From assembly GCF_963921235.1 (NCBI RefSeq), contig NC_086108.1, positions 33,792,001-33,856,000 of the forward strand: a stretch of DNA of 64,000 nt, given 5' to 3'. The translations under genes were made by a program, and so were the position numbers. Source of the stretch: Mobula hypostoma (lineage: Eukaryota). A model generated the notes under the pieces. That model ran no database searches. It was not told the origin of the DNA and saw only the letters and a list, made by a program, of their open reading frames with translations. Positions 1 through 64,000 of the stretch are shown here, in pieces (the first letter of the stretch is position 1; every line of letters starts with the position of its first letter).

Positions 1-813
1 GTGGACCACTTTCCATATCTTGGAAGTCACTTCTCCTCCAATATCAACTTTAATGACGAGATCCAACATCGTCTTAGATGCACTGGAACAGCTTTTGGAC
101 GTCTCCGAACAAGAGTCTTTCATGATCATGACATCCGAACAGACATCAAAATGTTAGTGTACAAAGCAGTGGTAATCCCAACACTCCTGTATGCATCAGA
201 AACCTGGACAACATACCGACGACATCTGAAGGCACTTGAAAAGTTCCATTAATGCTGTCTTCGAAACATCTTAAATATCATCTGGGAAGATAGAAGAACC
301 AAAGTCAGTGTGCTAAATGAAGCAAAAACAACAAGCATTGAAGCCTACGTCAAAAAGAACCAACTAAGATGGAGTGGTCATGTTGTTCGGATGAAAGTCG
401 AACGCCTGCCAAAACAAATCTTCTACTCCCAGCTTAAAGAAGGCAAACGTAAAAGTGGCGGACAACAAAAGAGATTCAAAGACGTCTTAAAAGCCAACAT
501 GAAGAAATGTAATATTGACATCAACAATTGGGAAACCAATGCCAAGGACAGGAAACTCTGGCAAGCCATCATCCCAGAAGGAACAGCAACTTTCAAAGCC
601 AATAGATGTGCAGAATTAGAAGAAAAGAGAAGAAAATGGAAAGAGAGGCAGCAACAACCAAAGCCCGACCTGCCATCTGGAACTACCTGTCCTGAATGCG
701 GAAGAACTTTCAAAACCAAGATTGGACTCATAAGCCACTTGAGAGCCCATAAGTAGATCAACAGAACGAAGACCATCATCCTCGACCTCAAGGGATAGCT
801 ACGACGACGACGA
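1..813 (+). mobile_element. RTE-clade LINE, 3' part of ORF (RT thumb plus C-terminal C2H2 finger), one premature stop, runs off the left edge
   Basis: ORFs 1-252 and 310-756 share a frame (FPYLGS..VIPTLLYASETW..QLRWSGHVVRM..RLPKQIFY, ending CPECGRTFKTKIGLISHLRAH). Short 3' UTR followed by a (GAC)n tail at about 800-813. Confidence 0.85.
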
Positions 814-1698
814 CTTTTACATTAGTGTTGACTTCCCTTGTCAGCCACAGATGTACTATTTTACCATTTGAGTATTTCTTCATTTTTGGAATACATCTTT
901 TCTGAACTTTCCTCAATTTTTCCCAGAAATTTACATCATTGCTGTCTCTGCTGTCATCCCTGCCAGCATCTCCTTCCAATTTACTTTGGTCAACTCCTCT
1001 CCCATACCACTCCTTTTATCCACTGAAATACTGCTACATCAGACTTTACTTTATCCCTGTCAAATTTCAAGTTGAACTCAGTCATATTGTGATTACTGCC
1101 TCCAAAGGGCTCTTTCACCTTAAGCTCCATAATCACCTCCAGTTCATTACATAACACCCAATCCAGTATAGCTGATCCTCTAGTAGGCTTAACATCAAAC
1201 TGCTCTAAAAAGCCATCTTGTAGGGATTCAACAAGCTCACTCTCCTGAGATCCATTATCAACTTGATTTTCCCAATCAACTTGCATGTTATAATCTCCCA
1301 TGACTATCATAACATTGCCCTTTTGAGATGCCTTTTCTATTTCCCATTGTAATCTGTGGTACACATCCCAACTACTTTTTGGAGACCTGTATATATCTGC
1401 CATCAGGGTCCTTTTACCCTTGCAGTTTCTTAACTCAACCCACAAGGATTCAATATCTTCCAATTCCATGTCACATCTTTCTACTGATTTGATGCCATTC
1501 TTTACCAGCGGAGATGTGCCTCCCCCCTTCCTACTTTCCTATCCCTCCGATACAATGTGTAACCTTCAGCTTCCAACTACAACCATCCTTCAGCTATGAT
1601 CTGGTGAAGGCCACAACATCATACCTGACAATCTGTAATAGTGTAACAAGATCATCCACCTTATTTCTTATACTCCATGCATTGAGATAAACATTGAG

Positions 1699-2387
1699 AT
1701 GACCCCTGTTTCCATCCAGGGGGTCAATGTGGACATGGTGGCAGATTACAAATACCTGGGGATACGAATTGACAATAAACTGGACCGGTCAAAGAACACT
1801 GAGGCTGTCTACAAGAAGGGCCAGAGCCGTCTCTATTTCCTGAGGAGACTGAGGTCCTTTAACATCTGCCGGATGATGCTGAGGATGTTCTACGAGTCTG
1901 TGGTGGCCAGTGCGATCATGTTTGCTGTTGTGTGCTGGGGCAGCAGGCTGAGGGTAGCAGACACCAGCAGAATCAACAAACTCATTTGTAAGGCCAGTGA
2001 TGTTGTGGGGATGGAACTGGACTCTCTGACTGTGGTTTCTGAAAAGAGGATGCTGTCCAAGTTGCATGCCATCTTGGACAATGTCTCCCATCCACTACAT
2101 AATGTACTGGTTGGGGACTGGAGTACATTCAGCCAGAGACTCATTCCACCAAGATGCAACACAGAGCGTCATAGGAAGTCATTCCTGCCTGTGGCCATCA
2201 AACTTTACAACTCCTCCCTTGGAGGGTCAGACACCCTGAGCTAATAGGCTGGTCCTGGACTTATTTCCTGGCATAATTTACATATTACTATTTAATTATT
2301 TATGGTTTTATTACTACTTAATTACTTATGGTGCAACTGTAACGAAAACCAATTTCCCCCGGGATCAATAAAGTATGACTATGACTA
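1699..2387 (+). mobile_element. 5'-truncated Rex1/Babar-type LINE inserted in CR1
   Basis: ORF 1699-2244 has YKYLG..KKGQSRLYFLRRLRSF..SHPLH..KSFLPVAIKLYN. 3' end is GGGATCAATAAAG then (TATGAC)n. The CR1 resumes on both sides. Confidence 0.8.
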
Positions 2388-3654
2388 CTTTGAGTACTGT
2401 ATTTGCTACCTTTTTTGATTCTGCATTCCTAAAGCACTGATACTCATCATACTGGCTACAGTTTTGTCCTATCATCTGCCAGCCCTTCCAGACAGTCTGA
2501 CTGCACGCTCTTTGCTTTTTTACCATCCAACCTATCCTGAGTTCCTTCACTCCAGTTCCCATACCCTTGCCAAATTAGTTAAAACCCTCCCCAGCAGCTC
2601 TTACAAATGTGCCCGTGAGAATATCAGTCCCCCTGGGGTTCAGGTGCAACCTGTCACTTCTGTACAGGCCAGAAGAGATCCCAATGATTCAAGACCATGA
2701 AGGCCTGCCCCTGCATCAGTTTCTCAGCCACACATTCATCCGCTAAATCATCCTGTTTCTACCCTCATTGGCACATGGTACAGGTAGCAATCCAGAAAAA
2801 AAAACTACCCTGAAGGTCTTGCTTCTCAGCTTTCTGCCTAGTTCTCTGAATTCTCTCTTCAGGACCTCTTTGCTTTTCGTTCCTATGTCATTGGTACCAA
2901 AATGTACCAAGACATCTGGCTGCTCTCCCTCCCTCTCTAAAATGCTCTGGACACAATCCAAAACACCCCTGACCCTGACACTTAGGAGGCGTCATACCAT
3001 CCGGGTGTCCCATTCACATCCACAGAATCTCCTGTTTGTTCCTCTCACTATTGAGGCCCCTATCACTACTCCTCCATTCCTCTCCCTCTTTCCCACTGCA
3101 CCACAGACCCAGTAATCCGGTCTCTATGGCACTGCTGGGAGGTCATTCCCCACAACAATATCCAAAATGATATACTTATTATTGAGGGGAATGGTCACAG
3201 GCGTGCTCTGCGCTGACTGCCTATTCACACTTCCATTCCTCCTGACAGTCACCCTACAGCTATTCAGTTCCTACAACTTAGGGGTGACTACTTCTCTGTA
3301 ACTCTGATCAATGATCTCCTCACTCTCCTGTACAAGCCGAAGGTCATCCAGCTAACACGGTCTTCAAGGAGCTGCAGCCATATGCACTTCAGGTAGATTT
3401 AGTTCCCTGGGAGACTCTGGGTCTGCCAAGACTTCAACATCTGGCATGAAGAAAACGCAATGGCTATTTACAACACTAGGTACAGTAACAGAAAAATAAA
3501 GGGAACCTTAATAGAAGCTTGCCCAGAGCCAATGCCTCTTTCAAGCCAAAACCTCCTTAGAGCCAAAGCCTGACACTCCTATTCTCACCACTGGCCCACT
3601 CCCAAAAATGTCCACCCCACTTGTCCCTTCTGTACTTCTATTTAATTCGCTGTG

Positions 3655-3890
3655 CTCTGCTCCCACCACTGACTGGGCCAGCAGAACGAGTCCAAACGCC
3701 TGCGAAGCTCTTCTTTTAAACAAGTGTTGCCGACCTGCGAGATACCTTGTTGCTCTGCTCTGCTCCCATCACTGATTGGGCCGCGGGAATGAGCCAGAAT
3801 ACTCACGAAGCTCCTCTTTTAAACAAGCGGGGCCAACCTGTGAGGAACCTCATCACTCTGCTCTGTTCCCACCGCTGACTGGGCTGCCAG
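3655..3890 (-). repeat. Tandem 103-bp monomers (about 2.3 units) in a CR1 5' UTR
   Basis: CTCTG(C/T)TCCC recurs at 3655, 3758 and 3861, giving a period of 103. Confidence 0.8.
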
Positions 3891-3959
3891 AATTTTCTGT
3901 TGTTCTTCTGGATAACATTAAAGGACAATGAAAATCCACTGAGGCTAAGATGTGAAATT

Positions 3960-4280
3960 GAGTCACAGTCATACAGCATTGAAACAGGCCCGTTGATCCA
4001 AGTCATCCATGCCTAAGTTAGTCATATTTGGCTGCATTTGCTCTATGGCTTTCTAAATCTTTCCTGTCTAAATGTCTTTTAAAAATTATTATTGTACCAA
4101 TTTCAATCACTTTTCTGGCAGCTCTTTCTATGTATGTACACTCTCTATATTAAAAAAAAACAGTTGGCCTCTCAAGTTCCTATTAGGTCTTTTCCCCACT
4201 TATGTTAAACCTATACTCTTTTAGTTCTTGATTCTCCAACCCTGGGAAAAAGACTGAGTGTATTCACCCTGTCCATGATT
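3960..4280 (-). mobile_element. Old CR1 3' fragment
   Basis: CR1-type tail and stem-loop region (gtcatacagcattgaaacaggccc) followed by decayed ORF2 end. Confidence 0.55.
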
Positions 4281-4299
4281 TGGAATCAAGGATTCACCT

Positions 4300-4468
4300 A
4301 AACAAAGGAAATACTGGGATTACTCAGTTGGTCAGACAGAGCTTGAGGAAAGAGAAATGGAGCAAAGGTTTTATGTCTGAATGAAGTCTCCACAGATGCT
4401 GTCTGATCTACTGAGTGTTTCCTGTACTTCCTGTTTTTGCTTCAGATTTCCAGCATCTGCAATGTTTT
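4300..4468 (+). mobile_element. Degenerate Penelope-like pLTR fold-back remnant
   Basis: Contains gatgctg..ctgagt..ttccagcatctgca, the terminus shared with younger copies, preceded by an inverted partial copy. Confidence 0.5.
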
Positions 4469-4758
4469 TAAATTTTTGAGTGGAGGTTAAAAGTGCAACC
4501 AGGGAACATAAAGCAGGATTTATGAATTGCCAAACTGTTATACAGCATACCTGAATTTTTTAATGATGATGGCATGGAATATGGGCTGGTAGCATTTGGA
4601 TTCTGCCACAAATTTTCAAGCAGTTACTTTCCTCCTCTCTGACACTAATGGCAGACTGAAAATTGCAATCCCTGGTGACAGGAAATGAATCTCTGAATGA
4701 GTATTAACTTATTCAAGGCATTTGCCACTGAACCACCAAAATGAGTATAAATGTACTA

Positions 4759-4955
4759 CACAAACACGAGGAAATCTGCAGATGCTGGAAGTTCAAGCAA
4801 CACTCATCAAAGTTGCTGGTGAATGCAGCAGGCTAGGCAGCATCTCTAGGAAGAGGTACAGTCAACGTTTCAGGCCGAGACCCTTCGTCAGGTCTTGGCC
4901 CGAAACGTCGACTGTACCTCTTCCTAGAGATGCTGCCTGGCCTGCTGCGTTCACC
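4759..4955 (-). mobile_element. Short palindromic Penelope-like pLTR insertion
   Basis: 65-bp inverted arms at 4818-4882 and 4891-4955 with an 8-nt loop. TSD TGTACTA at 4752-4758 and 4956-4962. Matches the terminus of the 13130 element. Confidence 0.85.
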
Positions 4956-6029
4956 TGTACTATATGTTTTGTTTAAAGCATCAGATGGTACAAGGGTGAA
5001 GCATAGCAGAAAACCAGGTTCAACAAGTGACTTGCATCTCAACAGAGCCAATCAATTTCAAATGGCAACATTCAGGAAGGCAAAGGTTGACACTGGGATG
5101 GGTCTGCTATTTCTGCAAGTTTGTGTACAGAACAGAATTGAAGTAACAAAGCTCTAAGCTTGTGAGCATTTGCACGGAAGATATAACAATGGGTTAAAAC
5201 TTACATTTAGAGACAGGCCATTTAGCAAGGAAAACTAGGGAAAATATTCTTCTTGGAAAAAGATGCAGGAGTGAACACTTTTCCCCACAAAATGGCATCT
5301 CTGCTTGCCACTCATCTTGGTGCACATAATGTTTTCTTGGCATTCGGTGCTCTCCCAATGATGTCAATTGTTGCTCGTTACAAGTGTCATGGTACAGACT
5401 GAGGAGAATTAGTGGCACTTTGTGCTACCTTTTTGCTTCCCTGGTGGCATAAAGGGACAGTCTGTTGACATTGAAGAACCCGAAATGGCAGCTTTGGAAC
5501 TGACTGCAGAACACGAACACCTCCCAAATCCACATAATGTGTTACAGCTAACAGTGAGAGCGTTTTGCCATGTTTAGCCGCTGAGCTACATTCAATGGAC
5601 GACTCGGTGTGTAACGCCTCACAACTGATAGATTTGTGAAAAGTGAAGGCAGGGTACTCGGGTAGGGATGAGGGCCTAGGAGCAGATGCCACAAATTCCA
5701 CCAGTGAATTCCTTGTTCCCACTGAGACATCACATTACAGCAAGAGCAGTAGACTTACAGTTCAGGTTTTCTAAATTAATACTGACAGAGATATTTCACA
5801 CTACGTGAAATGCCTTTCATCCATCCTGTCAGGCCTAGACTCTCTCTCTCAGTGACAAACCAAAAATTGTTATTGCAGAGCTGTTAAGTATGGCATTAAC
5901 TAATGTAGAGGCACTGGGAGCTCCAAATCATGTGCTAGTGCTCATTTGAACACTAACAGCCACCAAACTATGTATTTCATCACATGTACCATAATCTCAA
6001 ATAGGAAAATTTACTTGTAACATAAGGTC

Positions 6030-6495
6030 GGTTTTATTTGCCACATGTGTATTGGAATATCAAAATAGGCAGTGAAATGTGTTGTTTTGTGTCAACAACC
6101 AGCCCAAAACAGTCGGAGGATTGGGCTGAGGTAGCGTGTAAGTGTTTCCTCACTCCTAGCTCCAACACAGCATGTCTCAGCTCACGAACACTAACGGTAT
6201 GTCTTTAGGAATGTGGGAGGAAACTGGAGCAACCACAGGAAAACCAAGCGATCATGGGTGGAACTTAGAAACTCCTTATAAACTCCAATTAAACTTCATG
6301 AAGAAGAGGCTCAGCCCCAAACGTCGACTTATTGTTCATTTCCATGGATGCTGCCTGGCCTGCTGGGTTCCTCCAGCATTTTGTGTGTATTGCTTTGGAT
6401 TTCCAACACCTGCGGAATTTCGTGTGTTTACTGATCAAACTCCGAAGGTAATCACTGGCATTGTAAAGCAACAGTGCTAACTGCTACGCCACCAT
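6030..6495 (-). mobile_element. Decayed V-SINE-like element with an inserted pLTR remnant (about 6295-6430, + strand)
   Basis: V-domain-like reverse complement tgtgggaggaaactggagcaaccacaggaaaacc. pLTR motif gatgctgcctggcctgctg..cctccagcattttgtgt. Confidence 0.55.
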
Positions 6496-7419
6496 GCAAT
6501 TATACACCCCACACAAAAGTACCACCTTGCCTCCTCTCTCTGTTAAATCCAGCAAGTTCAGATAGCTGATTGTCTTTCTTAGACACATGAAACCCAGTGC
6601 TCTGTTTGGGTCTCCAGCTATGTCGTTATTTCCTGCCCTGAGGAGTACATGGCATTCTGACTCACCTCCCTGAAGACTTGTCTTGCCTCTTCAGTGGCTG
6701 GTTCTATATCAACTTCTGGAATAAATCAGCCATCACATTTTTCTAATATGTTCTAGTGTGGCTTTTATTGCTATCATTCAGTCAATATGGAGACTTCTAA
6801 ATTTTCCTCCATTTTGTACTAGATTCATTTAGCACTGCACATTTGTGCTATCTCACCTATCTACATCCATTTCTGTTGTATTTGCTCCCTGTATTGCTAT
6901 AGCGCATCCTTGATTTTTTTTAAGTGGCTTTCTCTTTGGCTCTTCACAATGAGTTTGTATGTACTCGAGCCATGGTGTTACTTTCATTCCAGCTTTAGTC
7001 TCACCACTCCCTCAAGTCTGTGAAACATTAGCATTTCTGCTGGGTTGAATCTTCTGAATGATTGTGACATTACTTGAATAAGGAATTACAGGAACTGCAA
7101 TTGATTGCTAGATGCAAAGCTAACCTTGTTAATTTTGGGTAATCAAATCTTCCTTCAGAATGCCTGTAGTCCTTTGGTTTCACTGTTGACAGGTTTACAG
7201 ATGAATTAATATGTCCTTTCATGAGTGCCTCTCTTTACTGTGCATAAAGAGAGCAGCCCCAGTACGAGAGATGACTGAAAATCATTCTGCAGATGGTTAG
7301 GTATCTCCATAACTACAAACTCAAGTCTGCATATACAGTGAATTTTTTTTTAACTGCAGCAGCTGGAAATCTGAATTAAAAACAGAAGATGCTAAAATCA
7401 CTCAGCAGGCCTAATCTTT

Positions 7420-8800
7420 TCCTGAAAGCAATTGCCAAGTGCCTTCACCGAAGGAATTGTGGTGGATCAAAAGACGGCTTATTGCTGTGCTTCAAGAAAG
7501 GTTTGGGCACAGGACAATCTGGTTGAATCGAGGTGGCGGAGCCTGGATCAGAAAGTGTATCGAAGCAGCAGGGCACAGGTCCGAGAGCGAGGAATGACCG
7601 GAGATTTGGATGATATAAATGCCATGCCAGATTGAAAAGGTCAGCGCTTTGGGGTCAGAGGTTCATCTCCCTGTTCTGCAAGGTTTACTCTTCTCTGCGC
7701 TGAACTGAGGCTGTGGTCCACAACTAATATGCTCCTGAATCGGCTGCAGTGATGGCTGTGGACTCACTTTCATGAACTTCAGTTCTGAATGACATTTGCA
7801 TACTTTTATTGTTTGTACAATTTGTTTTTTTTCCTGCACATTGGGTTTTGACAGTCTTTTTTATGGGTTCTATTGTGTTTGGGTTGTGGCTAACTGTAAG
7901 GAGACAAATCTCAAGGTTATATATAGTCAAAGGTCAAGGGTTCATTTTATTATCCGAGTAGGTATGCAGAATACAACTCTGAAATTTGTCTTTTTCAGAT
8001 ATCCACGAAACAAAGAAAAACTACGGAAGTCATTGAAAGAAAAGACATGAACACCCCCCGCCCCCCATGCCCCGCACAGAAAGAAAAAGAAACAAAAACA
8101 CTTAAGCCCCAAACTCCCAATCCCTCCATCACACAAAAACTAACAGATCGCCCACACAGAAAATGGCTGCTAGAACATTAAATCCCAAACCCCCAACCCC
8201 CTCCTTGCAAAAATCTAACACATCGCCCACTCTGGAAATAAAAGTAGCAACAATAACCCCAAACCCCCAATCCCTAAACCACCAGTCAGCAATAAGAAAG
8301 AAAACTGAAGGAGACCAATATAAACTGTAGTCCACACAAATAATCACATAAATCTCAGAATTTCGATAACATTAGCCATCAGCATCGAAGAGGGTAACCG
8401 CTCGGACATAGGCCTTCGGTACAGAGCTACCACTCACCCGTCCTCCTGTGGGGAGCAACCGATCGCTCTCTTCTGCATTCACCTTGATGCTTCAATCTCC
8501 CTCGATGCTTTAATAGGCAAGAAATGGAGTTGTCCCCATGCCCCATCTCTGGTCTTCTCCATGAGGCAGATCCTAAAATCTTCTCGGGACAGCAGGGCAC
8601 TAGATCACTCAATTGATCTCCAAGCTGTAGGTCACAAGCTCCAACAGTTTCCAAAACACAATTAAGATTAAAAGAGTAAGTAGAAAAAGTGAAACAATTG
8701 ACTATCTGGAAGATGTCGCCCAAGGAGTTGTTGTTCATTGGCGCCATCTCGACCGGAAGGTACATACTTTGATAATAAACATACTTCGAAATTTGAAGTT
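7420..8800 (+). mobile_element. Non-coding LINE-tailed element split by the 7927-8759 insertion
   Basis: Tail aatctcaaggttatatatag | tacatactttgataataaa is contiguous across the insertion and resembles the Rex-Babar tail at about 44370-44430. Confidence 0.55.
7927..8759 (-). mobile_element. Non-autonomous element with an ETS/YY1-like head and a Rex-Babar-like tail
   Basis: 5' end CTTCCGGTCGAGATGGCGCC; no RT ORF; 3' end aatttcagagttgta..gataataaaatgaacccttgacctttga. Confidence 0.55.
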
Positions 8801-9099
8801 ACAAATGGGCAATAAATCCTGGTCTTGTCAGTAATGCCTGCATCCCAAAAAATAAACAACTATGAGAAAATTCACTGTTAAAGTTTTGTTTTTATATGTT
8901 ATAAGCTGTCGGCTGATCTTCGTTCAGACTACTTTGCATTCTTTTTCAGTGACTGGTGCTTTGATGTAAACAGCATTGATAAATCTGGTAAAAATCATAA
9001 GTTAAACTGAATTATACCAGAGGAAGTGCTGAACTTTGCTTCTGGTTCTCATTTCTCCAACTTAATGGATTCCAGTTTATCATTGTCGTGGTGTAAACT

Positions 9100-9527
9100 C
9101 TTAGTTGCTACTTTTGATTCTGTCTGCAGCCTCCTGCAATGTTACAGTGAGGGTCAGCGAACACTGGAAGAACAACATCTTATCTTCTACTTAGGATCAC
9201 TGCAGCCTGCAAGTCTTTTTCAACTTTACATAACCTCCTGTTTGTATGAGAACAGCTTATTCTTGTCTGCCATTGCTTTTTCTCCATTTTTCTGTAGTCA
9301 GATTATACATTACACAAAGAAGTCTAATCTGAACTGCTCCATTATATCACTATATTAGAGAAATTTCCTTTGTTCTATCTATTCCTCCACCCCCCGCCCC
9401 ACCCTCTTAGCACTTGCTTCTCGCTTTCTTAGTTCTAATGAACAACTCTAGATCTGAAACATTAACTGTTTTTCCTTCCACGGGTACTCTGATCTGCTGA
9501 GTTTTTCGAGCATATTCTGTTTTTAGA
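9100..9527 (+). mobile_element. Old Penelope-like fragment (GIY-YIG C-terminus plus pLTR)
   Basis: LEEQHLIFYLGSLQP matches LEEQHLIFCLGSLQP of the 14-kb element. Confidence 0.65.
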
Positions 9528-9899
9528 CAAGGAATTGTCACTGAGTGCTTTCAGGGAAGCATGCATGACACTGACAGAGGAGTTTGTGTTCTCCTAGCCC
9601 CACAATGCTGTGAAAGACCAGCCACTTGGTGATCAGAGCATTAGATACAAGGGTTCCCCAAAGGTCCAATGCACGTCTGAGACACAGGACACTTCTAAGC
9701 ATTTCCTTACAATGGTGTCAAATATCTTAGCTCTCAGAAGTATTATGTATCTAATGTTTAGTTCATTTCTAGCCTGCCTACTTCCTATTGCTTGCTGTTC
9801 TCAACCATCGAGTGTATAGCATGCCTCTTTACTGTACATGCCTCCATTGTTTCCCTGATCCTGAACTCTTCAATGATTATCTCATGATATCGCTATCGA

Positions 9900-10930
9900 T
9901 TCAATTTTGTTTATTATCATATGCACAAGTATATGTATTCACAGGTGCAACGAATAGTTTATTTGCCGCAGCATCACAGCCACATGGTGTCAAAAAAGCA
10001 GCATTCACAAGAGAAACATAAGTTATGCACAATTTTTAATAAGTAAGCAGAAATAGATCAAAAAAATACATCTATTTTTGTTCAAAGTGTTCATTGTGTT
10101 GCCAAACTGCTGTGATTATGGTTCTGTCATTTGGTTTAAGGACGAAGTGGTTGAAAGGAAGTAGCTGTTCTTGAACCTGGTGGTGTGGGACATTAAGTTT
10201 CTGTATCTTCGGCCTAATGGTAGCTGCAAAAAAATGGCTTGCAGATACCACTAAGGTAGATCCTCCTGTAGTCACTACTAATAGAGTGGAGGGATGTGTC
10301 TGTGATGTATTCCGCCAGAGGCCACTATTCCTTGCTTCTTTTGTTCCTACACCTTTGAATTGCCATACCAGACTATCATGCAACCAGTTAGCATACTTTC
10401 AAGAGTACAACTGTAGAAGTTTGTTAGATTGTTTGATGATAAGTCAAGACTCCTTAACCACCTAAGAAATTAAAGATGCTGGCCTCTCTACCTCCATTAC
10501 CACAATGTAGAAGGTGTTCATCTGCCTTCCCCTTTCTCAAGTCATCTCTTTAATTTTGCTGATGTCGAGCAAGAAATTGTTTTTGTGGCACCATTCAACC
10601 AGGTAATCTATTTTGTTCCTGTAAGCTGCGTTTTGTCCAACAACGATTATGTTATTGGCAGGTTAGAAGATAGCTTTGAAGCTCTGTTTAGTCACATACT
10701 CAGGTGTATAGAGAGCACACAGCCTTGTGGTGACGGTCAGTGAGGAGATGTTACCAACCCTCGCTGATTACGGTCTGCAGGTGAGGAAGTCAAGTATTCA
10801 GTTGCCAAGAGAGGTACAGAGACCCAGGTCTTGAACCTTAATGATGAGAATTTGGGTGGGATAATCGTGTTGAAAGCCAAACTATAATTAAGGAACAGCA
10901 GCCTAATATGAGTTTGTGTTGTCCAGTTCA
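9900..10930 (-). mobile_element. Decayed Rex-Babar/L2-type LINE
   Basis: IRLLFLNYSLAFNTIIP (ORF 10737-10973) and the FKNSYF-type ORF end near 10160. Confidence 0.6.
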
Positions 10931-11334
10931 CATTAACTCTGCCCTTTGTCTCATCTGCCTTAATGTGGCACACTTTGTTCTATGTACCTCTTGAACAAGA
11001 ATATCAGAATTGCCTAAGAATATTATTGGCTTCTGTCACTCCTGAGCAAATATACCTGATTACACGTGCATGTTGAAGATCGGAACTTCTCTTGCTATGA
11101 ATTCAATTTTAGAAACTTGCCAAGGATGATTGAAAGGAAAATTAATCAAGAGGGAGGAATATGATAATGAATATAAGCCAGCAAGAAATATAAAAAGAAA
11201 CTAAAAAACTAAAAAGTTCTACAAGTATATAAAAAGGAGAGTTGCTGATGTTTGTAAATTAGAAGACAAGACTGTGGAATTAATAGAGATATTTTGTAAC
11301 TTTCTTCCTTTGAGAAGACAGTAAATACATACAG

Positions 11335-11668
11335 TGGTGGTAGGGTAGCATGATGGTTAGCGCAGTCACTTTACTGCACCAGTGTTCACCGATCGGGCTT
11401 TGATTTTCTCCACTGTCTGTAAGGAATTTGTAAATTCTCCCTGTGACCCTGTGGGTTTCCTCTGGGTGCTCTGGTTTCCTCCTACATTCCAAAGTCGTGC
11501 AGTTAGGATAAGTGAGTGTGGGCATGCTATGTTACCGCTGCGTGTGTGACACTTGCGCAATGTCTCCAGCACACTCCTTGGACTGTGCTTCTCATTGACA
11601 CAAAAGAACGCATTTCTCCCTATGCTTCAATATACATGTGACAAATAAAGCTAATCTTAATCCTAATT
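11335..11668 (+). mobile_element. tRNA-derived V-SINE (HE1-like core)
   Basis: A-box-like head, V-domain gtgggtttcctctgggtgctctggtttcctcc, tail acatgtgacaaataaagctaatc. Confidence 0.7.
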
Positions 11669-12167
11669 TAAAACATCTGATAGCAAAATAGAAGGAGGAA
11701 CTTAAAACAATCACATCTGCTAAGGTAGCCGCACAGGACAAACCAATTGGTCTAAGTTATTAGTCATATTAGTTTGTGTGGTTTTCTTTGCAATTGTGAT
11801 TGCTCCATAGAACATAGTGAGAGTGTTGGAGCCAAGTTCGCTGATAAAACAGTGGCTGATGGAAAAGTAAGCTATTTGGAAGGTGTAAAGTTCAAATGAA
11901 TATAGTTGAGTAGATAAGAGGGCACAAATTTAGGAGGTAGAATGTATGTTGGGAATTCTGAAGTTACCCTCTTCGGTAAGATAAATGAGAAAGCAGATTA
12001 TTGCTTAAATAGAGCACACTGCAGGGTTCTTTGGAACAGAAACACCTATGTGTTTTGAAACATGTGAAATGTGAATCTACAACCATGCAAATAAAGCAAG
12101 TAGTTAGGAACACAAATGTAACATAAGCCTTACAAGAAGTATGGATTAAAATAGTGTTAAAAATAAG

Positions 12168-12385
12168 GACACAAGAGATTCTGCAGATGTTGGAAATCTT
12201 TAGTAGCACACACGAAAAGCTGGAGGAACTCAACAGTCAGACAGCATCTAAGAGGGAAAATAAACTGCTAGCGTTTCAGGCCAAGATCTTCCATCAGAAT
12301 TCATCAGTCCAGATGAAGGGTCTCAGCCCAAAACATTGAATGTTTACTGCCTGACTGCTGAATTCCTCCAGCATTTTGTGCATAT
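12168..12385. mobile_element. Degenerate palindromic pLTR insertion
   Basis: Inverted arms (aaaagctggaggaactca versus gaattcctccagcatttt) meet at about 12295-12305, just upstream of a decayed hammerhead. Confidence 0.6.
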
Positions 12386-13233
12386 TGATGAAAATTCAAT
12401 AGAAAGAGCATTGGTGACAACACAGCTGGACTTGTGCATACAGTTTTGGTCTTCTTATTTCAAGAGGAATAAACTTTCCTTGGAAGTATTTCAGAGGAGC
12501 TTAACCAGGCCGATTCCTGGCATGAAGAATTTTTCTTATGAGAACCATTTGAGCACGTTAAGCCAATATTGTTTGGAGTTTAAATGAATGAGACATAACA
12601 GCTTTTGAAATGTAAGATCCTGTGGGGCTGAACAGAGCGGATGCTAGGAGGATTATTTTTTTTCTCAAGGGGAACCTAGAGCAAATGACATAGTTCCAGT
12701 ATTAGGGGGTAGCAACCCACTTAGGATAGGGATGTGGAGGAATTTCTTCAGGGGTCATGAATCTTTGGAATTCTCTACTTTGGAGCTGTGGAGGCATTGA
12801 AAATATTTAAGGCAAAGATAAACAGGTTATACAGAGTTCAAGCAATTCAGGACAGACAGGAAAGAGGAATGGCAGCTGAGCTTAGAATAGTTATAACTTT
12901 ATTGACTGATGGAGCAGCCTAAGGGGTTGTTTAAGCTATTCGTGCCACTACTTATTTTCTTTCCTTCAGCTCCTCATGTTCTTCTTTTTGTAACTTGGTG
13001 ATCTGGTGAAGGGTAAAACAGGAGTCCTCTCTTAAGACCTTGCAGAGATCATGAAAGGACGTTGCCCTCATAAGCTTCTCCCTAAACTTTATGGTGGCTG
13101 TTGTGTGCAGGAACAGATGATAGTGAAGGAAACGCAAACAACAGGAATTCTGCAGATGCTGGAAATTCAAGCAACATACATCAAAGTTGCTGGTGAACGC
13201 AGCAGGCCAGGCAGCATCTATAGGAAGAGGCGC

Positions 13234-13269
13234 AGTCGACGTTTCAGGCCGAGACCCTTCGTCAGGACT
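13234..13269 (-). ncRNA. Minimal type I hammerhead ribozyme motif, intact
   Basis: AGUC-CUGACGA-AGG gucucgg CCU-GAAAC-GUC-GACU. Stem I AGUC/GACU, stem II AGG/CCU, both core boxes present, palindromic ACGU in place of stem III, as known for PLE hammerheads. Confidence 0.8.
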
Positions 13270-14144
13270 AACTGAAGGAAGAGTGAGTAAGGGATTTGAA
13301 AGCTGGAGGGGGAGGGGGAGATGCAAAATGATAGGAGAAGACAGGAGGGGGAGGGATAGAGCCGAGAGCTGGACAGGTGATAGGCAAAAGGGGATACGAG
13401 AGGATCATGGGACAGGAGGTCCGGGAAGAAAGACAAGGAGGGGGGGGTGACCCAGAGGATGGGCAAGAGGTATATTCAGAGGAACAGAGGGAGAAAAAGG
13501 AGAGTGAGAGAAAGAATGTGTGCATAAAAATGAGTAACAGATGGGGTACGAGGGGGAGGTGGGGCCTTAGCGGAAGTTAGAGAAGTTGATGTTCATGCCA
13601 TCAGGTTGGAGGCTACCCAGACGGAATATAAGGTGTTGTTCCTCCAACCTGAGTGTGGCTTCATCTTTACAGTAGAGGAGGCCGTGGATAGACATGTCAG
13701 AATGGGAATGGGATGTGGAATTAAAATGTGTGGCCACTGGGAGATCCTGCTTTCTCTGGCGGACAGAGCGTAGATGTTCAGCAAAGCGGTCTCCCAGTCT
13801 GCGTCGGGTCTCGCCAATATATAAAAGGCCTCATCGGGAGCACCGGACGCAGTATATCACCCCAGTCGACTCACAGGTGAAGTGATGCCTCACCTGGAAG
13901 GATTGTTTGGGGCCCTGAATGGTGGTAAGGGAGGAAGTGTAAGGGCATGTGTAGCACTTGTTCCGCTTACACGGATAAGTGCCAGGAGGGAGATCAGTGG
14001 GGAGGGATGGGGGGGACGAATGGACAAGGGAGTTGTGTAGGGAGCGATCCCTGCGGAATGCAGAGAGAGCGGGGGAGGGAAAGATGTGCTTAGTGGTGGG
14101 ATCCCATTGGAGGTGGTGGAAGTTACGGAGAATAATATGTTGGA

Positions 14145-14889
14145 GATGTCTTCCTTTTTTAAAGAAAGGGGCTTCCCTTCCTCCACTATCAACTCTGCTC
14201 TTAAACGCATCTCCCCCATTTCACGTACATCTGCTCTCACTCCATCCTCCCACCACCCCACTAGGAATAGGGTTCCCCTGGTCCTCACCTACCACCCCAC
14301 CAGCCTCCGGGTCCAACATATTATCCTCCGTAACTTCCGCCACCTCCAACGGGATCCTACCACTTGGCACATCTTTCCCTCCCCCCCTCTCTCTGCATTC
14401 CGCAGTGTTCGCTCCCTACGCAACTCCCTTGTCCATTCGTCCCCCCCATCCCTCCCCACTGATCTCCCTCCTGGCACTTATCCGTGTAAGCGGAACAAGT
14501 GCTACACATGCCCTTACACTTCCTCCCTTACCACCATTCAGGGCCCCAAACAGTCCTTCCAGGTGAGGCAACACTTCACCTGTGAGTCGGCTGGGGTGAT
14601 ATACTGCATCCGGTGCTCCCGATGTGGCCTTTTATATATTGGCGAGACCCGACGCAGACTGGGAGACCGCTTTGCTGAACATCTATGCTCTGTCCGCCAG
14701 AGAAAGCAGGATCTCCCAGTGGCCACACATTTTAATTCCACATCCCATTCCCATTCTGACATGTCTATCCACGGCCTCCTCTACTGTAAAGATGAAGCCA
14801 CCTTCAGGTTGGAGGAACAACACCTTATATTCTGTCTGGGTAGCCTCCAACCTAATGGCATGAACATCGACTTCTCTAACTTCCGCTAA
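14145..14889 (+). pseudogene. Penelope ORF C-terminal part: linker, Cys motif and GIY-YIG endonuclease (RT absent)
   Basis: CKRNKCYTC..GVIYCIRCSRCGLLYIGETRRRLGDRFAEH..VATHFN..LEEQHLIF..GMN; open to the stop at 14889. Codons before about 14144 belong to the inverted arm. Confidence 0.85.
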
Positions 14890-15185
14890 GGCCCCACCTC
14901 CCCCTCGTACCCCATCTGTTACTCATTTTTATGCACACATTCTTTCTCTCACTCTCCTTTTTCTCCCTCTGTCCCTCTGAATATACCCCTTGCCCATCCT
15001 CTGGGTGAACCCCCCTCCTTGTCTTTCTTTCCGGACCTCCTGTCCCATGATCCTCTCGTATCCCCTTTTGCCTATCACCTGTCCAGCTCTCGGCTCTATC
15101 CCTCCCCCTCCTGTCTTCTCCTATCATTTTGGATTTCCCCCTCCCCCTCCAACTTTCAAATCCCTTACTCACTCTTCCTTCAGTT

Positions 15186-15221
15186 AGTCCAGATGAAGGG
15201 TCTCGGCCTGAAACGTCGACT
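15186..15221 (+). ncRNA. Hammerhead motif with a mutated core (CAGAUGA)
   Basis: AGTC CAGATGA AGGGTCTCGGCCT GAAAC GTC GACT; the U of CUGA is replaced by A. Confidence 0.6.
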
Positions 15222-15375
15222 GCACCTCTTCCTACAGATGCTGCTTGGCCTGCTGCGTTCACCAGCAACTTTGATATATGTTGCTTGATAGTGAAGGTGT
15301 AGCCTGTGGTCCAATTGAAAAGGGATGTGTAGTACTCACAATGAAACACTGTTAATGTAATGAGTTTACATACCT

Positions 15376-17565
15376 GTAAGACCACAAGACATGGAAGCAG
15401 AATTAGGCCATTTGGCCCATCGAGTCTGCTCCACCATTTGATGATGGATGATTTATTTTCCCTCTCAACCCATTCTTCTGCATTCACCCCGTAATCTTTG
15501 ACACCCTTACCAATCAAGAATATATCAATCTCCACTTTAAAATTACCCGTGAATTTGGCATCCAGAGCCATCGGTGGCAATGAATTCCACACATTCACCA
15601 CCATCCTATTAAAGAAATTCATTCTTATCTCTGTTCTAAAGGGACGTCCTTCTATTATTCTGAGGTGCCCTCTGATGCTAGACTCTCCCTCTACAGGAAA
15701 CATCTTTTGCACGTCTATTCTATCTAGGACTTCTAATATACAGTAGGTTTCAAAGAGATCCCCCTCAATGAGTTCTTCTAAACTCCAGTGACTACAGACC
15801 TACAGCACCTCGTGTTAACCCTTTCATTCCCAGGATCATTCTTGTGAATCTCTTCTGGATGCCAGCACATCCTTTCTAAGATAGCAGTTTGGGGCTCCAT
15901 ATTTAAGAAGGATGGGGCCCCAAACTGCTCACAATACTCCAAATGCAGTCTGATCAATGCCTCATAAAGCCTTAGCATTAGATCCTTGCTTTTATATTCT
16001 AGTCCTCTAGAAATGAACACTAACATTGCAATTGCCTTCCTTACCACCGTTTCAGCTTGCAAGTTAACCTTCAGGGTACAAGGACTCTGAAATCCATTTG
16101 CATTTCCAACTTCTGAAATTGTTCCCTGTTTAGAAAATAGTCTATGCCTTTATTCCTTCTACCAAAGTGCATGACCATACACTTCCGTACACAATATTCC
16201 ACCTGCCACTCCTTTGCTCATTTTCTCAATCTCAGTCTTTCTGCAGACTCGTTGCCAACACTAGCTGCCCTCCACCTATTTTGGTATCATCCACAAACTT
16301 AGCCCAAAACCATCAATTCTATCGTCAAGCTCAGAGACCTCGGCCTGCACCCCACCTTGTGCAGCAGCATCCTAGACTTCCTATCGGATCGCTGACAGGT
16401 GATATTGATGGGCTCCCTCACCTCTGCCTCCCTGACCCTCAACACAGAGGCCCCCCGGAGTTGTGTTCTGAGAATCCTTCTCTACTTCCTGTACACCCAC
16501 GACTGTGCTGCCACACACAGCTCCAACTTGTTGATCAAACTCACAGATGACACGACTTTGATCAGCCTTATTTCTAGCAGTGACAAGACAGCCTACAGAG
16601 GAGAGGGTGACACCCTGACACAGTGGTGCTAAGATAACAAACTCTCCCTCAATGTCCAAAAAACAAAAGAGCTGATTGTGGATTACAGGAGGAACGGAGA
16701 CAGGCTCGGCCCCCGATCAACGTCAATGAGTCTGCAGTTGAGAGGGTGAGTAGTTTAAATTCTTCAGTATACACATCACCGATCATCTCACCTGGACCAC
16801 ACGCACTGGCTTTGTGGCAGAAAAAGCACAACAGCGTCTCTTCCACCACAGGCGACTGAAGAAGTTCAGCGTGGGACCCCAAATCCTCAAGACCTTCTAC
16901 AGGGGCACATTGAGAGCATCCTCACTGGCAGTATCACCACCTGGTACAGGAACTGCACCAACCGTGATCGCTGGGCACTGCAGACAATGATATGAGCAAC
17001 CCAGCGCATCTGAGGATCTGAACTTCCCTCCACTGAGGACAGTTATAGCATCAGGTGCAGAAAGAAGGCCTGGAAGATCATCAGGGACACCAGTCACCCT
17101 AACCATAAACTGTTTCAGCTGCTTCCATCTGGCAAATGGTACCACAGCATTAAAGCCAGGACCAACAGGCTACAGGGCAGCTTCTTTCTACAAGCTATTA
17201 GACTTTTAAATTCACATGTCTGTACATTGTGACAGAGTCAAAACGCAAAGATTTTTACTCCCTTACGTTGTGGGATGGATGTAAGATTTAAATAAATTCA
17301 AGTTAAATAAATTCAATTCCAAATCATTGACATATAACATGAAAAGATGCAGTCCCATCACCAAACCATGCAGAATATCATTAGTAACCAGCAGCCAAAC
17401 AGGAAAAAACCCTCTCTATTCCCACTCTATGCCTTCTACCAGTCAGCCAATCTTCTATCCTTCCTAGTATCTTTCCTGTGAGACAATGGGCTCTAGTTAA
17501 GCAAGCCTCATATGTGGCACCTTATCAAAAGCCTTCTGAAAATCCAAGTAAACAACATCCATCAT
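15376..17565 (-). mobile_element. CR1 ORF2 3' part split by a Rex-Babar insertion
   Basis: RLHLEYCEQF (15778-16062), YLDFQKAFDKVPH (17497-17560); tail at about 15376-15395. Confidence 0.8.
16328..17320 (+). mobile_element. 5'-truncated Rex-Babar LINE
   Basis: LYTHDCAATHSSNLLIKLTDDTTLISLIS (RT). Tail is aaataaattcaa repeats. The host CR1 resumes at caaatcattgac. Confidence 0.75.
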
Positions 17566-17569
17566 ACTT

Positions 17570-17800
17570 TCTTGTTCTGCACCCTTCCTTTCCAATCCTT
17601 TGAAGGATCTCTGTCTGAAAAGGAGATTGTTCATTTTTCTGCATAGATGCTTTCTGAGCTGCTGACTTCCTCTCTGCAATCAGTGCTGATGCAGGATTTT
17701 AGCCCAAAACATTGACAATTCCTTTCCACCTACAAACACTGCTCAAACTGTTGAGTTCTTCCAGCAGACTGTTACATCAGACTCCAGCGTCTGCAATCCA
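17570..17800 (+). mobile_element. Two tandem degenerate pLTR remnants
   Basis: Two decayed ctgaNga..gaaa..gatgc..gagttc(c/t)tc units in direct orientation. Confidence 0.45.
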
Positions 17801-18214
17801 TGCAGGATATTAAGTCAAGTTTCCATTAGATTATATGTGGGTACTTAGTCCCTATGTGCAGAATCGAGGGGATTGAAGGTTATGGAGGAGTGGAAGCAGA
17901 GGTGGTATGATCAGGGTTGGGGACTTCATACAGTGAAGATAAAGTAACAACTTGTGTGGGTGTCTGTACAGCACAGCAGCTCTTTCAGTGATGGGTTGCT
18001 CACTTTGACATATTTTTTAGATTATGAGAACACTTAGTCCTCTTTTTATTGTCATTTAGAAATGCATACATGCATTAAGATATGATACAATGTTTCTCCG
18101 GAGTGATATCACAGAAAAAACAGGACAAACCAAAGACAAACACTGACAGAACCACATAATTATAACATATAGTTACAGCAGTGCAAAGCAATACCATAAT
18201 TTGATGAAGAACAG

Positions 18215-18877
18215 ATGGGGAGTACCCCGGTGGCTGTGCCCCTTAACAACAGGTACTCCTGTTTGAGTACTGTTGGGGAGGACAGCTTACCCGGGGGAAG
18301 CGACAGTGGCCGTGCCTCTGGCACAGAGTCTGGCCCTGTAGCTCAGAAGGGTAGGGCAAGGAAGAGGAGGGCAGTTGTAATAAGGGACTCAATAGTAAGG
18401 GGGTCAGATAGGCGATTCTGTGGACGCAGTCCAGAGACCCGGATGGTAGTTTGCCTCCCTGGTGCCAGGGTCCGGGATATTTCTGATCGTGTCCAAGATA
18501 TCCTGAAGTGGGAGGGTGAGGAGCCAGAGGTCGTGGTACATATAGGTACCAATGACATAGGTAGGAAAAGGGATGAGGTCCTGAAAGGAGAATATAGGGA
18601 GCTAGGAAGGGAGTTGAGAAAAAGGACCGCAAAGGTAGTAATCTTGGGATTACTGCCTGTGCCACGCGACAGTGAGAGTAGGAATGCGATGAGGTGGAGG
18701 ATAAATGCGTGGCTGAGGGATTGGAGCAGGGGGCAGGGATTCAAGTTTTTGGATCATTGGGACCTCTTTTGGCGCAGGCGTGACCTGTACAAAAAGGACG
18801 GGTTACACTTGAATCCTAGGGGGACCAATAACCTGGCAGGGAGATTAGCGGGGGCTACTGAGGTGACTTTAAACTAG
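18215..18877 (+). pseudogene. CR1 ORF1 SGNH/GDSL esterase domain (N-truncated)
   Basis: VIRDSIVRG (GDS block with G to R), CLPGA, HIGTNDIG, KKDGLHLN. Confidence 0.85.
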
Positions 18878-18882
18878 AATGG

Positions 18883-21800
18883 TTGGGGGGTGGGAATCAA
18901 ATTAAAGAGACTAGGCGTGAGGAGGTTAGTTCACAACAGGGGGGTGGGAACCAGTGCAGAGAGACAGAGGGGTGTAAAGTGAGCGTAGAAGCAAAAAGTA
19001 CAAAGGAGAAAAGTAAAAGTGGCAGGCTGACAAATCCAGGGCAAGCATTAAAAAGGGCCACTTTACAACATAATTGTACAAGGGCTAAGAGAGTTGTAAA
19101 AGAGCGCCTGAAGGCTTTGTGTGTCAATGCAAGGAGCATTCGTAATAAGGTGGATGAATTGAAAGTGCAGATTGTTATTAATGATTATGATATAGTTGGG
19201 ATCACAGAGACATGGCTCCAGGGTGACCAGGGATGGGAGCTCAACGTTCAGGGATATTCAATATTCAGGAGGGATAGACATGAAGGAAGGGGAGGTGGGG
19301 TGGCGTTGCTGGGTAAAGAAGAGATTAATGCAATGGAAAGGAAGGACATAAGCCGGGAAGATGTGGAATCGATATGGGTAGAGCTGTGTAACACTAAGGG
19401 GCAGAAGACGCTGGTGGGAGTTGTGTACAGGCCACCTAACAGTAGTAGTGAGGTCGGAGATGGTATTAAACAGGAAATTAGAAATGTGTGCAATAAAGGA
19501 ACAGCAGTTATAATGGGTGACTTCAATCTACATGTAGACTGGGTGAACCAAATTGGTAAAGGTGCTGAGGAAGTGGATTTCCTGGAATGTATGCGGGATG
19601 GTTTTTTGAACCAACATGTCGAGGAACCAACTAGAGAGCAGGCTATTCTGGACTGGGTTTTGAGCAATGAGGAAGGGTTAATTAGCAATCTAGTCGTGAG
19701 AGGCCCCTTGGGTAAGAGTGACCATAATATGGTGGAATTCTTCATTAATATGGAGAGTGACATAGTTAATTCAGAAACAAAGGTTCTGAACTTAAAGAGG
19801 GGTAACTTTGAAGGTATGAGGCGTGAATTAGCTAAGATAGACTGGCAAATGACACTTAAAGGATTGACGGTGGATATGCAATGGCAAGCATTTAAAGGTT
19901 GCATGGATGAACTGCAACAATTGTTCATCCCAGTTTGGCAAAAGAATAAATCAAGGAAGGTAGCGCACCCGTGGCTGACAAGAGAAATTAGGGATAGTAT
20001 CAATTCCAAAGAAGTAGCATACAAATTAGCCAGAGAAAATGGCTCACCTGAGGACTGGGAGAAATTCAGAGTTCAGCAGAGGAGGACAGAGGGCTTAATT
20101 AGGAAGGGGAAAAAAGATTATTAGAGAAAACTGGCAGAGAACATAAAAACGGACTGTAAAAGCTTTTATAGATATGTAAAAAGGAAAAGACTGGTAAAGA
20201 CAAATGTAGGTCCCCTACAGACAGAAACAGGTGAATTGATTATGGGGAGCAAGGACATGGCAGACCAATTGAATAATTACTTTGGTTCTGTCTTCACTAA
20301 GGAGGACATAAATAATCTTCCAGAAATAGTAAGGGACAGAGGGTCCAGTGAGATGGAGGAACTGAGCGAAATACATGTTAGTAGGGAAGTGGTGTTAGGT
20401 AAATTGAAGGGATTGAAGGCAGATAAATCCCCAGGGCCAGATGGTCTGCATCCTAGAGTGCTTAAGGAAGTAGCCCAAGAAATAGTGGATGCATTAGTGA
20501 TAATTTTTCAAAACTCGTTAGATTCTGGACTAGTTCCTGGGATTTGGAGGGTGGCTAATGTAACCCCACTTTTTAAAAAAGGAGGGAGAGAGAAACCGGC
20601 GAATTATAGACCGGTTAGCCTAACGTCGGTGGTGGGGAAACTGCTGGAGTCAATTATCAAGGATGTGATAACAGCACATTTGGAAAGCGGTGAAATGATC
20701 GGACAAAGTCAGCATGGATTTGTGAAAGGAAAATCATGTCTGACGAATCTCATAGAATTTTTTGAGGATGTAACTAGTAGAGTGGATAGGGGAGAACCAG
20801 TGGATGTGGTATATTTGGATTTTCAAAAGGCTTTTGACAAGGTCCCACACAGGAGATTAGTGTGGAAACTTAAAGCACACGGTATTGGGGGTAAGGTATT
20901 GGTGTGGGTGGAGAATTGGTTAGCAGACAGGAAGCAAAGAGTGGGAATAAACGGGACCTTTTCAGAATGGCAGGCGGTGACTAGTGGGGTACCGCAAGGC
21001 TCAGTGCTGGGACCCCAGTTGTTTACAATATATATTAATGACTTGGATGAGGGAATTAAATGCAGCATCTCCAAGTTTGCGGATGACACGAAGCTGGGTG
21101 GCAGTGTTAGCAGTGAGGAGGATGCTAAGAGGATGCAGGGTGACTTGGATAGGTTGGGTGAGTGGGCAAACTCATGGCAGATGCAATTTAACGTGGATAA
21201 ATGTGAAGTTATCCACTTTGGTGGCAAAAATAGGAAAACAGATTATTATCTGAATGGTGGCCGATTAGGAAAAGGGGAGGTGTAACGAGACCTGGGTGTC
21301 ATTATACACCAGTCATTGAAAGTGGGCATGCAGGTACAGCAGGCGGTGAAAAAGGCAAATGGTATGCTGGCATTTATAGTGAGAGGATTCGAGTACAGGA
21401 GCAGGGAGGTACTACTGCAGTTGTACAAGGCCTTGGTGAGACCACACCTGGAGTATTGTGTGCAGTTTTGGTCCCCTAATCTGAGGAAAGACATCTTTGC
21501 CATAGAGGGAGTACAAAGAAGGTTCACCAGATTGATTCCTGGGATGGCAGGACTTTCATATGAAGAAAGACTGGATGAACTGGGCTTGTACTCGTTGGAA
21601 TTTAGAAGATTGAGGGGGGATCTGATTGAAACGTATAAGATCCTAAAGGGATTGGACAGGCTAGATGCAGGAAGATTGTTCCCGATGTTGGGGAAGTCCA
21701 GAATGAGGGATCACAGTTTGAGGATAAAGGGGAAGCCTTTTAGGACCGAGATTAGGAAAAACTTCTTCACACAGAGAGTGGTGAATCTGTGGAATTCTCT

Positions 21801-21915
21801 GCCACAGCAAACTGTTGAGGCCAGTTCATTGGCTATGTTTAAGAGGGAGTTAGATGTGGCCCTTGTGGCTACAGGGGTCAGGGGGTATGGAGGGAAGGCT
21901 GGGGCGGGGTTCTGA
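18883..21915 (+). pseudogene. CR1 ORF2 (APE endonuclease plus RT), two nonsense codons, no frameshift
   Basis: ORFs starting 18883, 20236 and 21316 share a frame; stops at 20122-20124 and 21283-21285. Motifs NARSI, GITETWL, MGDFN, SDHN, YLDFQKAFD, GVPQGSVLGP, KFADD. Confidence 0.92.
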
Positions 21916-24239
21916 GTTGGATGATCAGCCATGATCATAATAAATGGCGGTGCAGGCTCAAAGGGCCGAATGGCCTACTCCTGCACCTATTTTCTATGTT
22001 TCTATGTTTCTATGTAACAGGCCATGGGCACAGTAAAAAATAGTCTCGAAGTCCCAAGTCGATCGATTCCCGAGTTCCCGATAGCAGGCGGGAAAAGGGA
22101 GAAACTCCCTGCCATAAACCTCCAGGCACCATCAACTTGCCGATGCCTTGGAAGCAGCCGACCACAGCCAACACTGAGTCCATCCATCCGAAAACTTCAA
22201 GCTTCCAACCAGCCCCTCCGATACAGCCTCCCGAGCGCCATCCTCTACCAAGCGCCTTCGACCTCTCCCCAGCCACCGAAACACGCAAAGCCGAGGATTT
22301 CGGGACCTTCAGTTCCGGATATTCTGGTTACCACACAGTAGCATCGGCAGCGAACGGGGCATTTCAGAAGTTTTCCAGATGTTCCTCCGTACTCTCACGT
22401 CCATCTCCATCAAATCAGAATTGTGCACGTTCCCATACTTGACAGATAACAGACATTATCACCGAAGAGGCCGCGTGCAATGCCGTCGCGCCTCCATCTT
22501 CTCCTCCCATTAAGATATTTAGAGATATGAAATCTCTTGTCTCCATTGTGTACAGATTTTCACTCTTGGAGGAAACAGCTCAAGCCACCTTCTGCGTCAG
22601 CTTCTTCTCATCTTGGCCCTTGGAGGTTGCCTGGATCCCTTGACACACAGTCCCTTCCTCTGAGCATGCGTCTCAGACCCCAGCAGGGCAATGTCCCTTT
22701 GTGTAAATATCCCCCGCATCAGAGTCACAGTAAAGTGGGAGCTGCTGCACTGAATTTCACCTAGTCCTGCTAGGAACCATGAGAGACTTCATTTGAACAA
22801 CTTTGCTTATGTGTACAAGGTTAGAGTGCTGTGCATGCTTGGATTTGCCTTTTCTTGACAAGGACCTGATTTAGCACTAGCACCACAAATACCCCTATTT
22901 CAGTGTGCAAAAGTAAGTGCAATCCAATTGCATACATTTATGTTTCTCCTGCTGTAAAAATAAAGTTGTAGATTATTTAACTATTCTCAAGAATATCAGA
23001 CACAACCTACCAGCAATCAGTAAAACTTCTCAATTTTTAACAAGATATACCAATACCATCACACACATTAAAACATTATATTAAACTGGTCTCAGTGAGA
23101 ATAAATTAAAAATATCATGGAAAACACACAAAAAAACTTTCCTGATGGTCATAAAAACCTGGTTCTAATAGTCACTGAGACTAAGCAGAAATATTGACAG
23201 AAAATTCATATTCAAGTATTCGTAACAAAGCGCACAGGGATGGCAAGATTGCAGTTGGGGAAATGAATAGATGCTGTCAAAGACTATGGCAATTGGAGCT
23301 ATTGGAATGGTCATAATATGGCAATGCTTTAAATTTTAGTAGTATTTTAGATTGCGCAACTGATTTGCATTCAAGTAATGTACATCTCTGGGTACAAGTC
23401 ACACTGGGAAATTAATACCATATTGAGAAGGTAGAAAAGGCAGTAAACATGTTTTCCTATTATCAACAATAAAATTGCCTCTAGCCAAACTCCATTGCAC
23501 TTCTTTATCTGGTAATTACATTGGCAGTTTCAGCAACGCACTTGCTAGGTTCTTGACAACATTTTACAAAAATCTTGGGACGGTGCATTAAGTGCTTTTT
23601 GGCACCCAGCAATGTCTGGGAGGAAGAGGCTGAGACTTCTCAGGGGGAGTTCTTTCATAGCAGAACTAAAATATTGACTGTTCCATCACATATACTCAGG
23701 GATTATTTGAGAAAAACTCTTTCTGACCTAGTAAAGGAATTTTCTAAGAGCTATCTGGACTTTCTTATTAACTCTTTACACAATGAAGCTGGTTGTTGTA
23801 GCATTACCCCCAATGTATAACTTTGTTTTTTTCCTAGTGAACAGTTGTATGCATCTTCTCAAAATTCAGCCTTGGAGGAAAAATTCAATGAATGATTTGT
23901 TTGGCCTCAAAAGTTTAAATTTTTCTATTTAAGTAAATTTTTATTGTGGCTTGTCTGGTAAAGCACCAGAGTTCTGCTTTCAGCAATTTAAAACAGCTTG
24001 TGGTGAATATTTTGGGGACCTAGTTTATAGCCTGCTGTTGGAGAACCTTACTGCTTCTACACTAGAGTCTGCATTGTACAAAGGAGAACGATGTAAATTC
24101 ATGATCAGAACTGTGATTTAAGGCTCCAGAGATTTTTGCATATTTCATATTGATGCAAAATAAGCAAATAAAACCAGCCTCCGTTTTTCACAAGCCCAGA
24201 CTCAGTCTCTTTGCCTTTGTCGCATTTGTTCCAATGGAA

Positions 24240-24625
24240 AGACCTTGCACTCAGCAGCTTCTGAACTGTCCTCCTTCTTCCTGAAATGTGTCTTCCCCTG
24301 TGCCATAACCTTTGGAGCTCTCAACTGTACATTCTCGATTTCCTACATGTCTACTCTCACCTACTACCTCCTGAAACAGAACGAAGATAGCTTCCTTAGT
24401 ACTAACTCTCCAGCGTTCAGTAGCAATGTCTACCTATTACCACGAGTCATATTTTTCCCCTCATCTCTCTGCTTTTTACCAGGACTGCTCACTTTGTGAG
24501 CCCCTGTTGGGCTCTACTTTTCCCAATTATGGCACCTTCCCACGTAGGTGGTCAATTCACATCTTCCCTTGTCACTGTGCTGGGGGCCAAAACAACCATA
24601 CCACGTGAGGCAGCAATTCACTGCA
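24240..24625 (+). mobile_element. Old Penelope-like fragment
   Basis: ELSSFFLKCVFPCAITFGALN resembles EMSSFFKERGFPSSTINSALK in the 14-kb element. Confidence 0.55.
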
Positions 24626-24649
24626 GTAAAGAAACTGTGTCATCGCACA

Positions 24650-25200
24650 GAAAATGCACGAAGTTAGCATTTAGGTAAAGCCAGTAATTAGAAAAGCAAA
24701 TAGAATATTGCTCGTATTGCCAAGCTGATGGAATATAAAGCACAGCCCCGGCTGCTGTGATTCGTGCCCGCTAATATGATGAACTGATAAGCGAGGCTTT
24801 GGGCCTGCTCTGGGCTGCTCTGAGGTTTGGGTCTAAGAACTCAATTTGTTTTGGAAAGTTGGTGTTTGCTTCAATTGTTTGCATGATTTGTGCTTTTTTT
24901 CCCTTTCTCTTGCACATTGGGTGTTGGTCTTTTATTTTTTTTTAATTGGGCTCTTTTGGGTTTCTTGTTTTTTTGCTACCTGTAGGCAAACAAATCTCAA
25001 AGTTGTATAATTTATACATCCTTGATAATAAATGTACTTTAAAACTTTAAAAGTAGGGGAGTCTTACTACAGTACGGGACATTGTGAGAATTCACTTAGA
25101 GTACTGAGTACAATACTGGTCTAAGAGTACGTTGCAAGATTGATACCTGGAATAAAAGGAATTGAGTTGGTTTGATCAATACTCTTCAGGATTTAAATTA
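24650..25200 (+). mobile_element. Decayed CR1 fragment with a LINE-tailed non-coding insert (about 24740-25048)
   Basis: Host reads MEYK | SRGVLLQ across the insert. The insert ends cttgataataaatgtacttt. Confidence 0.5.
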
Positions 25201-28200
25201 CAAAAAAAAAAGTGAGAATTGAACTAATCTCAAAAAGACAATACGTGATTTTTGCCTTAGCTACCAATGAGAGGGAGAATCCTAAGGGATTCTACAGATA
25301 TGTTAAGAGCAAAAGGATTGTAAGGAACAAAATTAGTTCCTTTTGATTCTGGAAGATCAGAAATGGTAATCCATGCATGGAATCAAACAAGATGGGGGAG
25401 ATCTTAAACACATTTTTTTTTGCATCTGTATTTACTCAGGAGACAGACACAGAATCTATAGAAATGAGGCAAAAGGGCATCAACTTCACAACCCTATACA
25501 GATTACAGAAGAGGAGGTGTTTGCCATCTTGCGGCAAATTAGAGTGGATAACTCCCCAGGGCCTGACAAAGTGTTCCCTCTGATCCTGTGGGATGCTTGT
25601 GCAGAAATTGTTGGGGCCCTAGAAGAGATATTTAAATTATCCTTAGCAACAGGTGAGGTACCAGAAGATTGGAGGACAGCCAATGTTATTTTGCTGTTTA
25701 AGAAAGGCTCTAAAAATAAACCAGTGAGCCTGTCATCAGTCATGGGAAAGTTATTGGAAGGTATTTTAAGGGACCAGATACATGAGTAGTTGGATGGACA
25801 TAGACTGATTAGGGATAGTTAGCATGGCTTTGTATATGGTAGGTCATGTCTAACCAATCTTATGGAGTTTTTCAAAGAAGTTACCAGGAAAGTTGATGAG
25901 GGCAAGGCAGTGAGTATTGTCTACATGGACTTTAGCAAGGTACTTGACAAGGTCCCGTATGGGAGGCTGGTCAAGAAGGTTCAGTCAGCATTCAAGATAA
26001 GGCAGTGAATTGGTTTAGACATTGGCTTTGTGGGAGAAGCTAGAGAGGGGTAGTAGTTCATTGCCTCTCTGACTGGAGGCTTGTGACTAGTGGAGTGCCG
26101 CAAGGATCGGTACTTGGTTATTGTTGTTTGCCGTCTACCGTATATCAACTGTTTGGATGATAATGAGGTTAACGGGATCAGCAAATTTGCAGATTACACA
26201 AAGATTGCAGGTGTAGTCATAGACAGCAAGGAAACCTATCATGGTTTGCAGAGGGATCTGGACCAGCTGGAAAATGGGTGAACAAAATGAAAATAGGAGG
26301 TGTTGCACTTTGGTAGGATCAGCCAGGGTATGTCTTAAACCGTTGAGTGGTTAGGCATTGACGAGTGGGAATCTGGGATTCACAAAGGGATCTGGGAACA
26401 CAGGTCCATAATTCATTGAAAATGGTGTCGCAGGTAGACAGGGTCACAAAGAAAGCTTTCAGTACATTGGCCTTTGTAAATCAAAGTATTGAGAACAGGA
26501 GATGGGATGTGATGTTGAAGTTGTATAAGATGTTAGTGAGGCCTAATTTGGAGTATTGTGTCCAGTTTTGGTCACCTACCTACAGGAAAGATGTAAATAA
26601 GGTTACGGAGTACAGAAAAATTTACAAGGATGTTACCAGGTCTGGAGGACCTGAGTTATAAGGAAAGATTGAATAGGACTTTTGTTTCTTGGAACATAGA
26701 AGATTGAGGGGATTTTTAATAGAGGTCTACAAAATTATGAGTGAAATAGATAGGGTAAATTCAAGTAGATTTTTTCCACTGAGGTTGTGTGGAACTACAA
26801 TTAAAGGCCATGGGTTAACGGTGAAAGGTGAAAAGTTTAACGGGAACACGAAAGGAAACTTCTTCACGTGGCCTATCAGGGGCATCAACAGAGCTTTACC
26901 AAGAGGGATTTCTCGCAGGTCAGCGGCGGTTATTTAAAAAGGGAGCTTCGAGAACATTTGTCTATTGTACGTGGCCTATCAGTGGTGGCAACAGAGCTCT
27001 ACAAAAGGGATAAGCGGAGCAGCCACTGTACAGGAGTAGGCCAGTGGTGAGAGTAGAAGCAACAAGTTTTGTCTCAAAAGAGGGTTTGGCTCGGAAGAGG
27101 CGTAGGCTCTGTGTAAAATGTCTGTTAAGGTTTCCTTCTTGTTTTTTCCCTCTCTCTCTGTACCATTTAAATAGCTGTGGTGTGTTCTTAGAAACATAGA
27201 AACATAGAAAACCTACAGCACAATACAGGCCCTTCGGCCCACAAAGTTGTGCCGAATATGTCCCTACCTTAGAAATTACTAGGCTTACCCATAGCCCTCT
27301 ATTTTTCTAAGCTCCATATACCTATCCAAAATTCTCTTAAAAGACCTTATCATATCCACCTCCACCATAGTAGCTGGCAGCCCATTCCATGCACTTACCA
27401 CTCTCTGCATAAAAAACTTACCCCTGACATCTCCTCTGTACCTACTCCCCAGCACCTTAAACTGTGTCCTCTTGTAGCAACCATTTCAGCCCTGGGAAAA
27501 GGCCTCTGACTATCCACACGATCAATGCCTCTCATCATCTCTTACGCCTCTATCAAGTCACCTCACATCCTCCGTCACTTCAAGGAAAAAAGGCCGAGTT
27601 CACTCAAACTGTTTTCAAATGGCATGCTCCCCAATCCAGGCAACATCCTTGTAAATTTCATCTGCACCCTTTCTATGGCTTCCACATCCTTCCTGTAGTC
27701 AGGCGACCAGAACTGAGCACAGTACTCCAAGTGGGTCTGACCAGGGTCCTATATAGCTGCAATGTTACCTCTCAGCTCCCAAGTTCAATTCCATGATTAA
27801 TGAAGGCCAATACACCGTATGCCTTCTTAAACAGAGTCAACCTGCACAGCTGCTTTGAGCTTCCTATGGACTCGGACCCCAAGACCCCTCTGATCCTCTA
27901 CACTGCCAAGAGTCTTACCATTAATATTATATCCTGCCATCATATTTGACCTAACAAAATGAACCACTTCACACTTATCTGGGTTGAACTCCATCTGCCA
28001 CTTCTCAGCCCAGTTTTACATCCTATCAATGTCCCACTGTAACCTCTGACACTGTCCACAACACCTCCAACCTTTGCGTCATCAGCAAACTTACTAATCC
28101 ATCCCACCACTTCCTCATCCAGGTCATTTATAAAAATCACGAAGAGTAAGGGTTCCAGAACAGATCCCTGAGGCACTCCACTGGTGACTGACCTCCATGC

Positions 28201-29960
28201 AGAATATGACCCATCTACAACCACTCTTTGCCTTCTGTGGGCAAGCCAGTTCTGGATCTACAAAGCAATGTCCCTTTGGATCCCATGCCTCCTTACTTTC
28301 TCAATAAGCCTTGCATGGGGTACCTTGTCAAATGCCTTGCTGAAATCCATATATGCTACATCTACTGCTCTTCCTTCATCATTGTGTTTATTCACATCCT
28401 CAAAAAATTCAATCAGGCTCGTAAGGCACAACCTGCCCTTGACAAAGCCATGCTGACTATTCCAAATCATATTATGCCTCTCTAAATGTTCATAAATCCT
28501 GCCTCTCAGGAACTTCTCTATCAACTTACCAACCACTGAAGTGGGAGGCACTGGTCTATAATTTCCTGGGCTATCTCTACTCCCTTTCTTAAATAACGAA
28601 ACAACATTCGCAACCCTCCAATCCTCCAGAACCTCTCCTGTCTCCATTGATGATTCAAAGATCATCGCCAGATGCTCAGCAATCTCCTCCCTCACCTCTC
28701 ACGGTAGCCTGGGGTACATCTTATCCGGTCCCAGCGACTTATCCAACTTGATGCTTTCCAAAAGCTCCAGTACATCGTCTTTCTTAATATCTGCATGCTC
28801 AAGCTTTTCAGTCTGCTGCAAGTCATCACCACAATCACCAAGATCCTTTTCCATAGTGAATATTGAAGTAAGGTATTCATTAAGTACCTCTGTTACTTCC
28901 TCTGGTTCCATACACACTTTCCCACTGTCACACTTGATAGGTCCTATTCTTTCACGTCTTATCTTCTTGCTCTTCACATACTTGCAGAATGTCTTGGGGT
29001 TTTACTTAATCCTGCCCGCCAAGGCCTTCGCATGGTCCCTTCTGGCTCTCCTAATTTCCTTCTTAAGCTCCTTCCTGTTAACCTAATAATCTTCTATATC
29101 ACTAACATCACCAAGCTCTCTGAACCTTTTGTAAGCCTTTCTTTTCTTCTTGACTAGATTTATTACAACCTTTGTACACCACGGTTCCTGTACCCTACCA
29201 CAACTTCCCTGTCTCATTGGAACATACCTATGCAGATCTCCACACAAATATCCCCTGAACATTTGCCACATTTCTTCCATACTTTTCCCTGAGAACATCT
29301 GTTCCCAATTTAAGCTTCCAATTTCCTGCCTGATAGCCTCATAATTCCCTTTCCTCCAATTAAAAGCTTTTCTAACTTGTCAGTTCCTATCTCTCTCCAA
29401 TGCTATTGTAAAGGAGATAGAATTATGATCACTATCTCCAAAATACTCTCCCACTGAGAGATCTGACACCTGACCAGATTCATTTCCCAATACCAAATCA
29501 AGTACAGTCTCTCCTCTTGGAGGCTTATCTACATATTGTGTCAAGAAACTTCCTGAACACACCTAACGAACTCCAACCCATCTAAACCCCTTGCCAATCG
29601 ATACTTGGAAAACTAAAATCTCCCATCATGACAACTCTGTTATTATTACACCTTTTCAGGATCTGTTTCCCTATCTGCTCCTCGATATCCCTGTTACTAT
29701 TGGGCGGCCTATAAAAAACACCCAGTAAAGTTATTGACTCCTTTCTGTTCCTAACCTCCAACCACAGAGACCCCGTAGACAATCCTTCCATGATGTTCAC
29801 CTTTTCTACAGCCGTGACACTATCTCTGATCAACAGTGTTATGCCTCCATCTCTTTTGCCTCCTTCCCTGTCCTTTCTGAAACATCTAAAACCCGGCACT
29901 TGAAGTAACCATTCCTGTCCCTGAGCCATCCAAGTCTCTGTAATGGCCACCACATCATAG

Positions 29961-31980
29961 AAACATAGAAACATAGAAAATAGGTGCAGGAGTAGGCCAT
30001 TCGGCCCTTTGAGCCTGCACCGCCATTTATTATGATCATGGCTGATCATCCAACTCAGAACCCCACCCCAGCCTTCCCTCCATACCCCCTGATCCCCATA
30101 GCCACAAGAGCCATATCTAACTCCCTCTTAAATACAGCCAATGAACTGGCCTCAACTGTTTCCTGTGGCACAGAATTCCACAGATTCACCACTCTCTGTG
30201 TGAAGAAGTATTTCCTAATCTCGGTCCTAAAAGGCTTCCCCTTTATCCTCAAACTGTGACCCCTTGTTCTGGACTTCCCCAACATCGGGAATAATCTTCC
30301 TGCATCTAGCCTGTCCAATCCCTTTAGGATTTTATACGTTTCAATTACATCCCCCCTCAATCTTCTAAATTCCAATGAGTACAAGCCCAGTTCATCCAGT
30401 CTTTCTTCATATGAAAGTCCTGCCATCCCAGGAATCAATCTGGTGAACCTTCTTTGTACTCCCTCTATGGCAAGCATGTCTTTCCTCAGATTAGGTGACC
30501 AAAACTGCACACAATACTCCAGGTGTGGTCTCACCAAGGCCTTGTACAACTGCAGTAGTACCTCCCTGCTCCTGTACTCGAATCCTCTCGCTATAAATGC
30601 CAGCATACCATTCGCCCTTTTCACTGCCTGCTGTACCTGCATGCCCACTTTCAATGACTGGTGTATAATGACACCCAGGTCTCGTTGCACCTCTCCTTTT
30701 CCTAATCGGCCACCACTGAGATAATAATCTGTTTTCCTATTTTTGCCACCAAAGTGGATAACTTCACATTTATCCACATTAAATTGCATCTGCCATGAAT
30801 TTGTCCACTCACCCAACCTATCCAAGTCACTCTGCATCCTCTTAGCATCCTCCTCACAGCTAACACTGCCGCCCAGCTTCGTGTCATCCGCAAACTTGGA
30901 GATGCTGCATTTAATTTCCTCATCCAAGTCATTAATATATATTGTAAACAGCTGGGGTCCCAGCACTGAGCCTTGCGGTACTCACTAGTCACCGCCTGTC
31001 ATTCTGAAAAGGTCCTGTTTATTCCCACTCTTTGCTTCCTGTCTGCTAACCAATTCTCCATCCACATCAATACCTTACCCCCAATACTGTGTGCTTTAAG
31101 TTTGCACACTAATCTCCTGTGTGGGACCTTGTCAAAAGCCTTTTGAAAATCCAAATATACCACATCCACTGGTTCTCCCCTATCCACTCTACTAGTTACA
31201 TCCTCAAAAAATTCTATGAGATTCGTCAGACATGATTTTCCTTTCACAAATTCATGCTGACTTTGTCCAATGATTTCACCGCTTTCCAAATGTGCTGTTA
31301 TCACATCCTTGATAACTGACTCCAGCAGTTTCCCCACCACCGACGTTAGGCTAACCAGTCTATAATTCCCCGGTTTCTCTCTCCCTCCTTTTTTAAAAAG
31401 TGGGGTTACATTAGCCACCCTCCAATCTTCAGGAACTAGTCCAGAATCTAACGAGTTTTGAAAAATTATCACAAATGCATCCACTATTTCTTGGGCTACT
31501 TCCTTAAGCACTCTAGGATGCAGACCATCTGGCCCTGGGGATTTATCTGCCTTCAATCCCTTCAATTTACCTAACACCACTTCCCTACGAACGTGTATTT
31601 CGCTCAGTTCGTCCATCTCACTGGACCCTCTATCCCCTACTATTTCTGGAAGATTATTTATGTCCTCCTTAGTGAAGACAGAACCAAAGTAATTATTCAA
31701 TTGGTCTGCCATGTCCTTGCTCTCCTTAATCAATTCACCTGTTTCTGTCTGTAGGGGACCTACATTTGTCTTTACCAGTCTTTTCCTTTTTACATATCTA
31801 TAAAAGCTTTTACAGTCAGTTTTTATGTTCCCTGCCAGTTTTCTCTCATAATCTTTTTTCCCCTTCCTAATTAAGCCCTTTGTCCTCCTCTGCTGAACTC
31901 TGAATTTCTCCCAGTCCTCAGGTGAGCCACTTTTTCTGGCTAATTTGTATGCTTCTTCTTTGGAATTGATACTAGAATTG
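29961..31980 (-). mobile_element. Young 5'-truncated CR1 (level 4), same subfamily as 18215-22015
   Basis: TSD ATCATAG at 29954-29960 and 31981-31987. ORFs 30055-30966 and 30999-31970 are nearly identical in translation to the 18-22 kb ORF2. Confidence 0.92.
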
Positions 31981-32198
31981 ATCATAGCTCCAAGTACTGA
32001 TCCACGCTGTAAGCTCATACGCTTTGTTCACAATACTCCTTGCGTTGAAATAGACACATCTCAAACTGTCCGTCTGAGCGTGTCCCTTCTCTATCACCTG
32101 CCTATCCTCCCTCACACACTGTCTCTAAGCTTTCTTTATTTGTGAGCCAACTGCCTCTTCCCCAGTCTCTTCAGTTCGGTTCCCACCCCCCAACAATT

Positions 32199-33008
32199 CT
32201 AGTTTAAACTCTCCTCAGTAGCCTTAGCAAACCTCCCCACCAGGATATTGGTCCCTCTGGGATTCAAGTGCAACCCATCCTTTTTGTACAGGTCACACCT
32301 GCCCCAAAAGAGGTCCCAATGATCCAGAAATCTGAATCCCTGCCCCCTGCTCCAATCCCTCAGCCACACATTTATCCTCCACCTCATCTTATTCCTATTC
32401 TCACTGTCGCGTGGCACAGGCAGTAACCCCGAGATTACTACCTTTGCAATCCTGCTTCTCAACTTCCTTCCTAACCCCCTGTTGTCTTTTTTCAGGACCT
32501 CTTCCCCTTTCCTACCTATGTCATTGGTACCAATATGTACCACAACCTCTGGCTGTTCTCCCTCCCACTGCAGGATATCTTGGATGCGATCAGAAACATC
32601 CCAGACCGTGGCACCTGGGAGGCAAACTACCATCTGAGTTTCTTTCCTGTGTCCACAGAATCGCCTGTCTGACCCCCTAACGATAGAGTTCCCTATCACT
32701 ACTGCCTTTCTCTTGCTTTCCCTACCCTTCTGAGCCACAGGGCCGGACTCTGTGCCAGAGGCACTACCACTGTTGCTTTCCACCTGGTAGGCCGTTCCCC
32801 CCGCCCCCCCAGCGGTACTCAAACAGGAGTACTTATTGTTAAGGGGGACAGTCACAGGGGTACTCTCTAGTACCTGACTCTTCCCCTTCCCTCTCCTGAC
32901 TCTTACCCACTTGTCTGTCTCCCGTGGCCCCGGTGTGACCACCTGCCTGTAACTCCTCTCTATTACCTCCTCACTCTCCCTGACCAGACGAAGGTCATCG
33001 AGCTGCAT
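32199..33008 (-). pseudogene. CR1 ORF1 coiled-coil plus SGNH esterase, open 269 aa but N-truncated
   Basis: VIGNSIVRG, CLPGA, HIGTNDIG, KKDGLHLNPRG. Confidence 0.8.
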
Positions 33009-36000
33009 CTTCAGTTCCCTAACGTCTTCGTGCCGGATGTTGGAGAACTGGGAGACCCAGAGTCTCCCAGGAAACTACATCTGCCCCATGAAGTGCATCT
33101 GGCTGCAGTTCGTTGAAGACTGTGTTAGGGATCTGGAGCAGCAAATGGATGACCTTTGGCTTGTATGAGAGAGTGAGAATATAATTGATCAAAGTTACAG
33201 GAAGGTAGTCACCCCAAAGTTACAGGAGGTGAGTAGCTGAAATGGAAATAGGCAGTTAGAGTAGAGCACCCCTGTGGCCATTCCCCTCAAAAACAAGTAT
33301 ACCGTTTTGGATACTTTTAGGGGGATTACCTCCTGGGAGAATGCCACGGCGACCAGGTTACAGGCACTGAGCGTGGGTCCGTGCTGCAGAAGGGGAAGAG
33401 AGAGAAGAAGGGAGTGGTAGTGATAGGGGACTTGATATTGAGGGGAATAGACAGGAGATTCTGTGGACGTAAACAGGACACCTAGATGGTGTGTTGCCAG
33501 GGTCAGGGATGTCTCAGATCACGTCCACAACATTTTGAGGGAGGGAGAGCAGCCAGATGTCTTGGTACATATTGGTACTAATGACATAGGAGGGAAAAGC
33601 AATGAGGTCCTGAAAAGAGAATTTAGAGAGCTAGGTAGAAAGCTGAGAAGCGTGATCTCCCGGGTAGTAATTTCTGGATTGCTACCCATGCCACACGCCA
33701 GTGAGGGTAGAAACAGGATGATTTGGCAGATAAATGCGTGGCTGAGTAGCTGGTGCAGGGGGCAGGGCTTCAGGTTTGGATAACTGGGATCTCTTTGGGG
33801 CTGGTATGACCTGTTTAAAAGAGACAGGTTGCACCTGAACCCCAGGGGGACCGATATTCTCGCAGGCAGGTTTGTTGGAGCTATTGGGGAGGGTTTATAC
33901 TAACTTGGCAGGGGAGTGGGAACTAAGGGACTCAGGAAAGGACAGATGGTAGAAAAGTAAAGATAGTCAGCAGTCAGATTGTCAGGAAGGGCAGGCAGGT
34001 GATGGGACTTAGTTGCAGTCAACAGGGTGAGTATCAAATCATTAGGGATGCAGAATCAGAAAGGTCAGCAAATAAGGTGCTCAAGGTGTTGTATCTAAAT
34101 GCACTTGTAAAAGAAATAAGGTGGATGATCTTGTTGCAATATTACAGATGGCCAGGTATGATGTTGTAGCCAACACTGAATCGTGGCTGAAGGATAGTTG
34201 TAGTTGGGAGCTGAATGTCCAAGGTTGCACGTTATATTGGAGGGATAGGAAGGTAGGCAGAGGGGATGGTGTGGATTGACTGGTAAAGAATGGCATCAAA
34301 TCAGTAGAAAGATGTGTCATAGAATCGGAAGATGTTGAATTCTTCTGGGCTGAGTTAAGAAACTGCAAGGGTAAAAGGATATTGATGGTAGTTATATACA
34401 GGCCTCCCAACAGTGGCTGGGAGGTGGACCACAGGTTACAACAGGAAATAGAAAAGTAAAATCAAAAGGGCAATATTATAATAGTCATGGGAGATTTTAA
34501 CATGTAGGTTGATTGGGAAAATCAGGTTGGTAATGGATCTCAAGAGAGTGAGTTTGTTGAATGCCTAAGAGATAGCTTTTTAGAGCAGTCTGTTATTGAG
34601 CCTACTAAGGGATCAGTTATACTGCAGTGGGTTTTATGAAATGAATTGGGAGCTTAAGGTAAAAGAACCTGTAGGAACCAAAGATCACTATATGATTGTG
34701 TTCAACTTGAAATTTGATAGGGAGTAAGTGATGTCTGATGTAGCAGTATTTCAGTGGAGTAAGGGAAATTACAACGGTATGAGAGAGGAGTTGGCCAATG
34801 CAAACTGGAAGGAGCTGCTACCAGGGATGTTAGCAGAACAGTAATAGTGTGCGTTTCTGGGAAAAATGAGGAAGGTGCAGGTCATGTGTGTTACAAAAAT
34901 GAAGAAATACTCAAATGGTAAAATAGTACAACTGTGGCTGACAAGGGAAGTCAAAGCTATTGTAAAAGCAAAAGAAAGGGCATACAACAAAGTAAAAATT
35001 AGTGGGAAGGTAGAGGATTGGGAAGTTTTTAAAAAAGCCACAGAGAGCAACTAAAACAATCATAGAAGGAAAAAGATGAAATATGAAAGCAAGTGAGCAA
35101 ATTGAGCAAATAATATCAAAGTGGATAGTAATAGTTTTTTCAAGTATGTTAAAAATAAAAGAGAAATGAGAGTGGATGTAGGAGTGCTAGAAAATGAGGC
35201 AGGAGAAATAGTAACGGGGACAAGGAGATGGCTGCTGAATTAAATGAGTATTTTGCGTCAGTCTTCACAGTGGAAGACACTAGCGGTATGACTGATGTTG
35301 CAGTATGTGAAGGAAGAGAAGTGGGTGCAGTTACTGTTACAAGAGAGAAGGCGCTCAAAAAGTTGAAAGACCCAAAGGTACATAAGTCACCTGGACCAGA
35401 TGAACTGCACCCTAAGGTTCTGAAAGGGGTAGCGTTAGAGATTGTGGTGGCATTAGAAATGATCTTTCAAAAATCATTGGACTCTGGCATGGGGCCAGAG
35501 GACTGGAAAATTGCAAACATAACCCCACTCTTTAAGAAAGGAGGAAGGCAGCAGAAAGGAAATTATAGACCAGTTAGCCTGATCTCAGTGGTTGGGAAGA
35601 TGTTAGAGTCAATTGTTAAGGATGAGGATATGGAGTACTTGGTGACACAGGACAGGATAGGACAAAGTCAGCATGGTTTCCTTCAGGGAAAATCCTGCCT
35701 GACGAACCTGTTGGAATTCTTTGAGGAGATTATAAGTAGGATAGATAAAGGGGATGCAGTGGATGTTGTATATTTGGACTTCCAGAAGGCCTTCGACAAG
35801 GTGCCACACATGAGGCTGCTTACCAAGTTAGGAGTTCATGGTATCACAGGAAAATTACCAACTTGGTTAGAGCATTGGCTGATTGGTAGGAGGCAGCAAG
35901 AGGTAATAAAAGAATCCTTTTCTGGTTGGCTGCCAGTGACTAGTAATATTCCGCAGGGGTTGGTGTTGGGACCACTTCTTTTTACGTGGTATATCAATGC

Positions 36001-37108
36001 TTTAGATGATGGAATAGATGGCTTTTTTTTACCAGGTTTGCAGATGATACGAAGGTTGGTGGAGGGGCAGGTAGTGTTGAGGAGACAGGTGGGATGCAAA
36101 AGGACTTAGACAGATTAGGAGAATGGGCAAGAAAGTGGCAAATGAAATACAATGTTGGAAAATGCATGGTCATGCACTTTGGTAGGAGAAATAAATGTGC
36201 AAACCATTTTCTGAACAGGGAGAAAATCCAAAAATCTAAGATACAAAGGGACTTGGAAGTCCTCGTGCTGAACACCCTAAATGTTAACTTGCAGGTAGAG
36301 TCGGTGGTGAGGAAGGCAAATGCAATGTTAGCTTTCATTTCAAGAGGTCTAGAATACGAGAGCAGGGATGTGGTGCTGAGGCTTTATAAGGCACTGGTGA
36401 GGCCTCCTCTTGAGCATTATAAACAGTTTTGGGCCCCTCATCTTTGAAAAGATGTGCTGGCATTGTAGAGGGTCCAGAGGAGGTTCACAAGGATGATTCC
36501 AGCAATTAAAGGGTTATCATAAGAGGAATGTTTGATGGCTCTGCGTCTGTACTCACTGGAATTCAGAAGGATAAGGGGGTACTCACTGAAACCTTTTGAA
36601 CGTTGAAAGGATGTTTCCCATGGTGGGAGAGTCTAAGACAAGGGGGCACAGCCTCAGGATAGAGGGTCGCCCTTTCTAAACAGAGATGCGGAGAAATTTC
36701 TTTGGCCAAGGAGTGGTGAATTTGTGGAACTTGTTGCCACATGCAGTTGTGTAGGCCAGGTCCTTGGGTGTAATTAAGGAAGAAATTGATAGGTTCTTGA
36801 CAGGACATGGCATCAAAGGTTACAGGGAGAAGGCCAGGAACTGGGGTTGAGGAGGAGACAGAAAAAAGGATCAGCCATGATTAAATGTCGGAGCAGAGTC
36901 TGGGCCAGATGGCCTAATTCTGCTCCTATGTCTTATGGTCTGCAGTCAGTTATGAGTTTGGAACGAGCTGCCAGGGCAAATGGTGCATGTGAGCTCAATT
37001 TCAATTTTAAAGAGAAGTTCGGATGGGTACATGGATGGCAGCAGTATGAGGGCTTTGGTCCCTATGCAGATTGATGGGAATAAACTGTTGAAATAGTTCA
37101 GCACTGAC

Positions 37109-38044
37109 CGACATTTCCTTCCGTCATAAGGTCTGAAGTGGGGGTTGTTTGCAGATGACTACGCAATGTTCTGCACCATTCATGACTCCTCAGATAGTGA
37201 AGCAGTTCATATGCAAATGCAGCAGGACCTGGACAATATCCAGGCTTGGGCTGACAAGTGACAAATAACATTCAAGCCATGCAAGTGCCAGGCAATGACT
37301 ATCTCAAACAAGACAGGCTCTAACTATCATCCCTTGACATTCAGTGGCATCACCATCGCTGAATCCCCTGCTATTAACATCCTGGGGGTTACCATTGACA
37401 CTGAACTGGACTAGCCATATAAACACCGTGGCTATCAGAGCAAGTCAAAGGCTAGGAATCCTGTGGTGCATAATTCATCTCCTGACTCCCCAAAGCCTGT
37501 CCACCATCTACAAGGTCAGGTCAGGAGTGTAATGGAATACTCGCCACGCGCCTGGATGAGTGCAGCTCCATCAATACTCAAGAAGCTTAACACCATCCAG
37601 TACAAGGCAGCCAGTTTGATTGGTACCGCTTCCACAAGCATCCAATCCCTCCACCATTGATGAACAGGGTAGTGTGTACTATCTACAAGATGCACTGCAA
37701 CAACACACCGAAGTTCCTACGGCAGCACCTTCCAGACCCATGACCACTACCATCTAGAAGGATGAGAACAGCAGACACCTGGGAACACCATCACTTGGAA
37801 AACCCCCTCCAAGTTACTCACTATCCTGACTTGGAAACATATCGCCATTCATTCCTTCATTGTTGCTGGGTTAAAATCATGGAATTCCCTCCCTAACAGC
37901 ACTGTGGGTGTACCTACACTTCAGGGACTGCAGTGGTTCAAGAAGGCAGCTCATCACCACCTTCTCAAGGGCAACTAGGGATGGGCAATAAATGCTGGCT
38001 TAGCTGGCGATGTCCACATCTCATAAATGAATAAATAAAAAAAA
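37109..38044 (+). mobile_element. 5'-truncated CR1/L2-group LINE with an A-rich tail, inserted in the 3' UTR of the outer CR1
   Basis: LFADD near 37150, VRSVMEYSPRAW, end aatgaataaataaaaaaaa. Confidence 0.75.
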
Positions 38045-38399
38045 TGGGCCAAAGAGCCTGCTTCTGTGCCGTACTTTTCTATGACTATTTGATAAAGTAG
38101 ATGATTAGGAGAGAATATTTCCTTTCAAAGTGGGATTTAAAATTAGTTGCAGTTTCAGAATAATGATGAGATAATGCTTCTTGAGATTCATAGATGATGG
38201 CTGAGTTGTTGAGTTCCTTCAGCGTTGTTGCCCAAGGTGTTTGAAGGCCTAATAATGCATTAATTATTGTGACCGTATACATGTTTGTTCTGCATTTTTG
38301 AATTATAATGAGTTGTACCATTGAATTTAATAATGATATTAGGTATTCTAATAACTCACCCAATCTTACATGTTAAGTATTTTCTCATCTGCTTTTGAA

Positions 38400-38685
38400 A
38401 AATATTGTGTAAAGGTGTATACAAATGAATGCATGCCCAATTCCGATCATATGGGGACACTACTGTTACACCTTGGGTTACTGTTGTTCCTCTCTGCACC
38501 TTGTGGTGCACTGGGCAGCTACCATGCCATTTCTTCAGCATTCGTCTGTTTCTATTATGAGGCCAAGTTGCTGGCTCGATGCTCAACCCTGTACAGATGG
38601 AAAACATGCAAGGAGCAGGCCAGAGTCAAACCCAGGATCTCTCGCCTTGAAGTCCAGTGCGGATGCCACTACCCACCTGCTGGCA
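38400..38685 (-). mobile_element. tRNA-headed SINE, decayed
   Basis: Minus strand has A-box-like TGGGTAGTGG and B-box-like GGTTTGACTC at about 38620-38680. Confidence 0.5.
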
Positions 38686-39224
38686 CCCTTGCCCAATTAT
38701 AGGTAAGCATTGCAGGCACAAATTAGCTAGCATTGCTGAGCAAGCATGTCCAAGGTACAGCTCTGTTAACTGACACAAACTGAAAGATATACAACAGTAA
38801 GAACTCCCAGTGCAGTTACATATCATTTATGATACCTTAGCATATTAAACAGCATATTAAAACATTCCTTTAAATTTTTAAAATATACGCAAATAATATT
38901 GGATGCACCAGTTAAAAGATTATTTCCTATTTGATTAGAAGTATGGAATAAACAGAGGAAAATATATTGATGTTCCAAAATTCATCCAAACACCCTAGTG
39001 CATCTCATCCCCAAACTGTCTATGTTTGTAAATAGTAGGGGTGAGTGAATTTCAGGAGTCCGGGCAGAACCAAAAATCATAGCACCACTGCAGTGGAGGT
39101 GGGGTGGAGTAAAAGTCCAAGAGCAACAGTGCTGGAAGACACAAGAGGGAAGAAAACAAGTGCTTCTGTGGCTATAGAAATGAACCTGGAATTGCCTTTT
39201 ACTTCACTGATGCCAGGGTCACAG

Positions 39225-39665
39225 ATATTGAGTGGCTTGTCATATGGAGAGCATTTGATGGCTCTGGGCCTGTATTCAATATAATTCAGAAGAATGAGGG
39301 GTGACCTCATTGAATCCTATCGAATGGTGAAAGGTCTTGATAAAGTGGACATGGAAAGGATGGTGGTAGAGTCTAAGACCAGAGAACAGAGCCTCAGAAT
39401 AGTGCTTTTAGAATGGAGGTGAGGAGGAATTTCTTTAGCCAGAGTGGTAAATCTGTGGAATTTTGCCACAGGTATCTGTGGAGGCCAAGTATATGTCTAT
39501 TTGAGGCAAAGGTTGATAGATTCTTGATCGGTCAGAGCATGAAGGGATACAGGGAGAAGGCAGAAGATTGGGGCTGAAAGGAAAATTGGATCAGCCATGA
39601 TAAAATGGCGCAGAAGACTCGATAGGCCAAATGGCCGAAATCTGCTCCTATATCTTATGGCCTTC
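39225..39665 (+). mobile_element. CR1 3' fragment
   Basis: GLSYGEHLMALGLYS; stem-loop plus tatatcttatgg tail. Confidence 0.75.
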
Positions 39666-40439
39666 AATTAATGAACAGTTTCAGGGCATTCTAAAGGGGA
39701 TGGTAAACAGCCAGGGGTATATCGTCTCAGCAAAAAGAAAGATAAGAGAATGCTCAAGATGAATAGCGATTTTAGCCAGCTTCCTTGCACAGCATTACAC
39801 TGTCCAAGAAGATATCTTTAAGAAAATGCACAGAACATGTATCTGAGTGCTTCGACTGGGGGACCAAGTGTGCCATAATAGATCAGTACTCTGAAGGGTA
39901 GCACTAAGTGGAGCAGCAGCATGTGACCATAACTAACTAGTTGTTACTCAGTCTCCAACATCACCATTTCCAGCTCCCCCACACATTGCTGTCCATGTTT
40001 TGACAAGGGGGAGTCCACTGACCAAAATGCGAATTGTAGAGTGGGTAAATTAGAAGCTGACTTATTTATAAATGATGAACATCTATATTAAAAATCAATA
40101 TTCAAATGAAGAATTACACCTGATTTTATTTGGTCATGTCAAAATGATCACAAAAAAAGATTGTAGAATAAATAACAAACCATTCTAGTGAAAGCCACAT
40201 TTACTGAGTTTATCTTTGACAATACATTTTAAGGTCCATGGATGTAAACCAATAGTACCAAGATCCCATTAATAATAATAAAGAATGAAGAAAATTAAAT
40301 TTTGTGCCAGTCGTGAAAATTATGAATCGTTTTTAAAACACTACAATAGAAGGTCAAAATAGTTCAGTTTCAAAAAATTACACCTACTTAAGCTAAACTT
40401 CAAAGTTTCCTGTTTTTCTTCCTTTAAGGAGCTCTCAGA

Positions 40440-40715
40440 TTCATACAGCATGGAAACAAGTCCTTTTACACTAAACCACCCATGTACACTAATCCTACAC
40501 TAACCCCAGTCTTTATTCTTCAGCATTCCCATCAAATCTCACCACTATGAACAACTCATTTTCACATTAGGGGCAATTTACAGTGGCCAATTAACCTTAC
40601 CAAACTGCACATCTTTGAGGTATAGAAGGAATCCCAAATGCTCAAAGGGAGAAAAACAGCAGCCAAGTTGAGGAATGATTCCAAACCTCTGGTGCTGTGA
40701 GGCAGCAGCTCTGGT
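40440..40715 (-). mobile_element. Decayed V-SINE/HE1-like SINE with a CR1-type tail
   Basis: Reverse complement gctgctgcctcacagcaccag head; ggccactgtaaattgcccctaa body; CR1-like tail. Confidence 0.55.
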
Positions 40716-41142
40716 AACTCATATCATTCTCATTTTCTAAGTGCAAATCAATCACTGAAATATCTTTAGATTTAACCTGCAATAACAAACTTGGGCAATG
40801 CTCAACCTAAAGTCATACAACTTGGGACATGCACAATAGACAGGAATAAAAATGAGCCTGCAATATTTTAAGTTCAGCAGACCAGGGTCATTATAAGAAA
40901 ACAAACAACAATTCACAGAAATTAATCATAAAAAGTTCAGTTCAAATTATAAACCTTTGTATCAATTAAAGCTCTTCATAAAAATATGTAGTGATTCAAT
41001 ATCACCGTTCAATCGTGAATGGGAAAGAAAAGGGTTGTAATTTTAAAAAAATACAATTTTCCCATGATCCTTCACTCTACACGTTATTTTAATTATTGCA
41101 TGGGAAGGGTTTGAACAACTTCAATTACTGTCAATGCTTTTT

Positions 41143-41148
41143 TTTATT
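41143..41148 (-). promoter_or_regulatory. Candidate UAP1 polyadenylation signal AATAAA
   Basis: First AATAAA I found downstream of the stop, about 330 nt away. Another lies at 40125-40130. Confidence 0.4.
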
Positions 41149-41478
41149 ACACACTGTATAATGAGAGGTAATATTTTTAATATGTGAAATAATATTTTAG
41201 ATCTACAAAAACCGTACCCAGAGAACAAATCTTATCTATAGAAAAAATAATCTTTTTTTCTGTAATGATGCAAGTAATGATTTAAATACCAAAAACTAAA
41301 ATAGTTTACTAAAATATTCTTTCAAAGAAAATAATTCATTTTAAATAATTTAAGAAATTCAGATAAAACTATGACCTCCAATGTTGAACAATGTACAAAT
41401 GGTGCTAACTGGATTTTGCTCCAGTGTTCAAATCCTGTACAATGATAACTTCAAAAGGATCTTCACGGTCTCATTTCT

Positions 41479-41571
41479 TCACAGCCCATTCTTGATCAAT
41501 TCTTGGGCTCCATTTTCATCAATAATCAGGGGAGTACGGAAGTCTCGATTTGCAACGTATTTATCCAGACC
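41479..41571 (-). CDS. UAP1: UAP1 last coding exon
   Basis: gtttcag|[36 protein letters not shown]. Confidence 0.95.
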   Translation of the reverse strand, partial: GLDKYVANRDFRTPLIIDENGAQELIKNGL

Positions 41572-44500
41572 CTGAAACACAAATCTGATTTAGTTCCACC
41601 AATACAATTGTGCATCAATGAACAAAATATTGCCAACATTATGGAACTAAAGAAAAATTCGCAGGAAGTTGTTATGGTTCTATTATTTTTGATTTGAAAT
41701 TAAGCAATTTCAGAAGAATACATCCTTTTAATATACTAGCTGAAAAATCCCAGTCCCAAATAAATCAAACGGTGGTGCCTCAATTGTGTTCCTGGCAGAA
41801 GCAGGCTTACAGTATATTTGAGTTCATAAGAACCGTTAATGCATTCATGTAGTAAGTAAAGGCCAGTATTAAACAGCCTCAGTGGTGGTGGAGAGCTGCA
41901 AAGGGAAGGCAATACATTTTCAACTCCAGGAAATTGCAGGGGAGTCAAGAGATATTTTCCTGTCATTGTCCTTCATAGCAGTGGAGGTTTGGGACATGCT
42001 GTCAGAATAGGCCAGACAAATCAAAAAGCTACAGAACCTATGCCTCTATATCTCCCTCTACAACTAGATCCTTGACTTCCTGACGAGAAGACCACAATCT
42101 GTGCAGATTGGAAATAACATCTCCACTTGGCTGACAATCATATCTGGCACACCCTAGGGGTGTGTGCTTATCTCACTGCTCTATTCTCTCTACACTCAAC
42201 GACTGTGTGGCTAGGTACAGCTCAAATGCCATCTATAAATTTGCTGATGATACGACCATTGTTGGCAGAATTTCGGATGATGACGAAAGGGCGTACAGCA
42301 GCGGGATATACCAGTTAGCTGAGTGGTGTTGTAGCAACAAACTTGCACTAGAAGACAGAAAGATCAAAGAGCTGACTGTGGACTTCAGAAAGGGAAAGAC
42401 AAAGGAAAACAAACAAATCCATATAGAGGGATCGGAAGAGGAGAGAGTGAGCAATTTCAAGTTCCTGGGTGTCACTATCTCTCAGGTCCTAACCTGGACG
42501 CAACATATTATTGCAGCTATAAAGAAGGCAAGACAGTGGTTGTATTTCGTTCGGAATTTGAGATTTGGTTTGCCCACTAAAACACTCGAAAACTTCTACA
42601 AATGTACCGTGGAAAGCATTCTGACTGGCTAATATGCGGGGGGAGGTGGGGTGCTACTGCACCAGATTGAACTAAGTTGCAGAAATTTGTAACATTAGTC
42701 AGCTCCATCATGGGTACTAGCCTCCATAATATCCAAGACAGCTTCAAGGAGCAATGCTTTAGTAAGGCGGCATCCATCATTAAGGATCCCCACCACCCAG
42801 GACATGCCCTCTTCTCATTGTTACCATCGGGAAGGAGGTACAGAAGCCTGAAGGCACACACTCAGCAATTCAGAAACAGCTTCTCCCCCTCTGCCATCTG
42901 ATTTCTAAATGGACATTGAGCCCACGGACACTACCTCACTAATTTTTTTTATTTCCGATTTTTTGCACCTTATTTTAACTCAACTGCTTAATAGACATAT
43001 ATATATACCTACTGTAATTCAGTTTTTCCCTGAACTTATTTATCATATATTTCATTGTACTACTGACATAAAATTAATGAATTTCACGACATATGCTGGT
43101 GATATTAAACTTGATTCTGATTCTGAAATATCATGTATTTTGTAGATTGTACCTCTTGTAGTTGGCAGTGCATTTGTGATGGAGTAAGTACACATTTAGA
43201 TCAATTGACAGTCGTCAAAAATCAAATTGCTTTCTTCTAAATGGTGTGAAGTTTCTTATTGCTGTTGGATTTCCATTCTTCCAAACAACTGGAGTGCAGC
43301 ACAGTGAACTCTCAACCTGTACCCCATTGATGGTGGAAAGACTGTGAATAGTCAGGAGATAACTACTCATTGTAATTGTCCGGTTTCTGAGTGGGGTTCC
43401 TGTTGCTACTCCGGCTTCACTTATTAAATATCTGGGCAATAGCGATTTCCAGAAAGAAGATAGTGAAGGAATTAGTAATTGGATGTCACTGCAGTATATA
43501 TAATAGCACATGCCCAAATGTGTAACGTCTTTTTATGTGCAGTCATACACTATGTTGTTATGTGTAGAACTCTGAATGGAACAGATCACAGAATCAGACA
43601 TCATCACCATTTTCAAACATACAATGGAGGATAAGTCAAAGATGAAGCAACTGAAAATGGATGGTCTAAGAACGGAGGCGGGGGGGGGCACAATGACAAT
43701 TGACTTCCATTAATCACAACACCTTCCTTTATGCAAGGTTTGACAATGGTCAGTGCAGGGATAGTTTTTCCCTTTGCTTCGCACCGACTTTGCACATTTC
43801 AAGTTCTATATAGTGGACCACTACTAAGAGCAAAAAAAAATTATTTTTGAGAAATATGCATTAAGAAAAAGAATAAGGAGATAGTGATAAATAGAATAAG
43901 CTTTCTAGGGGAGTGCTGGGGAGTGCATGTTATCAGGGACAGAGATTGAGTTCGATGAATGGGAAGTCCAGGATATACAAGAAGTCAAGACTTCGAGGTT
44001 CAGTTAAGGAAAGAGGAAACAGGAATTGGGGTGGTACATTCATTGTACAGAAGCCTCAGGACCCACACCACCAGATTCAGTTCAGGAACAGTTATTACCC
44101 CTCAACCATCAGTCTCTTGAACCAGAGGGAGCACTTCACCGCACCGCATCACTGAACTGTTCCCAAAACCTATAGACTCACATTCAAGGACTCTTTTATC
44201 TCATGTTCTTGATATTTATTGCTTATTTATTATTATTATTATTTTCTTTTTTTGTCTTTGTATTTGCAAGGTTTGTTGTCTTTTGCATACTGGCTGCCTA
44301 ATTTATTAGGTACGGTCTTCCATTGATTCTATAGTGTTTCTATGTATTTACTAAGAATGCCCGCAAGAAAATTAATCTCAGGGCTGTATATGGTGACATA
44401 TATGAACCTTGATAATAAATTTACTTTGAACATTGTATTAAGATAATGTTCTTGGGTATTGAAGCCAAGAGTAAGCTTTGGTTCAGGGGGGAATGGGGTA

Positions 44501-47500
44501 GGATGGTATAAAATGAATACTAAACTAAGTGAAGGAGGAAGTTTAGTCTGATAGGAGAAAGCACAGACTTTTTCAGCAGACAGGATATACGCCTCTGCTG
44601 CCATCTCATTCTAGTAAAATTATCCTTTACCCAACATGGATCTTAGGAACAACTTATAAATTTGACATTGAGTCAAAGTTGGTATAAGCCATGACTCCAA
44701 TACACAGTGCTGATGAATGCCCTTGCTCTTGTTACCCATGCTATTCTAACCTGCCTACCTGGATCCCATTTTCTTTTTTTTTTGTAATTTATTTTTTTAT
44801 TGAATTTCATCAAACGTTTGCAAAAGATGTATTTCAGATACTGTACATATATATCATATAATCGTATTTGTCACAAATCTCCACATAATATTTATCTGAG
44901 GTATACACTTATAGAAAGGAAAGAAACAATCGAAAGAAGAAAACTATGTACAGAGTAGGGAGTGTTCTTTTTTTACAACATATTTGTTGACTAGTGAGAA
45001 TAAACATAAGATATGTATTTTCCAAAATACTTCACAAGTGGATGAAACAAAATAGGATCGAGAACAGGATAAACCTAGGGAGTTCAGGACACCAGATGAA
45101 CCTTCCCAGCCAGAGTTCTTCACATTGCTTCACCTGAGAAGCACTGCATAGCACAATTTTTGTAGGAGTGGTAAGTCAGCCAGTAATAAGGTTACATAAG
45201 TATTTATTTATTATGCATTCTGGGGGTAACTGAATCAAATGACATGCATCATAAATGTGCTGGATTTTGTTGGCTACTCAGATGGACAAACTGGTCATTT
45301 TGCCCTAGCAGCAGAGCAGTCTTGCTGGAATTTCCCTGAACTACCCTCCAAAATCACACAGCAGATATTACCTGCATAAGATTCAAGACCCCAAAGGTCA
45401 GGAGACAATTTTGCTTCTGCTCTAAATGTTTTGCGCATATAAATTTTACAGAACTATTTGTAGTAATTACAGCTTTATATATTCAAAGCACCATTCAAAC
45501 TTTCCTGGCAATAAAAAGACAGTGGGGCAATATTAAAGGAGCAGCTTCTTCCCTGTATTATCAAAAAACTCTATTCCCACCCAGAAATGCTGCTTTACTT
45601 TGGGGTGCAGAAAGTCAGTGAAAATGCTTTTCCGCATCCAGACCATATAGGCTTAGAAGTGGGAGAACAATGGGCCATAAATCCAGTACAGAGACTAGGC
45701 CATCACATGCTCAAAAGTAGTGACAATGGCAGATTCCATAATGAACAATTCCCTTCAGAGTTCATCAGATAACAAAGTAGTATATGGCTATGAAAAAAAA
45801 ACAGAGCAATTGGGCATGGGTTAATAAACAAATTGCAATGATATTCGATTGCCAACACCTCCAGTCCTGGAATTCCCCATTGAGCTGAAATTTAACATAT
45901 GCATCCCAGCTGACGCAAGAACCAGCCAGAAACTGGATATCTTGCAAGGAGTGTCTTATTTCCTGACTACTCCCTGTCAATGAAGTAAAAGTTAGGAGCA
46001 TTGTTCACAACCTTCCCATTGTCTGGAAGTGCAAATCCAATAACCGTATGGCAGCTTACACCATTTAGAACAAAGCAACTTGATTGATTGACAGCCAGTC
46101 CACTGCTCTGTAGATTTATTTATTCCATCATCAATGCACTGCTACTATAGGTATTGTTTATGAATGACACTTCAGAAGATTGTCCAGCCAATTCTGGTCT
46201 AGTTTTATATCTCCAGCTTTCACTGAGATGTGTAATTCATCTTAATGAATCACCACAATCAGACAGCAAAAATAATTTTCTCATAAATCCTTTAGGCAAA
46301 AAGCTCCAGAATTCTGACTGTGAGGCTAGGAATAGTAATTTAAAAGTCAGGTTGGTGGGCAATTTTCTGGTAATCTTGGAAGTGGTGAGTATCTCTATAC
46401 CTGCTACACTGATTTTTCAATTGTCTTTTGGAGCTGATGCTAAAGACTCAGTGAATTAAAGGGCATTCTGAAGCCAAAGATTCAAAGCCTTTTCACCACT
46501 TCACCAGATACAAATGGGGAGTATCATGGAACACTTGTAACTGAACTGATGAGTGCAGTTCAACAGCAAATGGGGCAAACCAGCCCCCTTCCACCATCCT
46601 AATCATTCATTGACTGCACTCCTGGTACACTATCACTGGAACCTGCATTACTTTTGGAATACACCACAGTAACTTGCCACGGTTTCTTCAGCAATATCTC
46701 CTAATTTCAAACTTTACCACCCGAAGGGGCAAGGGAGTGATACCACATGCAAGTTCTTCTTCAAGTCTACTGCTAGCATTCACTGTTAAAGCTATCTGCT
46801 TAAGTCCCTCCATGATAGCACAATAAGGGTAGCTTCACTACACAGATTGTAACAAATCAAGATAAAGTTCACTACCATCTTCAAGGGCAAATTGATTTAC
46901 TGGTTTTTATAATTATGCCCATGTCCAGTAAATTAAATAAAACATCACAAAAAAATGGTCCCAAACATGAAGCAAGCCACAGAAGAAATAAACTATACTT
47001 AGCAGATATCTGTCCATTGTATGTTTGGAATGTGCTCTTCACCACAATAAATATTTACTAAGTTAATAGGTCATTGAAGGCTCACTGATCAGAAATGTTT
47101 TCAAATCTGGAATTTCTCAGCCTTAAGAATCTTCTAGACTAAATACCATACTGTTTGTAGCAGCTTGGAATAACTGACCAACAATGTCACTGCAGGATCT
47201 GAAGGACCCCCTCTTCCACACTCTACAAGACTCACCTCTCCAGCATAAGATACAAGTGCAGAAATTTCACATTTGATTGGAAGATCTGTCAACTCCTTCA
47301 GACTGAAAAGTAAAATTCAATCTTCAGCAACTTAAAAAACATTCAGTCAGCAAATGCAAGTCTCCTTAGAATCTATTCACCACCCTACACAAAACAGCAT
47401 CAATAATTCATAGTGAATCTCAATAAATTTCATAATACTTTTGGTCAAATTAAGATTTAAGATTACATTTTTTTTTAGGTTAGTGGTTGTATTACCACAA

Positions 47501-50500
47501 AATGTCACTTGTTTCATGTGATGTGACAATGAAGTATCTATTGTGAAAGGCAAGATTTAATCTAATCACTCTGGATCAATTGCAGCAAAATTGGCCTATA
47601 AGGTTCAAAACTCATGTTGTAGATTAACTGAGATCTTCTACATAATGGACCAAAACCTCAGAATAGTGAATAGAGAAAAAATTTTGCATGGAACATATCA
47701 AATCAGCTAACATTTTATAATAATGTCCAATAACATTGTACGTCATTTAACCTAAGTATTCAGTTACAATAAATATGCCTTGTAGGTTGAAGGTATTCAA
47801 GCCAATTTCTAAACCTGGAAGTAAAGATTGTGATTGGAAGAACCATCAGCACATTTGTGAGCAAATTCACTCTCAGTTAACTTTGTAATCAATGTGCTCT
47901 AATTCAGTTTTCTATTCTATTATCCCTAATAATAATGGAATAAAAGACAACAATTTTAAAATAATTTAATTAATAGTGGATAGATTCTTTAGAAGACATA
48001 GCACCGCTTAATTAAATGCCCCAAACCATCCACCAATACTTTAGTTAACATGCTAAAGATATTCATGCATGCAAACCTTGTTTTGTGTTAGTATGTGCCT
48101 TTTCATCACTCATCTAATAAGATTAGTATTTACCTGAAACTGCCAATGTCTAAACCCTGACGATACTTTTAAGGGATACAGACATGAACTATTTCTTAGG
48201 CTCAATGACATTGTGCAGTCAATTAGCATTTCAGATATAGGAAAAAAACGTTTTGGAAACAATAACACAAAAAAAAAATCAATGAAATATTTCCATGGTT
48301 TTAGGAGTGAGTGTACAGTATATCCAGAAATGGATCAATATTAAACAGCAAATTAAAAGAAAACTAAAGTACAAAAATTCTCAAACTTAGAACTAAATGT
48401 AAAATGGAACTAAATTGGTTTTTATCTCCTAATGTTTTAAAAGGCAGTCTGGCTAAGTACAAAGCAACTTCACATTATTTTTGTTTACAAGAGATACAAT
48501 GACCTATAAAGAATACAAAATCGGATCAGGTGGTGACTAACCCTCACATTCCAATTCATTTATAATGTAGCTGCAAGAAAACCTCCATTCTACTGCTGTT
48601 AAGAGTTCTTTTAAAATTTCCTTGAAAGCTAACTTATATTGGAGGGACAATACATTTATGCTTACTTAACAAATAAATTAGACTCTATACAAATAACAAC
48701 TACAATTCTAACTTTGATATGTTTCCAAAGTATAATATTACTAACTATTCCAGTGAACCAAAATACTACATTTAAACATATAACCCCACCTCCCAAGAAA
48801 ACTCATGTTTTCCATTGAGCTTTTACACACTGGCAGTAAGTACATAGTGGCAAGTATTCCCCTTCAGTCTACAGTGTTTTGCTTTTAGTCAGTAGCAAAG
48901 CAGCAATGACCCATCACCATGCATTAAACTGAACCCAAAATATTTACTTGTCATTGACAACAGCAGTGACTGCCTCTGACATTCCAGTTGCCGAACTGCC
49001 ACATGGGAAGAAAGAGCGAGTTAATGGGAAAATAAAATGCAACAAAACCATAAAAGTTACAAATGAATGTGGGACCAAAATAAAAATAAACAAAGCTACT
49101 ATGTATAAAATGCATTTAAATTTTAGATGTGAATTTTTATAGATTTTAAAAGACTGATGAAAGATGGATAACATCACTTTTCAATCTACAAATTTCTCCT
49201 CTATTCAAATAAAAGCAAAACAGGATTATAAGATAAACTGGCTCGTCTATTTTCTAAATCAACATTAAATTAGTTGACTCACCATACACAATTCATAGAG
49301 ACCTCGAACATGATGTGGATATCATAACAATCATGACATCATAACATAAATAACTAAATAGCACTTTGTTTTCTATGAATGCTCTGTAATAACTATTATT
49401 TTTTCGAGATTATACTGTATTAATTTTTATCAATTAAATCAGGAGCCAAAACATGCATAAATATAAACATTTGGGGAAACAAAACTAAAAATGTTTTTGT
49501 GTTCACTAACATAACAAAATGGAAATGTGAAATTTAAATTTATATGAAAACACAAGGAAAATCTTAAGTAAAAACATACATAAGTATTGTATTATTAATT
49601 TCTTTCCTCTCTTTAGTAAAGTCATGAAGGCTACGACATTGAAAATCTACTTTCAGCTCATTGTTAAATTGTAATAAAAAGCAGCCAGACATCACATGAG
49701 AAACATTTTATATGATAAATGAAAAATAAATGGGAAATTAAACATAAATAAATTCTGAATGTAATTATTTATTTCAATGTCATCTATAACAATTAGACTT
49801 TATGTGAGAACTACAGCGATGACAAATACTTAGGAAATGGAAGGGAGCAAAGCATAGTGGAAGATTTCAATTAGGAGCGAAGTTGTGGTAAGCAAATTGA
49901 TGGAGCTGAAGACTAACAAACTCCAGGTCCTGAAGAACTTCATCTTAGAATCTTAAAACGAGTGGCCAATGAGATGGATAATGTAGTTACAAGAGATGGC
50001 AGACGCTGTAATTTGGAGCAAAAAGGAAGCTACTGAAGGAACTCTGCAGGTCAAGCAGCATTTGTGCAGGGAAATGGACAAGTGTTGTTTCTGGTTGAGA
50101 TCCTTCATCTGCACTGCAAAGTTAGAGGGCAGATAGCCTGTATAAATGAGGTGAGGAGAAGGCTTGAAGCAAGAGCTGGCAAGCAAAAGGTGGATCCAGG
50201 TGAGAGAGGATAACTGGCGGTGGCGGATAGGGGAGGAAAGGGTGGTCATAGTCAGAGGGGCAGAAAGGTGATATGTGAAAATAAGAAGATGCAGGTTATG
50301 GAATCTGATAAGAAAGCAAGGTGGAGTGGAACCAAATAAGGGAGATCTGTGATGTAGTACAGAGCTCTGCAACACCTTGGCAAAAATAAATTTAGTACGT
50401 TAGGTACTTGAGCAGTCAGGGTAGCTTACAAAATGTTATCATTTGTTGCTAGGCCAACTGAATACAATTAAAAGTAGAGAAGTTATGCTACATTTAAATA

Positions 50501-53500
50501 GGACATGGTTGAAACCACATCTGGAGTACAATATACTGCATATGGTGTCCTTAATTAAGGGAGGATGGGAAAGCACTGGAAGCAGATACTGTTTCGTACT
50601 GGAATGGACGAGTTGCCTTATGAGGCAAATCTTTAAACACATAATCAGAAAATAAAAGATGCTGCTAGATTGGACAAGGAGAGGATATTTCTAGGGATCA
50701 CTGTTCAAAAAGATAGAAATGGCCCATATAAAATAGAGATGAAGCTAAAGTTTTTACTCTCAAAGGATCATGAATCTTTCAAACTGTTCCTCAAGTGCGA
50801 TGGAAGAAGAGGTAGAGATAAACAAATACTTACTAAGGCTATAGGTAGGATTGGGAAGTTGAGGTTATAATTAAGTCAACCATGATCTTATTGAATATTA
50901 GGGCAGAAAAACCTGCTTCTATTCTACATGTTTGCGTATTCCTACCTTAAATTTTCCATTGCTGACATTTTAAACATATTTATTGCCATTTATTTCAGCT
51001 GTTAAAAGGTAATGTCAATCAGAAAACCTAGATTACTAACTATTCAAATTATTTGTGGTACATAACCAGTGAAGCTAACTGAAAAGCAGCAACTCAATTT
51101 CAGGGGTTTGATTTGAGCTACAAACTAATTAACTTAAATTTCTACTTTTCACATTCCATAAGTTTCTGCTTCAGATAATGAAATGCATGTATTGAATAAT
51201 CCTGTTGTTACAATAATGTGATGACATGGCAACACAATATGTTGGGTGTTTCCTTAAGCCATTTGGCAGAAAACCCAGAAAAATTCTTGTTGCTTCTTTT
51301 TAATTTTGGGATCAGCAAATGAGAAACAAGTTTAAAAAAAAACAGAATTTTAAAAATCATGATCTTTAACTTTAAAAATGTTGATTTTTTTCTCAGAATG
51401 TAGCATTGCTGATGCTAGCATTTATTGACTCTCCCTAAATAGCCATGCAAGAACTTGTCAAATCACTGCAATCCATCTGCAGGAAGTCCTTCCAATCTAT
51501 ACTTGAATTGGCTGATAAGAATTTTGACCTAGTCACAAACTATGTAAACTGATGTATACCTACATCAACCTGGTATGTATTTGGAAAGAAACCCAAATGT
51601 GGTATGTAGACTTAGTTTGCATCTTCTTGATGGTAGAACTTGTAGATTTAAGAACTGCTATTAAAGAAAGGTAAAATTAATTGTAGATCCTCATTTAAAT
51701 GCATACCTGGGAATTGCAGGAATCCTTGTTCCATTTTCATCAACGAAGTGACCACCTGCATTTAGAACCCAGCGATGGTGGAGAGACATCAATGCATGGC
51801 GAGCCGTTGTTGGTGTATCTTTCCCATCCTGACTATCTGCATTCTTCAGTGGAGAAAACTCATCCTCTCGTAAGACTTCAAATGTTACAAATTTCCTATG
51901 AAAATATATGCGATTATATGACTCTGAAACTAAAGATACTAAATTCCTACACAGAAAATGAGCATAAATATATCCCAAAATATCCAGTGGTAATACTGCA
52001 TACATTTCTTGTTAGCTTGCTTTTATCCAAGCAAGTCATTTTTCTCCTTTATTTAAGAGATTGATAAAACTTACAATACATTACTCAACTTATTTGGTTT
52101 GATGAGGAATGGATGCTTATAAGTTTCAAAGAGTAACCAAACAAAAACTGTATTCCTGGTTATCAATCCTGGACCTCAGTGGTTAATATATTCCTTTAAA
52201 AAAGTAACAGATGAAGTCTGCATCCCTCAAGCTAAGTGGAACATAAGAATGGAAAAGAATTCCAATAAAATGATAGATGAGATGTATATATTTGCAACAC
52301 ACTGATGCAGTTAAAATGGTGGCATGACAGCGGCTATACAGTATTTCATTAGAAGTTTGAGGAGATTTGCTAGGTCACTAAAGATACTCGTAAATTTCTA
52401 CAGATGTACCGTGGAAAGCATTCTAACAGGTTGCATCACCATTTGGTAAAGGGGAGGGGGGCTGGGAGGAGGGCACTGCATAGGATTGAAATAAGCTGTA
52501 GAAACTTGCAAACTCAGTCAGCTCCATCCTGGGCACTAGCCTCACCAGCATCCAGTACATCTTCAAGCAGTGGTGCCTCAGAAAGGCAGCATCCATCATT
52601 AACAACCCCCATGCCCCAGGACATGCCTTCTTTTCATCACTAACATCATGGAAGAAGCCTGAAGGAACACATTCAATGATTCAGGAATAGCTTATTCCGC
52701 TCTGCCATCAGATTTCTGAATGGACATTGAACCCATGAACACTACCTCACTACTTTTTTCTCTCTTTTTGCACTACTTATTTAATATAACTTTTATATAT
52801 TATATACATTTCTCACTGTAATTTATAGATTTTATCACGTATTGCAAAGTACTGCTGCCACATGCCACATAACAACAAATTTCACAACATATGCCAGTTA
52901 TATCAAAACTGTTTCTGATATGCCCTGGATAAATAACATCCTATAAAAGGCTAATGCTACACAAACAGAATGCTAGTGGTTACTGCAGACACCAGTATGA
53001 TCTCCAAAAGTAAACTCGCATCATAGTGATACAGTGTTCCAAGCAGTAAGAAAAACACATTCACTTCGGAACATTAACCTTTGAAATGGGAAGAGCAACA
53101 TTTGCCCAAATGCTAATTACCTTCTACCAGCAATAAGGGTGGTTAAAAGAAATCTAGATTGAATCACCAAGCGGGAAATCCAAGAAAGGGTTATCATATT
53201 CCTCCCACTAAAAGTCTGCTTCCCCATCTGGAAGCAAAAATTAATAGTTATGGGAAAAAAGTAATATTTTAAAATATCCCTGGTATATTGTACAGCAACA
53301 TAAAGATGTGGCTTTGGATATACAAAGACACATAAACAATAGTGCATCACAGCATTTGGCTGGTGATCTAACACTGGAAAACTACATCCATATCCAGAAT
53401 GGATTCTCAACACCAGTGAGAATAGTGGATGCAGGAGTGGAGAAAGGATTTAAGAGAGATACGCCTTAAATCTAGCATGAGAATCATGATGCACCGTATA

Positions 53501-54770
53501 TTAGCTGCTGCCAAGAACTTTGTTTACATGTGCTACACCAAATGTTGGCTGTTTACCTGATTGCTTGAGTAGCAAGCCCAATTTCTTGAATAGTTAAAGC
53601 CAAGCTGCAATTTGGAAATTGGTGCTGGCAAGTAATCAATATCTAATACTAACCAAAAAGATATTCATGAAAGGTACAAGCCAGAAGGTGGATTAAAGTC
53701 CAATTGGTGTTCTCGTGGGGGAGAGGTATCTTTTAATAGGACTAATATTCTAATTTAACAGTGCACATTTCAAATAAGTGCTGCATTCAAATAGAGGTTA
53801 TTTGCCCAGTTCCGGCAAAAAAAAACATCTAGTGCACTCAATCAATATGAAATAATGGCTGATGAAATCTGCAATACAAATCTGTGCAAGCTCCAAAAGC
53901 CTAAATACTGTGTGTGCCAAGGTAAATTCTGCAGGCTTTGATATCACGAGTGATTCAGCTTTTTGCATAAATCTACTCAGTGAAATAGCTTATATGATGA
54001 AAAGTTTTTAACTTCTTTTGGCAATGCACAGTTCGAATCCTGGCATTGAACTCTACAACCATATTAAACTCTTAGAGCTGCTCCTAGATCTGGCTCCCTA
54101 CTTCTGCAAGACATTTCTCCAATTTAACAGTTCCAGAAACCTTGCAGTCAGCTTTGTCAATAATTGCACTATTCTTCAGCTTTTTTTTGTCAGATTCTTC
54201 TCATACATTATCTAGTCTCAAATGAAAAACAGCTTTTCAGACAAGTTATTATATGAACTGTACTAAACTGGGAAGCCCTCTTTACAGGAAACATAAAGAA
54301 AGAAAATACATTAGAACATTCCCTACAAAGAAAACTTACTTAGAAAATTGAAAGATGTCAAACACAAATTTTTCCATCTTAATTCCATTAGGCTTGTCTG
54401 GTTTAATCTGTTGACCTTGATCATTAACGTAAGGAATTTTCTTTCGAGCAACGTGATGCTGTAACTTAGGCTCATGGATTCTAAAGAAACACAAGATGTA
54501 GACTCATTCAGCAAATAGCAAAATAGTGACACATTTGCTTGATGGAACTTGAAGGCAATTATGTATTTTAACTCACTTCACAACATCCTTTAAGAACTGT
54601 AGTGTAAAGAAATGGTTACATATGTTCCCTGCATTGAATGTTAAACGCCCATCGGCATTCCTTTTCTGTGCAGTAACCAGAGTGATCTCACTGTACTCCA
54701 CAACTTTATACAGGCCATTCACTTTACACACGACACCGACAGCCTCCGTTGGATGTGTCTTTTCTACTAC
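41479..54770 (-). CDS. UAP1: UDP-N-acetylglucosamine pyrophosphorylase 1, 3' half; join(54770-54577, 54480-54340, 51895-51707, 48995-48948, 47302-47236, 41571-41479)
   Basis: All six exons have AG acceptors, GT donors where internal, and compatible phases. The translation [84 protein letters not shown] matches recalled human UAP1. The C-terminus and cassette exon favour UAP1 over UAP1L1. Confidence 0.96.
42040..43125 (+). mobile_element. Rex-Babar LINE 3' part, intronic
   Basis: [41 protein letters not shown]; tail (GATTCT)n. Confidence 0.8.
44050..44430 (+). mobile_element. Rex-Babar 3' end fragment
   Basis: [14 protein letters not shown] followed by a 3' UTR ending ttgataataaatttactttgaac. 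Confidence 0.65.
44769..45050 (-). mobile_element. Poly(A)-tailed retroposon 3' fragment (L1/Tx1-like)
   Basis: Minus strand has AATAAA twice then an A-tract (T-run at 44769-44783). GGATC flanks both sides. Confidence 0.45.
45750..46945 (+). mobile_element. Highly decayed LINE related to 37109-38044
   Basis: The 3' end ttcactaccatcttcaagggcaa..aaataaaa resembles ctcatcaccaccttctcaagggcaa at about 37950. Confidence 0.45.
47236..47302 (-). CDS. UAP1: UAP1 exon, 67 nt
   Basis: ttttcag|TCTG..AGAG|gtgagt; [22 protein letters not shown]. Confidence 0.95.
48948..48995 (-). CDS. UAP1: UAP1 cassette exon, 48 nt (AGX2-type insert)
   Basis: ggcag|TTCG..ACAA|gtaaat; phase 2-2; [16 protein letters not shown] versus recalled human SATNGKSETITADVNHN. 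Confidence 0.85.
49850..50935 (+). mobile_element. Decayed CR1 with an old pLTR insertion (about 49988-50350, minus)
   Basis: [27 protein letters not shown]; reverse-complemented pLTR with ctgcagatgaaggatctcaaccagaaac. Confidence 0.55.
51707..51895 (-). CDS. UAP1: UAP1 exon, 189 nt
   Basis: ttcatag|GAAA..CCAG|gtatgc; [62 protein letters not shown]. Confidence 0.96.
52330..52920 (+). mobile_element. Rex-Babar 3' fragment
   Basis: Matches 42540-43125 (tgtaccgtggaaagcattct..ccaggacatgcc..aatggacattga). Confidence 0.7.
54340..54480 (-). CDS. UAP1: UAP1 exon, 141 nt
   Basis: ctttag|AATCC..CTAA|gtaagt; [46 protein letters not shown]. Confidence 0.96.
54577..54770 (-). CDS. UAP1: UAP1 exon, 194 nt
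   Basis: tttcag|GTAGTA..GTGAA|gtgagt; [64 protein letters not shown]. Confidence 0.96.
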
Positions 54771-55227
54771 CTGAAATTAAATAAAAACAAAATATCTGAA
54801 GTTACTTAATAAAAAAAAATCTAACATTTTGTTGCAGAGAAAGATTAATAAATTCTAGAATTCTAGCCACTTAGCCAAATGAACACCATGTAAATTGACG
54901 CCGGCAGGTTTTCCACTTCAAAAACAAGTTGGTGATTATTTCTCCAAAGTCAAAGGAGTATCAAGAATATTGGAAAAAGCTGTGAATGGAGATTGATTGG
55001 GACCTAATATATGCACAGGTCGATTCATTATATCTATTAGCATAAGTAAAACTGAAATCATGATCAAGATGTTCTTTCCTAATCATTTGCCAAACTTCAG
55101 CTGGGAGTTCTAAGTTTACTAGTGCTTTTCTGGGAGGTTCAGGCTTGAGTTGCAGGGAGATATGAACCAGAGCGCCAGCACAGATAGTAGAGTAGTTATG
55201 AGGAAAGATACTGTGAAGAAGGGGGCG

Positions 55228-56032
55228 AAGAAAAGTTATAATGGCGCTAAATGATGACTCCTTTGATGCATCTTCAGAAACAGCTTATTTCTATCTTTGA
55301 TATCTCTTTTTTCCCTCTTCAAGGTTCTTTTGAAGACCCTGACCTGGAGTTACACTCTGACTTAGGTTCTTTGAGGGAATGGAATCCGCTCTCAGGGGCC
55401 TCACGACCAGCCGCCTTTTGATATCCCAAGGGCGTGGCCTGGAAGACTAACACGCCTTCAGGGTGCCAGATTTTCGTGGCTCTGGAGATGGGCTGATTCT
55501 AGGCCGGTGCCCCTGACTGAGGTGTCGTGGGAAAACGTGGAACATCAGGAGCAGCAGGTTAGCTGCCATGGGCTGTGTGTCCAGAGACCTGAGCCTTTTT
55601 GGGGCTGACTCTCTGGGCGCAAAGCTCGGAAAAAGCGACACGACAGACTTTTAGCATCATAAACCAGCGAGTTGTTTGTTATGTCTACCCTCTCGCTATG
55701 AAACAGGGACACCTCTTTTTCCCTTATTAGGGAGAGAGAGAGAGCCTGTGGTATGTAGAATTACCAGGTGAACGAGTAGTCTTTGGGATACTGCAAGTCT
55801 GTCTTTATTGATGCTTTGCTGCATGCTTGAGTGCTCGGTGGGGGTGGAGGGGGATGTTGCCTTGCTGCTGCTTGTTCGTGGGAGGGATGAGCTGGGGGGG
55901 CCTTGGGGTTCTAACGTTTAACTGTCATTCATTCTTTGGGTCACTCCTCTGTTTTCATGGATGTTTGCAAAGAAAAAGAATTTCAGGATAGATATTGTAT
56001 ATATTTCTCTGACATTAGATGTACCAATTGAA
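55228..56032 (+). mobile_element. Non-autonomous element with an ATGGCG head and LINE-like tail
   Basis: Head aatggcgctaaatgatgactcc..catcttcaga resembles the 8759 element head; tail aagaatttcagga..ctctgacatta. Confidence 0.55.
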
Positions 56033-56349
56033 ACCCACATACTGTTACATATATGCGAAACAAGAATAACATTGGAGCATCAGGATTAATACTTTTTACT
56101 GAATCATGCTAGCCACTGTACACGCTGTGCAACAGTGCAGGAGGTACGAATCAAGCCTGCTGAGATGAAAAACATGCGCAATCAGAAACCCGTGCCAAAA
56201 GAGAGCCCTCTACATGTAGGAAGCCCAACCAATCAGTTGTCTACATGCACATGCCACTCTCTCACAACTGATCTGAAATAGTTCACAAGTCAGGAATCGA
56301 ATGGTTGAGCATGGAATAATTTTCTCAGCTGCATCTATTTCAATACAAG

Positions 56350-58010
56350 GAATATTGTAGGCAAGGCAGATGAGCTTAGAGCATGGATCGGCACACGGAT
56401 TTATGGCATTGTAACCATTACTGAGTCTTGGTTGCAGGAGGGGCAGGACTGGCAGCTCAATGTTCCAGGGTTCTGTTGTTTTAGACATGATAGAGTGGGA
56501 GGGATTAAAGGGAAAGAGAATCCAATTGCTAGTCAGGGTAAACTTCACAGCAGTGCTCTGACAGGATAAACTAGAGGGCTCGGCTAATGAGGGTATATGG
56601 GTGGAATTGAGAAACAAGAAAGGGATTTCCACATTAATGGGATTATATTATAGCCCACCCAATAGTCAGTAAGATTTAAAGGAGCAAATTTGTAGAGAGA
56701 TCATAGACTGTTGCAAGAAAAATAAAGTTGTAATAGGTGATTTTAACTTTCTCCCATTCTGTAAACGGGCTGGATGGGATAGAGTTTGTCAAATATGTTC
56801 AGGCAAGTTTCCTTAATTAATATATAGAGGACTCTACTAGACAGAGTGCAATACTGTATCCCCTATTATGGAATGAGACAAGGCAGGTGACAGAAATGTG
56901 TCCCAGGAAAACCTGGGATCCAGTGATTATAATTCCATTAGTTTCAATATAATTATGGAAAAGGATAGGTCTGGTCCTCGGGTTGACATCCTAAATTAGA
57001 GAAAGGCCAATTTTGATTGTCTGAGAAAGGATCTGGCAATTGTGGATTGGGATAGGTTGTTTTCTGGCAAAGGGATGTGGGAGGCTGCCGAAAGTGAAAT
57101 TTTGAGAGGACAGAGTTTGGGTGTTCATGTTAGAATAAAAGGCAAGGATAACATGTTTAGGGAACTTGGTTTTCAAAAGATATTAAGGCCCTGGTTTAAA
57201 AAAAAGAAAGAGATAAATAAAAGTTGTACGCAGCAAGAAACAAATGAGGTACTTGAGGCCCTCCATTGGTCAGCGTCAACTATGGATGTTGTGTCTCAGT
57301 TGTTTACATGATACGCAAGCCAGGGCAGTATGACATGGAGAGCAAACTGTTGCCCTTGTAGCAGGCTACCCCGCCCCATGATATCCAAAAGACGGCAGAG
57401 ACTGATACAGTTTGGCACCAGTGGCGTCGTCAGTCAGCACTGAACTCAATTCAGGACTGCCTTAGGGGCTCCACTTCAGATTTTTCCTCGGGATTTATGT
57501 CTAAAGCCTTCTCCATGAGTGGGTATAGCCTCAAGGCAGCAGAGGTTTGTGATCAGAGTTTTCCTTATCCTAGATGAGCTGTCAACCACAGCTGACAAGC
57601 CCACCTGTCCAAAGTGATTGGTTTTAAGGCAATAATCTGCCTTCGCCACTTCTCCTGTCAGTAGAAATTATTCTGCTGGGCTTAGTTGCTAAGGCCACAA
57701 GTGAAGGCCAGGAGCAGGACTTGGTTGTTAGAGGCTACTTGAGGTGCATGCCCTTGGGAGTATTTAATAGGTAATGGGAGCTTATTCTCACTACCATGCT
57801 CATCTATAACAACCTGAAGGAACCTGAGGTACTTGAGAGTAAGAAATACAAGAGGGCATTTAAGAGGGAAATCAGGAGAGCTCAAAGAAGGCTCGAGGAG
57901 AAAGAGAATCCCAAAAGCCACTACAGATATAGTAAGAGCAAAAGGATGGCAAGGGACAAAATAGGTCCTTTCGAAGATCAGTGTGGTCATCTCTGTGTGG
58001 AAGTTAAGGT
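56350..58010 (+). mobile_element. Decayed CR1 endonuclease region split by a 567-bp insertion
   Basis: ITESWLQEGQDWQLNVPG, WVELRNK and GDFN-like motifs; ENPKSHYRY after the insert. Confidence 0.7.
57258..57824. mobile_element. Non-coding 567-bp insertion with a perfect 13-bp TSD, family unassigned
   Basis: TGAGGTACTTGAG at 57245-57257 and 57825-57837. Confidence 0.75.
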
Positions 58011-58504
58011 AAGGCAAAGAGTCACCTCTGCTTACTAGTCAAGATAGGTGGGGGTGACTGTAGCAATGTGTGAGTGAAGCCTCTGTAGTGAGACTTTTCT
58101 AGAAAGGTCTTCCTAAATCATAGCGTCCCTTTACACAATAGGGGATTCCAGAGACAGGTGTGATAGGGATAATGGAAGGATGTGAAATACACCCAGCTTC
58201 AAAGTGTCAGCTTATAGTTTCCATTGACTTTTAACATCTCTGTTGTAAATGGTGATTGATCCTGCAAGTGTATGTAAGAAATTCAAACATATACAATTTA
58301 CTAAATTGTCAATAGCTAAAACTGATAAACCAATTCTGTATAAAAATAGCAGTTTCCTGTCCTGACTTCTGAACAGTGTGAGTGACAAAGGCCATGCAAT
58401 TCTCCTTGTGCACAAGTAAGATAAAAATACATTTGAGTCGTAAGAATGCATGTGTTCTGGGCCCAGTTAATTTAATTATTTTATTTTATTATATTATATT
58501 ATCG

Positions 58505-60088
58505 GTGATGGATTGGAAATAACATCTCCTCACTAACAATCAGTGCTGGCACACCTCAAGGATGCGTGCTTAGCTCACTGTTCTACTCTCGTTACACTCA
58601 CAATTGTATAGCTAAGCACAGCTCAAATGCCTATTATAAATTTGCCAATGATACAAATATTGTTGGCAGAATTTCAGATGATGATGAGGCGGCGTACAGG
58701 AGCGAGATATTTCAGCTGGCTGAGTGGTATCACAACAACAACCTTGCACTCAACATCAGTAAAACCAAGGAATTGATTGTGGTCTTCAGGAAGGGAAAGT
58801 CCAGGAACCACACACACTAATCCTCATCGGGGGATCAGTAGAGGAAAGAGTGCGCAGTTTCAAGTTCTTGGGTGTCAACATCTCTGAAGGTCTAACCTAG
58901 GATCAATATATTGATGCGAGTACAAAAAAGCCTGGACAGAGATTATATTTCATTAGGAGTTTCAGAAGAATTGGTATGTCACCAAAGACTCTTGTAAACT
59001 TCCACAGATGTACCATGGAGAGCATTCTAACTAGTTGTATCACCCAACAATGTTGCTGGTGAACGCAGCAGGCCAGGCAGCATCTCTAGGAAGAGGCACA
59101 CTCGATGTTTCGGGCCGAGACCCTTCGTCAGGACTAACTGAAAGAAGAGCTAGTGAGAGATTTGAAAGTGGGAGGGGGAGGGGGAGATCTGAAATGATAG
59201 GAGAAGACAGGAGGGGGAGCGATGGAGCCAAGAGCTGTACAGTTGATTGGCAAAAGGGATATGAGAGGATCATGGGACAGGAGGCCCAGGGAGAAGGCAA
59301 AGGGGGAGGGGGGGAAAAAAAACCCAGAGGATGGGCAAGGGGTATAGTCACAGGGACAGAGGGTGAAAAAGGAGAGAGAGAGAAAGAATGTGTGTATATA
59401 AATAAATAACGGATGGGGTACGAGGGGGAGGTGGGGCATCAGCGGAAGTTAGAGAAGTCAATGTTCATGCCATCAGGTTGGAGGCTACCCAGATGGAATA
59501 TAAGGTGTTGTTTCTCCAACCTGAGAGTGGATACTGCCTGGCCTGCTGCATTCACCAGCAACTTGGATGTGTGTTACTTGAATTTCCAGCATTTGCAGAA
59601 TTCCTCATGTTTGTGTAGCTGTATCACCATCTGGTATGGAACGGCACTTTACAGGATCAGTAAAAGCTGTAGAAAGTTGTAACTTCCGCCTGCTCCAACA
59701 TGTGTACTAGCCTCCCCAGCATCGAGAGGCCTTCTAAAGATGATGCCTCAAAACGGCGGCATTCATCATTAAAGACCCTCATCACCCAGGACATGCTCTC
59801 TTCTCATCACTACCATCAAGGTGGTGGTACAGGAGCCTGAAGGCACACACTCACATTTCAGGAACAGCTTCTTCCCTTCTGCCATCAGATTTCTGAATGG
59901 ACAATGAACACTACCTCACATTTCCTCCCTCTCTTTTTGCACTACTTATTTAATTTAGTGTTTATATATATTTCTTATCGTAATTTATAGTTTATTATTA
60001 TTATTATTATTATGCAGCAGTGCAATGTACAGATGCCACTAAACAACAAATGTCATGACATATGCCAGTGATATTAAACCTGATTTTG
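58505..60088 (+). mobile_element. Rex-Babar LINE 3' part split by a Penelope-like insertion
   Basis: [29 protein letters not shown]; same family as 42040-43125. Confidence 0.8.
59045..59615 (+). mobile_element. Penelope-like insertion: inverted pLTR and ORF end (59045-59530) joined to a + strand pLTR terminus
   Basis: Same family as the 13130 element. TSD TAG(T/C)TGTATCACC at 59032-59044 and 59616-59628. Confidence 0.85.
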
Positions 60089-60155
60089 CTACTTTTTTCC
60101 TTGGAGCATTAGGGAATGAGAGATTTGATAGAGGTATTAACAAAATTTATGAGAA

Positions 60156-60293
60156 CTTAGTCCTGACGAAAGGTCTCGGCCTGAAACGTCGACTGAAACT
60201 CTTTCAATAGATGCTGCCTGACCTGCTGCATTTACCAGCAACTTTGATGTGTGTTGCTTGAATTTCCAGCATCTGCAGAATTCCTGTTGTTGC
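60156..60293 (+). mobile_element. 138-bp solo Penelope pLTR beginning at the hammerhead
   Basis: TSD TATGAGAA at 60148-60155 and 60294-60301. Confidence 0.85.
60159..60194 (+). ncRNA. Minimal hammerhead motif, core intact, stem II altered by one substitution
   Basis: AGTC CTGACGA AAGGTCTCGGCCT GAAAC GTC GACT. Confidence 0.7.
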
Positions 60294-62108
60294 TATGAGA
60301 AGTATAGATTGGTAAATTCAAACAGGCTTTTTCCATACGATTGGGTGAGACTAGAACTACAGGTCATTGATTAAGAGTGAAGATGAAATATTTAAAGAGA
60401 AATTCTTCACTCAGAGGGTGGTGAGAGTAAGAAACAAGCCACCAGCGGAAGTAGTGGATGCAGGTTCAATTTCAACAGTTAAAATAAATTTGGATAAGTA
60501 TATGGACGGGAGGGGCATGGAAGGCTTTGTTCCATGAGCAGGTCGGTGGGACTAGGCAAAGTAATAGGTTGGTAGACTAGTTGGGCCGAAGGGCCTGCTT
60601 CTGTGCTGTAGTGCTTCATGACTCTAAAGGCTCACTGAAAATTAATAAACTCTTTGGAAATAAGCTAATAAACAAGTCATGGAGAAATGTGAATACAAGA
60701 TCAATACTGAGGACTCAATATATTGCAAGTTCAAATATCTCATATGGTGAAAATTAATAAACATGTCTTCAAATATCACATAGCAACTGTGCCAGTATAC
60801 TAAATTTGTCACAGACATGATATTCAGCTCCCCAGATTTATTGGCACAATTGGAGGAAAATGTAAGCATTTATCTATCCCTTTTGCTTTCTTTGCCCTGT
60901 CTACTTCATTTTTACCTGGAATAAAAGATAGCCACATCAGCCTGCAGATTTCACAGAACCAGCTACATAGTAAGACTCAAATGAGGTGTTAGGCATGCCT
61001 CCAGATGTTGGAGATCATTCTGATCCTACTGGGAGTGCTGAAACTATCATAATACCTGATACTCACACTCTCCCCTCACTCTTTCCAGAATTTCTTCTAA
61101 TTTGCAACATACAAGATACAAGCTAGGTCTCATTTTGGGTATGTTTAGTTAGATGCTGGGAAACATTGTTCAATGTCAAAGTAGCAAACACTAACTTTGC
61201 TTTGCTGTGCATATACTTTCCAGTGGGAAATATGCTTGTGGACCCAACCATCATGCAGCAGCATCTGAAAGATCATTTTGCAGCATGTTTGGCTGCACCA
61301 GCCATTAATTATATGAATGATACAATGCAAGTATTGACTGTTTGCCTGTTTGGAAACAAGGAACATAACATAATATCATAGCAGTCTTGCAAATTATCCT
61401 CTAGTTTTATAGGATTGTTTTGCATCCCCTCCAGTGTGTGGGAATAATTCTGCAGAGTATATTCAGCGTATTTATTGCCCTTTATCAAAATGACATGATT
61501 TTTCCTCCCATTACTGCCATATTGCTATTGCTTTTGCAACTACCTGCTAGTCACTCAGCCCAGAGTTGTTGCTGAAGGAATTCTGAGTCTGTATCAAGAT
61601 CACTGCTAACTCTAATCTGCGTAGGTGCCCAGCCATGCAGTAAATGAAATGCTCCCGCACACATTGTCTTTGTTGCTGCGCAGCTTGAACTTTCTATACA
61701 TACTGTTAATGTAATTTTGAAATCTATGTTAATATAGTCATGAACTACCCTGTAATTGTGTTCATGAATATAATCCATAAATTTTCCAAATAATAAACAT
61801 ATCACCTTTACTTTGAAACATTTTAGAGTTTCAATGTATTTACATTGTCAGTATTTACATCACTGTTACAAATTGTAACAATAAACACAAAATGGAATTC
61901 AGCAGCTCATCGTCAATAAACTACCAGTCCGCTGAACACAAACATTTAAACTTTTAAAGCCTGTGTAGGTTTCAGGCCATGTAAACATTTCCAGCTCAGA
62001 GCAATGGTTAGTCCATGCAGCTGTAAATAAATCAGAGGGAATGTTGATCAAGCTATTCCGAATCTAGATTAGTTCGTGGTTATCTTTATCATGCATCTGC
62101 TAGGCATA

Positions 62109-62182
62109 AGAGGTACTTGCAGAATCTGGAAATCTAGAACAATACACACAATGTGCTGAAGCACACCTCCAGCACATTGTGT
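62109..62182 (-). mobile_element. 74-bp fold-back pLTR remnant
   Basis: Perfect 13-bp hairpin at 62146-62158 and 62170-62182. TSD ATCTGCTA(G/A)GCATA at 62095-62108 and 62183-62196. Confidence 0.65.
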
Positions 62183-62929
62183 ATCTGCTAAGCATACCTA
62201 GCACAATGATAATGAATTTTTCATTAGGACAATGACCCACATAATACAGCCAGTTAAAAAAAAGTGCTCAACGTGCACTAGACAAGCAAAGAAAGGCAGA
62301 TGACAGGCACCAAAGAAGTTATACTACAACTACATCGACCAAAGAAGTTATACTGGTGATAAAGAACTTTGTTTACAAGGTGGTGTAGTTAGTATTTACA
62401 AATGTGATATGGAATTTTTGTTATGTTTTTATTTTTGCACTGCAGTCAACTGCACACTGATAGGTGTAACAGATGTACACAGGTGTAACAAAGGCAAGAT
62501 GTACAACTACTAGTGCATGAAATTGCAAGATTTTGGAATTCTCTAATAGGAATGTGGATACTCAGTCAAGGAATATATTCAAAGTTAAGAATCAGAGGAT
62601 TTTGAGATCTGGCACAAAAGTAGAATTCAGATACAGTATCGGCTACTCTCTTAAATAGAACCAACATTTGAGATTCATACAGACTACTTCTATTTCTTCT
62701 ACTGTGCACCACAACCAGTTATTAAGGTAATGGAATGGCATTGGGTTCTGGTATAAAGACAGTTACCAAGCTGTGCCCTCAAAGACAGCAGCCTGTACTA
62801 AGAAGAAAGCAACAATCCTAGAGAAGTCGGGAGCTCTCTTCTGCAGCTACCCTTTAGCAGAAAGAATTTAAGTATTGTAAAATCTATTTTAATAAAGAAC
62901 CTCAGTAACTATAATCTGGTTTATTATAA

Positions 62930-63790
62930 CTAACTTATGTTGTAAAATGTATTGTGTTGTAGCAGCAGTACAGTGCAAGACATAAAAATCATAGCTACAA
63001 AATAAATAAATAGTCCAAAAGACAAATAACAAGGTATGGTTCATGGACCTTTCAGAAATCTGAAGGCAGAGGAAAAGACATTGTTCTTAAAACATTTGCG
63101 TGTGGGTCTTCATGCTCCTCTATTTCCTCTCAATGACAATAATGTAAAGAGGGCATGTCCTGAATAGTGAGGGTTTTTAGTGATGGATTCCACCTTCTTG
63201 AGGCACCACCTCTTGAAGATGTTCTGGATGTTGATGGTGGTTGTGGGGGAGGGCGTTCTTCCCATGTTGAAACTGGGTGAGTCTACAACCTTCTGCAGCT
63301 TTTTGCAGCCTTCTCTGCTTCGGAGGTTCCACACCAGACTGTGATGCAACCAGTCAGAATGCTGTACGTCTATAGAAATTTGTAAGTCTTTGGTGACATA
63401 CCAAAGCTCCTCAAACTCCCAATGACGTAAAGCCACTGGCATGCCTCCTTTATGATTGCATCAATGTGTTGGGTCAGGATAGATCCTCTGAGATGTTGAC
63501 ACCCAAGAACTTGAAGTTGCCCACCCTTTCCACTGCAGACTGTGGACTGCTGTGTGTTTTTCCGATTTCCCCTTCCTGAAGTCTACAATCAATCCCTGAG
63601 TCCAAGGTTGTTGTTGCAGCAACATCACTCAACCATTTGATCCGCCTCACTCCTATAGGCCTCCTCGTCACGATCTGAGATTCGGCCAACGGTAGTGGCA
63701 TCAACGAATTTATAGAAGGCATTTGAGCTGTGCCTAGCAACGTAGTCATACATGTAGATCACAGCAGTGGGCTAAGCACATATCCTTAAA
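62930..63790 (-). mobile_element. Decayed Rex-Babar LINE
   Basis: VERVGNFKFLGVNISEDLS; NPHYSGHALFTLLS. Confidence 0.75.
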
Positions 63791-64000
63791 CTGCACCCTT
63801 ACACAAACTGCAGAAGTCTGCATATAACACCAGCTAAAAACTGTAAGAGCTAAGCACGTTGTTATGGTCACTTTGATGGCCACTAGCAATGAGGTCTTGC
63901 TCTGCTCTGAGATTGCAGCAGTTGCCAACTTTCAATGAACGCATCTTTACTGAAGCATAGATATTAAGGAACTTCAAATTATATAACTTCTTGGACAGAG

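Follow-up and report, generated by a model that had tools for sequence, protein, structure and literature searches.

A young head-to-head pair of 5'-truncated Penelope-like copies forms a near-palindrome in the genome of Mobula hypostoma

Genomic context of the insert

In the window analysed, i.e. the whole 64,000-nt stretch of Mobula hypostoma contig NC_086108.1, positions 13130-15285 are occupied by a young head-to-head pair of 5'-truncated Penelope-like element (PLE) copies, which are assigned to the Neptune type below. The Pfam scan of 24 long and 150 shorter ORFs (174 in all, from which short exons could have escaped) yielded matches of the retroelement type (RT, endonuclease, esterase, ALKBH8_N and a terminal C2H2 finger), one weak RAP1 match below the cut-off and one exon of UAP1. 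The last exons of this gene, which encodes UDP-N-acetylhexosamine pyrophosphorylase, lie on the minus strand at 41482-54773 and agree with M. hypostoma protein P0021 across the aligned residues that the exons encode; a short alternative exon is located at 48950-48997. No other host exons were detected among the 174 ORFs scanned. The placement of the insert within a UAP1 intron was considered and rejected, since the UAP1 coding sequence ends near 41482, 26 kb away. With the insert left out, translation of the flanks revealed no reading frame that could be recognised, and no host function is indicated.

Several smaller PLE pieces are scattered over the same window. The 197-nt head-to-head insert at 4759-4955 belongs to the same family and has a 7-bp target-site duplication (TSD) and a centre of its own; its second arm stops 62 nt short of the 3' end, and its tail and loop are found on the same arm. 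Another head-to-head insert, 88% identical to the main one, is situated inside a LINE remnant at 59045-59615. It is flanked by a 13-bp TSD with one mismatch and consists of a long tail-less piece, 45-49 nt short, and an 87-nt tailed piece, which again meet at their own centre. The 135-nt single copy at 60157-60291 carries an 8-bp TSD and has its start a short way upstream of the hammerhead. PLE end fragments of greater age and divergence are present at 6296-6427 and 12169-12380, the latter being a small head-to-head pair located 750 nt from the insert.

Other repeats of the window include two 2-kb pieces of a young LINE (19995-22014 and 29956-31974), which are 96.4% identical, inverted with respect to each other and 8 kb apart, and which encode an esterase ORF1, an AP endonuclease and an RT. 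The CpG-rich segment at 22001-22750 (observed/expected up to 0.94) adjoins a LINE 3' end and may represent either a promoter or a repeat. In addition, an 18-bp inverted repeat with an 11-nt loop (15883-15929) lies in a LINE remnant 600 nt to the right of the insert.

Structure of the insert and its target site

The insert is bounded by two exact copies of one 12-mer, the TSD TGATAGTGAAGG, at 13118-13129 and 15286-15297 on the plus strand. These are the sole two matches in the window, and two matches were obtained in none of 100 shuffles. As the preliminary description of this DNA held, a single perfect TSD encloses both copies, in keeping with the arrival of both arms in one event. The final three bases of the right arm coincide with the first three of the right TSD, so that TGA fits the element as well as the target and constitutes a 3-nt priming microhomology. 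The arms, described as near-identical over about 970 bp, were aligned from 13167-14144 to 14312-15288; this arm-to-arm check, likewise proposed beforehand, gave 35 substitutions and one gap column in 978 aligned columns, i.e. 96.3% identity.

The left copy (13130-14144, minus strand, 1015 nt) is 5'-truncated and comprises a linker Zn finger, the GIY-YIG region with a stop at 13831, and the 3' module. Its outermost 37 nt (13130-13166, minus strand) are the family 3' end, a tail which is found on this copy only and which recurs in the copies at 4759, 59615 and 60291. The right copy (14142-15288, plus strand, 1147 nt) is also 5'-truncated, has no tail, and keeps a frame open through GIY-YIG up to the stop at 14887-14889. 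The two copies join head to head at 14142-14144, where the 3-nt microhomology GGA is common to both, since the left arm alignment reaches 14144 and family contigs diverge from the window before 14142 (136 contigs from run X1 and 76 from run X9).

The segment between the arms, previously given as 168 nt from 14144 to 14311, actually measures 167 nt (14145-14311, plus strand). It is not a spacer in the proper sense: it is ordinary ORF of the right copy, located after the RT and before the linker Zn finger, and represents the length difference between the two copies. It shares the endonuclease frame (ORF 14041-14889) and aligns to relatives, and position 14311 is joined to the reverse of 14144 in family contigs (32 from X1, 18 from X5 and 14 from X9). 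The layout is crossed, with the tail on the left arm only and the 167-nt extension continuous with the right arm only; the arms are therefore not copies of each other. The insert contains no long direct repeat that would indicate direct pLTRs from a partial tandem, an absence to be expected where copies are truncated. Each arm had been described as carrying a GIY-YIG coding region and a pLTR; the former is indeed present in both, but there is no direct pLTR, the arms simply ending in the 3' module of the element. The insert cannot serve as a source element, and the object itself is an ordinary dead copy of an already known kind.

Identity of the element

GIY-YIG coding sequence is found in both arms, interrupted in the left copy by the stop at 13831. 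In the right copy, the one tested, the frame is open to 14889 and closes with a GIY-YIG domain. This domain covers residues 150-218 of 247, after which comes the stop, and it matches PF01541 with E = 4.8e-5, above the cut-off. The CCHH motif, for which two cysteines between GIY and YIG were required, is represented in the right copy by CSRC before LLYIGET together with the conserved histidines, and it is the second of these cysteines that the left-copy stop replaces. The codon concerned is TGA, and in Naiad PLEs selenocysteine codons occupy such CCHH cysteine sites (PMC8557442). Because the right arm and most relatives have the conserved cysteine here, the TGA at 13831 is most likely a private nonsense change.

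The search for longer proteins produced 15 matches among 1127 candidates, the best of which were ray and shark proteins (Hypanus, 75% identity; Rhincodon, 66%), several with an RT domain upstream. Homologues 42-51% identical over the full query carry PF00078 upstream; the insert's own RT core has been truncated away. The linker Zn finger C-x4-C-x2-C is present in both arms and in most relatives and, by the definitions given in PMC8557442, marks Neptune or Nematis and is missing in Penelope/Poseidon. Set against these definitions, and with no RT in the insert, the linker finger points to a Neptune-type element, Neptune being preferred to Nematis solely because the linker is full and not 'reduced'. 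Poseidon had been considered as the clade and was dropped on account of the same finger. The combination characteristic of EN+ PLEs, namely an inverted 5'-truncated copy, a one-sided tail and a TSD, is found here with a 37-nt tail and a 12-bp TSD. In metagenome scans for family copies, the hammerhead pattern gave no matches, and a pattern scan gave 157 hits, none of which was confirmed.

Hammerhead motifs

The insert was initially reported as a near-total palindrome with a hammerhead at each end. The palindrome stands; the hammerheads are a minimal motif on each strand, that on the right with an altered core. The motifs were judged by the core (CUGANGA, GAAA, UH), by whether helices I and II are present, and by whether helix III is palindromic. 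By inspection, the left copy possesses all of these in a minimal type-I motif at 13234-13269 (minus strand), with an intact core CUGACGA ... GAAA-CGUC and a predicted cut after 13238. In a by-eye comparison with the minimal PLE hammerheads of PMC4209133 it shares the short helix I of 4-5 bp, the full conserved core and the palindromic ACGU for helix III. The right motif (15186-15221, plus strand) fails at U4, which is changed to A at 15191, giving CAGA for CUGA; A at core position 4 occurs also in older relatives at 12310 and 50111. Such a change would be expected to impair hammerhead cleavage.

Rfam returned no matches over the 64 kb at gathering cut-offs and, within 13000-15400 at E up to 10, no hammerhead and one chance lncRNA match (E = 0.11); the hammerhead call thus rests on motif inspection. 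The 56-mer of neither arm folds into a hammerhead as its minimum, unlike that of the older single copy at 60157. For a single minimal motif no cleavage is reported in PMC4209133, where opposite-strand pairs are already noted; those of Schistosoma are 100-700 bp apart, while the present ones are separated by 1.9 kb and the right one bears U4A. On opposite strands and with one core change, the two hammerheads cannot, to judge from their sequences, act as the usual dimer. One transcript through the insert would hold one sense motif, paired within the long duplex, and the occurrence of two hammerheads is accordingly best seen as a side effect of the layout.

Hairpin and cruciform potential

The prediction that any transcript through the insert would form a dsRNA hairpin is correct as a conditional, the potential pairing extending over ~980 bp with 7 perfect runs of at least 30, the longest of 132; the one host gene detected stops 26 kb short of the site. 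Contigs of run X12, which may be RNA, leave most of the left flank uncovered and count neither for nor against transcription. If such inserts sit in transcribed regions, dsRNA of ~1 kb would result. The companion suggestion that the DNA could extrude a cruciform is disfavoured: a spacer of 167 nt separates the arms and their inner 100 bp contain 9 mismatches, which makes extrusion unlikely. Cruciform extrusion begins at the centre and declines with spacer length (PMC7999016), and in yeast a 200-bp spacer cut rearrangements ~20-fold compared with one of 12 bp, even though in long single-stranded DNA repeats lying far apart do still pair (PMC10164571). That 9 mismatches fall within the innermost 100 alignment columns has P = 0.011 for a single bin and is not significant over 10 bins. 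No editing signature is evident in the arm differences, with transitions in both directions on both arms.

Read support and age of the insertion

Contigs from 4 of the 24 listed runs were compared with the interval 11900-14311, outside which the right junction lies. The left junction is crossed, with 0 differences, by a 799-nt contig of run X1 (organism A, perhaps the assembly's own source), and none of the contigs listed spans the centre. The palindrome is real, with read support at the left junction. Single-copy contigs from run X5 (organism B) and from run X9 (organism C) match the flank through the left TSD to exactly 13129 and then diverge, continuing for 118 and 128 letters, respectively, that do not match the element. 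Organisms B and C appear to lack the insert, the empty site being deduced from this departure at 13129. If the extra letters are the right flank, the contigs would end 37-47 nt inside the LINE remnant starting at 15379, a place at which a break in a contig is to be expected.

The flank differs at 14 of 1195 positions between organisms A and B and at 42 of 982 between A and C. Both arms share letters found often in A but seldom in B (40% versus 0.4% of summed depth at 13364, and 19% versus 3% at 13177), from which it follows that the young subfamily expanded after the A-B split. The summed depth of the family, which is not a copy number, exceeds that of the flank by about five orders of magnitude; the family is very abundant in the genome. 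The insertion is young.

Formation of the inverted arms

The insert probably arose in one event, in which both target nicks primed cDNA near the RNA's 3' end. As the TSD suggests, the endonuclease would make a 12-nt staggered cut. Judging by the ends of the insert, the top-strand 3' end would then prime cDNA at the family 3' end, tail included (1015 nt), and the bottom-strand 3' end would prime 37 nt further in, aided by the TGA match (1147 nt). The junction is consistent with the two cDNA ends annealing via GGA, to be followed by fill-in. Since the two starts would both lie close to the RNA's 3' end, one stretch would be copied twice, hence the near-palindrome. What can be seen in the sequence itself is the layout, with its tail on one side, the microhomologies at the centre and at the right end, and two further inserts in the window whose centres differ.

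PLE insertions typically include a neighbouring 5'-truncated copy in inverted orientation and, at one of their ends, a tail of 30-40 bp (PMC8557442, PMC3846280), so the comparison with a known inverted-copy layout, drawn from the outset, is upheld, the arms being unusually even in the present case. The EN-bearing PLE inverted-repeat insertions (Pen2a_Av etc., PMC3846280; legend to Fig. 2 of PMC8557442) share with this insert the head-to-head inverted 5'-truncated copy, the one-sided tail, the single TSD and the short junction overlap. Here, however, both copies are truncated near-equally, so that the insert is mostly arm; the arm includes endonuclease coding sequence, and there is neither a direct pLTR nor a junction palindrome. 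In the other two window inserts the offsets, 45-49 and 62 nt, are larger than the 30-40 given in the literature.

According to PMC11167929, the purified anole PLE protein, for which a dimeric state is predicted, cuts and extends each of the two strands and starts reverse transcription at two adjacent sites bounding the tail. Two start sites so placed, the use of both strands and a hammerhead ~100-135 nt from the start sites are features common to that system and the present insert. The anole biochemistry, however, concerns a Poseidon element, a different clade from the Neptune-type insert, and PMC11167929, as drawn on here, offers neither a reconstruction of the inverted product nor a test of one versus two RNAs. 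The L1 twin priming with internal duplication (bioRxiv 10.1101/2024.08.27.596794) likewise involves priming from both nicks, joining by microcomplementarity, a 5' inversion inside one TSD, and an internal duplication when one cDNA passes the priming site of the other. In L1 the second primer is set far inside one RNA, whereas here it lies 37 nt from the end, hence the 978-nt duplication; unlike in L1, there is no poly(A), and the endonuclease is of the GIY-YIG type.

Fold-back, in which one cDNA snaps back via a short match and is copied back into a second arm, was the mechanism offered by the preliminary description, and it is now improbable. The 3-nt microhomology at the centre and the young-subfamily markers in both arms would suit it, and it permits the tail and loop of the insert at 4759-4955 to be on the same arm. 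In the main insert and at 59045-59615, however, they are on different arms, and neither arm is contained within the other: in the main insert the loop runs without a break into the right arm, which has no tail, and copy-back cannot supply the left tail. This crossed arrangement argues against simple fold-back, as do the arm difference at the family-polymorphic site 13885 and the required later trimming of the right arm exactly to the TGA target match. Template switching, suggested together with fold-back, survives weakly, in the sense that two cDNA ends annealed, and otherwise finds no support. For the inverted, head-to-head structures of rotifer Penelope elements, self-priming with an antisense strand as template has been put forward (PMC3846280), yet that model relies on junction palindromes where the present junction offers GGA only, and it leaves the ends at two start sites unexplained; its probability is slight, lower than that of fold-back.

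An older locus, itself head-to-head, could have given a read-through RNA that was copied in a single pass, the arm differences being inherited; such an origin would account for an arm divergence above the flank clock. It is as improbable as self-priming, given that the three window inserts have three different centres and that family contigs continue normally on either side of this one; moreover, the RNA would be a ~1 kb hairpin, and would need a 5' end falling precisely on a family end. Such structures are known to trouble assemblies (PMC8557442) and no listed contig crosses the centre, but an assembly or library artefact, i.e. a chimeric fold-back, would yield identical arms, while 36 columns differ and derived letters occur on both sides. 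As the TSD is also whole on either side, an artefact is very unlikely, more so than a read-through copy; in addition, the left junction is present in X1 and the arms are offset by the family tail. The least credible course is that of two insertions at different times, the second copy landing at the end of the first. The arms are 3.7% different and the PLE endonuclease can cut its own pLTR (PMC11167929), but one TSD surrounds both copies and no second duplication is seen at the centre or the ends.

Double priming at the two target nicks, by contrast with simple fold-back, agrees with the crossed tail and loop. The origin of PLE inverted ends is called unresolved in reviews (PMC8557442), and the insert is a clean record of how such ends form.

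One RNA or two

The long overlapping arms make it possible to ask whether one or two RNAs were copied at the two nicks. That the two cDNAs were copied from two different RNAs has an even chance or a shade better. At 13885, the letter of the left arm makes up to 25% of family depth in organism A and about 2% in B and C (1.6% in B), depths being unphased sums in which the remainders may include third letters, and the right arm has the majority letter. This letter could have been restored only by a specific transversion or by gene conversion, which hints at two templates. The arms also exceed the A-B flank divergence, which should cap them: at non-CpG positions they differ by 25/910 (2.7%) versus 14/1195 (1.2%) for the flank (one-sided Fisher p = 0.0065; p = 0.037 without the inner 100 columns), although the 95% intervals overlap (1.8-4.1% for the arms and 0.6-2.0% for the flank). 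The arm value equals, as a loose comparison, the 2.7% between the two separately inserted young LINE copies of the window.

Against two RNAs stand the young-subfamily markers common to both arms and the fact that 13885 is the one informative site among the 12 element rows listed (176 further rows are in the table). The excess of arm divergence may also have another source, if freshly inserted DNA that is GC-richer and methylated acquires mutations at a higher rate than the flank. Derived changes, assigned by eye, number 14 on the left and 15 on the right, with 6 unclear. The coding differences include a stop and show no excess of silent changes (4/21 versus a neutral share of 0.29, P = 0.23), a neutral spectrum that points to later decay.

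That a dimeric RT-endonuclease carries two different RNAs when head-to-head PLE inserts are made and copies one per nick, thereby joining two source loci, is a tentative extension of double priming, with a chance somewhat short of even. No published statement of a two-RNA model for PLEs turned up among the literature listings consulted; the supplementary Figs S1 and S2 of PMC11167929 may bear on it. If two RNAs were indeed copied, the insert would be a dated example of such joining, its arms standing on sister branches of one young subfamily.
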